Source: an uncultured virus (IMG/VR IMGVR_UViG_3300046030_000041) (lineage: Duplodnaviria > Heunggongvirae > Uroviricota > Caudoviricetes). From it: a stretch of 64,000 nt of DNA. Numbering within the stretch: position 1 is the first letter of the stretch; the number at the start of each line of letters is the position of its first letter. Under the pieces are notes generated by a model. That model worked only from the letters and a program-made list of their open reading frames with translations. It was not told where the DNA came from and ran no database searches. Where the stretch lies: IMG/VR virus record IMGVR_UViG_3300046030_000041; one strand, 5' to 3'. Below are positions 1-64,000 of the stretch, piece after piece. The translations under genes and the position numbers were made by a program.

Positions 1-960
1 CTACGCCGCCATTTGGTAGCTATTATGTTTTTGCATAGGGGTCAAACGGCCCAAATTCCGCTGCAAACGGCCACTGTTGTAATACTCCATGTAGTTATTA
101 ATCATCGTTACCAAAGCTTTACGGCTGTCGAAGTCACGAGTATAGTACCGTTCTCTTTTCAGCATGCCCCAGAAGCCTTCCATCGGGCCATTATCAATGC
201 ATTTTCCTATCCGTGACATACTCTGCGTCATACCAGCATCTAGAATCATCTTGCGGAAATCCCTGCAGGTGTATTGGAATCCCCGGTCAGAGTGAAACAG
301 GGGATGCGCGCCAGGGTTTTTCAACAATGCCTTATTGAAGGTATTGAATACCAAATTTTTATCGTTCCGGTTGCTTATCACATAGGAAACAATTCGTCTG
401 TCATACAGGTCAATAATCGCGCTCAGATATACCTTATGCACAACTACCCCCTCATAGTAGTGAAATTCTGAGACGTCAGTACACCATTTCTGGTTAGGGG
501 CATCGGCTTTAAATTCCCTATTCAAGATATTTTCTGCAATGTATGCAGGATCTATTGCACGCTGGGTGCAGCCCTTAGGGGCATATTTAATCGTAGACTT
601 TATATTTATCACTCGACAAAGATGAAGAACGCGACCGTCACCAATTGCTATTGGTTTCGTGTCAGGATAGATCTTCTTATTTGGGGCTCGTAAGTCATCA
701 GCTATTCGTCTGTACCCTTTAGCTGGGTCAGCCTTGTATATCTCTTCTATTCTTTTAGCAATTTCCTTGTCGTCAATTTCGCGTGCTGAAGGCTCTCTAT
801 GAAGCCATTTGTAGTAGCCGGCCCGGGACACTTTTCCCAATTTGCACAGGCCAAGAATAGGGTAATTCTTTTCAGCGTGCAGTTCTTTAATGGCTTCATA
901 AATGGCTCCATATCTTATTTGTGTGAATCCCGCCTCCTTTCCACAATATCGAGTTTTTTT
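1..960 (-). CDS. IS3-family transposase OrfB, reached by -1 frameshift from OrfA
   Basis: Motifs WCTDVSEF, HSDRGFQY, DNGPMEGFWGMLKRE. The frame is open from the A7 run at 954-960 to the stop at 1-3. Confidence 0.93.
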   Translation of the reverse strand, partial: KKTRYCGKEAGFTQIRYGAIYEAIKELHAEKNYPILGLCKLGKVSRAGYYKWLHREPSAREIDDKEIAKRIEEIYKADPAKGYRRIADDLRAPNKKIYPDTKPIAIGDGRVLHLCRVINIKSTIKYAPKGCTQRAIDPAYIAENILNREFKADAPNQKWCTDVSEFHYYEGVVVHKVYLSAIIDLYDRRIVSYVISNRNDKNLVFNTFNKALLKNPGAHPLFHSDRGFQYTCRDFRKMILDAGMTQSMSRIGKCIDNGPMEGFWGMLKRERYYTRDFDSRKALVTMINNYMEYYNSGRLQRNLGRLTPMQKHNSYQMAA

Positions 961-1613
961 AGGAAATCAATCTCCATATCCTTGGCTTTGAGTTTTGCAT
1001 TAGCCAGTTTGAGTTCAGCTTTCATACACTCATATTCTGTAGGGGCTTCTTCAGGGACTTCTACTGGCTTCCTGTGTCCGCGCCCATCTATGAGTCCTTC
1101 GGTATTGTACTTATTATATTTTAAGACGTAATTTCTGACTTGCTGGTAGGAAACCTTAAACTTTTCAGCGGTTTCATGGTAAGCATTCCCGTTTTCAATG
1201 CAGTATTTTACGATTTCAACGCGCTCGTCAAAGGTCGTTTGTCTAGCTTTAGTCATGATCTTGGCACCTCCAGTACCCGAACTTTTTAGTTCCTCATGAC
1301 TATTATACTTCTTTAACCAGTCTCTGATTTGACGAGAACTTTTTAATCCGTATTTTTGTACCAGCTGGGACATAGTCGTTTCGCCCTTAAGATATTCCTC
1401 TACGCATTGGATCTTAAGATCAGCAGAATAACTTTTAACCTGTCTTTTGTTAAATACCTCAGGACCATTTCCTATATATTCATCTACCCAATACTGTACT
1501 GCTTTCCAGTGAACCCCTAACCTTTTTGCAGAAACCATTGGTGATTCTTCATGAGCAAGAACAGCTTTGACAGCCTTTAATTTATCCTCTGCACTGACTT
1601 TCGATATAGACAT
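915..1613 (-). CDS. IS3-family transposase OrfA
   Basis: ATG at 1613 after AAAGGAGAG. Repeated HTH units (YSADLKIQCVEEYL, TTFDERVEIVKYC). Ends in DFLKKL over the slippery CTAAAAAAAC. Confidence 0.9.
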   Translation of the reverse strand: MSISKVSAEDKLKAVKAVLAHEESPMVSAKRLGVHWKAVQYWVDEYIGNGPEVFNKRQVKSYSADLKIQCVEEYLKGETTMSQLVQKYGLKSSRQIRDWLKKYNSHEELKSSGTGGAKIMTKARQTTFDERVEIVKYCIENGNAYHETAEKFKVSYQQVRNYVLKYNKYNTEGLIDGRGHRKPVEVPEEAPTEYECMKAELKLANAKLKAKDMEIDFLKKLDIVERRRDSHK

Positions 1614-1685
1614 TTTACATACTCTCCTTTCAACGAATCCAGGAGGTTTAACTATATGCCAGTCTACTTTATTCATAGCATACCA

Positions 1686-3209
1686 GAAAGCTGGGAGGTC
1701 AAGTGCCTCGGTAACCAGAGCTTTCATGGTTTCATCCCGAATTGCTGTATTCTGGCACTTGTCCTTTGGCCCGGTGCAATACCAGGAACGTGTGCGTGTG
1801 CCGTCCTTGCGAACGTTGGACTGGCAGCGGTAATTTGCACCGCAGCAGCCACATTTGATGAAGCCTGTGAATTCGTAGTACGTGGACTTGTTTGGGTTGG
1901 TATCCTTCCGCTTGTGGCGCTCGCCCCAAAGGCGTCTGCGCTCCGGTGTCCACCAGTCCGTCTTGGCAGTGGATTCCCATGTAGTTGTGACCTCGCGTCC
2001 ATCGTAAAACTGGAAGCGCAACGTGTCCTCGGAAACTACAAGTATTTCTTCGACCTGCTCGGCAAAGGCCGCTTCATCAAATTCCTCAAGGCCCATAACC
2101 TCGGCGGCAACATTCTGAAGCGTCTTTTCAGGGATATTCTTAGAGCCGCAGGCACCAGCGCCTTTTTGGCTTTTTGTCTGGCAGGTCCAGATGTAGTAAA
2201 CCTCACCGGCTGTATTCCGCTTTCCGCTCCGGCGATAATGTTTGCCGCAGATGCCGCAGGTGATCTTCGTGGAAAAAGCCGTCAGATGCAGGGACTTATT
2301 TCCGAAAGGCCCAAGGTCACGCCTGCGCTTGAATTCGCCTTGGACAGCCTGAAATTCATCCATCGGGATGATGGCTTCGTGCGTGTCCTCAACAAAATAC
2401 TGGGGAAGCTCACCGTGATTCTTTTTACGATGCTTGGCAATCGGGTCTGCAACATATTCCTTCTGGAAAAGCATATTCCCGGTATAGGTGACGTTGGTGA
2501 GGACAACCTTGACGTTGGAATCCACCCATTCTTTGCCTTGACGTGTGTAGATGCCTTTTTCGTTAAGCGACCGGCCAATCTCGATCCGCGATGCGCCGTT
2601 CATGTATTCTTGGTACATGTACCGGACAATTTCGGCTTCCTCTGGGAGAATTGTGAGCCGCCCGTCAACCCATTTATAACCGAACACACGCATCTGCCCG
2701 TTGGGGATACCCTGCTGGAAGCGCTTGATCGTACCCCATTTGACGTTATCCGAAATGCTGCGGCTTTCCTCCTGTGCGAAGGAAGCCAGCAGCGTAAGCA
2801 TCAGTTCGCCATCCTCAGAGAGCGAATCAATATGCTCCTGTTCAAAGCGGACGGAAATGCCGAGCTCCTTCAGGTGGCGGACCGTTTTCAGCAGGTCCAC
2901 CGTATTTCTGGCGAAACGAGAAATCGACTTTGTAAGAACAATGTCAATTTTCCCAGCCTCGCAATCCTCAACCATGCGCCGGAACTCGTCACGCTTGCTG
3001 GTGCCAGTACCGCTGATGCCGTCGTCCGCATAAACACCGGCGTATTGCCAATCAGGATGCTTTTGAATCAACTCGCTGTAGTAGCTGATCTGAGCTGACA
3101 AGGAATGCTGCAGCCGCTCGGTTTCCATAGAAACTCTGGCGTAGGCAGCGACTTTCTTGCGTTCCGGCATTTGAGGTACTGTAGGCTCAATTTTTGTTAC
3201 TGTTTTCAA
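1686..3209 (-). pseudogene. Large serine recombinase truncated by IS3 and fused in frame to OrfA
   Basis: VAAYARVS catalytic Ser, TKSISRFARN, recombinase domain (YTGNMLFQK), two Zn-ribbons (CGICG, CGCCG). Sequence changes to IS after ...ALDLPAF. Confidence 0.88.
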
Positions 3210-3255
3210 GAGAAATCACTCCTTTCCAGTACACATACATCACTCTAAAACGGCT

Positions 3256-3432
3256 TTATAGCAAGCAATTCTCGGACAATAATGTGCCGAATAACGGTCG
3301 ATATTTCTCCTGCAGTTTTGTATCAATTATGGCATATTCCTCCGCAGTCAGAAGGCCCTTTTGAAGGAGTATTTTTGCCAGATGAATAGAAGCCTGATAG
3401 TCCTTCTCGGCCTCGAATTGTTCTTTGCTCAT
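3256..3432 (-). CDS. Small SHOCT-like protein (58 aa, not in the ORF track)
   Basis: Hand translation MSKEQFEAEKDYQASIHLAKILLQKGLLTAEEYAIIDTKLQEKY...; GLLTAEEY motif; usual position upstream of such recombinases. Confidence 0.7.
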   Translation of the reverse strand: MSKEQFEAEKDYQASIHLAKILLQKGLLTAEEYAIIDTKLQEKYRPLFGTLLSENCLL

Positions 3433-3848
3433 GCCGGATCACCGTCTTTGAAACGGGCCGCGATATAGCAGGCGTGGGAGCAATATTTTCTGCGGGAATT
3501 GCCGTAGGCTGTAAAAGAGCGTCCGCAATGGGCACAGGTGAATGTATAAACAGCTTTCTGTCGCACCGCCTCCGGGTGGGCGTTCCACCAGCGCTGGCGG
3601 CATTCAGCGGAGCAGAACTTTACTTTTTTCTTGCCCGGAGCCTGTTGCAGCGGCTTTCCACAGCACAGGCAGAAGCCCTGCTCCGGTGCGACGCGGGCAT
3701 TGCTTTCTGCTTTTATTCCTCCAAGGTCGTGCACACGGCAGTAAGCCTTTACACTATCTTTTGTCAGACCGACCGTCTTGGCGATGGTCGTATACCCACA
3801 ACCATCCTGCCGCATGGCGGTTATCCGTTGCTTCTGTTCAGTCGTCAT
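3429..3848 (-). CDS. HTH plus Zn-finger protein (sigma-like DNA-binding protein)
   Basis: N-terminal HTH (GYTTIAKTVGLTKDSVKAYCR), CxxCG..FCSxxC repeats, GGAGG RBS. Confidence 0.7.
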   Translation of the reverse strand: MTTEQKQRITAMRQDGCGYTTIAKTVGLTKDSVKAYCRVHDLGGIKAESNARVAPEQGFCLCCGKPLQQAPGKKKVKFCSAECRQRWWNAHPEAVRQKAVYTFTCAHCGRSFTAYGNSRRKYCSHACYIAARFKDGDPA

Positions 3849-3882
3849 CTTTTTCCTCCAGTCTGAGAACATCTGTCCTCAT

Positions 3883-3918
3883 TACCCAATGGAGGTCAAA
3901 GTGCCGTTTGGCCGAAAA
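3883..3918 (-). promoter_or_regulatory. 36-bp motif, putative promoter for the element-encoded sigma-like factor (other copies 15383-15418, 20416-20451)
   Basis: Identical to 20416-20451. The copy at 15383 keeps only the two outer blocks. Confidence 0.6.
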
Positions 3919-3939
3919 ATGAGAGAAAAAATAGAAACA

Positions 3940-3977
3940 AAAAATAAGGCCCGGCAGGATTTTTCCCGCCGAGCCTT
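3940..3977 (-). terminator. Rho-independent terminator after the endolysin remnant
   Basis: Stem AAGGCTCGGC..GCCGGGCCTT followed by ATTTTTT on the - strand. Confidence 0.65.
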
Positions 3978-3988
3978 AAAACGATGTG

Positions 3989-4507
3989 TCAGAGCTTTGC
4001 CGCATAGTCGAGCGATATCCATCCGGCATTGCTTTTGAGCCTGCCCCACTTGGAAGCACCCTCGCCGCTGGCTTCCTCGACAATGGTGAACACACCCTTG
4101 CCGGTGTAATGTCCAATCGTACCATAGTTGGTGCCAGGGCCTTTGCGGATGTTCAAGTTTGGGATCGTCACCCGCACCCGGTAAGGCTGAAATGTGGTCG
4201 GTGTCTCGGCGGTATCAGAAGACGAACCGAGCAGAGCGTTGACCTGCTCCGCGATGTATGGGAACTTACTCTCCAGATATGGGCCGGGACAGGCGGTCGC
4301 AGCGAACCACTTGTGCATGGTGAGGTTGCCGGACTTGTCGCTGGTGTAGTTGAGCTTTGCGATGTTGTTGCGCTTGCAGATATCCGAGCAGAGCGTGATG
4401 AGCTTGGCAAGCGCCGTATCGCTGACGTGCCAGTCCCCGCCGACCTCGTCATTTGCGACCTCGATGGTGACGGCGCGGTTGTCATTGGCGCTGTTGGAAC
4501 TGCACCA
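3989..4507 (-). pseudogene. 3' remnant of an endolysin (amidase_2 C-terminal half plus SH3-like domain)
   Basis: WCSSNSANDNRAVTIEVAN, MHKWFAATACPG, LNIRKGPGTNY...GWISLDY. The 5' half is replaced by terminase DNA. Confidence 0.85.
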
Positions 4508-5786
4508 TCTGCACCGCACCCCAACGGTCGAAGGCGATCTCCCGGATGTTGTACTGCTCGCCCATGGTTTCGATGAACTTTTCGATGTAGCCGTAATGGA
4601 CGACGTTCCCTTCCGTCGTGTGCAGGAATCCCTGCTTCTGCCATACGTCATAAGGGACATGATCCCGCCGGACACGCAGTGATACGTTTTCCTCCGGTAT
4701 CCAGAAATAGGGCAGCACAACATAGTTGTCTGTTTCATCCTGCGGCGGAAACACCAGCACAAAAGCCGTAATATCCGTCGTGGAAGATAAGTCCAGGCCG
4801 CCGTAGCAGACGCGCCCCTTCAGTTCATCCGGCTGTACGGGAAAGGCGCAGGCATCCCACTTTTCCATCGGCATCCAGCGGATCGCCTGCTTGACCCATT
4901 GGTTCAGGCGAAGCTGCCGGAAGGCATTCTCCTCGGCGGGATTCTGTCTGGCAGATTCGCAGGCCGCCTTGACCTTATCCATGCCGACCGTAATGCCGAG
5001 CGACGGATTGGCTTTCTTCCACACCTTGACATCTGTCCAGTCGTCGGTATCCTTGGCACCATATATCACCGGATAGAAGGTGGCATCTATCTTCCGGCCT
5101 GCGATAATATCCAGTGCCTTTTGATGGGTTTCATAGCAAATGGAATGGGTGTCCGTTCCGGCTGTCGTAATAAGGAAATACAACGGCTGCGTCCGGGCAT
5201 CGCCGGAGCCTTTAGTCATGACATCAAACAGCTTCCGGTTCGGCTGCGTGTGCAGTTCGTCAAAGATCACGCCGCTTACATTAAAGCCATGCTTGCTATA
5301 GGCATCAGCAGACAAGACCTGATAAAAGCTGTGCGTGGGAAGGTAGATGATCCGCTTCTGCGAAGCCAGCAGTTTCACCCGTTTGGATAAGGCCGGACAC
5401 ATCCGCACCATATCCGCCGCCACTTCAAAGACAATGGATGCCTGCTGGCGGTCGGCAGCGCAGCCATACACTTCGGCACGCTGTTCTCCGTCGCCGCAGC
5501 ATAAGAGGAGTGCTACCGCTGCCGCCAGTTCCGACTTGCCCTGCTTTTTGGGAATCTCGATGTAGGCGGTATTGAACTGCCGATAGCCGTTCGGCTTTAA
5601 GATGCCGAACACATCGCGGATAATCTGCTCCTGCCAGTCGATCAGCTCAAACGGCTTTCCGGCCCAGGTTCCCTTGGTATGGCAGAGGCATTCGATAAAG
5701 GACACGGCATAGTCCGCCATGGTTTTGTTGTATTTGGAATCCTTGGCCTTGAATTTTGTAGATCGATAGCGTTTCAATTTTCGCAA
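4482..5786 (-). pseudogene. Terminase large subunit, C-terminally truncated
   Basis: Walker A IPKKQGKS, Walker B VIFDELH, GGLDLSSTTD nuclease motif. Breaks after FDRWGAVQMVQ. Confidence 0.88.
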
Positions 5787-5855
5787 GCAGCGTCACCTCC
5801 TTTGCGGCAACAAAAAGACCGCCGAAGTGGGCAGTCTTGGTAATGATGATATGGA

Positions 5856-6083
5856 TTATTTCTTTCTGATTGTAAGGCAGCGGTCTATGCCGTACAGCAC
5901 AGTCAACGTACTGCCGTTATCCCAATGCACCAGCAGACTGCCGGTGTCATCCACACCGACGACTGTTCCCTTGGTGCCGATCGGCGGAGCCTGGGCGTCG
6001 TCCATTTGCACCAGTACAATCCGCGTCCCGGCGGGATATGTGCTGCGCAGTTGCTCCAGCCTTTCCTTATTCGGATATCTCAT
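5856..6083 (-). CDS. DUF4314-like protein
   Basis: YPAGTRIVLVQMDD..APPIGTKGTV..VDDTG; homolog at 58899. Confidence 0.75.
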   Translation of the reverse strand: MRYPNKERLEQLRSTYPAGTRIVLVQMDDAQAPPIGTKGTVVGVDDTGSLLVHWDNGSTLTVLYGIDRCLTIRKK

Positions 6084-6771
6084 CAGGGTGTTCTTCCTTT
6101 CTGCCATTTTTAAAGGCCGAGGAGCCGGAAAGGTGCTGCAGGAGCAGCTTCCGTTCGTCCTTGTATTTCGTACCGATAAAGCCAAGGCGAAGCAGAAAGC
6201 AGCGGAAGTCGTATTTCTCGTTGGTGGATGGGTGCTCCGTTGCCAGCACCCGTTTCTGCTTCTTTGCCAGATGGCAGAGCGCCGTAATGAAATGGGTGCA
6301 GGTTTTGACCGTATCGGCATCCGGGCAGCCGGTGAACCAGGGGAATAACACTTTATCCTCTGTTACCTGCATACACAGCACATCAGTTTGGAAAACTTTT
6401 AACATGAGATTGCTCTTGGCCTGAATCAGTTTCTTGAGATTTTCCAGTGCCGTATCGGTGAAGAAAGAGCGCGGCATGGCAATCACCAAGTCGTCTATAT
6501 TCTCCTGCTTAGACGCCGAATCGTCAGGTTCTTTCTCTATTGGTTCGGCTGGATCGACATGGAATCCCATGCTGTCGAGTTTCTCGAGTAAATTCTTAAT
6601 GTCTGTACTGTCATCAAAATTAAGATTGCCGTCGCGGTCGACCGTGAAGCAGTCAATCTCATAGGCATAGCTGGGAATCCCCTGATATACTTTGGCGGCT
6701 CCGGTAATGGTGCTGATGGCATTCGCCAGTTCCTTACGTGTTTTTCCTTGTGCATGGTACATAATCTTCAT
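6067..6771 (-). CDS. Conserved phage protein (so-called virulence-related family)
   Basis: NEKYDFRCFLLRLGFIG...LSGSSAFK; homolog at 58192. Confidence 0.75.
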   Translation of the reverse strand: MKIMYHAQGKTRKELANAISTITGAAKVYQGIPSYAYEIDCFTVDRDGNLNFDDSTDIKNLLEKLDSMGFHVDPAEPIEKEPDDSASKQENIDDLVIAMPRSFFTDTALENLKKLIQAKSNLMLKVFQTDVLCMQVTEDKVLFPWFTGCPDADTVKTCTHFITALCHLAKKQKRVLATEHPSTNEKYDFRCFLLRLGFIGTKYKDERKLLLQHLSGSSAFKNGRKEEHPDEISE

Positions 6772-6860
6772 GGTAGTAAACCCCTTTCGTTTTTTGTCAT
6801 GTACATATATCACTCTAACCGGCAATTATAGCAAGGGGTTTGTACCATAATTTGTACAGA

Positions 6861-7136
6861 TTATTCTTGTACTGCCACCATTTTACCGAGCAGCTTTCCG
6901 ATTAGCCACAGGCCACCGTCAATCAGTGTCGGCAGGAAGCATTGGTCGCGGAACTTGTTCCAACCGGTTTCCTTGTCAGCGGATGCCTGCAACGCAGCGG
7001 TGTAGGCATCCGCTACTTCCTTGGCTGCCGGAAGCACCGTTGTATGGAGCCAGGAAATAGTGGCGTTCTTGGCATCCTCCTGCACTGAATCCAAAATATG
7101 TTCCTTAATTTCATTTTTAATCGTTTCAATATCCAT
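6861..7136 (-). CDS. Small hypothetical protein, possibly holin-like
   Basis: 91 aa, hydrophobic C-terminal helix, follows an amidase, has an RBS. Confidence 0.5.
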   Translation of the reverse strand: MDIETIKNEIKEHILDSVQEDAKNATISWLHTTVLPAAKEVADAYTAALQASADKETGWNKFRDQCFLPTLIDGGLWLIGKLLGKMVAVQE

Positions 7137-7141
7137 TTTTT

Positions 7142-7687
7142 CTATCTCCCTTCAAAATCTGTTATGCCGCGGGCAATGGCCCGGGCGAAATCATCCGCGT
7201 TATTCGTAAGCAGCGCGGCATCATCCTCGTTATCAATAAAAGCTGTTTCCACCAGAACGGCGGGCATCGTGGTATCTTTCAACACGATGAGGTTGGGCCG
7301 TTCCTTTAGGCCGCGATCTACCGTGCCGAGGCTCTGCACAATCTGCGACTGGATGCAGGCGGCAAGCTGCGGGGACGAACCGCTGTTGTTGGCATAGATA
7401 AGCGTTTCTGTACCGCTGGCGCAGCCGCTGTCGGCATTGCAATGCAAACTGACGAATACATCAGCAGGCCATGTATTTGCTGTATCCACCACACAGGGCA
7501 GATCCGGTGTTTCCCCAGCCAGATTATCACTTTGCAGGAGCTGCACCTCGCAGCCTGCCGTCTCCAAATATGTTTGGACGAGACTGCCAATCGTAGCAGC
7601 CACATCACATTCCCGCAGTCCGGTGTTTGGGTTCACCGCGCCGCTGTCCCGTTCCCGGTCATGCCCGGGGTTGATACATACACGCAT
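7142..7687 (-). CDS. N-acetylmuramoyl-L-alanine amidase (Amidase_3, catalytic domain only)
   Basis: INPGH, conserved E, FVSLHCNA, PAVLVETAFIDN. Confidence 0.9.
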   Translation of the reverse strand: MRVCINPGHDRERDSGAVNPNTGLRECDVAATIGSLVQTYLETAGCEVQLLQSDNLAGETPDLPCVVDTANTWPADVFVSLHCNADSGCASGTETLIYANNSGSSPQLAACIQSQIVQSLGTVDRGLKERPNLIVLKDTTMPAVLVETAFIDNEDDAALLTNNADDFARAIARGITDFEGR

Positions 7688-8916
7688 TATGTTGCCTCCA
7701 TTTCAGTATAGGTATACGTTTTTCCATTCCGCGTTACAGTTACCTGTTCGCTTGAGCCGATCTGCTCGATATACCGTTTTACAATCACATCACAGAACTT
7801 TTCATCGAGTTCTATCATATAGCAGCATCGTTTCGTCTGCTCGCAAGCCAGCAGCGTTGAGCCGCTGCCGCCAAATGGATCCAGCACGGTGCAGCCGGTC
7901 ATGCTGGAATTTAGGAGGGGATAGGCTAAAAGCGGTATTGGTTTCATGGTGGGATGGTCCGCATTTTTCCTAGGCTTGTCAAACTCCCATATAGTGGATT
8001 CCTTCCGTCCGGTGTACCATTCATGCTTTCCTTTCTTCTTCCAGCCGTAAAGCACCGGCTCGTGCTGCCACTGGTAGGGAGAGCGTCCCAGCACCAGCGA
8101 CTGCTTCTTCCAGATGCAGCAGCCGGACAAATAAAAACCGGCATCCGAGAAGGCTTTTCTAAAGTTAAGTCCCTCGGTGTCGGCGTGGAATACATAGATA
8201 CTGGCATCGTCTGCCATGACGGTGTGCATGCAGGTGAACGCATCATATAAGAATTGGTAGAATTTGTCGTCCTGCAGATGGTCATTCTTGATTTTTCCGG
8301 CCCGGCCTTCGTAGTTGACATTATATGGCGGATCAGTGACCACCAGATTGACCGGTGTTCCCTGCAGTAATCGCTGGTATGTTTCCGGCTGGGTGCTGTC
8401 GCCGCAGAGCAGGCGATGGATTCCCAACTGCCACACATCACCGGTCTTGGAGAATACCGGTTTTTGAAGCTCGGCATCCACATCAAAATCATCATCATGT
8501 ACACCATCCTTTATATCGTCCTTGAACAGGTCGTCCAGTTCCGCCGGATCAAACCCGGTAAGCGATACATCAAAGTCGCTGCCCTGCAGGTCGGTAATGA
8601 GCAGCGCTAATTTATCCGTATCCCAATCGCCGCTGATTTTATTAAGGGCGATGTTTAGGGCTTTTTCCTTTTCGGTGTCCATGTCGATGACGATGCAGTC
8701 GATTTCCGAGATGCCCTCCTGCTGGAGCACCTTCAAGCGCTGGTGCCCGCCGACCACGTTGCCGGTGTGCTTGTTCCAAATGACAGGCTCGACGTAGCCG
8801 AACTCATCCAGCGAGCGTTTCAGTTTTTCGTACTCCGGATCTCCCGGCTGCAAATCCTTTCTCGGGTTATAGGCTGCCGGGACGAGGTCTTGTATGTTCT
8901 TTTTGATCAGTTCCAT
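7687..8916 (-). CDS. ParB-like N-terminus plus N4/N6 DNA methyltransferase
   Basis: YNPR, VGGHQR, TDPPY, HPTMKP, LDPFGGSGST. Confidence 0.93.
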   Translation of the reverse strand: MELIKKNIQDLVPAAYNPRKDLQPGDPEYEKLKRSLDEFGYVEPVIWNKHTGNVVGGHQRLKVLQQEGISEIDCIVIDMDTEKEKALNIALNKISGDWDTDKLALLITDLQGSDFDVSLTGFDPAELDDLFKDDIKDGVHDDDFDVDAELQKPVFSKTGDVWQLGIHRLLCGDSTQPETYQRLLQGTPVNLVVTDPPYNVNYEGRAGKIKNDHLQDDKFYQFLYDAFTCMHTVMADDASIYVFHADTEGLNFRKAFSDAGFYLSGCCIWKKQSLVLGRSPYQWQHEPVLYGWKKKGKHEWYTGRKESTIWEFDKPRKNADHPTMKPIPLLAYPLLNSSMTGCTVLDPFGGSGSTLLACEQTKRCCYMIELDEKFCDVIVKRYIEQIGSSEQVTVTRNGKTYTYTEMEAT

Positions 8917-8918
8917 AA

Positions 8919-9485
8919 TTATTTTCCTTTCCGTGCCTGCAACAGGTGTTCCATCATCGTATCCTGCGGACTTCCTACAAATGCTGTGGTACAGTTTTGC
9001 TTGACGATATCGAAAATCTCATACCAGAGCAGGTTCGCCTGCTTCTGGAATGACTGGCTCATCTGCACAAATGGACTGGTAATCGCACCGCCGGTCGTGG
9101 GGTGCTTGCCGAGCAGTCCATAGGTGCTGATGGCTTCTTCGCACTGGATATACCGGGCGAATGCCTGGGCATAGGCTTCCAGCAGCCGGGGATTGACGAG
9201 CCGTTCGCAGCCGCGGTCCTTCAGCCATTGCCAGGTCTGACGGAACAAGTCGTCCGCACCGAGCGGCTTGCCGTCCCGCTGCCGGGCAGACAAATAGTCA
9301 CTGGGATTCGGCATATCCTCGCCGGTGAGATCTGCGGCATCGTTTAACTCGGCACCTTCTAAGGCAGGCGTCGGCAGGTCGATAATGGTGGCTGCTTTTC
9401 CCTTGTCGATTTTATCGGCCAGCGCCTCCGGCTTGTCCCCGGCGCGGATCCGTCTGCCGCCGCGATTGGTTCCGTCCTTGGCCAT
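8919..9485 (-). CDS. Terminase small subunit (P27-like)
   Basis: MAKDGTNRGG, KHPTTG..SPFV; follows the HNH gene. Confidence 0.85.
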   Translation of the reverse strand: MAKDGTNRGGRRIRAGDKPEALADKIDKGKAATIIDLPTPALEGAELNDAADLTGEDMPNPSDYLSARQRDGKPLGADDLFRQTWQWLKDRGCERLVNPRLLEAYAQAFARYIQCEEAISTYGLLGKHPTTGGAITSPFVQMSQSFQKQANLLWYEIFDIVKQNCTTAFVGSPQDTMMEHLLQARKGK

Positions 9486-9518
9486 GGTTGTTCAACTCCT
9501 TTCCCATGCGGTAAATCC

Positions 9519-9605
9519 CCCGTTTGAACTGCAATTTTTGTGCGTGTGACCCCAGCACCGGTCTAGCATTTGGGCGCGCCAGAGATTTGGACCGCCCCTC
9601 CTGGC
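9519..9605 (-). other. Putative cos/packaging site region
   Basis: Lies between HNH and terS. Shares the blocks GGGG, AAATCTC, CACGCAYAAAAA and TTCAAACGGGG with 55045-55135. Confidence 0.55.
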
Positions 9606-9614
9606 GAAGCGTAG

Positions 9615-9995
9615 TCATTCGTAACGGTATTCCTTTCTGGCATGATGCCAACGGTCATCCATCTCGGCGGTTATCATTGAGTGGCACGGCTTGCACAGCG
9701 CCATAAGGTTATCCTCGTCGTGAGTGCCGCCGCGGGAGAGGGGACGGATATGGTGCACCTCCGTTGCCGCTGTGGTTTTGTGGTTCTTCAGGCACATCTC
9801 ACACAGAGGATGTTTTCCGATGTACCGGTCCCGGATGCGCTTCCACGCTCTGCCGTACCGTTTCTTGCTGACAGGACTGCGCTCGTACGCGTCATAACGT
9901 TTGTCCATTAATTTTTGGTGCTGCTCGCAGTACCGGTTCACGGTCAGCTCCCTGCAACCAGGGTAGGCACACGGTTTCTTTGGTTTCCAAGGCAC
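9615..9995 (-). CDS. Terminase-associated HNH endonuclease
   Basis: PCAYPGC, HPLCEMC, VHHIRPLSRGGTH..NLMALCKPCH. Confidence 0.9.
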   Translation of the reverse strand: MPWKPKKPCAYPGCRELTVNRYCEQHQKLMDKRYDAYERSPVSKKRYGRAWKRIRDRYIGKHPLCEMCLKNHKTTAATEVHHIRPLSRGGTHDEDNLMALCKPCHSMITAEMDDRWHHARKEYRYE

Positions 9996-10116
9996 AATGT
10001 TCATCTCCAGACATAGCAAAAGCCTTCAAAGGATCGCTCCCTCGAAGGCCTCTCTCACACTTTCATGCTATTAGTATGCCACGTCAAATGAATAAATGCG
10101 TCCGCGATTTTGGACA

Positions 10117-10575
10117 TCATGTCTTTCCAAATAAAAGAATAGCAAACTTAGCTAATGCACGATTCTTCCTTTTGTAGGCAGACGACCGTTCGATGTGGAA
10201 ATGATCAGCGATGGCATAGACAGCGCTCGTTTGTGCATCCTCATCAGCATAGAAGGTTTGCAGTACATATTGCTCGTCACTGCTTAGTTTCTCCCATGCG
10301 GGCTGAAACCATGCCATGTACTCCAACGCCTGCCGGTAACGTTCCTTCAGGATATCGATGTCTGCCAGACCGGAGATGATATGATCTTCTACGGCATGCG
10401 GGTTGCTGGAGTGCGGCATCCCATCGAAACCGGACGGATGCAGGCTGGTCATGGCAGCATATGCCTGCTTGATATCCTCGCTGGTATTTTCGATGATGAA
10501 CTGCGTGCTGTCGTAATCCCGGATGGCATCAATAGCACCGCTTCGTTTATTCAGATACTTCCAGATAACACTCAT
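10117..10575 (-). CDS. Putative late-gene transcriptional activator (DUF1492/RinA/ArpU-like)
   Basis: C-terminal sigma region-4-like HTH; sits between SNF2 and the packaging genes; homolog at 52895. Confidence 0.65.
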   Translation of the reverse strand: MSVIWKYLNKRSGAIDAIRDYDSTQFIIENTSEDIKQAYAAMTSLHPSGFDGMPHSSNPHAVEDHIISGLADIDILKERYRQALEYMAWFQPAWEKLSSDEQYVLQTFYADEDAQTSAVYAIADHFHIERSSAYKRKNRALAKFAILLFGKT

Positions 10576-11927
10576 AGGCTGCCTCCTTGCAAGCTGGCCC
10601 GGACTGCATCAATCAGTGCAGCCTGGGTTTTGTTTTTTTCTTTCAATGATTTCATAATGGTTTCATCTATGGTTCCGGCAGTCAGAATGTGATGAATGAC
10701 GACCGTATCCGTTTGTCCTTGCCGCCAGAGTCTGGCATTCGTTTGTTGGTATAATTCCAAGCTCCAGGTTAGTCCAAACCAGACGAGAGTGGATCCGCCT
10801 TGTTGCAGGTTTAGACCATGTCCGGCAGAGGCGGGGTGGAGAATAGCAACAGGAATAACACCAGCGTTCCAATCTGTTATATCTTGTGAAGTCTTGATTT
10901 CTCGCACCGTAAACCGTTGCTGAATCCGTATCAGATCATGCTTGAACCAATACGCAATCAATACGGGTTTGCCATTGGCACCTTCAAGAATATCCTCCAG
11001 GGCATCGAGCTTTCGGTCATGAATGGGAATGATTCGCTTTTCCGCATCGTAGACGGCACCATTTGCCATCTGGCATAGCTTGTTTGATAAGGCAGCCGCG
11101 TTTACGGCATCAATTTCTTTCCCATCTAGTGAAAGCACAAGCTGGGAACACAAGGTATCATACATGTTTCGTTCCCGCTTCGAGAGTTGTACACTGATTT
11201 CATTTCGTACTACTGCTGGCATAGTCAGATACTCCTTGCTTTTCATGGAAATGGTGATGTCTGCGATACGCCGATAGATTTCTTCTTCCGCACCGGGTTT
11301 TGGCTTATAAGAAAAGATCATCTGTTGGTTCCGTTTATCCGGTTGGAAAAATTCACTCCGGTAATGGGTGATAAAACGACCAAGTCGCTGTCCCATATCC
11401 AACAGGCGAAACTCTGCCCATAGATCCATCAGGCCATTTGAAGAAGGCGTACCTGTCAGTCCTACGATGCGTTTTACCTTGGGACGAACTTTTAATAGAC
11501 TCCGAAACCGTTTTGCTTGATATGATTTAAAAGAGGAGAGTTCATCAATTACCAGCATGTCATAATGAAAGGGGATGCCGGAATCTTCTATCAACCAAGG
11601 CACATTCTCGCGATTGATAATGTGGATATTGACCTGCTGCAAGAGTGCGGCTTTTCGTTCCGTAGCCGTACCAATAGCAACGGCATACGTTAAGTTATGC
11701 AGATGGTCCCATTTCTGGATTTCTGCTGGCCATGTGTCCCGTGCTACCCGGAGAGGCGCGATGACCAGAACGCGGTGTGCCTTGAAGCTGTCAAACAGCA
11801 GATCGTTCATGGCCATCAGGGCAATGGATGTTTTGCCCAAGCCCATATCAAGCAGAACGGCGGATATCGGATGCGTTTCGATGTAGTCGATGGCATATCG
11901 CTGGTATTCATGAGGTTTGTATTTCAT
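10572..11927 (-). CDS. SNF2-family phage helicase
   Basis: LDMGLGKT, VIDELS, GLTGTP, SAGHGLNLQ, QTNARLWRQGQ. Confidence 0.93.
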   Translation of the reverse strand: MKYKPHEYQRYAIDYIETHPISAVLLDMGLGKTSIALMAMNDLLFDSFKAHRVLVIAPLRVARDTWPAEIQKWDHLHNLTYAVAIGTATERKAALLQQVNIHIINRENVPWLIEDSGIPFHYDMLVIDELSSFKSYQAKRFRSLLKVRPKVKRIVGLTGTPSSNGLMDLWAEFRLLDMGQRLGRFITHYRSEFFQPDKRNQQMIFSYKPKPGAEEEIYRRIADITISMKSKEYLTMPAVVRNEISVQLSKRERNMYDTLCSQLVLSLDGKEIDAVNAAALSNKLCQMANGAVYDAEKRIIPIHDRKLDALEDILEGANGKPVLIAYWFKHDLIRIQQRFTVREIKTSQDITDWNAGVIPVAILHPASAGHGLNLQQGGSTLVWFGLTWSLELYQQTNARLWRQGQTDTVVIHHILTAGTIDETIMKSLKEKNKTQAALIDAVRASLQGGSL

Positions 11928-12189
11928 CCAGCATCCCTCCAATCTGCTCTGGTCGGTCAAGCACATAGACTTTGAAGTCCAGCCGACGAAGCAGTTCGTG
12001 TCTTGCTGTCTGTAGCGGGTGCGGCACCTTGCCTGGAGCCTTGACTTCCACGAAGGCCATGTGGCCTCCGGGGAGAAGCACAATCCGGTCCGGCATGCCA
12101 TCACACCCGGGACTTACGAACTTTGGCGCAATACCGCCCAACATCTTTGCCGCCTGTGTTAATTTTGCTTCAATCTGTTTTTCTCTCAT
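11908..12189 (-). CDS. VRR-NUC nuclease
   Basis: KFVSPG..GMPDRIVL...FVEVKAPG..LQ. Confidence 0.9.
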   Translation of the reverse strand: MREKQIEAKLTQAAKMLGGIAPKFVSPGCDGMPDRIVLLPGGHMAFVEVKAPGKVPHPLQTARHELLRRLDFKVYVLDRPEQIGGMLDEIQTS

Positions 12190-12222
12190 TTTCAGGTCCT
12201 CCATCAGGATTTTTAACTGGGG

Positions 12223-12317
12223 TGTTGACCTCGACGACCTCGATATACAGACTTTTTTTATATCAATTTTTATGTCCCTAAGAAAAGTTCCTGTAAAAGA
12301 GGTCGTCGAGGTCAACA
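12223..12317. other. Putative replication origin
   Basis: Perfect 19-bp inverted repeat TGTTGACCTCGACGACCTC around an AT-rich core, directly after the primase. Confidence 0.55.
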
Positions 12318-12325
12318 TTTGGTAG

Positions 12326-14593
12326 TTATTTCAGAAAATCTTCAAAATCTCCATCATCCGTTTTTAGCCGCAAACCAATAAAAAATCGCTTCCCTCTGGG
12401 GTTAGTTCTCTTAAAGCCTGCATTCTCCAGTGCAAAATAGAAATCTGCAGTGCTGCGGACATATTCGTTTGTGTCAATGCTGTAATTACGGTATGCCTGA
12501 TATAAGGCACCGGAGCTTTCACGGAAACCAGCATCAAGCTCGCATTTGTCTTCAAGAAAATGGCCAAACCAGTCGTTCTGCGCCCGGTACTCTGCAATCG
12601 CTTTCTTCACGCATGCCGGGACTGGGATTTTGTAGTCAAGTGCGATGACCTTCCGGGCACCTTCGATGATCCAAGTGAGGATACTTTCACCGGCGTTGTT
12701 GTAAAGATACTCGCCGTAATTCTTGATGTCGCTGGTACCTTCGATCTTGGCGTCGAACGGGATGACGATCAGCCTGCGCCAGATACCGTCATCGGAAGCG
12801 CTGACCTTCGGCAGATGGTTGGTGTAGAGCACCAATGTATGGCAGGGCGTGAAGCTGAACGGGTCCTTGTACTTTTTCTCCGCAAATACATCGTCGGTGG
12901 AGCAGAGCTGTTTGACGGTAGAGTCGTTGAGCCTTGCGCCTTCCTGCATTTCCGCCGCGATCAGCAGACGCTTGCCTTTGACCTCCGCCATTTCTGGCTT
13001 GATATTCCTTCGGCAGCCGACCGTCAGCGTATCGGCAGAGATGTTGCCGCTGTAAAGGCCCAGCACACGGGAGACAGCATTCCAAAAGGTCGATTTGCCG
13101 TTCCGCCCGCAGCCGTAAGAGATGATGAGAGCTTCCACAAAGACCTTCCCGATAGCGGCCAGTCCGCAGATCATTTGGACATAGTTGATGAGCTCTTGAT
13201 TCTTGCAGAAGATTAGGTTCAGGCTGTCATGCCAGAGCTGTTCGCCTTTACTGCTGGGTGAAACGGACGTGATCTTGGTGATATAGTCCTCCGGGGAATG
13301 TTCCCTCGCTCCAGCGATACCTTTGCGGAGATCATAGGTTGCGGTCGGGGTACAGAGGGCAAAGCAGTCCGCATCCAGATCACGAGGCGAAATCTCCAAC
13401 ATGGGGTGCGCTTCCTTCAGCGTCGCGGTAATATTCTTGGAATCACGGCGGCGGATTGCAAAGGACTGATATGCCTTTGCTGCGAGGAAGGCAGTGTAGG
13501 CTTCAGTCTGCGTATCATTGAACAGGGCCTTGGCCTTTGAAGTTGTATCGAGGATTCCCTGAGCGCCGCAGTCCGTCAGGGCTTTCATCGCCTCGTGCAT
13601 ATCCTTCGCGGCTTCCTCCAATTGGCGGCGGGTCAGTTCATGAGCGACGGCCTGTGCTCCGGGTTCAGTTTCCTTCCAGTAGTGTTCTGTGTACCGGATG
13701 AAATGGGTGGCTGGCGAGTATCGCAGTTCACCAGAGAAATGCTTGGCAAGCACCTCGGCCTGTCCGACGTCGGAGAAATCTGCCGGTTTATAGGAGGTGT
13801 CGTCGTTGTAAACCTCCGGTGAAACGTACCCGGACTGTTGCTGGACTCTGGCGTAAAACCGCTGGGCGCTGTGCCAGATGGTCGAAAGCTCGGAATCTTC
13901 CAGAGGGGGTATGCATTTCGCAGCCTCGTCGAGGAAGCACTGGTAAGCTTCTTCGCTGTCGCCGTATTTCTTGATGACCCGCCCGGCAAAACGGGACATG
14001 GTTGCGTTGCGGCTGCCTTCCGGTATAACCAGACTGGCTTGATGGCCTCCTGCCATATTTGCATCAAAGTCGTCATCCTCCAGAAACTCGGTCAAATTTA
14101 TGCTGCCGGGGAAAATTTCAACGTCGGTCGAAGCCGTGCCAAAGAAGAAACGTGCGGCATCCAGCGCCTGTATATCAAAATATGGAAAGATAGAGTTGAC
14201 CAGCTTCTTCATGCCGCCGTAAGCGGCCGCGTCTGTCATGCGTGTGATCGCAAAAAGGATATGAAACTTCGGCCGGGCGGACTTTCCGTTTTTCTCGCGC
14301 ATATTGTAGCGGCTGTAGTGGACCGCAAAGCAGACGTCTGGAAAGGCAGCGGCGACGTCCGCAGGCAGTACCCAATCCTCCGGGTTTTCAGAGTGGTCGT
14401 TGTCACAGTCGACCGGGAGACAATCCGCGCCGAGAAAATTGTCACCGCTTCGGTAGCTGTTTTTGTACTCAGCGCAGACGTAGTCGTGGCAGACCGCCGC
14501 CCGCAGGCTGTCTTCATCCGTAATCACGGTCTTATTGGGATAGGAGCAGTTGCCGGGATTGCCGATGATGTCGGAACTATACAGGGTGAACAT
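12326..14593 (-). CDS. P4-family primase/helicase (PriCT plus D5 SF3 helicase)
   Basis: DCDNDH, RPKFH, EGSRN, GRNGKST, YTNHLP..DDGIWRR. Confidence 0.93.
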   Translation of the reverse strand: MFTLYSSDIIGNPGNCSYPNKTVITDEDSLRAAVCHDYVCAEYKNSYRSGDNFLGADCLPVDCDNDHSENPEDWVLPADVAAAFPDVCFAVHYSRYNMREKNGKSARPKFHILFAITRMTDAAAYGGMKKLVNSIFPYFDIQALDAARFFFGTASTDVEIFPGSINLTEFLEDDDFDANMAGGHQASLVIPEGSRNATMSRFAGRVIKKYGDSEEAYQCFLDEAAKCIPPLEDSELSTIWHSAQRFYARVQQQSGYVSPEVYNDDTSYKPADFSDVGQAEVLAKHFSGELRYSPATHFIRYTEHYWKETEPGAQAVAHELTRRQLEEAAKDMHEAMKALTDCGAQGILDTTSKAKALFNDTQTEAYTAFLAAKAYQSFAIRRRDSKNITATLKEAHPMLEISPRDLDADCFALCTPTATYDLRKGIAGAREHSPEDYITKITSVSPSSKGEQLWHDSLNLIFCKNQELINYVQMICGLAAIGKVFVEALIISYGCGRNGKSTFWNAVSRVLGLYSGNISADTLTVGCRRNIKPEMAEVKGKRLLIAAEMQEGARLNDSTVKQLCSTDDVFAEKKYKDPFSFTPCHTLVLYTNHLPKVSASDDGIWRRLIVIPFDAKIEGTSDIKNYGEYLYNNAGESILTWIIEGARKVIALDYKIPVPACVKKAIAEYRAQNDWFGHFLEDKCELDAGFRESSGALYQAYRNYSIDTNEYVRSTADFYFALENAGFKRTNPRGKRFFIGLRLKTDDGDFEDFLK

Positions 14594-14919
14594 CAGTCAT
14601 GCACCTCTTTCGAACCGTCCTCCAGAACCTTGGTGATGAATTTGAGCGCCGTGATGATCGTTTCAAGCTCACAGTCGCCGCCGAGGGTAACTTCGAAACC
14701 CTCGCTGCCAAACTTGTCCCGCGTCACATGGACATCCATCTCTGTGGAGGCCAGATCTTTGATGCGAAAATAGGTGCGGCTGCCGTGTCCACCGTCGCCA
14801 CCCTGATAACCATTTGTGCCCGCCTCTACTTCGAGAATATTGGCGCTCACGACCTCGCGCTTATAAGTAGGAATTTCAATGCCGCCTATGCGGCGCGTAC
14901 CTTCAGTGATTGCAAACAT
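14593..14919 (-). CDS. Conserved hypothetical phage protein
   Basis: EAGTNGYQGGDGGHG motif; coupled to its neighbours. Confidence 0.65.
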   Translation of the reverse strand: MFAITEGTRRIGGIEIPTYKREVVSANILEVEAGTNGYQGGDGGHGSRTYFRIKDLASTEMDVHVTRDKFGSEGFEVTLGGDCELETIITALKFITKVLEDGSKEVHD

Positions 14920-15340
14920 CTTGTACCTCCTCCAATTCTTCTGTGAAATAACGCAGGCGGTAGTCTTTCCACCTGGCTCGTTTGATCTCTGCCTGCATGC
15001 CAGCCGAGATATTGCTGCCGAACACCCAGACCTCTGAACATTTGCTCATGAGCGCATTTCCGAAGAACAGCCCAAGTTCACGTTCGTTCGGATCGGCGTC
15101 ATTCAGAAACTGCGGAAACAGCAGATGCGGCGCGATCGGGATGAAACCCTTGTCCACAGCAAACCGGCTGTAACCTCGCGCAGCCTTTACGTTCTTTTCG
15201 ATGACTCCCGCATAGGGAGAACAGATATATACGATTGGCCGGAAAGCGCGGAGCGCGTGTTTCTCTTTTTCAATCAGCGTAAGGGCTTCATAGGCAGTTG
15301 GGTCATGGTAGCCCTCAGCGTTACGTTTATCGATACTCAT
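14903..15340 (-). CDS. DUF4406-like (nucleoside deoxyribosyltransferase-like) protein
   Basis: VYICSPYAG, PIAPHLLFPQF, CSEVWVFG..SAGMQAEI. Confidence 0.75.
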   Translation of the reverse strand: MSIDKRNAEGYHDPTAYEALTLIEKEKHALRAFRPIVYICSPYAGVIEKNVKAARGYSRFAVDKGFIPIAPHLLFPQFLNDADPNERELGLFFGNALMSKCSEVWVFGSNISAGMQAEIKRARWKDYRLRYFTEELEEVQDVCNH

Positions 15341-15422
15341 TTATGAGCCTCCTTTCCGGGCAGGCTTTTAGTCCACCTCTGTTACCCAATGGAGCCGAAA
15401 ACCCGCCTTGGCCGAAAATTTC

Positions 15423-17372
15423 TCAGTCTTTTTTATAAAAATCCGTTTCATAGCCATCCGCCCGTAGCAGAAGGCCCTTTGCCCACGGCGGCGTCCGACC
15501 CATCTGATCGCAGACCGCCTGCAGAGACATACGCGGATCAGCCTCAATGACCAGTTCATCGTGGATATGCATGACAATGGAGCAGTTCCGAAGCGTCTGC
15601 ATGGCATAGCACAGGATATCCCGGCTGGTCGCCTGCACGATATTTTCCACAAATTTTGGACCATAGGAATCGAGTCGTTCCCATTTCTTTGTGCCGCCGA
15701 CACCTTCGTAGGTGATGCAACTGCCGCCGAATTTGTTCTCGCCGATATGCGGTTTGACGTAGACGAGCTTTCGGCCGGAGGGCAGCGTGATAAAAAGCAT
15801 GCCGCTCTGGCAGGAGAAGATAATGCCGTGCGTTGTATTGGTATGTTTATTGCGAACAGCCTCCATTGCGGCACGGTCCACATCCCACCAGAGTTTTACG
15901 ATGTTTGGATTGGACTGCCGCCATGCGTCAACCAACGGAGGAAGTTCCTCCTCTGTGAGTCCCATTTCCAAAGCTCCCATCGCTTTGAGCGCCCCGACCG
16001 AGCCGCCGTAGCCGAGCGCCAATTCCGCGATTTTTCCTTTTTGCCGCAGGTGACCGTTGATGCCGTGCTTTTCGACAGGGATCTTGAACATCTGACTGGC
16101 GCTGGCGCAGTAGATGTCGCCGCCTTTCTTGAATACTTCGGTTCGCCAGTTTTCTCCGGCCAGCCACGCGATCACGCGGGCTTCGATGGCGCTAAAGTCC
16201 GATACAATGAACTTTGTACCGACTCTCGGCACAAAGGCTGTGCGGATGAGCTGCGAAAGCGTGTCCGGGATATCTTCATAGAGAAGTTCCAGCGCGTCAA
16301 AATCTCCGCAACGCACAAGGGCACGGGCCTGTTTCAGATCGGGAAGATGGTTCTGAGGCAGGTTTTGCATCTGAATCAGCCTGCCTGCCCAGCGGCCGGT
16401 CCGATTCGCGCCATAAAACTGGAACATCCCACGGGCGCGGCCATCGGCGCAAACAGCAGTCTCCATCGTCTGGTATTTTTTCACGGACGATTTGGCAAGC
16501 TGCTGCCGGAGGGAAAGCGCCTCGCCGAGCGGCTCCGGCGCGATCTTCAGAAGTTCGGCGACGGCTTTTTTGCCGAGCGTATCGGTTTCCAGCCCATTGT
16601 CGGAGAGCCATTGCTTCATCTGCTGCACTGAGTTCGGATTATCCAGCTTCGTCAGTTTTTTCATCGCGGCAGTGAGCTTTTCGCGGGACCGGCCGTCCAT
16701 GTCGATTGCCTGTCTGACCAGTGTCATATCCAAGGCAACGCCATGGTCATTGATTTCCTGATCCAGATGGTATTCATCCCACACGGATTCCGGCACCGGG
16801 AAGTTTGCGAGCTTGGCCTGAATCGCCATTTCCGTTTCGACATCCCGAACGTTGTATTTTTTGAACATGGACCATTTCTCCGGTGCATGGTACGGGTAGT
16901 TTCGGATACGCTGGCCGTTCACTTTTGTCGGTGCGCAGGGCCGACAGAAAAACTTGACGAGGTCTTTTCCTTCCGTCAGCTTCTGCTTTTCAAGACCGAG
17001 GACCGTGCCGACGCCTTCCAGCGAAAGCGGCAGGCCCATTGTGGCAGCCCATATCATGGAGCAGTGCCATTGGGCGGGCTCGAGATATTCGCCGGTCGGT
17101 AAGCCAAGATACCGGGATAGGCAGATCCGTTCAAAGCTGGCGTTGAAGGCCCACTTCGTTACGGATTCATCCGTGAGTGCGGCTCTGATTTCATCCGGCA
17201 GCTTTTCACCGCAGGCAAGGTCGATGGTTTGTACAGGGCCGTTGTCGGCGCTGTAGCCAAAGAGCAGAATCTCAAAGTCAGGAGCCTCCACATAGCGGTA
17301 AACGCCTGATTTTGAGAGGTTGATGCTACTGAAAGTCTCCAAGTCCACGGACAATGATGTTATGGTAGCCAT
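15423..17372 (-). CDS. Phage family A DNA polymerase
   Basis: DLET exonuclease motif, RTGRWAG, DFSAIEARV, RQKGKIAELALGYGG, HIHDE. Confidence 0.95.
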   Translation of the reverse strand: MATITSLSVDLETFSSINLSKSGVYRYVEAPDFEILLFGYSADNGPVQTIDLACGEKLPDEIRAALTDESVTKWAFNASFERICLSRYLGLPTGEYLEPAQWHCSMIWAATMGLPLSLEGVGTVLGLEKQKLTEGKDLVKFFCRPCAPTKVNGQRIRNYPYHAPEKWSMFKKYNVRDVETEMAIQAKLANFPVPESVWDEYHLDQEINDHGVALDMTLVRQAIDMDGRSREKLTAAMKKLTKLDNPNSVQQMKQWLSDNGLETDTLGKKAVAELLKIAPEPLGEALSLRQQLAKSSVKKYQTMETAVCADGRARGMFQFYGANRTGRWAGRLIQMQNLPQNHLPDLKQARALVRCGDFDALELLYEDIPDTLSQLIRTAFVPRVGTKFIVSDFSAIEARVIAWLAGENWRTEVFKKGGDIYCASASQMFKIPVEKHGINGHLRQKGKIAELALGYGGSVGALKAMGALEMGLTEEELPPLVDAWRQSNPNIVKLWWDVDRAAMEAVRNKHTNTTHGIIFSCQSGMLFITLPSGRKLVYVKPHIGENKFGGSCITYEGVGGTKKWERLDSYGPKFVENIVQATSRDILCYAMQTLRNCSIVMHIHDELVIEADPRMSLQAVCDQMGRTPPWAKGLLLRADGYETDFYKKD

Positions 17373-17887
17373 GAAAATATCCTCCCGTGTTTTATGGCGC
17401 TGATAATCGACTGTGACACACCATACATGGCAGCAAGGTCCGAGCCGCGTATGCCACACCAAATTCCAAATCGAATCGCTCCAACATCATCAACAGACAG
17501 CTTTCTCCATAGCTTCCCTTGTCTATAAACATCAAGGATGTTGTCGGTTCTGGTACCATAGCGAAGATTAGATAAACGATTATCAGTCGGTATACCATTT
17601 AAATGAAGAACCTCCATACGCTTTGGAGGCTCTCCAACAAAAGTTTTCATAACGAGCTGGTGTACAGGTTTACCATTGGTGCCTTTGCGAAGAATTACAG
17701 AAACATGACCACACTTACAATAGCGACCGGGTTTTAGAATTCGTTCTGGAATAGTACGGTAGAATGGCTTTCCTGTATACCAATTCTTGCTGACGGCCAT
17801 GCGCTTAAGGCTTTTAATGCGGCCCATAGTGCTTGCCTGATATTCACCCTCATAGCCGGGTATGTCTTTCCATATTTCGTTTTTCAT
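17360..17887 (-). CDS. NUMOD4-HNH homing endonuclease
   Basis: EIWKDIPGYEGEYQASTMGRIKS, VHQLVMKTFVG, HLNG..DNRLSNL. Confidence 0.9.
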   Translation of the reverse strand: MKNEIWKDIPGYEGEYQASTMGRIKSLKRMAVSKNWYTGKPFYRTIPERILKPGRYCKCGHVSVILRKGTNGKPVHQLVMKTFVGEPPKRMEVLHLNGIPTDNRLSNLRYGTRTDNILDVYRQGKLWRKLSVDDVGAIRFGIWCGIRGSDLAAMYGVSQSIISAIKHGRIFSWLP

Positions 17888-17950
17888 ATAATCGTCCTTT
17901 CATAACTCGAAAGGGTGGCAAGATTGCTCCCACCACCCACGGGTCAGACC

Positions 17951-18190
17951 TTACTTATTTAACTGCTCCATACGCTTCTGGTGGTATTCCTCATCACGGG
18001 CAGCCTGTTCCTGCTCACGTTTGTCGCGTTCCTTACGGTACTCGATATCGCGGGCGGCGGATTCCTGCTCACGCTTTTCACGCTTGCGGTCGTAGATCCA
18101 GCTCTGAATTGCGGTGATCAGGAACACAACGCTGAAGATAAGCCAAATGGCGATAAGCACGGTTACCAAAATTGTCTGCAATGTAGTCAT
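17951..18190 (-). CDS. Small membrane-anchored hypothetical protein
   Basis: N-terminal TM helix, charged repeated tail; same slot as 46417-46548. Confidence 0.65.
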   Translation of the reverse strand: MTTLQTILVTVLIAIWLIFSVVFLITAIQSWIYDRKREKREQESAARDIEYRKERDKREQEQAARDEEYHQKRMEQLNK

Positions 18191-18204
18191 AGTTGTTTCC
18201 CTCC

Positions 18205-18780
18205 TTAGTTCAAAAAGTCGTCATCGTTGTCAGTAGCAAAGTCGTCCTCTGCGCTCATTTTGCCGCCGAGAGGTTCCCCAGCGCGGATAAGTTGCAGATT
18301 GTTGAGGCCGCAGGCGATACCCTTGTTGCCGTTGCTGTTGAAGGCATACAGGTTGATGCTGGCGCGGCCGTAGACACCGGAGTAGACCTCAGAACGGGTC
18401 AGGACCGGATTGAGGTCTGCATCCACGATGCCGGGTGCCGTAGCGGAGTTGGCATTGATGAAGTAGGCATTGGCATAAGCGGGATCGTCCGGACGCTCGG
18501 CATCACCATTGCGCAGTGGATTCTTGATTGCGGCCAACGGCGGTACGGTCTTGCCGTTGCCCTTGAGTTTGGATTCGCCCTCGTGGTAGGCAGCTTCAAT
18601 GGCGGCCTTCAGCTTGGCGACAGTCTTGGTATCAGATTTTGGGATAATCAGGCTGACACTGTATTTCGGAGTGCCGCCGTTGATGCTTTTGGGCTCCCAG
18701 ACGTTTGCGTAGCTCCAACGGGTGTCGGGACCGGTGATGACCTTCATGGGGTTTTTGACTTTGTTCGTATTATTAGACAT
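18205..18780 (-). CDS. DUF2815 (Gp2.5-like ssDNA-binding protein)
   Basis: SYANVWEPKS, PKYSVSLIIPK, YSGVYGR, acidic tail. Confidence 0.88.
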   Translation of the reverse strand: MSNNTNKVKNPMKVITGPDTRWSYANVWEPKSINGGTPKYSVSLIIPKSDTKTVAKLKAAIEAAYHEGESKLKGNGKTVPPLAAIKNPLRNGDAERPDDPAYANAYFINANSATAPGIVDADLNPVLTRSEVYSGVYGRASINLYAFNSNGNKGIACGLNNLQLIRAGEPLGGKMSAEDDFATDNDDDFLN

Positions 18781-18793
18781 AAGATTGTCCTCC

Positions 18794-19921
18794 TTAATTT
18801 TCATTAAAATCGGCTGTTGCCGTAGACATCGCCGGTCGTTTATCGCTCTCCGGCACGAGCGTTGGTTTGCCTTGCGGTTTTTCGATGTAAGGGCTCAGAA
18901 GTTCGTCAAAGCGGGATTTGCCGAGCATTTTTTGCATGGCGGTGATGCCAAGCACCTTGCGTTCATACGGGTCAAAGCCCGCGTGCTCAACAACGTCGGC
19001 GACAACCGAGTCATTGACGTACTTCCGATTGGACCTACCTTCGACTAACTTCCAGCCGCTCCACGACTTGCCGCTGATCGCCTGCTGCAGGGCGTATTTC
19101 TTTATGTCGGATGCCCATGCGACAAGCTCATCCACCTTGGCGAGAATATCTTCGATATCCTCATCCGTGAGCAGCGGTGGAAGTTTGAACTCATACTGAG
19201 CCAGAGCGAGATTCGCTTCGGCACGGGCACGGCAGTCGTTCTTCGCCTTGCAGAAACCGCACCATTCGCCGCAGAGGAAATTACCGTCACCGGCAAACGC
19301 GAGTTCGGCGGTAGGCTTCAGAACTTCATCTGCCCAGCGGTACAGGTCATCTTTGGAAACCTCGTAGGTGCTGACGTTGTCCCGGCGCGGCTGGTAGATG
19401 GTCATGCTGACCGTTTCAATGTCGTAGATTTTGTCGAAGAGTTCCAGCGCGCCGAGCGCGTAACACATGAGCTGCGGATTTTCCTCCGCCCGGACGAGCA
19501 CGCCGAGTCCATGCTTGTAATCGCAGATTTTGAGGGTGCCGTCTGCGATGATGAGGGCATCCGCCGTTCCGAAGCCACCCTCCACCCAGCGGGAGAAGTC
19601 GACGCGCTGTTCGATGAGCACTACCGGATCGGCGCAGACATGCTTGGCGGCCTCGACCTGTTCGAGTACATAAGCGGCGTAGCCAGTGGCACAGTCATTC
19701 ATTTCCTTATTGAACCAGGTCAGGTTTTCGGTCGGGTCCTCAGCTTCCAGCCCCAGCGCCTTACGAAGTTTGTATTCGCAAAGTGCGTGGGCGTCGGTCC
19801 CTTCGGCGGCGTAATCACTGCCCTTGTCCTCGTAACTCTCGCACAGCCGTGCGGACGGCGGGCAGTGGAGCCAGCGGTCGGAGCTTGATGCTGAGAGCAC
19901 TGCATGTCCTTTAGGTGGCAT
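18794..19921 (-). CDS. DUF2800 (Cas4-like PD-(D/E)XK exonuclease)
   Basis: HAVLSASS..RWLHCPPS, FGTADA..DYKHG, CGFC..C. Confidence 0.88.
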   Translation of the reverse strand: MPPKGHAVLSASSSDRWLHCPPSARLCESYEDKGSDYAAEGTDAHALCEYKLRKALGLEAEDPTENLTWFNKEMNDCATGYAAYVLEQVEAAKHVCADPVVLIEQRVDFSRWVEGGFGTADALIIADGTLKICDYKHGLGVLVRAEENPQLMCYALGALELFDKIYDIETVSMTIYQPRRDNVSTYEVSKDDLYRWADEVLKPTAELAFAGDGNFLCGEWCGFCKAKNDCRARAEANLALAQYEFKLPPLLTDEDIEDILAKVDELVAWASDIKKYALQQAISGKSWSGWKLVEGRSNRKYVNDSVVADVVEHAGFDPYERKVLGITAMQKMLGKSRFDELLSPYIEKPQGKPTLVPESDKRPAMSTATADFNEN

Positions 19922-20222
19922 CGTCCAGTACCTCCGCATCAGCAAGCAGCGCCTTGTAGTTCGCGGGATCAATCTTCGAAAGTTTATCTGCACCGTACTT
20001 TTGAAGCAGCGAGCGAATCTCAACGGTATGACCCTTGCGGGATTTCTCCGCGAGAACGGCTCTCACTTCTTCAAGCGTTAGTGCCGGCTCCGTCACCGGT
20101 GTTTCTTCGGAAGGCTCTGCGGCGCTAAACGCCCCGTTCAGCCAGTCTGCCACGCTGTTAATAGCGGCAGCGGCATTCCGCAGTTCTTCGATGATAGTAG
20201 CCATATCGCCCATTTTGCTCAT
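19911..20222 (-). CDS. Small conserved phage protein
   Basis: LTLEEVRAVLAEKS...KLS; homolog at 44415. Confidence 0.7.
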   Translation of the reverse strand: MSKMGDMATIIEELRNAAAAINSVADWLNGAFSAAEPSEETPVTEPALTLEEVRAVLAEKSRKGHTVEIRSLLQKYGADKLSKIDPANYKALLADAEVLDDAT

Positions 20223-20367
20223 CGGAATTTCCTCCTTCCTTGTGTTGACTCTGGTTGGCAAGTACGGTCAGTTTTCTTGCCAGACGTTTGGACACGACGC
20301 TGATCGTGGTCAGAACTTCAATGAGCTCCTCGTCTGCAGCACTGGTCCGGGTATTGGTTTCGTACAT
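20158..20367 (-). CDS. Small hypothetical protein
   Basis: AAGGAGGTG RBS; first gene after the 36-bp motif. Confidence 0.55.
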   Translation of the reverse strand: MYETNTRTSAADEELIEVLTTISVVSKRLARKLTVLANQSQHKEGGNSDEQNGRYGYYHRRTAECRCRY

Positions 20368-20515
20368 TTCGTTCACCTCCTTGGAAGGAGCGGTTGTCGT
20401 TTTTGCTCTTTCCACTACCCAATGGAGGTCAAAGTGCCGTTTGGCCGAAAAGCTCAGAAAGTTTTTGAAAAAAAGATGCCTCTCTCCAGCAGAAACCAGA
20501 GAGAGGCGTTGAAGT

Positions 20516-21034
20516 TTAGATGAAATCCTTCAGATAATCGGCAAGTGCGGCAAACAGCTTGTCCCTTTTATAGACGAAAGTATTCCGGGCCATCCCCATT
20601 TCCTTGCCGCAGTCGCGTTCGGAGCGGCCCTCCATCACAAGCTCACAGATTCGGCGACCTTCTGGATCAAGCTCGTCCAACTTATGAAGAAGTGTGTCCA
20701 GCAGTTCGCGGTCCTCCATCACGAATTGAGCGCTGGGCCTGTCATCCGGAAGATCTTCAAGCCAGCTTTTTTCGTTGCTATCCTCGTCGGTGACAGTGTA
20801 ATCAAGGGAAAGCTCATCGCCGCCCTTGTGAAAACGGCAGGTGCAGCAGTCCATATCGCAGAGATAGCGCTTGCTGGCCGGACAGACACAACGGCCGTGT
20901 TCCTGTTGCCTGCGGCGATAGGCATTGATATCGCGGTAGTAATTATCAAAATCTGTTTTGCTGACCGGCACCCACTGATGCAAGTCCTTGAGGTAGATTT
21001 TGCGTTCTGTAGATTCGTTGTCATTGATTTTCAT
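20516..21034 (-). CDS. Sigma-70 region 4-type activator/sigma-like factor
   Basis: C-terminal LDELDPEGRRICEL..GRSERDCGKEMGMARNT HTH; heads the early operon. Confidence 0.75.
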   Translation of the reverse strand: MKINDNESTERKIYLKDLHQWVPVSKTDFDNYYRDINAYRRRQQEHGRCVCPASKRYLCDMDCCTCRFHKGGDELSLDYTVTDEDSNEKSWLEDLPDDRPSAQFVMEDRELLDTLLHKLDELDPEGRRICELVMEGRSERDCGKEMGMARNTFVYKRDKLFAALADYLKDFI

Positions 21035-21303
21035 AGAGATTCCTCCGTTTGTCGTTTCTCGAAACGGAGGAATCTGCAGAGCTGACCTAAAAATGGCAAT
21101 AGTATGCCGTCCGCAGTCCTAACGGATTACTCCGTTTCGGATTGCAGCTTCCTGCTCAGTAGTCAGCTGTACGTTATTCTGTTGTCCACCTCATCGCACT
21201 GAACCATCCGTGATCGGCGGATGTACTTTGAGGCGACGACCACATCAATTTCGCAAAATATCGTGTGCTTTGAAGAAACTCCTTTCGCGTTCACAAAATA
21301 ATG

Positions 21304-21332
21304 TTGTTCTTTGCGAAATTTGGTGGTATAAT
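21304..21332 (+). promoter_or_regulatory. Putative sigma-A promoter of ABC-3C operon 1
   Basis: TTGTTC-17 bp-TATAAT with TGn extension. Confidence 0.55.
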
Positions 21333-21476
21333 GTATAAAAGCGGCTCGTAACAAGCACCTTGGTGGCTCTCTTACGGCTTCTTTTACACTTGTATTGTAC
21401 AAAAATAGAATGTCCACGAACTTGACGTCCGTGGACATGAATGTACAAGTGATGTACAAATAGAGGAGGCGCGGTA

Positions 21477-22481
21477 ATGACATTCAGTGAGTTTTTAAAG
21501 CTGATGCATTCATATATTGGATGCGGCGTTACTCAGCAAGACTATGTCTTGTATATCACCAACCTAATCATTCGGGAGCCATCAAGCGAATCTGAGGAGG
21601 CTGCAGACGAAGCCGATAATTATAATCCGATGTCAGGAAAATCGCCGAACCTGTTAAGCAAGATATACAACGGCGAGAGTAACAGAAAGATTGCAGTCAA
21701 CGATGCCCGTCGCCTGCTAAGTCTTTTTTCCAAAACAAAATTTGTAGATGAATTTATAAGCGTAGACATGGAAGCCAGGGAGAACCTGGTGGGGGCTCTA
21801 AAAAAACATGAAATTACATCAACGGCAGAAACTGTTGATGAGGTATGCGCCGAAATTTTCTACAGACTAATTGAAGCAATGGCCACCGGCAGAAATTATA
21901 TTTCTTCCAGCGACATTCCTCATGTTGATAGATATGGTCAGCGTCTGGCAGAGGCTCCTTTGACTTCTGTCTATGTCGAGGATGGAGTTATTCATATCGC
22001 GGACGAAAAAATAGAACTCCCGATCCAGCTCACGCCAGAAGAGGAGTTTGCACCATATGAGTTGCCATATATCAATGCTTTATGTGATGCTTACGCCGAT
22101 GCATTGTCAATGATAATTACGCCGGATGATATTGATAAATTGCCGAATCGCTACCATAAGGATTTTGTTTCACAACGTGAGGCATATTTTGCGGCTGAAA
22201 GTCTGCAGCGGTCTGTGCGCGAAGTATATTCAGATGGGGAAGATCAATTCAACAATTTAAAAAAAGAAGCATATGACGGCGTTGAAAACACATATCTTCA
22301 GGATTATGAGAACGGCTATAAACGCCTTCAAGCAGTAATTGATAAAATGCTGACCATGCCGCTTAGCGCGTCTACATTAGCACGCACTACAAATTTGATC
22401 AGGAATATGGTTAGAAAGGGCATTTGCCATGTTTTGGTGAATGATGGGCGCATCAAGTCCTGGGTAAATACCGATGAATGA
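21477..22481 (+). CDS. ABC three-component (Lamassu LmuA-like) protein: HTH-like N-terminus plus C-terminal domain
   Basis: C-terminus PYINAL..AY, QREAYFAAES, KGICHVLVNDGRIKSWV; N-terminal SPNLLSKIYNG; overlaps the middle component gene. Confidence 0.75.
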   Translation: MTFSEFLKLMHSYIGCGVTQQDYVLYITNLIIREPSSESEEAADEADNYNPMSGKSPNLLSKIYNGESNRKIAVNDARRLLSLFSKTKFVDEFISVDMEARENLVGALKKHEITSTAETVDEVCAEIFYRLIEAMATGRNYISSSDIPHVDRYGQRLAEAPLTSVYVEDGVIHIADEKIELPIQLTPEEEFAPYELPYINALCDAYADALSMIITPDDIDKLPNRYHKDFVSQREAYFAAESLQRSVREVYSDGEDQFNNLKKEAYDGVENTYLQDYENGYKRLQAVIDKMLTMPLSASTLARTTNLIRNMVRKGICHVLVNDGRIKSWVNTDE

Positions 22482-22917
22482 AGTCTTTAATACACCTTTT
22501 GAGATTTCGCTCAGGATGGTATTACTGCTTTCTGCGTGCGATAATGCCATAACGGCGGATCGCGCGGCGGCCTTGGATTTTATAACTGTATACAGCAGCG
22601 CATTCCATTTATCTCAACAGTCAATCAATGGCGAGAATGATTTCGGATTCAGCGAATTTGCTACACGCCGGGAACTCGTTAATAAAGCTCTAAAGAGCAT
22701 GGTTATTGACGGCTTGATGGCTGTTCGCAGAGACGAGTTGGGGTTTCAATATTCGCTCAGTCCATCTGGAAGAAAATTTTGCAGCAGCTTAAATAGCGAG
22801 TATGCAAAAGAATATAGTAAACTTGCGGCAATTACAGTGAGAAGCACAAAAACCAAAAGTGATGTAGATCTGTTGACTTTAATTACGCATGAGTCAACTC
22901 AATCGCTAAGGAGGTAG
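22474..22917 (+). CDS. ABC three-component middle component (LmuC-like)
   Basis: VFNTPFEISLR, LDFITVY, INGEN.F.FSEF..RR. Confidence 0.8.
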   Translation: MNEVFNTPFEISLRMVLLLSACDNAITADRAAALDFITVYSSAFHLSQQSINGENDFGFSEFATRRELVNKALKSMVIDGLMAVRRDELGFQYSLSPSGRKFCSSLNSEYAKEYSKLAAITVRSTKTKSDVDLLTLITHESTQSLRR

Positions 22918-22921
22918 CGCT

Positions 22922-24748
22922 ATGGCAAAAGGATTCTATATTAAACAAATCGTAGCAAAGAGCTCTACCAAAAGCGACTCTACAATCGAATTCTGCCCCA
23001 AGTTAAACATTATTGAGGGCCATTCCAATACGGGTAAGACCTGCGTTGCAAAGTGCATAGATTTTGCATTCGGCGGGTCAACGAAGAATCCATTTAAAGA
23101 ATCATCCGGGTTTAACCGGGTGTGCATGACTGTTTCAACTTACGATGGGAAAGAACTCGTTATAGATAGAACCGTTGGTAAAAATCAGGCCATGGTCACA
23201 AGTGAAATAGATGGCATCAGCAGCGATACATATGATCTTGAACCCAAGAAGAATCAGAAGCATCCTGTCTTGAACACCATTTGGCTGATGCTCATGGGCA
23301 TCAATTGCGATCCTGAGCCGCAGGTAGTTATTAATTCACGGTTTGAAAAGAAAAGGCTCACTTGGAAGAGTCTCCTCCGGCTCTTCTATTTGGACGAGGA
23401 CCGGGTCGGAGATTCAGAATCGATAATTGTGCCTCAACACAGATATTATGAGAATACATATTTTTTATCTGCTCTGCTTTATCTGTTGACCGGGCGCGAC
23501 TTTTCTGAAACAGATGCAAAAGCAAAAAAGGAAATACGTCAAGCACGAAAAAAGGCAATCACGGAGTATGCAAACGGCAAGATACAAGAAGCGACAAAAC
23601 GTCGTGAGCTGCTTAGCAAACAATTGGAACTGTTTGATGGAATTGACGTTGAGCAAAAGATCGCCGAGTTGGTGCAATCTTTGGAAACTGCCGAGGAAGG
23701 TATTTCCTCCGCTCTAAATGAGAGTAAAACATTATTAAGTACAATCATGGAGACAGAAGAACGCGAAGCTGAATGTGATATTTTGCTTTCAAGGTTTAAA
23801 CAACTTAAGGGGCAGTATTCGGCAGATATCAAGCGGCTTTCATTTATCGCAGATGGGGAAAACGAGCTTAGCAACGTACCCAAGCCTGCCAATTGTCCTT
23901 TCTGCGATGGTAAGATTGCACCTCGCGGAAGAAAATCATATATAGATGCTTCTAAAGCAGAACTAAAGAGAATTGCGGCACAACTGGAAGGACTTATTAG
24001 TTCTGAGCAGGATGTTCTGGCTGAAAAGTCGGAAATTGAAGAGAAACTAAAGGAGCTTCGGCAGAAACGCGATAATATTGAAGCATTAATAAAAGAGGAA
24101 TTGCAACCCAAGGCGAGCCAGTTGAGCGAATCTATTGCATCTTATAAGGCTTATATACAAATTTCTAACGAAATAAAATTGGTGTCGTCTTTTGCACAGG
24201 ATTTCGCTGTTGATATCAACACCTACTCTACTGATGAAGATGAAAATGAGATTGAATATCACCCCAGGGAGTATTTTGACGATGACTTTCAAAGCGTGAT
24301 GACTGAGTACGCCATGCAAATCCTCCGTGAATGCAATTACGAAAATCTTACGAGCGCTCGTTTCGATATGAGTATTTTTGATATTGAAGTCAATGGCGAA
24401 AGCAAGGAAAATAGTAATGGAAAAGGCTATAGAGCATATTTGAACTCAGTCGTAATCTTAATGTTCAGAAAGTATCTTTATAAATACGCGAAGTTCGACC
24501 CAAGAATGTTTATTATTGATACCCCGCTACATGGCTTCGACGAGGGCATCGATGAAACAGCACCAGAAAGTATGCGAACAGCTCTTTTCCAGTACTTTAT
24601 TAATCATCAGGATGAGGGACAATTGATAGTGATTGAAAACTTGGATCACATTCCCCATTTGCCGTATGAAAAATCCGGCGCGACAGTAACAAAATTTGTA
24701 AAAGGACGCGAACCAGGTAGGTATGGTTTTTTAAATGATGTTAAATGA
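22922..24748 (+). CDS. SMC/Rad50-like ABC ATPase (LmuB-like)
   Basis: Walker A GHSNTGKT, coiled coil with CPFC Zn-hook, signature-like NGKGY, Walker B FIIDTP. Confidence 0.88.
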   Translation: MAKGFYIKQIVAKSSTKSDSTIEFCPKLNIIEGHSNTGKTCVAKCIDFAFGGSTKNPFKESSGFNRVCMTVSTYDGKELVIDRTVGKNQAMVTSEIDGISSDTYDLEPKKNQKHPVLNTIWLMLMGINCDPEPQVVINSRFEKKRLTWKSLLRLFYLDEDRVGDSESIIVPQHRYYENTYFLSALLYLLTGRDFSETDAKAKKEIRQARKKAITEYANGKIQEATKRRELLSKQLELFDGIDVEQKIAELVQSLETAEEGISSALNESKTLLSTIMETEEREAECDILLSRFKQLKGQYSADIKRLSFIADGENELSNVPKPANCPFCDGKIAPRGRKSYIDASKAELKRIAAQLEGLISSEQDVLAEKSEIEEKLKELRQKRDNIEALIKEELQPKASQLSESIASYKAYIQISNEIKLVSSFAQDFAVDINTYSTDEDENEIEYHPREYFDDDFQSVMTEYAMQILRECNYENLTSARFDMSIFDIEVNGESKENSNGKGYRAYLNSVVILMFRKYLYKYAKFDPRMFIIDTPLHGFDEGIDETAPESMRTALFQYFINHQDEGQLIVIENLDHIPHLPYEKSGATVTKFVKGREPGRYGFLNDVK

Positions 24749-24782
24749 ATTTGTGAGCAACAGCAAAGCAGGAGGCGAACCC

Positions 24783-24992
24783 ATGAAATTTAGTTATAAC
24801 AAGCTTTGGAAACTTATGATTGATAAAGGTATCAACAAAAAAAGCCTGCGTGAAATGAGTGGCATTAGCGCAACGTCTGTTGCAAAGCTTGGAAACGGTG
24901 GAAATGTAAACACCGAAATTCTACTCAAGATTTGCGCAGCATTGAATTGTGATGTTGGAGATATTATGGAAATCGTCCCAGACGACAAGTAA
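24783..24992 (+). CDS. Small XRE/Cro HTH regulator
   Basis: SYNKLWKLMID..ISATSVAKLG..ICAALNCDVGDIME. Confidence 0.88.
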   Translation: MKFSYNKLWKLMIDKGINKKSLREMSGISATSVAKLGNGGNVNTEILLKICAALNCDVGDIMEIVPDDK

Positions 24993-25042
24993 AAGTCCGG
25001 AAAATGGGACACGCGTTGTGAGATTATTTAAGGAGGCGCAGA

Positions 25043-25465
25043 ATGGGAGTAATTATTCGGGCACGTGATTATCTGCCTGAAAAGCAGGCGGGAATGTTGA
25101 AACCGATCATATTCTGCGTGTCCAGCAATGAGATGGTAGAAAAATCTGTTTCCATAAACAAGATGCTTGCTGAAGAATTGATAAAGGTGCGGAAAAACCG
25201 CCGGACGGTGCAGATGGAACGCTGCTTTAACCAAGTGATTTTAGGGTTGCCTGATGGGGCTGTCATAAAAGACTTTGATGTTCTGTTCAATCCTGATTAT
25301 CAGGTGGACGTCTTGAAGATATTTGTCACTGCATGCAAGCAAAAAACGTTCAGTGTCCTTTGGCCCGGTAGGCTGGAAGATGGAAAACTGTTTTATGCAG
25401 AAGAGGGCTTTCCAGATTATAAGGTGTACAACATAGGCGATTACGATATTACTTGCATCGTATAG
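25043..25465 (+). CDS. brxF: BREX type 3 BrxF-like protein
   Basis: VLFNP...WPG....LFYAEEG.PDY; first gene of the cluster. Confidence 0.75.
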   Translation: MGVIIRARDYLPEKQAGMLKPIIFCVSSNEMVEKSVSINKMLAEELIKVRKNRRTVQMERCFNQVILGLPDGAVIKDFDVLFNPDYQVDVLKIFVTACKQKTFSVLWPGRLEDGKLFYAEEGFPDYKVYNIGDYDITCIV

Positions 25466-25482
25466 CCGAGAGGAGAAAAAGC

Positions 25483-28400
25483 ATGAAATATTCTAAACTA
25501 ATTAGTTTTAATCCGATTGAAGATGTCATTCAGCTCACGACCGCCAGTGATGAAAATAAGGCCCGCGAATATGTAAAGACCTATGTTATGTCCGATGCTA
25601 TGGCCGATAGCTTGAAAGCCACGGTTATCGATCAGCTGCGAATGGACGAGGTCATTGACAATAAGGGCGTTCTCGTCGTTGGTAACTACGGAACCGGTAA
25701 ATCTCACTTAATGTCTGTGATTTCAGCGGTTGCCAATAACGCTGATAACCTTCAGTACTTGCAGAACAAGAAGTTTGCAAAGAGCATGGAACCGATTGCC
25801 GGCAAATTTGAGGTGCTCCGTATTGAAATCGGTGGGGTTACCATGTCACTGCGTGAAATCCTGTTCGGCTTTATTCAGGACGATTTTGATAGCCGTGGCA
25901 TTGACTTTGAGGTCCCGGATTTTTCGACTGTCCGCGATAATAAGAAGCTGATCAAGGACATGATGATGGCTTTTTCCGCAAAGTATCCGGATAAGGGCTA
26001 TCTCATTGTCGTAGATGAGTTTTTGTCATACTTGACGTCCCGTAACGAGCGGGATATCGTACTTGATCTGGAATTCTTCCGCGCCTTGGGGGAAATGTGC
26101 TCAAAGTCAAATCTGCGTGTGATATTCGGTGTGCAGGAGAAGGTATTTGATAACCCGCGTTTCAGCTTCGTATCAGACACGCTGATGCACGTCAAGGATC
26201 GTTTTACGCAAATCATCATCAGCAAAGAGGCCACATCCTATGTTGTCTCGGAACGAATTCTGAAAAAGACGCCAGAGCAAAAGGCCCTCATTCGTGCGCA
26301 TCTGGAGAAATTCAGTAACCTTTATGCCGGAATGTCCTCCAGAATGGATGAATTTGTGGACCTGTTCCCGATCCATCCGTCCTACATCGACGTTTTCAAT
26401 CGCATATATCTGATTGAGAACCGCCATATTCTTAAGAACATTTCCTTGACAATCAAAGATATTTCTAATACCAATGTGCCGGAAGACGCACCCGGCGTCA
26501 TCTCTTTTGATGATTATTGGCCTGCAATCAAGTCGAATGGACTTCTGCGCAGCGATGTAACAATCAGCCGTGTAGTAACGGCGAGCCAGCAGCTGGAAGA
26601 CATCATCAATCGGTCCTTCCAGAAGCCTGCGTATAAGCCAATGGCAATTCAGATCATCTATGCTCTGAGCGTTCACCGCCTTACTACGAATGGCCTTGAC
26701 GTACAGTTCGGCCTTACTGCGGAAAACCTGAAGGATGACCTGTGCCTGTACCTTACCATGCCGGAACAGGACGCCGATTTCCTGCTCGGAGCAGTCAAGG
26801 CTACTCTGCGTGAAATCATGAAGACGGTTTCCGGGCAGTTTATTATCTTCAACGAAGGAAACGGTCAGTACTATATTGATGTAGACAAGATCGTCGATTA
26901 CGACGAAAAGATAAAGCAGAAGGCATCTTTGCTGGCCGAAGGAGAACTGAATCGCTTTTTCTATCAGGTCGTTTACAGTTGCCTTGAATGGGAACAAAAG
27001 CAATATGTTCCCGGCTTTGAAATCTATGAGCATGACCTGAATTGGGACAGCCACAACATTTTCCGCGAAGGCTATCTCTTTATGGGCCTGCCCGGCGAGC
27101 GCAGCACGGCTCAGCCGGAGCGCGACTTCTATATTCACATTATGCCGCCCTATGGCAACGCAGGCGCAGCCAGAAATGACAAGGAAGATGAGGTCTACTT
27201 CTACTTCAAGTCCAATGATGAGTTCTATGAAATGCTGTCGCTTTATGCCGCAGCAAATAGTCTGGCAGGCATCAGTGAGGGCAAGGATAAGGAATCTTAT
27301 CTGACGAAGGCAGGCACACTGCGCAAGGGCCTTGTGAAGTTCCTTAGTGAAAATAAGAATACCTGCTTTGATGTTGTTTATGACAAAGAGCGGCATCAGC
27401 TGATTGAAATCCTGAAAGGCCGCTACAACCGGGATTACACATTCAACGATACGATGGACCTTGCGGCGTCGCTCTGCCTTGACGGCTATTTTGACCGCAT
27501 CTATCCGGAATTCCCGGTTATGAAGACAAAAATTACGCACAAAAATATGGCTGACAACGCACGTGTCGCTTTCGACCATTTTGCGGGCAGAAAGACCCAG
27601 CAGTCTGCGCTTATGCTGCAGAGCTTCGGCGTGCTGGACGGCGAGAAAATACGCCCGGAAGGTTCCAAATATGCCGCTTACTATATTGATTTGATAAAGG
27701 CACTTCCGCAGCAAGGCGTTCTCAACTTCTCTGATCTGTTCGAGCCGCAGGGACTTTATTGGCAAATCGATAAGAAGTTCCGTATCTGGCACATTTTTAC
27801 GCCGGTCATTTTCCTTTCGATGGTATATGCAGGCTACGCCGTAATCACGCTGAAGAACGGCGAAACCATTACTGCATCTACTCTGGACAAGGTGCCGAAG
27901 ATCTCCGCGACTGACTTGTATGAATTCAAATATCTCTCGAAGCCTGCGCAGATTTCCATGGCTGAATTGAAAAAGCTCTTTGACATCATTCAGCTGAACC
28001 CGGCGCTGCTGGATAACCCAAATGACCGTGAAAAAGGAGTTACTGATCTTTGCAAGAGAGCGCAGGAGCTTTGCAATAATGCGGTTCGGCTTGAGCGGAA
28101 GCTCACCGAAGGTTTTGACCTGTGGGGCGAGCCGCTTGCCAATCAGCAGCAGATTCAGCTCATGCGATCTGCTTGCACGGCGGTGAAGGATGAATTCAGC
28201 AATTACGGCGCTCGTTTCAATACACCGGCCAAGCTGAACAACTTCAGCCTCACTTCCGATCAGGTTGAAGAACTGGGCAAGAAGATCGCCCTCCTGCAGA
28301 TCGTTCCGGAGTATATGGCCTTCAAGCGCGACTGTGGAGATGTCGTAAAGTACATTGCGGACATTGAGTTCATTGACCTTGGTGCTTCTCTGAAATCCGA

Positions 28401-29175
28401 GATCGAAAATGCAAAAGCGTCGTTCCGCGAAACACGCGACAGCATCATGAATGGAACCACCGGCGAGGCCGCAGCGCAAAAGGTCTGTGCCGAACTGGAA
28501 AAGATCAAAGAAAAATACATCACCATTTACTTTGACGAGCACAAAAAGAAGCGCCTTGGCATCGAGGATGCAAAGCGTCGCGGCAAGATTCAGGAGAGTA
28601 TCGCTCTGTCAAACTTGCGGAAGCTGCGTACCATCGAAATTCTATCCTCTGCAAAGTTGGCGGAGATCGAGCAGGATTTGGCATCGCTCAAGGTCTGCTA
28701 TGATCTGACGCCGACTGAACTGAAGAGCAGCTCGATTTGCCCGCATTGCAGATTCAGTCTGGAAGACAAGGCAAAGAACACCTACGGACAGCTCGATAAC
28801 ATTGAAAACCGTATTGATGCTCTGGTGGCAGAATGGACGAAAGTGCTGCTGGATACCATCTCTGACCCATTGGTATTAAATCAGAAGGAGTATCTCTCCG
28901 ATGCGCAGGCCAAGGTTATTGACGACTTCATTTCGAGCAAATCGTTGCCGAAGCGTGTGGATGACTTCTTTGTCAAGAGCATTATGGCTCTCCTGAAGAA
29001 CTACGAGCCGGTTGTCATCATCGTGGAAGACCTTGTACAGAAGCTGGACGAGCTGCCGCCGCTGGATGAAGCCACGTTCAAGGCAAAGCTGAACGGGATC
29101 GTTTCAACTTATACTGCGGGTAAAGACGCAGCGACGCTCCGAATTGTTGTCAAGAGAAGAGAAAGCGAGGAATAA
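25483..29175 (+). CDS. brxC: BREX type 3 ATPase BrxC/PglY (DUF6079-like)
   Basis: VGNYGTGKSHLM, VVDEFLSYL, FPIHP, C-terminal CPHC; about 1230 aa. Confidence 0.85.
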   Translation: MKYSKLISFNPIEDVIQLTTASDENKAREYVKTYVMSDAMADSLKATVIDQLRMDEVIDNKGVLVVGNYGTGKSHLMSVISAVANNADNLQYLQNKKFAKSMEPIAGKFEVLRIEIGGVTMSLREILFGFIQDDFDSRGIDFEVPDFSTVRDNKKLIKDMMMAFSAKYPDKGYLIVVDEFLSYLTSRNERDIVLDLEFFRALGEMCSKSNLRVIFGVQEKVFDNPRFSFVSDTLMHVKDRFTQIIISKEATSYVVSERILKKTPEQKALIRAHLEKFSNLYAGMSSRMDEFVDLFPIHPSYIDVFNRIYLIENRHILKNISLTIKDISNTNVPEDAPGVISFDDYWPAIKSNGLLRSDVTISRVVTASQQLEDIINRSFQKPAYKPMAIQIIYALSVHRLTTNGLDVQFGLTAENLKDDLCLYLTMPEQDADFLLGAVKATLREIMKTVSGQFIIFNEGNGQYYIDVDKIVDYDEKIKQKASLLAEGELNRFFYQVVYSCLEWEQKQYVPGFEIYEHDLNWDSHNIFREGYLFMGLPGERSTAQPERDFYIHIMPPYGNAGAARNDKEDEVYFYFKSNDEFYEMLSLYAAANSLAGISEGKDKESYLTKAGTLRKGLVKFLSENKNTCFDVVYDKERHQLIEILKGRYNRDYTFNDTMDLAASLCLDGYFDRIYPEFPVMKTKITHKNMADNARVAFDHFAGRKTQQSALMLQSFGVLDGEKIRPEGSKYAAYYIDLIKALPQQGVLNFSDLFEPQGLYWQIDKKFRIWHIFTPVIFLSMVYAGYAVITLKNGETITASTLDKVPKISATDLYEFKYLSKPAQISMAELKKLFDIIQLNPALLDNPNDREKGVTDLCKRAQELCNNAVRLERKLTEGFDLWGEPLANQQQIQLMRSACTAVKDEFSNYGARFNTPAKLNNFSLTSDQVEELGKKIALLQIVPEYMAFKRDCGDVVKYIADIEFIDLGASLKSEIENAKASFRETRDSIMNGTTGEAAAQKVCAELEKIKEKYITIYFDEHKKKRLGIEDAKRRGKIQESIALSNLRKLRTIEILSSAKLAEIEQDLASLKVCYDLTPTELKSSSICPHCRFSLEDKAKNTYGQLDNIENRIDALVAEWTKVLLDTISDPLVLNQKEYLSDAQAKVIDDFISSKSLPKRVDDFFVKSIMALLKNYEPVVIIVEDLVQKLDELPPLDEATFKAKLNGIVSTYTAGKDAATLRIVVKRRESEE

Positions 29176-29178
29176 GAG

Positions 29179-31665
29179 ATGGAACGCAGAAAACTTACAA
29201 AAGCGGATATCGATAAGGTCCGCAATATCGAAGGCTTTCCCATTGGCAGCGATGAGGATATTATTGCGCTTTCCGATGCGCCTTTCTATACAGCATGCCC
29301 CAATTCCTTCATTGAGGAGTTTATCAAGGAGAATGGAACCCCATATGATGAGGCAACGGATGATTACCATCGTGAGCCATACACAGACGATGTGGCCGAA
29401 GATAAGCATGACTTGATTTACAATATCCATAGTTATCATACAAAGGTTCCGCCAAAAGCTATAATGACCTATCTTGAACATTACACGAATCCGGGCGATA
29501 CGGTCATCGATACTTTTTGTGGCTCCGGAATGACTGGTGTGGCTGCGCAATTGTGCAATAGCGGAGCCCGAAATGCAATTTTGGTTGACTTGTCTCCTTA
29601 CGCAACTTTTTTGGCATCAAACTATAATAATTCAAACAATTCGCATGTGATATCTGAATTACAAGGAATCATTGAAGAACTATCTAACAAATACGGTTAT
29701 CTATACAGAACGAATCATGTTGTAAACGGGAAAACACAGATTGGATTTAGTGGGAAACCGATTGAAGGAACTATAAATTATACAATCTGGTCAGATGTCT
29801 TTTTCTGTCCTCACTGTGGTCAGGAAATGGTGTACTACAATGCGGCCCTCGATCCTAAGACAAAAAAAGCCTTAAAGAAATTCAAGTGTCCAAAGTGCAA
29901 TTTTGAAATAAGCAAACTTAATATGATTCTCAAGAAAGAGACTGATATGACAGATTCTGGTGAATATGCCGAACACGCTGTAAAGGTGCCTGTTTTGATT
30001 AACTACAGCATTGATAAAAAGCGGTTTGTAAAAACGCCAGATGCAGATGATATTGCTAAGATTGAGACCTCAAGAATCGTAGAATGGCTACCGAAGGATG
30101 AGCTGCCCACAGGATATAATACTGAACAGCCTAAGCGGTCGCATGGAATGTGTTGGGTTAACTCGTTCTATACGAAAAGAACTCAATTCATGCTCAGCGA
30201 GACATATGCAAGAGTTAAGACAGATCAAAAAAAGATGTTTCTGTTTACCAGTATCTTGCCTAAACTCACGCTGCTAAATCGATATATGCCTGAACACGGG
30301 AGCAGAGCATTAGTAGGTCCTATGGTTGGCACATACTACGTTCCCTCGTTGAGCGTAGAAAATAATGTTATCCATCAATTGTTGTTCCAATTGCAAAAGC
30401 TGGGGCATCTTTCCTACCAGCAAGGGAAAGTGCTCGTTAGCACGCAATCGGCGACCGATTTGAGCAATATTCCAACAGATAGCATTGACTATGTGTTTGT
30501 AGATCCTCCTTTTGGCGCAAATATTATGTACTCTGAATTGAACTTCATGCCAGAAAGTTGGTTAAAAGTAAAAACAAACAACGCGGAAGAAGCTATCATT
30601 AACAACATCCAGAACAAAGCACTTCCTGAATATACAGGATTAATGAGCCAGAGTTTTCGTGAACTGTTCCGCGTCTTAAAGCCTAATCATTGGATAACGA
30701 TAGAATTTCACAATTCAAAGAATGCAGTTTGGAATGCAATACAACAAAGTATCCAGACCGCAGGCTTTATTATTGCAGATGTTCGCACTCTCAGCAAAGA
30801 AAAGAAAACGGTTATGCAATACAAGTCTGACAATACCGTTGATCAAGACTTAGTTATTTCAGCATATAAGCCAAAGGATAGTTTTACGCGAGAATTTAGA
30901 CTGAAAATTGGTAGTGTCGATACAGCATGGGATTTTGTCAGGGAACATCTTTCAAACCTACGAGTCGTTGTGAACAATGATGGAATTATCGAGGTTGTAT
31001 CCGAGCGTCAGGCGTTTTTGCTTTGGGATAGGATGGTAGCTTATCATATTATGCAAGGAATCGCTGTTCCTCTTGATGCAACAGATTTCTATAAAGGTCT
31101 CGACGAGCGATTCTTGAAGCGCGACAATATGTATTTCCTGCCAAATCAAGTTAATGAATATGATTTAGTACGCTCAACTTGCGAAGTTGAAAGCCTTCAG
31201 TTTTCGCTGTTTGTCTCTGATGAAAAATCTGCCATAGGCTGGCTATATCAGCAGTTGAGTCCTGAAGGACATGGCCCGCAAACTTATGCGGAATTGATGC
31301 CAAAATTCATGCAAGAATGCCAGGCGCTGGACAAGCGTGAGAAAATGCCGGAGCTCTCCGTCATCCTCGAAGAAAACTTCCTCAAGGACGATGATGGCCG
31401 CTGGTATATTCCTGACCTGACCAAGAGCGGTGATATTGCGAAACTGCGTGAAAAGAACCTGCTCAAAGAATTCCAGGAGTATTTGTCCACCAAAGGTAAG
31501 CTCAAAGTATTCCGCTCTGAGGCCATCCGTGCTGGGTTTGCAAAGCTGTGGAAGGACAAGGACTATGCGACCATCGTTGCAGTGGCCGAACGTCTGCCGG
31601 AGGAAACCATTCAAGAGGACCAGAATCTGCTGATGTACTACGATATCAGCTTGGGTCGTGTGTAA
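29179..31665 (+). CDS. pglXI: BREX type 3 DNA methyltransferase PglXI
   Basis: HSYHTKVP, DTFCGSGMTG, DPPFGANIMYSELN. Confidence 0.85.
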   Translation: MERRKLTKADIDKVRNIEGFPIGSDEDIIALSDAPFYTACPNSFIEEFIKENGTPYDEATDDYHREPYTDDVAEDKHDLIYNIHSYHTKVPPKAIMTYLEHYTNPGDTVIDTFCGSGMTGVAAQLCNSGARNAILVDLSPYATFLASNYNNSNNSHVISELQGIIEELSNKYGYLYRTNHVVNGKTQIGFSGKPIEGTINYTIWSDVFFCPHCGQEMVYYNAALDPKTKKALKKFKCPKCNFEISKLNMILKKETDMTDSGEYAEHAVKVPVLINYSIDKKRFVKTPDADDIAKIETSRIVEWLPKDELPTGYNTEQPKRSHGMCWVNSFYTKRTQFMLSETYARVKTDQKKMFLFTSILPKLTLLNRYMPEHGSRALVGPMVGTYYVPSLSVENNVIHQLLFQLQKLGHLSYQQGKVLVSTQSATDLSNIPTDSIDYVFVDPPFGANIMYSELNFMPESWLKVKTNNAEEAIINNIQNKALPEYTGLMSQSFRELFRVLKPNHWITIEFHNSKNAVWNAIQQSIQTAGFIIADVRTLSKEKKTVMQYKSDNTVDQDLVISAYKPKDSFTREFRLKIGSVDTAWDFVREHLSNLRVVVNNDGIIEVVSERQAFLLWDRMVAYHIMQGIAVPLDATDFYKGLDERFLKRDNMYFLPNQVNEYDLVRSTCEVESLQFSLFVSDEKSAIGWLYQQLSPEGHGPQTYAELMPKFMQECQALDKREKMPELSVILEENFLKDDDGRWYIPDLTKSGDIAKLREKNLLKEFQEYLSTKGKLKVFRSEAIRAGFAKLWKDKDYATIVAVAERLPEETIQEDQNLLMYYDISLGRV

Positions 31666-31686
31666 TTCATCACTGGAGGAATTGTA

Positions 31687-34359
31687 ATGCTGAAAACCGG
31701 AGATTTTGTATTCGACAAGGCGACGGGTGCCAACGTTCAAGTTCTGGATCGGATTGAAGCATGGAGCTATATATCCTACCGCGTTTTTAATCCGTCAACC
31801 GGAAAGGTCTACAAAGTGGCCGAAGAACAACTGAATAAGGACGGCGGCACCAACACCTACGACGAGAATTATCTCCGGTATGTCACGCTACTCTGCAAGA
31901 TAAAAAATGAGACAGCAGGCGGTTTGCTCTCTTCACTTGCCAGCGGCGTTATTCCGCTTCCCCACCAGCTTCATGTTCTAAACCGGGCAATGGAGCACAA
32001 TACCATTCGCTATATTCTTGCCGATGAGGTTGGTCTCGGAAAGACCATCGAGGCCGGAATGGTCATCAAAGAACTGAAAGCACGTGGCCTCGTGCGCCGG
32101 GTTCTGGTCGTCTGTCCCACCGGCTTGGTGACCCAGTGGGCCGCAGAAATGCAGGACAAATTCCATGAGAAATTCAATATCATCCTGCCGTCAGATTTTG
32201 ACACAATTCGACGTCTGACGGACAGCGAAGATGTGTATGGCCAGTATGATCAGATCATTTCGCCGATGGACTCCATCAAGCCAATCGAAAAGCATGTTGG
32301 CTGGACTGATGAGCGCGTGGAAAAGTACAACGAGGAACGCATTTATTCTATCATCAACAGCGGTTGGGACCTGATTGTCATCGATGAGGCCCACCGTGTT
32401 GCTGGCTCCTCCAGTGAGGTCGCTCGGTACAAATTGGGTTATCTGCTCTCACAGGCAAGCCCTTATTTACTGCTGCTATCGGCTACACCGCACAACGGCA
32501 AAACCGAGCCGTTCCTGCGCCTTGTGCGTCTTTTGGATGAGGAGGCTTTTCCAAATGCCAAATCCATCGTGAAAGAGCAAGTCGCACCGTATCTGATTCG
32601 CACGGAGAAGCGAGAGGCCATTGACAACAACGGAAACAAGCTCTTCAAAAACCGCATCACGCATTTGGTAGTCCTGAATTGGGATGAGCGCCACACGATG
32701 CAGCGGGAGCTGTATAAGCTGGTGACCGCATATGTTTCCAAAACCTACAACAAGGCACTCCGGAATCGCAAAAAGAACATGTGCCTTATCTTCCTGCTCA
32801 TCATTATGCAGCGCATGGTCACAAGCAGTACGGCGGCTGTCCGGCAAAGCCTCGAACGGCGTTTGAAAGTGCTGCAGGATCAGGCCACAAAGATCGGCAG
32901 CCTGACTGAAGAAGACCTTGATGAGCTCAACATCGAGGACGGCGTTGAGGAAGCACTTGAAGCGATTTCTCTGGACAACGATGAGGAAATAGCCGAACTG
33001 CAGCAGATTATATCTGTCGCTAAGCAGGCCGAATTCCAGCACCCGGATGTTAAAGTTGAAACTCTGCTGGATACCATCGACAGCATTTTAAGCGAGGACG
33101 CCAACCAGAAAATCATCGTTTTCACAGAGTTCGTTGCCACGCAGAAATATCTGCAGAAAATCCTGATCGGACGCGGATATACTGTGTCAGCTCTTAATGG
33201 CAGCATGAGTATTGATGAGCGCAATATTGCGCTGCAGGACTTCCGCGACCGCGCCAACATTTTCATTTCGACTGACGCAGGCGGCGAAGGTTTGAACCTT
33301 CAGTTCAGCAATATCATCATCAACTACGATCTTCCCTGGAATCCGATGAAGATTGAGCAGCGGTGCGGCCGTGCTGATCGTATCGGGCAGAAGCGCGACG
33401 TACATATCTACAATTTCATTATCGAGGACACCGTCGAAAACAGAGTAAGGCAGGTCCTTGAAGAAAAGCTATCGGTCATTTTGAAAGAGATGGGCGTCGA
33501 CAAGTATTCCGATGTACTGGACAGCGAAGTGGCCGAGTGCGATTTTACAGATGTCTACATGCGTTCGATCAGCCATCCGGCGAAGATTACTGAAGCGCTT
33601 TATCCGGTTGAGTCGGAAATGAAGCAGCAGGTCGCCAATGCCCAAAAATATAAGGACGTGATCCGCGAAGAGAAAGACCTGACGAAGCTTGTCGGGCAGG
33701 AATCGGATTTTGATGTCGAGTCTGCATTGAAGAAGCTACTTGCCTATTATGATAACTGGCAAGGCAAAGAAATGACATTGATCGACCGGGTGGGCATTAA
33801 TGATACGAGGGTGACTCAGCATCTGAGCACAGATATTGTGCAGGACCGGCTTTCCCCGCTCCTGTCCGTAGGTATTAAGAATTTCCCAAACGAAGCCGGC
33901 TTTTTCATGCTGTGGGAACTTTCACTGACTGACAAGGATAGCGATCAGCGAATCATTCCGATATTTGTGAATGAGAACTTTGTACTGCGCCCGATGGCCG
34001 GCAAAAAGATCATGGACGTATTTCTCGACGAAGCATCTCGTTTGTCGGTAAGAAATGTGCCAAATATTACTTCGGAGGAATACGCAAAGCTCGAAAAAAT
34101 GAGCATGGACTTTGCCTTTGACGCTTTCATCGATTTGAAAGACAAACAACTCATGAAAAACAAGGAGAGCTATGAGAAATACATGTACGCTCTCAAACTG
34201 CGTACAGAAGCGGCGCAGCAAATCGGCATTGAGAACATAAGGAAATCCCGCATTGCAAGACTGCAGCGGGAAAGAGACACAATTGAAGAAAACTACAAAA
34301 ATGGCCAACAGGTGTATCCTGATTTCCGTCTGGTCGTGCTTGTGAAACTGGAGGCTTAG
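31687..34359 (+). CDS. brxHII: SNF2-type helicase BrxHII
   Basis: ADEVGLGKT, DEAH, SATP, GGEGLNLQ, EQRCGRADRIGQ. Confidence 0.85.
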   Translation: MLKTGDFVFDKATGANVQVLDRIEAWSYISYRVFNPSTGKVYKVAEEQLNKDGGTNTYDENYLRYVTLLCKIKNETAGGLLSSLASGVIPLPHQLHVLNRAMEHNTIRYILADEVGLGKTIEAGMVIKELKARGLVRRVLVVCPTGLVTQWAAEMQDKFHEKFNIILPSDFDTIRRLTDSEDVYGQYDQIISPMDSIKPIEKHVGWTDERVEKYNEERIYSIINSGWDLIVIDEAHRVAGSSSEVARYKLGYLLSQASPYLLLLSATPHNGKTEPFLRLVRLLDEEAFPNAKSIVKEQVAPYLIRTEKREAIDNNGNKLFKNRITHLVVLNWDERHTMQRELYKLVTAYVSKTYNKALRNRKKNMCLIFLLIIMQRMVTSSTAAVRQSLERRLKVLQDQATKIGSLTEEDLDELNIEDGVEEALEAISLDNDEEIAELQQIISVAKQAEFQHPDVKVETLLDTIDSILSEDANQKIIVFTEFVATQKYLQKILIGRGYTVSALNGSMSIDERNIALQDFRDRANIFISTDAGGEGLNLQFSNIIINYDLPWNPMKIEQRCGRADRIGQKRDVHIYNFIIEDTVENRVRQVLEEKLSVILKEMGVDKYSDVLDSEVAECDFTDVYMRSISHPAKITEALYPVESEMKQQVANAQKYKDVIREEKDLTKLVGQESDFDVESALKKLLAYYDNWQGKEMTLIDRVGINDTRVTQHLSTDIVQDRLSPLLSVGIKNFPNEAGFFMLWELSLTDKDSDQRIIPIFVNENFVLRPMAGKKIMDVFLDEASRLSVRNVPNITSEEYAKLEKMSMDFAFDAFIDLKDKQLMKNKESYEKYMYALKLRTEAAQQIGIENIRKSRIARLQRERDTIEENYKNGQQVYPDFRLVVLVKLEA

Positions 34360-34361
34360 CA

Positions 34362-35825
34362 ATGTTCGCGGACTATGTGTATGAAAAATCATCTGCAGCT
34401 TATTCGAATAAAATTCTATTGATCGACGCTGATGATCTTCAAAGCGTCACGGATTACTGCGCCAATTTTTCAGCACACGGTTTTCAAATAATCCATTTTG
34501 CTGACGATCTGGCCTTCCGCATAGAACATGATGATGCGATTAACAGCAGTGACGAAAAGTGCGCGCTGATTGTAAAACCAGACGTCTATATCCCGTATGA
34601 TATTCACAGGCGCTTTCGGTGCTTTGAAGTTTCGATCTCTAACCTGTTTCCCGACTTGAATTCATCAGCTATTCGGGACGCTGAGAATATCAATCTCGAT
34701 TTATTGTGCATGGCCTATCAGCGCAACTATGCCGATTTAAAAATGTATCCAATGACGCAGCAGTTTTTAAAGAACAAAGTATACAGCCACGATAATATAG
34801 CTGCATATCTTCAGGAATGTCAGAATCAACTTGCTGAATCAGTCTGCTCTGCAAAGACATATCAGGACTGGTTCCGAGTGGCTAATCTAAAATCAGCAAT
34901 GGATGTAATGTCGGTTAAGTACGACATACCAATCTCATCCGGACAGGCACAGGAAGCATTCAAGCAGTTTGTACTTGCCAGTTTCGGAAAGCTTTCCACG
35001 GCAATCAACAAAGATGGACCGGTACTCGTAAGTCGGGCGATGGAATACATGCACGGGAATAGCGACAAGTTTGCAATAATTGTTATGGATGGTATGTCGG
35101 AATTCGACTGGCACATTATTGCGGAAGGATTCACAGGCATACACTACGAAAAGTCAGACGCCTTTGCAATGATCCCTACTACGACATCTATTTCACGTCA
35201 ATGTCTTCTCTCTGGCAAATATCCGGTACAGCTGTTGGCGCCGTGGAAGCAAAGCAAGGAGAAAACAGAATTTCTTGATTGCGCTCAAAAGCTCGGATTT
35301 ACTGAGGCACAAATCGGATATGAGCGCGGTTATGAAGCGGACTTTGCTGCATCGGTAAAGTGTGCAGCGGTCATCATAAATGACGTAGATGATATGGTGC
35401 ATGGGCAAAAGCAAGGACGCATAGGCATGCTCAATGACATCTCCGTTCTTTCAAAGCAAGCCCAGCTTTTGAATTTGACGAAGCGTCTTCTGAGTAAAGG
35501 CTTTGATGTTTATATTTCTGCGGATCATGGAAACACTCCGTGTACCGGCATGGGAAAATTGATGAAGACAGGTGTGGAAGTTGAGACAAAAAGCAGACGA
35601 ATGATCGTGCTGCGTGATTTTGCGGATAAACAAACACTTGCCGACCAATACGAACTAATTGAATATCCGAAGTATTATTTGAGCAAAGAATTTGACTATC
35701 TGATTTGTGACGTAGGCCGCTCATTTGATGCAAAGGGTGAAGAAGTGATGAGCCACGGCGGTATAACCGTTGATGAGGTCATCGTACCATTTATCAAGAT
35801 AAAGGCGGACGAAAACAATGGCTAA
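34362..35825 (+). CDS. pglZ: PglZ alkaline-phosphatase-family protein
   Basis: VMDGMS, PTTTSISRQ, VDDMVHG, SADHG, SHGG..E.IVPF. Confidence 0.9.
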   Translation: MFADYVYEKSSAAYSNKILLIDADDLQSVTDYCANFSAHGFQIIHFADDLAFRIEHDDAINSSDEKCALIVKPDVYIPYDIHRRFRCFEVSISNLFPDLNSSAIRDAENINLDLLCMAYQRNYADLKMYPMTQQFLKNKVYSHDNIAAYLQECQNQLAESVCSAKTYQDWFRVANLKSAMDVMSVKYDIPISSGQAQEAFKQFVLASFGKLSTAINKDGPVLVSRAMEYMHGNSDKFAIIVMDGMSEFDWHIIAEGFTGIHYEKSDAFAMIPTTTSISRQCLLSGKYPVQLLAPWKQSKEKTEFLDCAQKLGFTEAQIGYERGYEADFAASVKCAAVIINDVDDMVHGQKQGRIGMLNDISVLSKQAQLLNLTKRLLSKGFDVYISADHGNTPCTGMGKLMKTGVEVETKSRRMIVLRDFADKQTLADQYELIEYPKYYLSKEFDYLICDVGRSFDAKGEEVMSHGGITVDEVIVPFIKIKADENNG

Positions 35826-36522
35826 AACTGTAGGACTTTCACGTAATATTAAAATGCAATGGCTAAACAAAGCTGTGGCTTTACTCTATGATAATTTGGA
35901 AGAAACGGAATATAAAAGTGCTCTGAACGAGTATTTGGGCTTTGAAATAGGTAGCGTCATCAATATAAGAAAGACCCGCGAAATTCTCATGCATTTGTGG
36001 TTCTACAAGGATGATGAAACAAACGATATCCGAGAACTGGGGCTTTCTTTAATCCGCGCATATCCTGATTACGCATTACCAATTCACTGGTGTATGATTC
36101 TTATCACATACCCGGTGTTTGCTGATGTATGCAAATTAATCGGCCGTATTTCTGATTTTCAGGAGGAGATCACATTAGCGCAGCTCAAACAAAAGCTGTT
36201 TGATGAGTGGGGTGAAAGAACAACGCTGTTCCATTCCACGGACAAGATCATCATGACCATGAAGGACATGGGCGTGCTTTCTTGCGAAAAGCCCGGAAAA
36301 TACCACATACAAAAGTATCCGATAAGTAACGAACAGATCGTTAATTATATGCTGTTAGTAGCAATGAAAGTGGGCGGAAATAGCTACTATACTCTTCCCG
36401 ACCTTACGAACATAGGCGTTCTGTTTCCTTTTGAATACCGAGTGAATAAGGAGCAGCTTATTACAGATGATCATTTTGTGATCAACAATTTCGGTGGAGA
36501 AATAACAGTAGCATTAAAATAA
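35818..36522 (+). CDS. brxA: BREX type 3 BrxA-like protein
   Basis: Follows and overlaps pglZ; HWCMILITYPVF, EWGERTT motifs. Confidence 0.65.
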   Translation: MAKTVGLSRNIKMQWLNKAVALLYDNLEETEYKSALNEYLGFEIGSVINIRKTREILMHLWFYKDDETNDIRELGLSLIRAYPDYALPIHWCMILITYPVFADVCKLIGRISDFQEEITLAQLKQKLFDEWGERTTLFHSTDKIIMTMKDMGVLSCEKPGKYHIQKYPISNEQIVNYMLLVAMKVGGNSYYTLPDLTNIGVLFPFEYRVNKEQLITDDHFVINNFGGEITVALK

Positions 36523-36539
36523 AACGAGGAGGATTTCAT

Positions 36540-36782
36540 ATGCCAGCAGTAATAGTGAAAAAAGAAGAAAAAGTCGCCTCAGTTTTTGCAGCAATGAGTA
36601 ATCCAAATGATATTCAAGAATTTAAGACCAAGTTCAAAGAAATGTACCCAAAGGAATGGCAGCATATCATTGCTGTTTATCAAAAAGAGGAACGTGCAGA
36701 CATCAAGCATAAAGGTCACCCGATGCCGGAGCCGGAAAAATATCTCGAAAATACATATAAAGTCGCACGTAATAAACGGTGA
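36540..36782 (+). CDS. Small hypothetical protein
   Basis: 80 aa, strong GAGGAGG RBS, follows brxA. Confidence 0.65.
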   Translation: MPAVIVKKEEKVASVFAAMSNPNDIQEFKTKFKEMYPKEWQHIIAVYQKEERADIKHKGHPMPEPEKYLENTYKVARNKR

Positions 36783-36786
36783 GCAG

Positions 36787-36829
36787 AACGTCAGAGTGAA
36801 ACGTCAGAGTGAAACGTCAGAGTGAAACG
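36787..36829 (+). repeat. 13-bp tandem repeat, three copies (AACGTCAGAGTGA)
   Basis: Read directly. Confidence 0.95.
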
Positions 36830-37037
36830 AAGAACCTTTTAATTTTGCCACACTTTTTAATTATTCTTCGGCTGCCAATTTTGCAGGGTAAGTAAATACA
36901 AAATAGGCTGCCGGCACTACAAACCAAATAAATAAAAAAGGGCTCCCGAAGCTCGCATCGAAAAGGTGCGGAACCTCGGAAGCCCTTTATTTCAAGCCTT
37001 TTTCGGCACGCTGCTGTCGGGGGAAGGCTCTTTCTTA

Positions 37038-37089
37038 TTGTATCAAAGACGGTAAGAACATAGAAGTTAGCGCAATGAAAATGATACAA
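37038..37089. other. Candidate serine-recombinase att site
   Basis: TTGTATCA-36 bp-TGATACAA in the gap between the two elements. Confidence 0.4.
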
Positions 37090-37334
37090 AAGGATGCAAT
37101 GGCCGGAACCTATATGTTATGGCACTTTCAAGAATTCACAGTTCTTGGGGGTGCTTATTTTTATGCCCCTTTTCCGGCGGTCAATAGGGGATGAATAAGG
37201 TGATTGCATACGGCTGAACAGTTTTCTGTTGAAAAATAAAAAAAGCCAGTAACAGCGATTCTTGGAAAGTTTTATTCAGGAACCTATGTTTACCGGCTTT
37301 TTATATTAGAGGAATTTGATAATAGTCTGTTAAG

Positions 37335-39134
37335 TCAACCATCCTCATCCAGGTCTAGTAAAAATCCGGGACGGCCGCTTTCTTTGTCGAAATGAATAAT
37401 GTTAGCCCCATATTCTGTATAGTTTAGACTGGCAGTATTTTTGGTATTTTCGAAGATAATAATTTGCCCGTCATCTTGATGCTTAAGCATAAATTCAAAC
37501 AATCCGTTACGCATACTGATATCGTAGTTTTCTTTTTTCCCTTGATCTAGGCCACTTAATGGACTATCTATAATCAGAAGCCCCGGATTGAACATGGCAT
37601 TATCCTTAAGATATTTTCTGATAGCAAGTGCCATTACCGTATTGACAAAGGAAGAGTAACCATTTCCATTTCCCGCGCTTTTTTTATGACCATTAATAAT
37701 TGCATCAAAGGTATTAACATCAAATGAAGCACTGTTGAGATTAGGATAATGGCACTCTATAAGAATTTCTTTTAATAAAGCACTAATGTCTGATTGAAAG
37801 GATTGTTCCAGAAAGTTAACAGGGTGGTATATTTCTTCAATTGCATCATCTGATGGTAAATTCTCTAGATCCTTTTCATATTCCTCAGTAGTTTCTTTTA
37901 TTGAAGACAGAATTGTTTGCGCCTTGATATAAGCTTCAAATTGAGACATTATTTCATTTATTTTTTCAAACCTTGGGCGCAATTTGTTTTGTACTCGATC
38001 ATTTGTTGTGTCCACTTCTTTTTGTAACTTAGCCAAATCATGCACGATGCGGTGTGTTCGTTCTTTCAAGTCGGCCTTTACGGAATCCAGCTCTTTGCTT
38101 TGGGCTAAAATATTCTGAAGTTCAGCATTGGCCGAATTGGTGTAGGATTTATGCTTTTTAAGAGTTATTTGACTTTGGCAGAAAGGGCAGACTTCCGCTT
38201 TACGCCCAAAATCTTTAAGATGAGCCTCACCATCTACAATATTAGTAAGTCTTTTTATATCAGCAATATATTGAGAGGATAAATCTTCATATTGTTCCTG
38301 TAAGAGCACATACTCACTGCGCTTTTTGTTCAGGCCCTCAATTCTCTTCAAGAGAGAAGTATAGTATTTACTGGATTTTTCAATTTCTTCTTTAAGGCTT
38401 TGACGAATATTAACTAACTGAGATATTTTGGAATGAATTTCATCGTCATTGCTTGCGTGAAGAGCCTTTTCAATTGATTCTTTCTGTTTTGCTGCCATTT
38501 GCAGCTTCTGCTCGATAAAATTCTTTACTGCTTTTCTCTGAGCTCTTCGAATTTCCGGTTTTTCTACTTCTTCTTTCTCTGCATAATCATTTCCAGATAA
38601 TAGAAAGATAAGAGAAGAAAGAAATGCTGTTTTACCAGTTGCCTGGTTGGGAAGGATAGGTGAATCGTGCTCCGCTATTATGGATTGGTGCGGAATTAAT
38701 ATTAAAGGTAAAATAGTTCGCCAGGTAAGTAATTGTTTACGGAAATATTGATTTTTTATGATTTTATGGCGATCTTTAACGCCTATAGCGGCAAAAAGAA
38801 AGTCATTAAGGCCTCTTTCGTCATCTTTACCCTTGAGTGAATATTTTCCTGAAGGATAGTTAGGGATAGTAGAATCAATATCAATTCCTTTGGAATCAAA
38901 AGAGCGAGTGATTTTTAAATTTCCAAATCGGCTGGTTATATCTAGTGTGATTTTGTTATAGCCCAATGAAGCATCAAAGGGGAGAACTTTGCTGCCGAAA
39001 CAAAAGTCGATGGTTCGAAAAATACAACTTTTACCAGTATTTGATTCACCCTCAATAATATTAAGACCGGGGCCAAGTTTTATAGTTGAAGGTGACTTTC
39101 CTTCACCCAGTGCTGTAATTCTGGTGATTTTCAT
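37335..39134 (-). CDS. SMC/Rad50-like ABC ATPase (LmuB-like), copy 2
   Basis: GESNTGKS, CPFC, GNGNGY, LIIDSP; homologous to 22922. Confidence 0.88.
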   Translation of the reverse strand: MKITRITALGEGKSPSTIKLGPGLNIIEGESNTGKSCIFRTIDFCFGSKVLPFDASLGYNKITLDITSRFGNLKITRSFDSKGIDIDSTIPNYPSGKYSLKGKDDERGLNDFLFAAIGVKDRHKIIKNQYFRKQLLTWRTILPLILIPHQSIIAEHDSPILPNQATGKTAFLSSLIFLLSGNDYAEKEEVEKPEIRRAQRKAVKNFIEQKLQMAAKQKESIEKALHASNDDEIHSKISQLVNIRQSLKEEIEKSSKYYTSLLKRIEGLNKKRSEYVLLQEQYEDLSSQYIADIKRLTNIVDGEAHLKDFGRKAEVCPFCQSQITLKKHKSYTNSANAELQNILAQSKELDSVKADLKERTHRIVHDLAKLQKEVDTTNDRVQNKLRPRFEKINEIMSQFEAYIKAQTILSSIKETTEEYEKDLENLPSDDAIEEIYHPVNFLEQSFQSDISALLKEILIECHYPNLNSASFDVNTFDAIINGHKKSAGNGNGYSSFVNTVMALAIRKYLKDNAMFNPGLLIIDSPLSGLDQGKKENYDISMRNGLFEFMLKHQDDGQIIIFENTKNTASLNYTEYGANIIHFDKESGRPGFLLDLDEDG

Positions 39135-39136
39135 GG

Positions 39137-39586
39137 TTACTCCTCCGTGTGCCGTAAGGACTCTTGATTATAAATACTTAAAAGCTCTGTATCTGATTTA
39201 TTTCCAAACTGCTGCTTTGTATTTTTTAATATCGATAAATACTGAATTTTATAAGTAGAAGACAAGGATTTTACGTATTCTTGTCCTGTTGAGTCTATCT
39301 TATACAAGAAACCCGATTTGGGGGAGTAGTGGACATTTACAAATCCATCAAGCACCCCACGCTTTAAACCTTTTTTGAACATGGCTCTTCGTGCCGAATA
39401 TTCACTAAACCGGAATGTGTTGTCTCCATGAAGATTGTAAGTCGATACCCCAAAAGACTTTCCATAGATGGTTATAAAATCAAGGAGCGTAATTTGTACA
39501 AGAGACAATGCTAAATCTTTAAATACGGATAATATCAACAGGGAGCGTAGTTCAGATTCAAATGCGGTGTTAAAAATCCTCGTCAT
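39137..39586 (-). CDS. ABC three-component middle component, copy 2
   Basis: IFNTAFESELR, LDFITIY, LHGDN.F.FSEY..RR. Confidence 0.8.
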   Translation of the reverse strand: MTRIFNTAFESELRSLLILSVFKDLALSLVQITLLDFITIYGKSFGVSTYNLHGDNTFRFSEYSARRAMFKKGLKRGVLDGFVNVHYSPKSGFLYKIDSTGQEYVKSLSSTYKIQYLSILKNTKQQFGNKSDTELLSIYNQESLRHTEE

Positions 39587-40637
39587 CTATATTCACCCAC
39601 GATTTAATGTAATTATCATTTACTAACTTATGGCATAATCCTTTTTTTGCCTCATTATTAATAAGGCCAGCAATATTGGCAAGTTTAGAGGCACTCAAGG
39701 TTGTACTTGTAATCTTATCTTGTACGATACGCAAACGTTCTTTTCCGTTAGGGCACGAACTATGGTATGTAGGCTCTATTCCATCATAAGCTTCTTTTTC
39801 TAAGCGTTTAAATTGGGCCTCTCCATCTGAAAATGTTTCTCTAGCGATGCGTGCTATTGATTCACTACTGTAAAATTCAGCCCTTTGTCTTTCCAAATGA
39901 TTCTTACATTTTTGTGGAAGTTCATTCAAGTTTGCAAGAGAAAAAACCTTATTTTTGTTCTCAGAATAAACTTCCAATAAAGCTTTAATGTATGGGGCCT
40001 CTGATTTCTGTTGGATATCTTTTGGCTTTTTCAAACCAGGAGGGAGTTTGATATGCTCATTTCCAATATTAATGACATTATCGTCTGGAGAGTATTCGGA
40101 TAATTCTAACGGGACAGGGCGTTTATTGTTTCTAAGTGCTGCTTCTTTTGATACGTTGATGTCTTTTAAGTCAAGTTCATCTTTTTTAGCGGAAGCTGCA
40201 TGAAGGAACTTAATGAAAATATCAGCTAAAGTATCTGAAAGGTCGACGTTTTTGGGGCAATATAGCCCCTTATCTGTTAATACGTTTATTATTTCGGTAG
40301 AGGTGTCATAAGAAAGCTTTGATACTAAATCTACAAATTTAGATTTATCGCTATTAGATAAGATAAAATCTGCAATATCTTTTGGAAACTTACGCTGCCC
40401 ATTGAATATTTTTGTAATAGTACTTTTATTTGTGAAATCAGAAAATTGTTCAAAACGGGGATCATCCTCTGCAGATGAATATACCGATACGATTTTGCCA
40501 TGTGCACGGACTTTTTTTACCACTCTGCCGCAGTTATTTGACCATCCTTCCGGAAGTATTTGCCACCCTGCTCAATAACTCTCATACTGAAGATAGCACA
40601 CGGTTCTCGTGTGACTTTAGTATAAGGGGGTCCTCAT

Positions 40638-42194
40638 ATGACGGATTACCGAAAGATTCTTATGCTGCGAAGCAAGGGGTACACTCAACGCGGGATAGCT
40701 TTAACCAAAGTTGCTTCTCGCCCAACCATCAGTGCAGTCTACAAGGCTGCAGACCAACAAGGCATTAGCTGGCCGCTGGATTCCAGCATCACTAATGCTG
40801 AATTGGAAACAATATTATTCCCAAGAAAGAGCATGACCAAAGTTTTTTATGTTGAACCAGACTATCCCTACATCCATCGAGAACTAGCAAAATCTGGTGT
40901 AACGATGACGCTTCTATGGGAAGAATATTGCAGACAGTGCTACGAGACTGGCAAAACGCCTTATATGAGTACACAATTTGCAGAGAAATACCGAAAATGG
41001 GCTCGGGTAACCAAAGCTACCATGCGTATTCAGCATAAACCTGGCGATGCCATGCAGGTCGACTGGGCTGGGGATACTCTTCCCGTATATGACCCGGTAA
41101 CCGGCAGTACAAGCCCAGCGTATCTCTTTATTGCCACCTTGCCGTGCAGTTATTATACCTATGCAGAAGCCTGCGACGATATGAAAACTGAGAACTGGCT
41201 GAACTGCCATATCCACGCCTTCAAGTTTTATGGTGGTGTTCCTCGGCTTCTAATTCCTGACAATTGCAAAACTGCAACCACGTCTAATACTAAGTATGAA
41301 ACAATCCTAAACCACAGTTACCAGGAATTGGCTGAACATTATGGTACGGCAATTGTACCAGCCCGTGTGCGCAGGCCTAAGGATAAAAGCTCCGCAGAAG
41401 CTTCTGTGCGTTTTGCTGAAACCTGGATTCTTGCTGCCTTACGTTCAAGGAAATTCTTTTCCCTTCATGAAATGAATGAGGCTATTGCGGAAAAACTTAA
41501 AGAAATGAACGACCGCCCCTTTAAGCAGATGGCAGGCTCCCGCTACAGTGCCTATATGGAAGAAGAAAAGCAATATATGCTTCCTCTGCCACCTACAGAT
41601 TTTGAGGCTGCTGTTTGGTCGGTAGCCAAAGTTCCCAATGATTATCTTATTTCAGATGGCAAGAACAAATATTCAGTCCCTTACAACTTGATTGGCGAAA
41701 AGGTAGACATTCGGGTGACAAAGACTACTGTAGAAGTATTCTTCCACGGCAGCCGTGTTGCCAGCCACCGTCGTTTGCGGACCGTCCAGAGAGATCCGCT
41801 GGTAAACCTAGAGCACATGCCCCTTGCACACCAAAGGTACCTGACCTACAATACGGATGATTTCACTCGTTGGGCAACGACTGTTGGTCCCATGACAGAA
41901 AAGACTGTGCAGTATTTCCTTACCAGCGGAAAGGCCCCAGAACAGGGCTACAAAGCCTGCTCCAGCCTTAGGAAATTGGAAGAACGTTACGGGAAAGTAC
42001 GGCTTGAAAACGCTTGTGGACGTATTTTCGCCTACAAGGCCACTCCGTCCGTCCGTAACGTCAGCAGCATTTTAAAAAATGACCAAGATAAACCTGTTAA
42101 AAACGCTCCGCAGAAAAAGCCAGCCGCAGCAAACAACTACGGAATTACACGCGGTGCCTCGTATTTCAGTAAGGATAGAGGTGGCCGCCAATGA
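40638..42194 (+). CDS. istA: IS21 transposase
   Basis: QVDWAG, IPDNCK, PKDKSSAE, YSVPY. Confidence 0.95.
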   Translation: MTDYRKILMLRSKGYTQRGIALTKVASRPTISAVYKAADQQGISWPLDSSITNAELETILFPRKSMTKVFYVEPDYPYIHRELAKSGVTMTLLWEEYCRQCYETGKTPYMSTQFAEKYRKWARVTKATMRIQHKPGDAMQVDWAGDTLPVYDPVTGSTSPAYLFIATLPCSYYTYAEACDDMKTENWLNCHIHAFKFYGGVPRLLIPDNCKTATTSNTKYETILNHSYQELAEHYGTAIVPARVRRPKDKSSAEASVRFAETWILAALRSRKFFSLHEMNEAIAEKLKEMNDRPFKQMAGSRYSAYMEEEKQYMLPLPPTDFEAAVWSVAKVPNDYLISDGKNKYSVPYNLIGEKVDIRVTKTTVEVFFHGSRVASHRRLRTVQRDPLVNLEHMPLAHQRYLTYNTDDFTRWATTVGPMTEKTVQYFLTSGKAPEQGYKACSSLRKLEERYGKVRLENACGRIFAYKATPSVRNVSSILKNDQDKPVKNAPQKKPAAANNYGITRGASYFSKDRGGRQ

Positions 42195-42955
42195 TAGACC
42201 AGGAAACCGTAGAGATGCTTAGGAAGATGAGAATGACCGCTATGGCGGATGAATTATCCCACCAATTACAAGACTCAACCTTTAATGAGCTTGGCTTTGA
42301 GGAACGATTAGGACTGATGGTGACTGCCGAATGGAACCGACGCCAAACGAATACAGTACAGCGACTCATTAAGAATGCAAATTTTTCTGCCCCAGCTGCC
42401 GCAGTAGAAGAAATTGAGTACTACGAAGATAGAAAGTTGGATAAAGCACAGATTTTACGCCTATCCAGCTGCAAATTTGTAGACGAGGGACACCATATTA
42501 TTCTGGAAGGAGCTTCTGGCAATGGTAAAACCTACATTGCCTGTGCTCTTGGTAACGCTGCCTGCCGACGATTCAAGAAAGTACGATATATTCGTATGCC
42601 AGAATTGCTGGATGAGTTGAATATTGCCCGAAGCGGCGGTGAATTAAAGAAATGCCTGTCCAATTACAAAAAGGTTGATTTGCTCATTTTGGATGAATGG
42701 CTTATACGCCCCCTAACACCGCAGGAAAGTTATGATCTATTAGAAATTGTAGAAACTCGTTGCCAACGTTCTATGATTTTCTGCACCCAGTACAGCACAG
42801 ATGGCTGGTATACCAGGATTGATTCGAACCCCGAATCTGCAAGCCCTGTGTCTGATGCTATTATGGACCGCATTATCCATAACTCATACGTAATTATGGT
42901 TGAAGGCCGTATCTCAATGAGAGAACGGTATGGCCTGAAAGCAACTCAAAGCTAA
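42191..42955 (+). CDS. istB: IS21 helper ATPase
   Basis: GASGNGKT, LLILDEW, DAIMDRIIH. Confidence 0.95.
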   Translation: MIDQETVEMLRKMRMTAMADELSHQLQDSTFNELGFEERLGLMVTAEWNRRQTNTVQRLIKNANFSAPAAAVEEIEYYEDRKLDKAQILRLSSCKFVDEGHHIILEGASGNGKTYIACALGNAACRRFKKVRYIRMPELLDELNIARSGGELKKCLSNYKKVDLLILDEWLIRPLTPQESYDLLEIVETRCQRSMIFCTQYSTDGWYTRIDSNPESASPVSDAIMDRIIHNSYVIMVEGRISMRERYGLKATQS

Positions 42956-43607
42956 AGCTTATCTATACTTTAAAGAAAACTAAATAACCAGCTCTGCCGG
43001 CTCAACCATCCGGCAGAGCTTTTGGCTGAATCTCTTAATGGCCTACTAGTGCGGTGGGGTGGTAAAAGAATTCCGAGAAGGTGGTAAAAAAAGTCCGTGC
43101 AGACGGTAAACTTACACCGATTTATGCAGCAGAATCTTCTATAAAAAGATTAAGAAGATTAGACATAAATTCTGGTTGATTATTCTTGGGAATTGGCAGA
43201 GTCTTTTTTAATAGGTTTAGAAGTTCACTAAATTTCATGATGACCTCCAAAATATCAAGAGTACAAAATTTGTACTCTTTTGCCACCTTTTGCCACCTAG
43301 TGACAAAGGTGGCTTTGTTATTATATGGGCAGATGAAAGCTCTTTATCTACCTCTAATTATAGCAAGTGATGAGGCAGAAAGAGAGAGGGGGGAAAAGTC
43401 CTAAAGGGTATCATCTTTACTTTTAAAACAATATAGTGCTCTGAACGCGCGAGAAGAGCAGGAAATATATACCCAATATTCTTCTGAAAGAAGATTGGAT
43501 AGATATTCCCTATCTTTGGCGTGTGTTTAAGGACCGGGATATCCATCCAAGGGTATCTCGGTTTTTGTTTCCTGCTTTCTTCGTTGAGCAGAAGGGAACC
43601 AGGAAAC

Positions 43608-44156
43608 ATGGAAACAAGAAAAATTAATGCTATGAACACAATGACTCTTACTTATGAATTTGCCAATGATGAAAGGGTTACTCTCCGGGCAGGGGAGAAG
43701 GGCGTCACGGAGATGGATATCAAGACAGTGAAGCTCCTTGTTAACAACGAAGTAAATAATAATCTGAAAAATGCTGGGCCGGCACTGACTGAAAAGGAAA
43801 AGAAGGAAATTGATGCTTACAAGAAGAACCACCCGGGCGAAGTGTTAGGTCGTAAGTGGAACGCTTCTATTGATAGTTTCACAGATGAAGAAGGGGTCTC
43901 CTTTGCAGATGCTGTGGCCATGAGCAATCCTTTCCAGCCGGCAGATGCTGCTCTTGAGGATAAGAAGCTCGTCATTGAAGAGGCTATGAACCACCTTACG
44001 AAGGAGCAGCGGCAGATTATTCTGTGGAAGTTCTTCGAAGAGAAGCCACAGAAGGAAATTGCTGATGAACTCGGTATTTCCAGCAGCGCCGTTTCGCAGC
44101 GGATCAGGACCATTTTGAAGGAAATGAAGCATTTTATTGAAAATTTTTCCTTTTAA
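43608..44156 (+). CDS. Sigma-70 region 4-type activator/sigma-like factor, element 2
   Basis: LTKEQRQII..F....QKEIADELGISSSAVSQR. Confidence 0.78.
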   Translation: METRKINAMNTMTLTYEFANDERVTLRAGEKGVTEMDIKTVKLLVNNEVNNNLKNAGPALTEKEKKEIDAYKKNHPGEVLGRKWNASIDSFTDEEGVSFADAVAMSNPFQPADAALEDKKLVIEEAMNHLTKEQRQIILWKFFEEKPQKEIADELGISSSAVSQRIRTILKEMKHFIENFSF

Positions 44157-44224
44157 CCTTAATTTTTTAAATTTCCAGTGGACTAGTCATCAGAGGGGAA
44201 AACCTCTGGAAGGGAGTGAAAGAT

Positions 44225-44437
44225 ATGTCGATTACACACAAGATTCAAGTGAATGTAACTGACGCGACCGGAAGCAAACAGCCTGTGCTTTCCGGCGGAC
44301 TTCTCAGAATGCCGAAACTGCTGGCCAAGCTCCTCTTTGGGCCAGCAGTGCAGGTTGTTCTGCTGAGTCCCGGTAAAAGTGTCAGCTCCATTGTCATTAA
44401 GGAGGTATCCAAGAATGAACCAACAGGAAATGGTTAA
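44225..44437 (+). CDS. Small hypothetical phage protein
   Basis: RBS present; coupled to the next gene. Confidence 0.6.
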   Translation: MSITHKIQVNVTDATGSKQPVLSGGLLRMPKLLAKLLFGPAVQVVLLSPGKSVSSIVIKEVSKNEPTGNG

Positions 44438-44738
44438 CACGCTCACAGATGTAAAGGCTGAACTGTATGTACTCGGAACCGCTATTGATTCCGTACTTGA
44501 AGCTATGGGCGCAGGGGAAAGCACGGAAGCCAAGGTAAAGCCTGCGCCGCCGGAAGAACCTAAGCTCACTTTGGAAGAGGTGAGAGCGGTCCTGGCCGAC
44601 AAGTCCATGGCGGGTTTTAGGGATGAAGTCAAAGCCCTGATTACCAGCTTTGGTGTGAACAGGCTGAGCGAAGTGCCGGCGGATAAGTATAAAGAGCTGG
44701 TAGAACAGGCGGAGGCACTTGGAAATGGCAGCAACTAG
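44415..44738 (+). CDS. Small conserved phage protein
   Basis: LTLEEVRAVLADKS; homolog of 19911. Confidence 0.7.
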   Translation: MNQQEMVNTLTDVKAELYVLGTAIDSVLEAMGAGESTEAKVKPAPPEEPKLTLEEVRAVLADKSMAGFRDEVKALITSFGVNRLSEVPADKYKELVEQAEALGNGSN

Positions 44739-45858
44739 TCACGCACTTTTATCTCCTTCGGCAGCGCACCGTTGGCTGAACTGCCCGCCGTCAGCTAAGC
44801 TAGCCGCCCAGGTTCCTGGGAAAACTTCAGCCGCAGCAGAGGAGGGGACGGCAGCTCACGCACTGGCGGAGCATAAGCTGAAACGGCTGCTTCGTCGCCG
44901 GAGCAATAGGCCCGTTTCTTCATACGATATGGACACCATGGAGGAATGCACCGATGACTATGTGTCCTTCGTACAGGAGAAACTGGAAGAAGCGAAGGCA
45001 GAAAGCAAGGACCCCAGAATCTTTGTTGAACAGCACCTGAACCTTTCACCGGCGGTGCCTGATGGGTTCGGAACAGCAGACTGTCTTATCGTTTCAGATA
45101 AGCACCTCTGGGTCATTGATTTCAAGTACGGCACTGGCGTTTTGGTCGAAGCGGATAATAACCCACAGCTCATGATTTACGCCCTGGGTGCTATGTCTGC
45201 TTTGGGGCAGCTTTATCCGTTTGATACCGTTTCGCTCTGTATCTTCCAGCCCCGTCGTGAGAATGTATCTTGCTGGGATATCTCCCGCAAAGACCTGGAA
45301 GAATGGGGCAACAAGGTATTGAAGCCCAAAGCGGCACTGGCCTTTTCCGGCGGCGGTAGCTTTACCCCAGGTAGCTGGTGTGAGTTCTGCCCCATTGCTC
45401 CTAAGTGTAGGGCAAGGGCTATCAAACAGCTGCAGATTGCGAAGTACGACTTCAAGCTCCCGCCTGTGCTGACGGATGAAGAAATAGCAAAGCTTTTAGC
45501 TGAGCTTCCTGACTTCGTTTCATGGGCGAATCAAGTCTTGTCTTATGCAACAGAGGCTGCAATTCACCACGGCAAACATTGGCCCGGGTTCAAGGTGGTG
45601 GCCGGCAGGGCCATTCGTAAGTATAAAGACCAGGATGCAGTTATCAAGGCAGCAACGGCCGCCGGCTACACCGATATCTTTGATAAAAAGCTGATCCCGC
45701 TCACAGCCATGGAAAAGCTTATGGGCAAAGAAAATTTCAAAACCATTTTAGGAACATTGATTGTTAAACCAGCGGGAAAACCTACATTGGTGCCTGAATC
45801 AGATAAGCGCCCGCCAATTAACACAGATGATGTCAAAAAAGAATTTACGGAGGAATAA
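44725..45858 (+). CDS. DUF2800 (Cas4-like exonuclease)
   Basis: HALLSPS..RWLNCPPS, FGTADC..DFKYG. Confidence 0.88.
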   Translation: MAATSHALLSPSAAHRWLNCPPSAKLAAQVPGKTSAAAEEGTAAHALAEHKLKRLLRRRSNRPVSSYDMDTMEECTDDYVSFVQEKLEEAKAESKDPRIFVEQHLNLSPAVPDGFGTADCLIVSDKHLWVIDFKYGTGVLVEADNNPQLMIYALGAMSALGQLYPFDTVSLCIFQPRRENVSCWDISRKDLEEWGNKVLKPKAALAFSGGGSFTPGSWCEFCPIAPKCRARAIKQLQIAKYDFKLPPVLTDEEIAKLLAELPDFVSWANQVLSYATEAAIHHGKHWPGFKVVAGRAIRKYKDQDAVIKAATAAGYTDIFDKKLIPLTAMEKLMGKENFKTILGTLIVKPAGKPTLVPESDKRPPINTDDVKKEFTEE

Positions 45859-45862
45859 AACT

Positions 45863-46402
45863 ATGAAACTCAGAACTAAAGTCATTACCGGTATTGTTAG
45901 ACTCTCTTATGTATACGTATGGGAACCGCACAGTGTGAACGGCGGCCCTGAAAAATATAGCGTTTCCATCATCATTCCAAAGGATGACCTGGCCACACTT
46001 AAGAAAATCAACGACGCTGTGGATGCGGCCATTGAAGAAGGCCTTTCTAAGTTCGGCGGAAAACGCCCGAACAAGAAGGCAATCAAACTGCCTCTTCGTG
46101 ATGGTGATACCGAAAGAGATGACCCGGCCTATGCTAACAGCTACTTCCTGAATGCTTCTACTAAGACCCCGCCGCAGATTGTGGATAAGAACGTGGAACC
46201 CATCATGAATCAGGGGGAAATCTACTCCGGTGTGTATGCCAGAGTGAGCCTTAACTTCTACGCCTTCAATTCCAGCGGTAATAAAGGCGTAGCCGTAGGC
46301 CTTGGTAACATTCAGAAGATTCGTGACGGCGAACCGCTGGGCGGCCGCACCACGGCAGCAGAAGACTTTGGTAGTGCGCCGGTAGATGATTTCCTGGACT
46401 AA
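45863..46402 (+). CDS. DUF2815 ssDNA-binding protein
   Basis: KYSVSIIIPK, YSGVYAR, GEPLGG. Confidence 0.88.
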   Translation: MKLRTKVITGIVRLSYVYVWEPHSVNGGPEKYSVSIIIPKDDLATLKKINDAVDAAIEEGLSKFGGKRPNKKAIKLPLRDGDTERDDPAYANSYFLNASTKTPPQIVDKNVEPIMNQGEIYSGVYARVSLNFYAFNSSGNKGVAVGLGNIQKIRDGEPLGGRTTAAEDFGSAPVDDFLD

Positions 46403-46416
46403 GGAGGTGGGTTTCA

Positions 46417-46548
46417 ATGGAAACACTATTAACACTTCTGATCTTTGCAGCCATTGTTTTTCTCTTTGTTTCCACTTGGTGTGAGTACAAGCTCATGAAG
46501 TTGGAGCAGAAGGAGGCGAATGAAGAGGATGAAAAGCTTATCGATTGA
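46417..46548 (+). CDS. 43-aa membrane peptide (not in the ORF track)
   Basis: AAGGAGGT RBS; METLLTLLIFAAIVFLFVSTW... Confidence 0.55.
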   Translation: METLLTLLIFAAIVFLFVSTWCEYKLMKLEQKEANEEDEKLID

Positions 46549-48478
46549 CTTGGAGACATACAGCGAAACGGATATCGGAAAGAGCGGTGTTTACCGTTAC
46601 TCCGAAGATCCCGCTTTCCAGATACTTCTCTTTGGTTGCTCAATCGATGGCGGTCCGGTTAGGGTCTATGACCTGGCAAGGGGAGCAACCTTGCCGCCGG
46701 AAATCCTCCAGGCTCTTACTGACGATTCAGTGATTAAGTGGGCCTTCAATGCCCAGTTTGAAAGGGTCTGCCTTTCCCGGTATCTCTATCCGGGGGAGGA
46801 ACGTTTCCTTTCACCTAAAGGCTGGCATTGCACCCGCGTATGGGCTGCAACGCTGGGCCTGCCTTTGTCACTGGAAGGGGCTGGGTATGTACTGGGGCTT
46901 GAAAAGCAGAAGATGAAAGAAGGAAAAGAACTCATCCGCTACTTCTGCTGCCCCTGCAAACCTACCCAGACTAATCAGGGAAGAACCAGGAACCGTCCAG
47001 AAGACGCCCCAGAAAAGTGGGAAGTATTCAAGGCATACAACAAGCGGGATGTAGAAACCGAGATGGCCATCCAGGAGAGGCTTCACAAGTACCCCGTCCC
47101 TGAAAGTGAATGGGAAAACTATGTGGTGGACCAAGTGATTAACGATACCGGGATTGCCATTGACCTTGTTCTGGCCGACGAGGCTATCAAGCTGGATACA
47201 GAAATTAAGGAGAGTACCCTGGGAAAAATGAAAGAAATGACGCAGTGTGAGAACCCGAACTCCGTCATGCAGCTTAAAGCCTGGCTGGAAGAAAAGGGCA
47301 TCCAGGTGGAGAGTCTTGGAAAGAACGTCATTGAAGATTTGAAGGCTCATGCGCCGCCGGAAGTGAAGGAAGTCCTCTCTTTGCGGCAGCTGACAGCCAA
47401 GTCCTCGGTGAAGAAGTATGACGCTATGAAAAATGTGGTGTGTAAAGACGGCAGAGCCCGCGGTCTTATCCAGTTCTATGGGGCAGTCCGCACAGGCCGT
47501 TATGCTGGCCGGTTGATACAGGTGCAAAACCTCCCGCAGAACCACATGAAGGATTTACCTGAGGCAAGGGCACTTGTCAGGAGTGGTGATTGGGATACCC
47601 TTCACCTTCTTTACGATAACTCGCCTGGCGTCCTTTCTGAACTTATACGCACAGCCTTTGTCCCTAAAGAGGGAAGCAGGTTTATCGTTGCTGACTTTTC
47701 TGCTATTGAAGCCCGGGTGATAGCTTGGTTATCCGGAGAAAGCTGGCGGATGAAAGTCTTTGCTGAAGGCGGAGATATCTACTGTGCTTCAGCTAGTGCC
47801 ATGTTTCATGTACCCGTCAAGAAGAACGGCATCAACGGGCATTTAAGGCAGAAGGGAAAGATCGCGGAATTGGCCCTTGGCTATGGAGGCTCTGTGGGAG
47901 CCCTGAAGGCCATGGGCGCCACTAAGATGGGAATCCCAGAGGACGAGCTCCAGGACATTGTGGACGCCTGGCGAAAAGCCAGTCCACATATTACGGACTT
48001 CTGGTGGTCAGTGGATAGAGCGGCCAAGGCGGCTATCCGGACCAGGAGCTTTGCCAGAACTCACGGCATTACCTTTGGGTACCGAGGTGGCATGCTTTTT
48101 ATCAAGCTCTTAAGCGGACGGAAGCTGGCGTATGTGAAACCAATGCTCCAGGAAAACCAATATGGCAGCGAGGCTATTACGTATGAAGGCTTAAACGGCA
48201 CCAAGAAATGGGACCGCCTGGAAAGCTACGGGCCAAAACTTGTGGAAAACATTGTTCAGGCAACGGCCCGGGATATCTTGGCCGGCGTGATGAAGCGGCT
48301 GACAGAAAAAGGATTTCGCATCTGTATGCATATCCACGATGAAGTGGTGGTGGAGGTGCCAGAAGGAAAATCCTCAGTAAAAGAAATTTGTGACCTTATG
48401 GGAATCACGCCTCCCTGGGCCGAAGGTTTGAAGTTAAGGGCAGACGGTTATGAATGCTCGTTCTACCAGAAAGATTAG
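46520..48478 (+). CDS. Phage family A DNA polymerase
   Basis: DLET, DFSAIEARV, RQKGKIAELALGYGG, HIHDE. Confidence 0.95.
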   Translation: MKRMKSLSIDLETYSETDIGKSGVYRYSEDPAFQILLFGCSIDGGPVRVYDLARGATLPPEILQALTDDSVIKWAFNAQFERVCLSRYLYPGEERFLSPKGWHCTRVWAATLGLPLSLEGAGYVLGLEKQKMKEGKELIRYFCCPCKPTQTNQGRTRNRPEDAPEKWEVFKAYNKRDVETEMAIQERLHKYPVPESEWENYVVDQVINDTGIAIDLVLADEAIKLDTEIKESTLGKMKEMTQCENPNSVMQLKAWLEEKGIQVESLGKNVIEDLKAHAPPEVKEVLSLRQLTAKSSVKKYDAMKNVVCKDGRARGLIQFYGAVRTGRYAGRLIQVQNLPQNHMKDLPEARALVRSGDWDTLHLLYDNSPGVLSELIRTAFVPKEGSRFIVADFSAIEARVIAWLSGESWRMKVFAEGGDIYCASASAMFHVPVKKNGINGHLRQKGKIAELALGYGGSVGALKAMGATKMGIPEDELQDIVDAWRKASPHITDFWWSVDRAAKAAIRTRSFARTHGITFGYRGGMLFIKLLSGRKLAYVKPMLQENQYGSEAITYEGLNGTKKWDRLESYGPKLVENIVQATARDILAGVMKRLTEKGFRICMHIHDEVVVEVPEGKSSVKEICDLMGITPPWAEGLKLRADGYECSFYQKD

Positions 48479-48485
48479 GTGCTTT

Positions 48486-48881
48486 ATGTTTATCGACAAA
48501 AGGAATGACGAACATTACCTGGACCCGACCTGCTATGAAGCTCTGATGAAAATAGCAAAGGATCGGCGCTCCTACATGCCAATTATTTATGTCTGCTCTC
48601 CGTATTCTGGAGATATTGAAGGAAACACCAAGAGAGCTAGAAAGTACTGCAAGTATGTATTACAGGAAGGCGGGGTTCCTCTTGCCCCGCACCTCCTTTT
48701 CCCTCAGTTCACTAAGGATAGAGAGCTTGGAATCCACATGGATTTGATACTCCTCCGTCACTGCAAAGAACTTTGGGCTTTTGGCAAAACCGTTACAAGA
48801 GGAATGGAAATCGAAATCCGGCAGGCCAGAAAGTATGGCAAAACTGTGAAGTTCATCAAGGAGGAATTCTATGAAGTTTAA
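48486..48881 (+). CDS. DUF4406-like protein
   Basis: YVCSPYSG, PLAPHLLFPQF. Confidence 0.75.
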   Translation: MFIDKRNDEHYLDPTCYEALMKIAKDRRSYMPIIYVCSPYSGDIEGNTKRARKYCKYVLQEGGVPLAPHLLFPQFTKDRELGIHMDLILLRHCKELWAFGKTVTRGMEIEIRQARKYGKTVKFIKEEFYEV

Positions 48882-51105
48882 TATCTACGCTTCCCATTTC
48901 AACGGGAATCCTAAGAACTGCTATTACCCGGAAGAGAAGACGGTTACAAATCTTGAGGAATTTAAGGATGCCACAGCTCATGACCATGTGTGCGCTCTCT
49001 TCAAAGACCATTACCGCAGTATCTCCAATTTTCTGAAGGCAGACTGCCTCGTCATGGACTGCGATAACGACCATTCGGATAACCCAGAAGATTGGGTGAA
49101 TCCATCCATTGTGAAGGCCTCCTTCGCAGGCGTTCCAATGGTGATTGCTTCCAGCCGGCATGATAATAAACCGAAAGGGGTAAAAACGGCGCGCCCCAGA
49201 TTTCATGTGTATTTCCCGATCAAAGAAGTGAAGACGGCAGAAGAATACGCCAGCCTGAAGCGTCAGGTGCTGGAGGTGTTCCCACTCTTTGATGATAAAG
49301 CACTGGATGCAGCTCGCTTCTTCTTCGGCGCTCCGGGAGAAAGCGCAGAATGGGTAGAAGGGGAGGACACCCTGGAATCCTACATTGGGTTTGCCAGAAA
49401 AGAACTTCTTCCCCAGGAAATCACTGAAGGCTCAAGAAATAGTACCTTGTCCCACTTTGCTGGTAAAGTCATCAAACGTTTTGGTGACACTGCAGAAGCA
49501 AGGCAGATGTTTTTGAAGGAGGCGGACAAGTGTAACCCGCCGCTTTCCCAGGAAGAACTTCAGTCTATTTGGCATAGTGCTAAAAAGTTCGGAAAGCGTG
49601 TAGCCTCTCAGCCAGGGTACTTGCCGCCGGAAAAGTACAATGCTCCCTGCAAGTACAAACCTGGTGATTACTCTGATACCGGCCAGGCCGTTGTCCTTTC
49701 CAAACTGTATGGAGACGTACTTTGCTATACAACGGCCACGGACTTCCTTCGCTACCATGATGGCTTCTGGGATGAGTCGAAAGAACGGGCGATGGAAACG
49801 GTGCAGGAGCTCACGGATAATCAGATGGAGGAAGCAGAGAAGATGGAAGAAGCAGCCCTGGAAATTTTAAAGACCTCCGGTGCTCAGGCTATTCTCCTGG
49901 GGAAAGGGACAACCAAGGCAAAGAGAGAATTCTCCGCTGTTCAGATGAATGCTTTCTATGGGCTGGGTGAAGTGAAGAGTTATAAGCAGTTTGCTATCCA
50001 GCGGCGGGATACCCGGTATTTAAAGTCAGCTCTGGAAGCAGTCAAGCCTATGGTGGATATTCCCGTGTCAAAGCTGGATTCGGATTGCATGCTGTTGAAT
50101 ACTCCGGCCGGCACCTATGATCTTCGGAAAGGAATTATGGGGAAGAATACCCATGACCCGAAGGACTATATCACGAAGATTACGAGAGTTTCTCCTGCAG
50201 ATGCTGGCATGCACCTTTGGAAGGAAGCTTTGGAGGTGTTCTTCTGTGGAAACGAAGGGCTGATTGACTACGTACAGCGTGTCGCCGGATTGGTCGCCAT
50301 TGGCCGGGTGTATGTGGAAGCCATGATTATTGCTTATGGGGAAGGTAGGAACGGGAAGTCCACCTTCTGGAATACCCTGGCTCGTGTCCTTGGAACCTAC
50401 AGCGGGAAGATTTCTGCAGATACTTTAACCGTAGGCTGCAAACGCAACGTGAAGCCTGAAATGGCAGAGGTGCAGGGGAAACGGCTCCTCATTGCTGCCG
50501 AACTGGAAGAAGGCATGCACCTCAACACGGCCATCATTAAGCAGCTTTGCTCGACAGACGAGATCTATGCGGAAAAGAAGTATAAATCCCCGTTTTCCTT
50601 CGTGCCCAGCCATACCTTGGTGCTTTATACCAACCACCTGCCTAAAGTAGGAGCAAACGACCCGGGAACCTGGAGGCGTCTCATCCTTATCCCTTTTAAT
50701 GCTGTCATTGAAGGGAAGAAGGACATCAAGAATTATTCGGACTACCTCTATCGGAATGCCGGCGGAGCCATCCTTACTTGGATGATTGAAGGTGCAAGGA
50801 AAATCATCAAAGAGAGCTTTGAACTCACGCCGCCTCTTTGCGTCAGAAATGCTATCAATGATTATCGTGAGGCTAACGATTGGCTGGGTAATTTCATTGA
50901 GGCTAACTGCGAAGTGGGTTCATCCTTTGAAGAGAAGTCTGGTGTTTTGTACCAGGTATATCGGAGCTACTGCCTTCAGACAGGTGAAAAAATACGCAGT
51001 ACAACGGATTTTTATGCAGCACTGGATTTAGCCGGGTTTGCGAGAAGAAAAACGAACAAAGGGAGTCTCATCAATGGACTTAGGTTAACTGTGAACGATT
51101 TCTAA
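48871..51105 (+). CDS. P4-family primase/helicase
   Basis: DCDNDH, RPRFH, GRNGKST, YTNHLP. Confidence 0.93.
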   Translation: MKFNIYASHFNGNPKNCYYPEEKTVTNLEEFKDATAHDHVCALFKDHYRSISNFLKADCLVMDCDNDHSDNPEDWVNPSIVKASFAGVPMVIASSRHDNKPKGVKTARPRFHVYFPIKEVKTAEEYASLKRQVLEVFPLFDDKALDAARFFFGAPGESAEWVEGEDTLESYIGFARKELLPQEITEGSRNSTLSHFAGKVIKRFGDTAEARQMFLKEADKCNPPLSQEELQSIWHSAKKFGKRVASQPGYLPPEKYNAPCKYKPGDYSDTGQAVVLSKLYGDVLCYTTATDFLRYHDGFWDESKERAMETVQELTDNQMEEAEKMEEAALEILKTSGAQAILLGKGTTKAKREFSAVQMNAFYGLGEVKSYKQFAIQRRDTRYLKSALEAVKPMVDIPVSKLDSDCMLLNTPAGTYDLRKGIMGKNTHDPKDYITKITRVSPADAGMHLWKEALEVFFCGNEGLIDYVQRVAGLVAIGRVYVEAMIIAYGEGRNGKSTFWNTLARVLGTYSGKISADTLTVGCKRNVKPEMAEVQGKRLLIAAELEEGMHLNTAIIKQLCSTDEIYAEKKYKSPFSFVPSHTLVLYTNHLPKVGANDPGTWRRLILIPFNAVIEGKKDIKNYSDYLYRNAGGAILTWMIEGARKIIKESFELTPPLCVRNAINDYREANDWLGNFIEANCEVGSSFEEKSGVLYQVYRSYCLQTGEKIRSTTDFYAALDLAGFARRKTNKGSLINGLRLTVNDF

Positions 51106-51260
51106 GTTAATAATTCAGTATTTATCGGTGCGATGATGGTCGTGATACTCTTTATACTAAACTTCGCTATAGGAGAAAAAACACATAAAAAAAGCCTATA
51201 AGAGAAGTTATAGAGAAGAACGTCACGCCCGTCACTATTCGATGAGGAGAAAGAAAAAAT

Positions 51261-51560
51261 ATGCAAGAACAAAGTGTTGAGAAGGCTCTGGTTCAAAAGG
51301 TCAAAAAACGGCAAGGCCTGGCCTTGAAATTTGTCTCTCCTGGCATGGCTGGGGTACCGGATAGAATTGTCCTGATGCCAGAAGGGAAGATGGCTTTTGT
51401 AGAACTCAAGGCTCCGGGTAAAAAGCCAAGGCCTCTGCAAGTCTGCCGGATGCAAAAGCTCCAGCGTCTCGGCTTTCGCTGCTACGTTGTTGATTCTACG
51501 TCCATGATTGATGAGGTCCTGGATGAGATTGGAGGAAATCATGAAGTTTATCCCTCATGA
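51261..51560 (+). CDS. VRR-NUC nuclease
   Basis: GVPDRIVL..FVELKAPG. Confidence 0.9.
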   Translation: MQEQSVEKALVQKVKKRQGLALKFVSPGMAGVPDRIVLMPEGKMAFVELKAPGKKPRPLQVCRMQKLQRLGFRCYVVDSTSMIDEVLDEIGGNHEVYPS

Positions 51561-52893
51561 ATATCAAGCCTATGCCATATCTCACATTGAGAGCCATAAG
51601 GAAGCGGCGCTCTTTCTCGATATGGGCCTTGGCAAAACGGTGATTACCTTAACGGCTATCAACGAACTGGCCTTTGATTTCTTTGAAGTCAGCAAGGTGC
51701 TAGTGATTGCACCCCTCCGCGTTGCCAGAGATACGTGGCCTGCAGAAATCCAGAAGTGGGACCACTTGAAGCTCCTCTCCTATTCCGTAGCTGTTGGAAG
51801 CGTGGAAGAAAGAAAGAAAGCTCTGTGGAAGAAGGCCCTGGTTTATATTATCAACCGGGAAAATGTGGACTGGCTGGTCAATCAAAGCGGACTTCCTTTC
51901 GACTACGACATGGTTGTGATTGATGAGCTTTCCTCCTTCAAGTCCGGAAAGGCTAGAAGGTTTAGAAGCCTCCTCAAGGTTAGACCGAAGGCCAAAAGAA
52001 TCGTGGGGCTCACGGGTACTCCTTCTGGAAATGGACTGATGGACCTTTGGGCGGAGTTCAGGCTCCTGGATATGGGAAAACGGCTGGGCCGGTTTATTAC
52101 CCGCTACCGGGAAGCCTTCTTTCTTCCTGACAAGAGAAACCAGCAGATCATCTTCAGCTACAAGCCAAAGCCGGAAGCAGCTAAGAGAATTTATGGGCTT
52201 ATCAACGACATGACCATATCCATGAAGTCCGTGGATTTTCTGGATATGCCGCCTCTTGTAACCAACGTAATCCCTGTGGAACTTTCAGAGAAGGAACGCA
52301 GGCAATACAAGCTATTGAAGGCAGACATGGTCCTTTCTCTGGGAGACCAGGAGATTGATGCCAAGAACGCAGCGGCTCTCTCGGGCAAGCTCCTCCAGAT
52401 GGCAAACGGTGCGGTGTACGACGAGGAAGGTGAAGTGATTTCCATTCACGACAGGAAACTGGATGCCTTGGAGGATGTTATTGAAGGTGCCAATGGTAAA
52501 CCGGTCCTTGTGGCTTACTGGTTTAGGCATGACCTGGAGCGGATGAAAAAACGGTTCATTGGCCTTCGGGAGATTCGTTCAAGTAAGGACATCACAGACT
52601 GGAACGAAGGAAAGATAGCAGTGGCTGCCATTCATCCAGCTTCAGCTGGCCATGGCCTTAACCTACAGCAGGGCGGTTCCATGTTGGTCTGGTTTGGCCT
52701 TACCTGGTCACTGGAACTTTACCAGCAGACAAACGCCCGCCTTTGGAGGCAGGGACAAAAAAACATGGTTATCATCCACCACATTGTGACGAAAGGGACC
52801 ATTGACGAACAAGTCATGCGGGCCCTTAAAAGAAAAGACAGAACGCAGGAAGCGTTGATTGATGCAGTGAAAGCAAACCTGAAAGGAGAATAA
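51541..52893 (+). CDS. SNF2-family phage helicase
   Basis: LDMGLGKT, DELS, GLTGTP, SAGHGLNLQ. Confidence 0.93.
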   Translation: MKFIPHEYQAYAISHIESHKEAALFLDMGLGKTVITLTAINELAFDFFEVSKVLVIAPLRVARDTWPAEIQKWDHLKLLSYSVAVGSVEERKKALWKKALVYIINRENVDWLVNQSGLPFDYDMVVIDELSSFKSGKARRFRSLLKVRPKAKRIVGLTGTPSGNGLMDLWAEFRLLDMGKRLGRFITRYREAFFLPDKRNQQIIFSYKPKPEAAKRIYGLINDMTISMKSVDFLDMPPLVTNVIPVELSEKERRQYKLLKADMVLSLGDQEIDAKNAAALSGKLLQMANGAVYDEEGEVISIHDRKLDALEDVIEGANGKPVLVAYWFRHDLERMKKRFIGLREIRSSKDITDWNEGKIAVAAIHPASAGHGLNLQQGGSMLVWFGLTWSLELYQQTNARLWRQGQKNMVIIHHIVTKGTIDEQVMRALKRKDRTQEALIDAVKANLKGE

Positions 52894-52894
52894 C

Positions 52895-53350
52895 ATGAAC
52901 GTACTGGTGAAATACTTTAACAAAAGAAATGGAACCATCGAGGCCATGAACGATTATGGCCCCATGCAGACCATTCTGAATAATACCGATAGGCTGATTA
53001 AAGAAGCCTATGAAAACCTGGAAGGCGTGGGTTCTCCTAAAGTAACTGGCCTTCCTGGAGCTCACAACCCTAAAGCAGGGGAAGCAAGGCTGGTTTCAGG
53101 TCTGGATGATATTACTATTCTCCGTGACAGGTACGCACAGGCCAAAGCCTACATGGAATGGTTCCAGCCGGCCTGGAACTCACTGAACGAGGACGAACAG
53201 TATGTTCTGAGAACCTTTTACTTAGATTCGGTGAGTAAGTGTGACGCAGTGGAAGAAATTTGTGACCACTTCCATGTGGAAAGGACGACGGCGTACAACA
53301 AGAAGAACAAAGCATTGACTCGACTGTCGATACTTCTTTTTGGAAAATAG
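52895..53350 (+). CDS. Putative late-gene activator (DUF1492/RinA/ArpU-like)
   Basis: Homolog of 10117. Confidence 0.65.
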   Translation: MNVLVKYFNKRNGTIEAMNDYGPMQTILNNTDRLIKEAYENLEGVGSPKVTGLPGAHNPKAGEARLVSGLDDITILRDRYAQAKAYMEWFQPAWNSLNEDEQYVLRTFYLDSVSKCDAVEEICDHFHVERTTAYNKKNKALTRLSILLFGK

Positions 53351-53351
53351 C

Positions 53352-53380
53352 TTGACGTGACATTTTTATGCCAGTATAAT
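53352..53380 (+). promoter_or_regulatory. Sigma-A promoter of the moron gene
   Basis: TTGACG-17 bp-TATAAT. Confidence 0.75.
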
Positions 53381-53455
53381 GAGATTAATTTCAACACAGC
53401 AAAAGCGCTATCCAAGATGGATGGCGCTTTTTGTTTTAGGAAGGAGATGCATTCT

Positions 53456-54439
53456 ATGAGAAAGAGTTTAAAAACAATCTGTGGGTTAGCGGTTCTTTCC
53501 ATGTGTTTCAGCTTTGGCGCAGCTACAACCAGTGAAGCCATGGTTGGGGGTAAACCGGTTATTGGAATTACTTGGAAGAGTAATCAGCAGGACTACACGG
53601 CGTTCAAGAAAATCATTGAACTGGCAGGTGGTATCCCGGTTGAATTAGGTCAGGCTAAGAATCATAAAATCACTTACAACACAGACGGGACGATTTCTAA
53701 AGATATGCTATATCCGTCTGGTATGCTGAAGGAAAAGTATGCAAATGCAGTTAAAGATAATCATTACAAGGACACCAACGTAGAAGATGTTATGAAAGAT
53801 ATTGATGGTGTATTCTTCACGGGCGGTGAAGATGTAAGTCCAACACTTTTCAAGAAACCCGACATTGAAAGAAACAAGGGAGAAGAAATTAACGCAACCC
53901 GTGACGTGTCAGATTATACTTTGATGTCCTATTGCATTTCTAAAAATGTTCCTACCCTTGCCGTTTGCCGTGGTGAACAGGTCATGGGAATTGTTTCTGG
54001 GGTAACTTTTATTCAGGACATTCCTACCTACTACTCGGAGCAGGGGAAAACCTACAATGACCTCCACAGGATGCCGCCAGGAACACCGAACAGAACTTAT
54101 GCGCGCCATGATGTCCACATTCTTCCGGTGAAATCCCATTTGAGAGAAATTGTAGGAGCTGACGAGCTGCACAATGTTTCTTCCTGGCACCACCAAGCCA
54201 TTGGAAGTTTGAAGGGAACGCCACTGATTCAGACAGCGGAGACCACGTACAATGGCGTCTCCATTGTTGAAGGCATCGAAGACCCACGTAAGACCTTTGT
54301 GGTTGGTCTGCAGTTCCATCCGGAGAATGATTTGAAGCAAGTGATTATCAACAAGAAAGACCCGAAAGACTTCTGCGACCAGGAAATTAGTATGAAGTTC
54401 TTTAAGGAACTAGTCAAAGCAGCCAGCCAGAAAAAGTGA
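53456..54439 (+). CDS. Exported peptidase C26 / gamma-glutamyl hydrolase (class I glutamine amidotransferase fold)
   Basis: Signal peptide ending SEA, KPVIGIT, FTGGEDV, AVCRGEQ (Cys), SWHHQA, QFHPE. Confidence 0.88.
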   Translation: MRKSLKTICGLAVLSMCFSFGAATTSEAMVGGKPVIGITWKSNQQDYTAFKKIIELAGGIPVELGQAKNHKITYNTDGTISKDMLYPSGMLKEKYANAVKDNHYKDTNVEDVMKDIDGVFFTGGEDVSPTLFKKPDIERNKGEEINATRDVSDYTLMSYCISKNVPTLAVCRGEQVMGIVSGVTFIQDIPTYYSEQGKTYNDLHRMPPGTPNRTYARHDVHILPVKSHLREIVGADELHNVSSWHHQAIGSLKGTPLIQTAETTYNGVSIVEGIEDPRKTFVVGLQFHPENDLKQVIINKKDPKDFCDQEISMKFFKELVKAASQKK

Positions 54440-54604
54440 GGTAAAATCGCGGACGAAATTCACGGTTCGATGTGTTATCATAGTACCGTAAGCTCCTGGG
54501 GTAAAAAGCACGGGAGCGAAAAGAGGTAAAATCGCGGACGAAATTCACGGTTCAATGTGTTATGATAGTACTGTAAGCTCTTGGGAGAAATCTCAGGAGC
54601 TTTT
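54438..54604 (+). repeat. Tandem duplication (85-bp period) of the putative late promoter
   Basis: GAGGTAAAATCGCGGACGAAATTCACGGTTC at 54438 and 54523. Confidence 0.9.
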
Positions 54605-54623
54605 GTATTGGAGATGAAAAGAG

Positions 54624-55004
54624 ATGCCAAGGAAACCAAAGAAGCCCTGCGCCTACCCCGGCTGCCCGAAGCTCACGGACAAACGTTACTGTGAAGAGCA
54701 TGAGAAACTTATGAACCGTCAGTACGAAAAGTATGGAAGGTCTAAGGAAGAGAAGAAGCGGTACGGCTACCGCTGGCAGAAGATTCGTAATGCCTACATT
54801 CACTCGCACCCGCTTTGTGAGCAGTGCCTAAAGGAAGGACGCATGACGCCGGCGGAAGAAGTACACCACATACTTCCATTAAGCTACGGCGGAACACATG
54901 ACTTCAGTAACTTGATGTCTCTTTGTAAGTCTTGTCACTCAAGAATCACTGCTGAGATGGGTGACAGGTGGCATCGAAAGCGACCACCTTCGCGAGAGCA
55001 ATGA
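54624..55004 (+). CDS. Terminase-associated HNH endonuclease
   Basis: PCAYPGC, HPLCEQC, VHHILPL..GGTH..NLMSLCKSCH. Confidence 0.9.
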   Translation: MPRKPKKPCAYPGCPKLTDKRYCEEHEKLMNRQYEKYGRSKEEKKRYGYRWQKIRNAYIHSHPLCEQCLKEGRMTPAEEVHHILPLSYGGTHDFSNLMSLCKSCHSRITAEMGDRWHRKRPPSREQ

Positions 55005-55159
55005 AGTAAAAAGTTTTATGCTTTAACTGTCACGACCCACAAAGGGTAGGGGGGCCTAAAATCTCAAAACGCCGACGGCGTCGGAACGGGCGTGGGCTCT
55101 CACGCATAAAAACGCGATTTCAAACGGGGGAATAGCCCCAGGAGGTGAGAAGGAGAGAC

Positions 55160-55714
55160 ATGGCGAAGGATGGAACCAATAGAGGCGGCGCAAGACCAAG
55201 TGCTGGAAGGCCTCAGAAGCCCCTTGCTGACAAGATAAATGAAGGAAATCCGGGTAAGCGTCCGCTGCAAGTGATTGAGTTTAAAAACATGGAAGATTTG
55301 AAAGGGGAAGAGATGCCAAAGCCGTCCAGAATGCTTTCTGCAAAGCAGAAAAATGGCAAAAAACTGTTGGCGGCAAGCATTTATAAAAAGACTTGGGCGT
55401 GGCTCGACAAAAGGAGCTGCGCCGTTTTTGTCTCTCCGGATCTTCTGGAACGCTATGCTATGTCGGCAGCTCGCTGGATTCAGTGCGAGGAAGCGGTCAC
55501 AGAGTGGGGCTTTCTGGCTAAACATCCAACCACAGGAAATGCGATTCAGAGTCCTTATGTTGCCATGTCCCAAAGCTATATGGCCCAGACGAATCACCTG
55601 TGGGATGAAATTTATCAGATTGTGAAAGACAACTGCTCCAGCGAGTATAAAGGAGATAGTCCCCAGGATGACATTATGGAGCGGCTCCTTCGTTCGCATG
55701 ATGGGAAAAACTAA
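55160..55714 (+). CDS. Terminase small subunit (P27-like)
   Basis: MAKDGTNRGG, KHPTTG. Confidence 0.85.
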   Translation: MAKDGTNRGGARPSAGRPQKPLADKINEGNPGKRPLQVIEFKNMEDLKGEEMPKPSRMLSAKQKNGKKLLAASIYKKTWAWLDKRSCAVFVSPDLLERYAMSAARWIQCEEAVTEWGFLAKHPTTGNAIQSPYVAMSQSYMAQTNHLWDEIYQIVKDNCSSEYKGDSPQDDIMERLLRSHDGKN

Positions 55715-55791
55715 ATAAGGCATTACAGAGTTTATGGCACTTCACAGGAATTTCCTGGAGGTGCTTTTTTATTTTCTAAAAGGAGAACGGT

Positions 55792-57039
55792 ATGCAGATA
55801 GAAAAGAAGAAAGTCATAGACCTCGTTCCTGCTGACTATAATCCCCGTAAGGATTTGAAGCCGGGGGATAAGGAATATGAAAAACTGAAAAGGAGCATTG
55901 ATGAGTTTGGGTATGTGGACCCGCTCATCTGGAATAAAAGAACTTCCCGTCTGGTCGGTGGCCACCAGCGGCTCAAAGTGCTCAAAGATATGGGCATTGA
56001 TGAAGTTGACGTTGTTGTTGTGGATATGGATGAGGAGAAAGAAAAAGCCCTCAATGTGGCTCTGAATAAAATCAGCGGCGATTGGGATAAAGATAAATTG
56101 ATGCTTCTTATCACGGACCTCCAGGGCGAGGATTTTGACGTTTCTCTGACCGGCTTTGACCCTGAAGAGCTGGATGACCTTTTTAAAGACGACATGAAGG
56201 ATGGCGTAAAAGACGACAACTTCGATGTAGATAAAGAACTCAAGAAGCCAACCATGACCAAACCCGGAGACCTTTGGCAGCTGGGTGAGCACCGGCTGCT
56301 TTGCGGGGATAGCACCAAAGAAGAATCCTATAACCTTCTGATGGCAGGCAAGCAGGCCAATCTCGTAATCACGGACCCGCCGTACAATGTGAACTACCAG
56401 GGCTCTGCCGGAAAAATCAAAAACGATAATATGAAGGATGATGCTTTCTACCAGTTTCTGCTGGCAGCCTTTACCAACATGGAAAAGAACATGGCCGGTG
56501 ATGCCTCCATTTACGTATTCCACGCAGACACCGAAGGTCTTAACTTTAGAAAGGCTTTTTCTGATGCGGGCTTCTACCTTTCCGGCACCTGCATCTGGGT
56601 GAAACAGTCCCTGGTATTGGGCCGTTCCCCGTATCAGTGGAGGCATGAACCTATCTTGTTTGGCTGGAAGAAGAAAGGGAAACACTGCTGGTATGCCGGC
56701 CGGAAGGAATCCACCATCTGGGAGTTTGATAAGCCCAAGAAGAATAAGGACCACCCGACCATGAAGCCCATCCCGCTTCTGGCATACCCGATTATGAATT
56801 CTTCTATGACCAACTCCATTGTGCTTGATCCCTTCGGAGGGAGTGGTAGTACACTCATTGCCTGCGAGCAGACCAAGCGAATCTGCAGGACCATTGAACT
56901 GGACGAAAAATTCTGTGATGTGATTGTGAAAAGATACATAGAACAGGTCGGCAGCACCAAGGACGTCAAGGTGGTGCGAGACGGCCTGACGTATGATTAT
57001 GATGAGGTGAAAATTGATGAGCCGGATAGCGATCATTGA
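55792..57039 (+). CDS. ParB-like plus N4/N6 DNA methyltransferase
   Basis: TDPPY, HPTMKP, LDPFGGSGST. Confidence 0.93.
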   Translation: MQIEKKKVIDLVPADYNPRKDLKPGDKEYEKLKRSIDEFGYVDPLIWNKRTSRLVGGHQRLKVLKDMGIDEVDVVVVDMDEEKEKALNVALNKISGDWDKDKLMLLITDLQGEDFDVSLTGFDPEELDDLFKDDMKDGVKDDNFDVDKELKKPTMTKPGDLWQLGEHRLLCGDSTKEESYNLLMAGKQANLVITDPPYNVNYQGSAGKIKNDNMKDDAFYQFLLAAFTNMEKNMAGDASIYVFHADTEGLNFRKAFSDAGFYLSGTCIWVKQSLVLGRSPYQWRHEPILFGWKKKGKHCWYAGRKESTIWEFDKPKKNKDHPTMKPIPLLAYPIMNSSMTNSIVLDPFGGSGSTLIACEQTKRICRTIELDEKFCDVIVKRYIEQVGSTKDVKVVRDGLTYDYDEVKIDEPDSDH

Positions 57040-58099
57040 TGCGGACCTGGTGGGAAGAAAGAGACACCGGTTTCCTAATCTGGTGTGCATGAAACTTTCT
57101 GCCCATGAAAAAGAGCAAGGAAACGATGTGGGACTGAAGATGAACTATGAAGACCTTAACCAGTACGATAAAGTGTACTTGGCTAAGGTCTTTTTAGATA
57201 CACCAGTTCCGCCGGAAATACTGGAAATGAAAAATGTAACCTATGGAGGAACCGGTTTTTTCTACGACAAGGCTCCAAAGTTACCGCCTGCTGTTGAACA
57301 TCATATGCCTGACTACCATTTGTATGACGGATTTGTGAACCAGCAGATAGCCGCCGGAAAACGACCGAAGGAATTTGACGAATACCTCAATAGCTCCATT
57401 GGTTACCTTACCCGTGGTTGCTTTAGGCATTGCCCCTTTTGCGTCAATAAGAACTATAACCGTGTGGAGGCTCATAGTCCGCTTTCTGAGTTCTTAGACG
57501 GCCGCCGGAAAGTGATTAGTCTTTTGGACGATAACTTCTTCGGCTATGCGGGGTGGAAAGATTTACTGCTTGAACTCCGCGCTACTGGAAAGCCATTCAA
57601 GTTTAAGCAGGGATTGGATGAGAAACTTCTGACGCCGGAAATGTGTGAGCTCCTTTTTACCAGCAAATATGCCGGTGACTTTACCTTTGCCTTCGATAAC
57701 CTTAAAGACGCTCGGCTCATCGAGCGGAAAATCGTCATGGCCAGGCAGTACACAGAAAAAGCGCTGAAGTTTTATTGTTTCTGTGGATATGACCGGGAAG
57801 GGAAATGGGATGAGGCCTTCTGGACCAGGGATATCTTTGAACTGCTTTACCGCATTGAAATTTTGGTAAAATACCACTGTATTCCTTACGTGATGCGGTT
57901 TTATCGCTACACGGAAAGTCCCTGGAGAGGTGTGTACATCTCCATTGCTCTTTGGTGCAACCAGCCAGGATTCTTTAAGAAAATGAGCCTTAGGCAGTTT
58001 GCAGAGCTCAATGGGGAAAAGAGTGCTTGCTATCGTTACCTTGCCGAATTTGAAAAGGCAAACCCGGCAGCAGGCTATTTCTTTGACCTGAAATTCTAA
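57017..58099 (+). CDS. Radical SAM protein
   Basis: TRGCFRHCPFC (CxxxCxxC), LLDDNF. Confidence 0.85.
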   Translation: MSRIAIIDADLVGRKRHRFPNLVCMKLSAHEKEQGNDVGLKMNYEDLNQYDKVYLAKVFLDTPVPPEILEMKNVTYGGTGFFYDKAPKLPPAVEHHMPDYHLYDGFVNQQIAAGKRPKEFDEYLNSSIGYLTRGCFRHCPFCVNKNYNRVEAHSPLSEFLDGRRKVISLLDDNFFGYAGWKDLLLELRATGKPFKFKQGLDEKLLTPEMCELLFTSKYAGDFTFAFDNLKDARLIERKIVMARQYTEKALKFYCFCGYDREGKWDEAFWTRDIFELLYRIEILVKYHCIPYVMRFYRYTESPWRGVYISIALWCNQPGFFKKMSLRQFAELNGEKSACYRYLAEFEKANPAAGYFFDLKF

Positions 58100-58191
58100 A
58101 AAATTCCTCTGGGATATTGTACATTTCTCCTTGCTATTTACACCCGGTAGAGTGATATATAGGGTAACAAAAAACAAGGAGGTAAAACACC

Positions 58192-58902
58192 ATGACAACC
58201 AACGAATTCAAAGTCAACTACAACGTAACCGGTGAGAAGAGAAAGGACCTGGTCAAGGCCATTAGCGAAATTACCGGGGCCAAAGCAGAGTACCTGAAGG
58301 CTCCAACCTTCGCCTACTTGATTGACTACATGAAGGTTAGCAAGGACGGGGTCCTTTCCTTTGACGACCGGGCTGATACAGAGGAAGTGGAGCACCTCCT
58401 GGAGGAGCTGGAAAGGAGAGGCTTCCTCGCAGCGCCGCCGGAAAAACCGGATGACCCTGAGCCCAAGGCTGAGGAAGCTGAGAAAGAGAAACCGCTGGTG
58501 GGGGTTGCCGTAAGCTATCCCAGAAGCAAGATTGACGACAAGACGCTGGATAACTTTATCAAGCTGGCCGCTGCAAAGGAGAAATTAATTAAGAAGGCCT
58601 TCGGGGTGGACGAACTCCCCATCCAGGTGACGGAGGATAAGGTAATCCTTCCCTGGTTCCAGTTTGACCCGGATAATCCTGACTGCTTGGCCTACGCAGC
58701 TTTCATCGAAAAGATGGTTGACTTGGCCCGCACCTTGAAACGGGTCAATGCCCGCGAGAAGCCGGTAGAAAATGAAAAATACGCCTTCCGGTGCTTCCTC
58801 CTGCGCCTTGGCATGGTAGGAAACGAGTGGAAGGAAACCCGGAAGGTTCTCCTTCAGAACCTCAGTGGGTCTTCCGCTTTTAAAGGAGGTGCTTCCAAAT
58901 GA
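58192..58902 (+). CDS. Conserved phage protein (so-called virulence-related family)
   Basis: NEKYAFRCFLLRLG..LSGSSAFK. Confidence 0.75.
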   Translation: MTTNEFKVNYNVTGEKRKDLVKAISEITGAKAEYLKAPTFAYLIDYMKVSKDGVLSFDDRADTEEVEHLLEELERRGFLAAPPEKPDDPEPKAEEAEKEKPLVGVAVSYPRSKIDDKTLDNFIKLAAAKEKLIKKAFGVDELPIQVTEDKVILPWFQFDPDNPDCLAYAAFIEKMVDLARTLKRVNAREKPVENEKYAFRCFLLRLGMVGNEWKETRKVLLQNLSGSSAFKGGASK

Positions 58903-59297
58903 GACAACCAACTGAAAAGGAGCTGGCAATGCTCCGGAATAGGTATCAGCCAGGGGTCCTGGTGGTTCTGGATTCCATGGAGGATAGGCAAGCCCCTCCT
59001 CCAGGCACCCAGGGCATGGTGATGGGCGTCGATGACATAGGAAGCATTATGGTCCGTTGGGAAACGGGCTCTACGCTTTCCCTGATACCCGGTGTGGACT
59101 CCTTCCATACAGAAGCTGATGGCATGGAGGAGGTACGAAAGGAAATCCTTCTGATCCGGAATACCGGGCGCACGAATATGTTTGACCTTCCGGTAGTAAA
59201 AGCCATTGCCAGGGAGCTCGATTTTACGGATCTCCTGGACTTTCTGAAAAGGAATCGGGAGAAGTACATTCATTTTATCTTCACGGGTAAGCTCTGA
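58899..59297 (+). CDS. DUF4314 plus DUF5049-like fusion
   Basis: APPPGTQG..VDDIG; IRNTGRTNMFD..YIHFIFTG. Confidence 0.7.
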   Translation: MRQPTEKELAMLRNRYQPGVLVVLDSMEDRQAPPPGTQGMVMGVDDIGSIMVRWETGSTLSLIPGVDSFHTEADGMEEVRKEILLIRNTGRTNMFDLPVVKAIARELDFTDLLDFLKRNREKYIHFIFTGKL

Positions 59298-59434
59298 TTC
59301 TGTGCAGCAGGTTAAGCATGCCAAAACACCGATAAAATCTATATTTTCCCTTGCTTTTGCCTCCTTTTAGAGTGATATATATACACAAGAAAAGGGAGCG
59401 CAAAGCCCCAGAGTTACCAAAGGAGGAAACAAGA

Positions 59435-59647
59435 ATGTGGATAAAAGGTGAAAGCAACGGAATGAAGTACGAGGTCAAGTATTATGACAAAGGCTCCGAT
59501 TGGGGAATTGACGGGGGCCGGATTTCCAAGCTTTACATCGGGAAGGGGGGAATAACCTTATGCGCCTACGAACGCGGCTGGGACATTCACCCCAAAACCG
59601 CAGGAGCTCAGAAGCTTTATGAAGCCCTTGTAAAAGAATACAACTAA
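59435..59647 (+). CDS. Small conserved phage protein
   Basis: GIDGGRISKL, YERGWD; own RBS and terminator. Confidence 0.7.
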   Translation: MWIKGESNGMKYEVKYYDKGSDWGIDGGRISKLYIGKGGITLCAYERGWDIHPKTAGAQKLYEALVKEYN

Positions 59648-59652
59648 GAAAT

Positions 59653-59676
59653 GAGCCTGCCTTCGGCGGGCTTTTT
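59653..59676 (+). terminator. Rho-independent terminator
   Basis: GAGCCTGCC TTC GGCGGGCTT TTT. Confidence 0.75.
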
Positions 59677-59903
59677 CAGTGCTATTTTCTTCGATAAAAT
59701 CTACATATTTCCCTTGCTTTTATTCCCCTTTAGAGTGATATATATACACAGCAAAGGGGAGAACAAGGCCCCAGGATTTTAAAGCAATCTGGTAATATGT
59801 CAAGCTAAAAAATGAGGTGATTTCGAAAAAAAATCTTAAAAAGAGGCGCACTTAATAAGACGTTTCTCTCAGAAATTTTAAAAGAAACGTGTGTTTGAAA
59901 GCA

Positions 59904-61199
59904 TTAACTTTGCTCTACTCTATCAGAAGAATAGAGCTGATGATTGGCCAGCAATCCAAAAATCAGTCTTACAAATTTTCGAGCTGTTAAGGCGAGTGCG
60001 CGTTTGTGCTGATGGAGTTTCACCTCAGCGTATTTTTTCTTGTAGTACGTAGCGAATTCACTGCAATGTTCTTTCACATGACTGGTAGCTTCTATCAGAT
60101 AATACCTGAGATAAGCATTACCAGCCTTTGAAAGAGGGGTATCATCACTTCTGAAGTTACCTGACTGGTTTTCACGCCAGATAAGCCCGGCGTACTTTGC
60201 CAATGCTTCTTGAGAGTTGAAAGCCTCAATATGGCCAATTTCTGCTAGAATACCGGCAGCCATAACAGGTCCAATTCCAGGAATGGATAAAAGGATCTGA
60301 TAGGCGTTAGGATCTAACCCTCGCAAGGTCTTCTCAATTGCCTTGTTTACTAATTTTATCTCCGCTTGGTATGTGGCGATAAGAGTAAAAGATGAGGCGA
60401 TGGAGATTGTAAGGGGCGCATATAGACACTTATCCAATCGGTAAGAATCCCGGGCAGCCTGTCTGAGCAGGTCTGCGGTCTGATTAGGATTGTTGAAGTG
60501 GTGATGGCCTTTTTCACCCAAGAAAGCTACAAGGTCTTCTATAGGCATTTCGAGAATTTCCTCTGTAGAGAGAAAATCAGTTAGAACAGAAGCAGCTGTA
60601 GTACCGAAACTATTAGAGAAGGGCTGCTTATCTGCTTCTAACAGAGAAAACTCACTGAATTTGAGGAAGATATTGGAAAGCATGTAGGCCTTTTCACGAG
60701 AAAGGGCCTTTGCTAGATGAAGCCTGTGTCTAGTGAGGCGCTGGAGAGCCAGGAACTGGCTGCCACGCCAGGGCTTGGCAGTGATCCTGTTGGCACGAGC
60801 GAAATCAGCAATAACAAAAGCGTCAACAAAGTCGTTTTTACCTAGGTCAACGAAAGATTTTTTGTAGTTACGAATGACCTTGGGATTTAAGCAATATACC
60901 TTGGTTTGAAAAGGTGCCAGGGTCTCGCAGGAAGATAAGTAATTGGCGATATGGATTCCATAAAAAGATGTGGACTCCAAGCCAACTACTAATCCAGTAA
61001 GGTCCTTACGGCTTTGCAGATAGTCTGCAAGCCGATCAGCCAGCTCAGTGGCGCCGGGTTGATTGTTAGTAACTGTGAAAGTCAGGAGCGGTTTTTGGGA
61101 CTCAAAATCCAAAAGAGCAACAACATTCCTACGGCTACTCACGTCGATCCCGACGAAAAGAGTAGAAAGAAGATCTGCCTTCTTCAAGAGATTCACCAC
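59904..61199 (-). CDS. IS110 DEDD recombinase/transposase
   Basis: VGIDVS, GLESTS, KNDFVDA, SIPGIG, NQSG, GNAYLR. Confidence 0.95.
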   Translation of the reverse strand: MVNLLKKADLLSTLFVGIDVSSRRNVVALLDFESQKPLLTFTVTNNQPGATELADRLADYLQSRKDLTGLVVGLESTSFYGIHIANYLSSCETLAPFQTKVYCLNPKVIRNYKKSFVDLGKNDFVDAFVIADFARANRITAKPWRGSQFLALQRLTRHRLHLAKALSREKAYMLSNIFLKFSEFSLLEADKQPFSNSFGTTAASVLTDFLSTEEILEMPIEDLVAFLGEKGHHHFNNPNQTADLLRQAARDSYRLDKCLYAPLTISIASSFTLIATYQAEIKLVNKAIEKTLRGLDPNAYQILLSIPGIGPVMAAGILAEIGHIEAFNSQEALAKYAGLIWRENQSGNFRSDDTPLSKAGNAYLRYYLIEATSHVKEHCSEFATYYKKKYAEVKLHQHKRALALTARKFVRLIFGLLANHQLYSSDRVEQS

Positions 61200-61244
61200 C
61201 TTTCCGGCTAAGAATGGAAAAGTGACAAGGAATTATCCTGATCT

Positions 61245-61505
61245 TAGTTACTGACTGCACCCTCGCCAATTAGCATTCATCCGTGGGAGACAACATTGCT
61301 GGAATTTACTCCCGCCCAGAGATGCAACATCTGTGTAAGCAGTATTTGATAACTAAGGCAGGCGTCAAGCTTTTCAAGCAGTCATCCAAAAGGAGCCGCA
61401 GGAGAAAAAAGACGTAACCTTGGTCACAATTCACTAATGTAATTGTAACATCAGGATATTCTGATTAGGAAAAAATCTGTCTGAGTAAGATTAAGATCTT
61501 GCTCA
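61245..61505 (-). ncRNA. Putative IS110 bridge RNA
   Basis: Lies downstream of the junction -10 box; has an internal loop with target-like guide segments. Ends are approximate. Confidence 0.55.
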
Positions 61506-61725
61506 CAAAAATATTATACGAGAGAAAATAAGATTGGAGACGGATTAATTGTCCCAAAATCCATACAGTAATTATAGTATAATGAAATCGGGAAAAAGGA
61601 CAGCAGGGAAATAAAATGAAGAAGACTGAAAATTTGAAGGGATGGAAATCAGTATGGAAGCAGAGATGGACGCCGTTTAGACCATTTCTGCATACGTGGC
61701 TGATTCAAAAATTGCAGGAGGTTGT

Positions 61726-62790
61726 ATGGCAATTGAAAAATATTATCAACAGATAGCCGATACCTTTTCTTGTTTCTTGGGCAAGGATAAGAAGCAGGCT
61801 TTTTATACTGTCCAACAGGAGGCAAATACCCATAATGCAGCTGCCCTCTACATTATGGGATTGTATTTCGAAGGCGGATATGGCATCGTGTCCATCGATA
61901 AAGCCTGTGCAGAAAATTTTTATCAAAAGGCGGCACAGGCAGGCGATGCAGTTGCTTCCTTACGGATGCTGGAAAATCAATCCAGGACAGGCCCTTTGTT
62001 ATTCAAAGAAGTTCAAATTTTAGCATCTCAAGGAGCCTGCCATGCCCAGGACTATTTGGGATGGTGCTATTCCAGGGGAATTTTTGTTGCCGAGTCACAA
62101 ATCCAGGCAATCAAATGGTTTAGGCGGGGAGCCGCCCAGAGATATGCCGCTGCCCAGAATCATTTGGGGGAAATGTATATCCGATGTATGGGGAACTACT
62201 TTTTAGATGATGATTCTTTAGAAGAGAGAATGGGAAAGGCGAAATGGAGAAATAAGGCACTCCTGCAATACTATCAGGCTGCCGCCCAAGAGTATGCACC
62301 AGCACAGCACAATATCGGCTGGGAACTCCTTTGGGGAAATGACCCCTTTCATTTGGAAAACACGGATCCTGCGGAGTGGTTTCAAAAAGCAGCCGAACAG
62401 GGATTGGTTGAAGCCCAGGAATTCCTAGGCATCTGGTTTTCTGACGAGGGAAATGACTTCCCGTTTGAGCAAGCGATGGAGTGGTTGGAAACAGCCGCCC
62501 TTCGCGGAGCGGCACTGGCTCAATATGCTTTGGGGGAACGGTATGAAGAGGGAGACGGATTTCCCCAATCCTATACGTCGGCAGCCTATTGGTTCCAGCA
62601 GGCGGCATCCCAAGGAGAAGAATGTGCACAATATCGGCTGGGAATCCTCTACGATAAAGGACGGGGAGTCCCTCAGTCTGATGAAAAAGCGCTGTACTGG
62701 CTGCATAAAGCGGAGGCACAGGGATTTAGAGAGGCGCACGATTATCTCATGATAAAATTACAAGAGCAATGTAATTTTTCAAAAAAATAG
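61726..62790 (+). CDS. Sel1-like repeat protein
   Basis: Repeated AQY.LG..Y..G.G.PQ....A..W..KAA.QG. Confidence 0.9.
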   Translation: MAIEKYYQQIADTFSCFLGKDKKQAFYTVQQEANTHNAAALYIMGLYFEGGYGIVSIDKACAENFYQKAAQAGDAVASLRMLENQSRTGPLLFKEVQILASQGACHAQDYLGWCYSRGIFVAESQIQAIKWFRRGAAQRYAAAQNHLGEMYIRCMGNYFLDDDSLEERMGKAKWRNKALLQYYQAAAQEYAPAQHNIGWELLWGNDPFHLENTDPAEWFQKAAEQGLVEAQEFLGIWFSDEGNDFPFEQAMEWLETAALRGAALAQYALGERYEEGDGFPQSYTSAAYWFQQAASQGEECAQYRLGILYDKGRGVPQSDEKALYWLHKAEAQGFREAHDYLMIKLQEQCNFSKK

Positions 62791-62823
62791 TGAAGAATAT
62801 TTATGTTCATTTAAAAAGGAAAT

Positions 62824-63426
62824 ATGGATATGGATGCAAAAGATTTTTTTGGTACGTTCCTAAAAGCAATCGAGCAGAATCGAAACTATGAAGGACGGGA
62901 TTTATTTGATATTTATAAATACAATGCAGAATACACATCTGTAATTATAAAAATCATAAATGAAATCATCAAAGAGACAGGCTGTACACCTCAAAACGAA
63001 TACTTCAGGATTGATGCAGTAGGATGGACCTCCCATTCTCAGGATATGAAAAAGGAGGCTGAAGAAGCCGGTATTGATTTGAAACCACACCTGTGGGATT
63101 TGAAAATTGCCATTGAGCATGAGAACGACAAGCGTGCCTGGTCAGATGAAGTGATGAAATTAATCCATGTAAAATGTCCATTAAAAATTGTCATTGCCTA
63201 TAATTATTCTGATGAGCGAGGAGAAAAAGAGCAAAAAAAATTGGATTTCCTGGCTAATCAGATGACGAAAATTGAGGCTTTTTCCATAGGGGAAAGAAAA
63301 GAACAGTACTTGATCATCCTTGGAAACGGATGCAATCATAAAACAGGGGAGGCGGACTACGGAGATTTTGGCTATAGGGGTTATTTGTACGACTGGGAAG
63401 ATAAAAAATTTAAAAAGTTGGATTGA
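62824..63426 (+). CDS. Hypothetical protein, possible PD-(D/E)XK fold
   Basis: EYFRIDAVGW...IAIEHEN pattern. Confidence 0.5.
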   Translation: MDMDAKDFFGTFLKAIEQNRNYEGRDLFDIYKYNAEYTSVIIKIINEIIKETGCTPQNEYFRIDAVGWTSHSQDMKKEAEEAGIDLKPHLWDLKIAIEHENDKRAWSDEVMKLIHVKCPLKIVIAYNYSDERGEKEQKKLDFLANQMTKIEAFSIGERKEQYLIILGNGCNHKTGEADYGDFGYRGYLYDWEDKKFKKLD

Positions 63427-63591
63427 GTAATCCTGGAAGGGTCCAGGACATGGATTGCTAAAAAGGGAAGTTCTGCCCTTTTCAATCGGATGTTTGTCAG
63501 AAAGATAGAATAAAAGAGAAAAAATAGTCATTTCCGTGTATAATAAATTTATCTGCTATGAATAAACAAAAATGAAGGTGAGGAAATTTTC

Positions 63592-64000
63592 ATGGGGAAT
63601 TGGCTGTCTTGGATTTCAGATTTTTTCTATTTATTATTTATTATAGGTGCAGGTTTCTGTTTTCGTTGGTTTTTCAGAATCAGTAAAGCTGGTTCTTCTG
63701 TGGAACAGATTATTTCTGTTTTACAGAATTATTCTCGGGAATCCATCAGGGAAAATTACGGCAATCTTCAGGCAGAAATGGGGCAGGCCCCGTATGATTC
63801 GATTTGGAAGAAATTTGAACGGACGCTGTTTAAAAGTAAAGCAGAAGGGGTGCTGATGACCCAGGACCCGGAGGCTTTTTATAACGACCGGACTTTGCTG
63901 GAGAACCTGCCTTTGGATCTGTTTCGCGCCATACCGGGAATCTTTACCGGCTTGGGGCTTTTGGGAACTTTTGCCGGAATCACCGTGGGTATCAGCGGCA
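63592..64000 (+). CDS. 5' part of a ZorA-like (MotA/ExbB-family) membrane protein; runs off the window
   Basis: Open frame from ATG 63592; N-terminal TM, then IPGIFTGLGLLGTFAGITVGISG. Confidence 0.65.
   Translation, partial: MGNWLSWISDFFYLLFIIGAGFCFRWFFRISKAGSSVEQIISVLQNYSRESIRENYGNLQAEMGQAPYDSIWKKFERTLFKSKAEGVLMTQDPEAFYNDRTLLENLPLDLFRAIPGIFTGLGLLGTFAGITVGISG

Follow-up and report, generated by a model that had tools for sequence, protein, structure and literature searches.

Short (type II) Lamassu systems, as outlined for Vibrio cholerae DdmABC / Lamassu Vc-Cap4 (bioRxiv 10.1101/2025.04.02.646746), have the gene order LmuA-LmuC-LmuB and encode a LmuB of ~600 amino acids with a CxxC hook and a Walker B motif ending in D-[Q/S/T/E]; defence genes are also described as being carried in the hotspots of P2 and P4 (PMC13586616). 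The locus analysed here, located in a 64 kb stretch of DNA from an uncultured virus (the window), shares this gene order and these LmuB features. It is interpreted, with a probability of about 0.65, as a short (type II) Lamassu defence cassette that forms part of the accessory cargo of a defective Heliusvirales-like prophage, and not as its lysis-lysogeny switch. The defence activity of this LmuA subtype is putative.

Composition of the Lamassu cassette

A preliminary description of the locus reported a Lamassu-like operon of three genes, coding for proteins of 334, 147 and 608 aa, with an ABC-3C-type C-terminus in the first protein and a Zn-hook ABC ATPase as the third. The ORFs on the + strand and the PADLOC and Pfam (CTD6, MC2 and AAA_23) matches agree with all of these assignments. 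The cassette and the genes downstream of it comprise:

21477..22481, + strand: LmuA (334 aa; Pfam, PADLOC and AF2 models)
22474..22917, + strand: LmuC (147 aa), ABC-3C middle component MC2 (Pfam MC2, 3.1e-43; PADLOC LmuC, 6.4e-50)
22922..24748, + strand: LmuB (608 aa), short SMC-like ABC ATPase with a CxxC zinc hook (PADLOC, motifs)
24783..24992, + strand: 69-aa XRE-family HTH_26 protein, conserved fourth gene (Pfam HTH_26, 1.1e-20)
25043..36522, + strand: type 3 BREX, with BrxF, BrxC (DUF6079), PglXI, BrxH helicase, PglZ and BrxA (PADLOC, Pfam)

LmuA matches the PADLOC LmuA profile over its full length (PDLC03857; 1.9e-91) and consists of an all-helical head (about residues 1-150), a beta-hairpin linker and a CTD6 domain (residues 195-329; Pfam, 1.4e-35). 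LmuB matches PADLOC LmuB (PDLC03867; 4.2e-228 across residues 3-607) and Pfam AAA_23, and incorporates a Walker A motif, a mid-protein CxxC hook and a Walker B motif with a D-T end. The modelled C-terminal domain of LmuA is similar to those of solved short Lamassu chains, with residues 183-334 aligning to 9nxx_A (Z 11.7, rmsd 3.0, 127 aligned) and the domain likewise resembling 9hqx_A (Z 11.1). By its modelled fold it is of the Lamassu type, the kind that docks on LmuB/LmuC, and docking is predicted here. The combination of a CTD6-containing LmuA, an MC2-type LmuC and a Zn-hook LmuB is, as judged from the sequence matches, a short (type II) Lamassu/ABC-3C system.

The three Lamassu genes, the HTH_26 gene and the type 3 BREX genes lie head to tail on one strand, in the opposite direction to a sigma-like early gene. 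The fourth gene and the continuation of the operon into BREX were missed in the preliminary description. The HTH_26 ORF extends over 24735-24992, with a conserved start at 24783 that has an AGGAGG ribosome-binding site, 34 nt past LmuB. A homologue is present immediately 3' of LmuB in 46/61 loci. All six BREX components could be distinguished (PADLOC E-values: BrxF 1.5e-18, BrxC 0, PglXI 0, BrxH-type helicase 1.5e-293, PglZ 2.5e-71 and BrxA 2.5e-54), and the type 3 BREX is complete. Comparison among loci suggests that HTH_26 may be a cassette-linked regulator, situated between Lamassu and a variable RM/BREX module. RNA-library contigs (X15, X16, X18) cover LmuA, LmuB, HTH and BREX at 0-5 mismatches; one joins LmuB to HTH and another HTH to BrxF, links from which a single transcript is not provable.

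The N-terminal head of LmuA

The head (residues 1-150) is confidently modelled by AF2 as eight helices (pLDDT 91.9, pTM 0.86). It is acidic (median net charge -7, pI 4.9), with a basic patch at residues ~50-75, and just three to four positions are conserved, among which G66 alone is invariant. The lack of an enzyme motif noted in the preliminary description was confirmed, as no Pfam family, HTH families included, is matched by LmuA outside CTD6 at E<=0.01, and no catalytic motif, recognisable enzymatic effector domain, transmembrane segment or known toxin fold was found in the head. Nor did any solved fold resemble it (best E in Foldseek 0.9; best Z in VIA 4.8).

The first gene had also been described as HTH-type on the basis of an XRE-like helix (SPNLLSKIYNG..RKI). 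These letters are present, where conservation of the head is highest, around G66, but no profile or fold comparison identifies them as XRE. Alignment of the head against the HTH_26 family of the locus itself gave an hhalign probability of 0.3 %, and the sole regulators among the fold-search rows, 4jl3 (Foldseek E 0.9) and 3op9 (Z 2.4), are at noise level. An XRE HTH identity is not supported, and no fold or profile search connected the head to any DNA-binding family. According to the model, the head is a new, acidic eight-helix module without a catalytic motif.

A survey at E<=0.001 identified the head in 858 cluster representatives, at the N-terminus in all of them. Fifty representatives with lengths other than about 330 aa were scanned for further domains. 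Sixteen contain CTD11 and three CTD6, seven are STAND NTPases (NB-ARC/nSTAND/NACHT with TPR or WD40), one has TPR only, one combines TIR and VWA, and twenty-two have no other domain. The head is, as these architectures indicate, a conflict-system module, since it occurs also on CTD11 ABC-3C proteins, STAND NTPases and a TIR-VWA protein.

These fusions, together with the acidic and helical nature of the head, its lack of catalytic residues and its few conserved positions, are consistent with a toxic effector, or with an adaptor resembling a death domain and recruiting a protein of the host or phage, in the manner of STAND/Avs N-terminal modules, in which case the repeats preceding LmuA (see below) would serve another regulator, for instance LmuC or a host factor. 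The head was found on both NTPases and effectors among the fifty representatives, as in paired adaptors, with the STAND, TIR-VWA, CTD11 and CTD6 proteins stemming from separate records without genomic context. However, across the 54 sources that gave a hit the head is confined to LmuA, and four double hits are pieces of broken genes; a paired-adaptor arrangement within a locus is therefore not seen. Considering also the lack of a transmembrane or toxin fold, this alternative appears rather unlikely.

By analogy with solved Lamassu systems, a LmuB dimer and LmuC would hold LmuA by its C-terminal domain, and DNA ends would free LmuA, which may then oligomerise via this domain. Oligomerisation would gather the non-enzymatic heads, which may act through binding of nucleic acid or protein and not through cutting.

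The control region and the leader repeats

The divergence of the operon from a sigma-like early gene, as claimed in the preliminary description, is evident from the ORF strands and from the early-operon gene content, with the sigma-like gene heading the DUF2800/DUF2815/PolA/primase genes. The following features occur in this region:

20516..21034, - strand: sigma-like gene, first of the early/replication operon (PHROG 13787, 2.2e-34; sigma-factor PHROG 351, 5e-7)
21075..21236, - strand: DUF2800 RNA motif (Rfam RF02960), sigma-like gene leader (118 bits; gathering score 60.2)
21304..21332, + strand: promoter-like site P1 toward the Lamassu operon (TTGTTC, 17 nt, TGnTATAAT; read by eye)
21383..21411, + strand: promoter-like site P2 (TTTACA, 17 nt, TAGAAT; 10/12 matches)
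21395..21460: cluster of five repeat units, consensus TG[T/G]ACA[A/T], including a 9-bp inverted pair; candidate operator/leader element

Alignment of the sigma-like protein distinguished a Cys-rich, zinc-ribbon-like N-terminal half and a sigma-70 region-4-like C-terminus, and its relatives carry Pfam Sigma70_r4. The RF02960 match spans model positions 1-158 of 158 and has an equivalent place in two other loci (L005 and L030). P1 misses the promoter-scan rule (4/6 matches in the first hexamer), and an RNA-library contig begins at 21357. The -10 box of P2 is the counterpart of a box conserved ~70-80 nt 5' of LmuA in other loci.

The stretch proposed earlier as a binding site for EMSA (21380-21465) contains the striking repeat cluster. 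With palindromic units counted on both strands, the cluster includes eight pattern matches and is the sole cluster of more than three in the 64 kb, where the pattern occurs 35 times against 33 expected from shuffles. Within the 72 nt leading up to the ribosome-binding site of LmuA, direct 7-mers (up to one mismatch) are present in three or more copies in 27 of 34 distinct loci, and the observed copy number averages 2.85, versus 1.93 in shuffles. There are about three units of 7-9 nt in these 27 loci, 10-12 nt apart, with a spacing of 10 nt in 33/63 and 12 nt in 12/63 gaps. Their sequence varies by lineage, and between the two Lamassu copies of the window. They are always found 5' of the head-encoding gene, even where the head has a gene of its own (L037 and L006). 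This leader repeat arrangement before LmuA is a new feature, and comparison suggests that the lineage-specific repeats may represent an operator or leader element for self-regulation of the cassette.

The repeats could also reflect a sequence-specific, nucleic-acid-binding output of the LmuA head, where LmuA, once free and oligomeric, would bind the three to five leader repeats of its own gene, either as a DNA operator or as RNA of the 5'UTR, and set the level of the Lamassu-HTH-RM/BREX operon. An SMC-type sensor would in this manner be coupled to gene expression, irrespective of any benefit to the phage. Three or four sites at intervals of one helical turn would be compatible with an oligomer. 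Repeat sequence is not correlated with HTH_26, whose recognition helix is nearly invariant across the repeat classes. Between loci L048 and L053, where the repeats differ and HTH_26 is 85 % identical, identity in the LmuA segment at residues ~50-75, which forms the basic patch, is down to 6-9/20, whereas L048 and L030, which have the same repeats, retain 13-17/20; LmuC has no comparable local drop. LmuA may therefore have a nucleic-acid-binding output, as the repeats track the most conserved segment of the head in this one close contrast. Against it, the head is acidic and lacks any fold or profile connection to DNA-binding families, and the TIR-VWA fusion better suits an effector or adaptor. 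Moreover, the covariation amounts to one clean contrast, and L016 and L018 have unlike helices yet similar TGAC-type repeats. All components have a common ancestry, and they could not be separated by comparing 6-mers crudely. This output is a tentative possibility.

A second copy of the cassette in the window

The preliminary description recognised a second element with a matching layout, and the second copy, on the - strand, indeed adjoins an IS21 element and a sigma-r4 gene:

37335..40523, - strand: LmuB2, LmuC2 and the C-terminal 317 codons of LmuA2, without HTH_26 after it
40638..42955, + strand: IS21 (istA, istB) inside LmuA2 (Pfam rve/Mu-transposase C, IstB)
43122..43238, - strand: N-terminal 38 codons of LmuA2, severed by IS21 (read from sequence)
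43260..43313, - strand: copy-2 leader repeats, two direct 10-nt units and one inverted, then a palindrome
43521..44156, + strand: sigma-r4 gene heading the early operon of the second element (Pfam Sigma70_r4_2, 5.5e-14)

The disruption reported for this copy is real, with the correction that IS21 splits LmuA2 after codon 38 and does not merely flank it.

Defence cargo or induction switch

In the preliminary description the Lamassu genes were proposed to replace a CI-type repressor, with LmuB/LmuC sensing DNA ends and releasing an HTH-type LmuA that would flip the sigma-gene promoter, leading to RecA-free induction or mobilisation. Divergence from the early operon with a shared control region, as in a CI-type switch, is found in the window, and the neighbourhood survey that had been suggested revealed a sigma-like gene divergently upstream in 44/61 loci with at least 2.5 kb of upstream DNA, a count that began from LmuA relatives and cannot give the share of such phages carrying the system. 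This divergent neighbour is shared by three or more distinct phage replication modules. The repeat cluster also lies in the shared control region, and no S24 peptidase was found among the 62 window ORFs scanned. The absence of S24 had been noted earlier, but a repressor-type gene is not lacking, given the XRE-type HTH_26 gene after LmuB, which also argues against the switch.

Related phages mostly lack this Lamassu at the slot, unlike what a core function would lead one to expect. LmuA occurs in 3/50,697 phage records, a collection that is small for this lineage, and in 1/12 of the closest records (DUF2800 60-80 % identical). The slot in close relatives contains a CTD11/MC7/DUF2326 ABC-3C system, AAA_13 systems, LlaJI-type RM and others. 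In NatCom_9291, Lamassu and the early operon are co-directional and HTH_26 is absent. In Bifidobacterium, intact LmuA, LmuC, LmuB and HTH genes lie next to host genes and a sigma-like gene that is frameshifted or truncated (L053 and L054); these decayed remnants have kept Lamassu with no phage genes remaining. Element 1 of the window encodes TerS and TerL, but the genes that follow code for an amidase and a serine recombinase, and the interval contains neither capsid nor tail genes. Considering further that neither Pfam nor hhalign nor fold search supports an HTH identity for the head, that the head occurs also on STAND and TIR proteins, and that the 64 kb contain no other such repeat cluster, a switch function is highly improbable.

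Defence cargo fits better than an induction switch because of the single occurrence among the twelve closest records, the variable slot and the remnants with Lamassu beside a broken sigma-like gene. Plain defence cargo at a hotspot, which the preliminary description had kept as a caveat, is the better-supported reading. Several observations argue against cargo. A head devoid of catalytic residues does not account for a killing or blocking step, and the position across loci and replication modules is steadier than random cargo suggests. The repeats overlap P2 in the control region shared with the sigma-like gene, like switch operators, and the joint change of repeats and head segment between L048 and L053 fits a LmuA that reads nucleic acid.

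Comparison with known systems

In lambda cI-rexAB, defence genes are located in the prophage control region. As there and in the P2/P4 hotspots, the defence genes of the window lie on the lysogeny-side arm, adjoining a divergent early promoter, with content that varies among related phages. In contrast, the first gene in the window is a defence gene and not a repressor, and one Lamassu subtype recurs at the slot across several replication-module types.

Controller (C) proteins belong to restriction-modification systems. They resemble the window-type HTH, a small XRE-type protein encoded directly 5' of RM or BREX genes on the same strand; clear genes of this kind directly follow the cassette in 13/23 loci examined, plus the window. 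The window-type HTH differs in being 48-85 % identical despite downstream systems of different type (type I, BREX 1 and 3, LlaJI and Eco29kI), and in remaining beside Lamassu where no RM follows (L021, L053 and L054).

Effector-associated or death-like adaptor domains, and the N-terminal effectors of STAND (Avs-type) NTPases, are reported in work of the Aravind group. The LmuA head is similar in its occurrence on ABC-3C effector components, STAND NTPases and a TIR-VWA protein, but matches no Pfam family of such domains and has no second copy in its locus.

Lamassu clade O shares with the window a LmuA without recognisable effector beside full-length LmuC and LmuB, making the window a candidate member of this clade. 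LmuA relatives of 232 aa, with a disordered N-terminus, fit the clade O-type description, whereas the window LmuA has a folded, 150-residue head (pLDDT 92). Because of this head, the effector called 'lost' in such LmuA proteins may reflect a failure of annotation. Relative to short Lamassu systems, the head corresponds to none of Cap4, Mrr, Sir2, HNH, proteases and lipases, nor to any Pfam family, and the window adds a conserved fourth HTH_26 gene, leader repeats and a location in a prophage slot.

Lamassu cassette and the two elements

Between the two sigma-like genes, the plus strand of the window encodes the three Lamassu (ABC-3C) proteins LmuA, LmuC and LmuB, followed by an XRE-family gene (HTH_26) and a BREX system. 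A second Lamassu copy lies on the minus strand.

Lamassu and downstream genes
21477-22481, +, LmuA; Pfam CTD6 on residues 195-329
22474-22917, +, LmuC; MC2
22922-24748, +, LmuB; Walker A, mid-protein CxxC, Walker B ending D-T
24735-24992, +, XRE HTH_26 gene (ORF); conserved start 24783, with an AGGAGG site ahead of it
25043-36522, +, complete type 3 BREX directly after HTH_26; BrxF, BrxC/DUF6079, PglXI, BrxH helicase, PglZ, BrxA
37335-40523, -, second Lamassu (copy 2); no HTH gene after it

The PADLOC model PDLC03857 covers the window LmuA over its full length (1.9e-91; model positions 1-327 of 327), and this LmuA subtype is thus already represented in a defence database. The motifs of the window LmuB fit the LmuB description given for short Lamassu (bioRxiv 10.1101/2025.04.02.646746, section 5). 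In copy 2, LmuA is cut by IS21 after codon 38, with its N-terminal fragment located at 43238-43122. The Lamassu system also decays in some hosts, with LmuA broken by in-frame stops or split in three of the related loci (L052, ~10001-10972; L063, 926-1822; L074, ~9507-10086).

The window contains two related mobile elements, arranged head-to-head.

Mobile elements
Leftward from 21034, element 1; in order, sigma-like gene, 116-aa ORF, DUF2800 exonuclease, DUF2815/Gp2.5-like ssDNA-binding protein, HNH, family-A DNA polymerase, DUF7768, D5-type primase-helicase, SNF2 helicase, RinA-like activator, HNH, TerS, ParB-methyltransferase, amidase, TerL, second amidase, SHOCT, serine recombinase
Rightward from 43521, element 2; gene order as in element 1
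1-840, 40638-42955 and 59904-61199, IS elements

Capsid, portal and tail genes are absent between TerL and the recombinase of element 1 (915-5786, -) and, given this absence and the IS elements at three places, both elements look defective. The 764-aa "recombinase" ORF in this region also bears IS3-type HTH domains, an IS3 transposase core occurs at 1-840, and the region at 915-5786 looks like a deletion or an IS-scarred prophage. The window DUF2800 protein is 60-75 % identical to its counterparts in phages listed as Ca. Heliusvirales ("NatCom" and IMG/VR). Both elements carry genes of the DNA-hypermodification type (6067-6825, 14903-15340, 48450-48881, 53357-54439 and 57014-58902), namely amidoligase-like, DUF7768 (nucleoside 2-deoxyribosyltransferase-like), glutamine amidotransferase/peptidase C26 and radical-SAM-like genes. 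A homing-endonuclease-type HNH/NUMOD4 gene (17360-17887, -) is situated between the ssDNA-binding protein and DNA polymerase genes of element 1, with no counterpart listed at the matching place in element 2. The cargo arms of the two elements are joined by a 0.8-kb gap (36522-37335) with only 80-aa and 90-aa ORFs, neither with a family match, and no tRNA gene occurs within the window.

Neighbourhoods of LmuA relatives and the nature of the cassette

A scan for LmuA relatives, using one genome per species, yielded 117 confirmed relatives, and the loci of the best 80 (L001-L080) were compared. An HTH_26 homologue directly follows LmuB in 46 of the 61 loci where LmuB is complete and the downstream sequence reaches at least 400 nt. 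Members of this HTH family (67-99 aa) are 48-85 % identical and have a nearly invariant recognition helix. A replication-module gene (tblastn, at least 30 % identity to that of the window) is found divergently upstream in 27/54 loci whose upstream sequence extends to at least 5 kb, which is an undercount since other loci have different phage early modules or a sigma-like gene only. Loci without the DUF2800 module mostly present SNF2 with DUF7307, Gp157 with AAA_24, PriCT_2, or the sigma-like gene alone beside host genes. Using an iterative profile seeded by the two window proteins, a sigma-like gene could be located no more than 3.5 kb away, upstream and in divergent orientation, in 44 of the 61 loci that offer at least 2.5 kb of upstream sequence. 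The placement divergent from the sigma-like gene predicted in the preliminary description is thus borne out, and is stronger than expected for cargo. Directly downstream on the same strand, 13 of the 23 loci examined have genes clearly of restriction-modification (RM; type I, LlaJI-type, Eco29kI) or BREX (BREX 1) systems, with the remainder containing a methyltransferase fragment or DUF1156 (2), helicase, ATPase or PAPS-reductase genes (3) or host genes (5), which suggests a stacked Lamassu and restriction island.

The same preliminary description put the cassette forward as a candidate induction switch, in which a Lamassu system with an HTH-type LmuA would stand in for the CI repressor, sense DNA and control induction or mobilisation. 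The cassette is read here as cargo rather than as a prophage switch on several grounds. This LmuA is present in 3/50,697 phage-collection records, and in one of the twelve with a DUF2800 protein 60-80 % identical to that of the window. Furthermore, close relatives hold other cassettes in the same slot.

Cassettes occupying the same slot in related phage records
PV036457, HTH_26 and a CTD11/MC7/DUF2326 ABC-3C system
PV036420, two small genes, AAA_13 ATPase and HTH_26
PV036449, AAA_13 set with HTH_17
PV036431, HTH_17 and LlaJI-type RM
PV036426, AAA+/subtilase genes, and HTH_26 before a UvrD-nuclease gene

In the phage record NatCom_9291, the Lamassu system is co-directional with the early operon and occurs without HTH_26. 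Two Bifidobacterium loci, L053 and L054, are flanked by host genes and carry a frameshifted or truncated sigma-like gene, yet their LmuA, LmuC, LmuB and HTH genes are intact. Small islands of a similar kind are found at L021, L075 and L076. The other homes of the N-terminal LmuA domain, which are immune-type proteins, likewise argue for cargo. None of the papers listed on Lamassu/ABC-3C, on Heliusvirales, or on Lamassu with prophage lysogeny and induction ties Lamassu to Heliusvirales or to a prophage switch, and the words lamassu, repressor, lysogeny and sigma are all absent from PMC11283538. This subtype may already figure in the supplements of the bioRxiv Lamassu preprints.

The N-terminal head of LmuA

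An AlphaFold2 model of the whole LmuA (29-row alignment) has a mean pLDDT of 85, and modelled residues 183-334 match the solved LmuA C-terminal domains 9nxx_A (Z 11.7, rmsd 3.0, 127 residues) and 9hqx_A (Z 11.1). The N-terminal part (residues ~1-150, hereafter the head) is likewise well folded, as a set of eight helices, when residues 1-152 are modelled alone (28 rows; pLDDT 91.9, pTM 0.86). No meaningful fold match for the head was obtained with Foldseek on PDB structures (best E 0.9) or in an all-against-representatives comparison (best Z 4.8), which does not of itself make the fold new. A PDB sequence-profile search returned noise only (LsoA, E 0.11; S17, E 0.92), and the top ESM Atlas score of 0.83 falls under the lead level of that tool. 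Across the homologues G66 alone is invariant, with P51 and A77 nearly so, a pattern unlike that of an enzyme. The head is acidic (median net charge -7, pI 4.9; 28 sequences), with a basic patch that coincides with its one conserved stretch, at residues ~50-92. This stretch holds the residues previously taken for an XRE-like helix. These residues thus mark the functional centre of the head, but are not assigned here to an HTH, as profile-profile comparison with the HTH_26 family of the locus gave a probability of 0.3 %, and neither a Pfam family nor a meaningful fold match was obtained.

The head is also found in other proteins. A profile search against 1.84 billion representatives identified 858 head-containing proteins at E<=0.001 (450 at <=1e-10), with the head always N-terminal and total lengths of 111-1508 aa among the 150 matches listed. 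Among fifty selected for lengths other than ~330 aa, the head is accompanied by CTD11 (ABC-3C; 16 proteins), CTD6 (3), STAND NTPase domains (NB-ARC, nSTAND or NACHT) with TPR or WD40 repeats (7), TPR only (1) or TIR and VWA (1), with nothing further recognised in 22. The STAND and TIR-VWA carriers are P0099, P0164, P0183, P0224, P0218, P0207, P0198 and P0161. No source of the 54 with a match encodes a second head-bearing protein. Judged by domain architecture, the distribution is that of a putative conflict-system output or adaptor module.

In some loci a gene of its own encodes the head and immediately precedes that of a 232-aa LmuA with a disordered N-terminus. These short forms agree, by description, with the LmuA "clade O", for which bioRxiv 10.1101/2025.04.02.646746 reports loss of the effector. 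In L007, L009, L010, L011, L014 and L017, an extra gene of no known family, encoding 338-516 aa, starts the operon ~1 kb before the short LmuA. The C-terminal ~20 residues of its product repeat an N-terminal peptide of the short LmuA, as though one fused gene had been split, and the region upstream of this gene has a repeated unit of its own.

Control region, expression and leader repeats

Features between the sigma-like gene and LmuA
21075-21236, -, full-length DUF2800 RNA motif (Rfam RF02960), 118 bits; leader of the sigma-like gene
21304-21332, rightward, promoter-like P1 (TTGTTC, 17 nt, TGnTATAAT); read by eye, fails the first-hexamer rule of the scan
21383-21411, rightward, promoter-like P2; from the sequence scan

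The DUF2800 RNA is an orphan cis-regulatory candidate between the sigma-like gene and Lamassu. It recurs at the corresponding place in two of the seven other loci scanned (L005, 9583-9742; L030, 9595-9753) and was not found at E<=1 before the second sigma-like gene, in element 2. The early-operon state in these phages probably involves this RNA, which the proposed switch omits. The sigma-like protein (20516-21034, -) combines a Cys-rich zinc-ribbon-like block, with several conserved Cys and His, and a sigma-70 region-4-like C-terminus, and the window copy has no Pfam match. A 106-aa ORF (21163-21483, -) which overlaps the DUF2800 RNA was taken as spurious, as it has no Pfam, PHROG or PADLOC match and no tblastn match in the 80 loci.

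LmuA, LmuB, the HTH gene and BREX are covered, with 0-5 mismatches, by wastewater metatranscriptome contigs from two studies (two runs of the first, one of the second). One contig begins at 21357, just past P1, one joins LmuB to the HTH gene and one joins the HTH gene to BrxF. Such contigs carry no information on strand or level and do not establish a single transcript, and the libraries may also contain DNA. Cover is missing from 12-14.6 kb and 15.3-17.3 kb in libraries X15 and X16 and is slight over Lamassu in X17, where missing cover does not equate to silence.

A 7-9-nt unit is repeated approximately three times in the 60 nt ahead of the LmuA ribosome-binding site, and an additional inverted copy is frequent. 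Of the 34 distinct loci, 27 have three or more direct copies with one mismatch allowed, and the observed mean of 2.85 copies compares with 1.93 after dinucleotide shuffling. Neighbouring copies are separated by 10 nt in 33/63 and by 12 nt in 12/63 cases, and the offsets from the LmuA start codon are nearly fixed at ~-50, -40 and -28. The unit is lineage-specific, being of the GGACA/GTACA type in the window and GCCTAC, GCATACA, CGGACT, TGACC, GGGGTAA or GCGAAC elsewhere, and differs between the two window copies. The window cluster (21395-21460) is the sole one of its kind in the 64 kb, contains a 9-bp inverted pair and overlaps P2. Repeats also lie ahead of operons that begin with a separate head gene, and of more distant CTD6 systems that have a different head. 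Folding of the leader RNA is not distinctive (z -1.8; 10/200 shuffles as good).

HTH_26 does not track the repeats, as the window and L030 proteins are 82 % identical with the same recognition helix while their repeats differ. Whole-leader 6-mer sharing was uninformative, since all five components correlate alike with pairwise protein identity (Spearman 0.29-0.33), and was replaced by explicit repeat calling and the cleanest contrast, that of L048 and L053. These differ in their repeats and share 85 % identity in HTH, 78 % in LmuB, 55 % in LmuC and 71 % in the head. Their LmuA proteins show a local drop to 6-9 identities per 20 at window residues ~50-75, a drop without a comparable counterpart in LmuC, whereas L048 and L030, which have the same repeats, retain 13-17 of 20. 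The opposite trend is seen in L016 and L018, where the helices differ and the TGAC-type repeats are alike. Recognition of the leader repeats by the head is thus a tentative lead, drawn from the L048/L053 sequence contrast, and on balance doubtful.

Proposed mechanism and comparison with known systems

The reading preferred here, with a probability of roughly 0.65, is that of a phage-borne Lamassu which follows the course of its solved relatives as far as LmuA release and oligomerisation, and then acts through a non-enzymatic head. By analogy with the solved members of the family, LmuA would be released and oligomerise, and the oligomer would act via the head. Lamassu, HTH_26 and BREX would form a stacked defence operon expressed rightward, and the cassette would control itself via the leader repeats. 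Lamassu has been reported to sense DNA ends, and the action of restriction or BREX on incoming DNA could plausibly supply these.

A bolder scheme, which we consider unlikely, would have the head read nucleic acids as a new type of domain. LmuA, freed once LmuB/LmuC sense DNA ends, would oligomerise and clamp three to five lineage-specific repeats, one helical turn apart, in a control region shared by the Lamassu-HTH-BREX operon and the sigma-like early gene. The output would be transcriptional or translational, and STAND NTPases would reuse the head as output. If true, this would represent an SMC-family immune sensor with a transcriptional or translational output and no toxic enzyme.

Lamassu counts among the most common defence families of bacteria. 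To our knowledge, every mechanistically studied member uses an enzyme as its weapon, and we know of enzyme-less members only as an unexplained clade. Under the preferred reading of a defence cassette with a non-enzymatic head, the locus makes this puzzle concrete, with a well-folded and widespread head, a conserved four-gene cassette and a directly testable repeat array. It also places stacked Lamassu and RM/BREX systems in one slot beside the early promoter of a prevalent Heliusvirales-like lineage of temperate phages from gut and wastewater, where the DUF2800 motif, an orphan structured RNA, shares the region controlling that early promoter. The Lamassu family, its habit of travelling as prophage cargo and its effector-less members are already known, while the four-gene cassette, its fixed place beside a sigma-like early gene in several phage types, the widespread head held in common with STAND NTPases and the lineage-specific repeats are new here.
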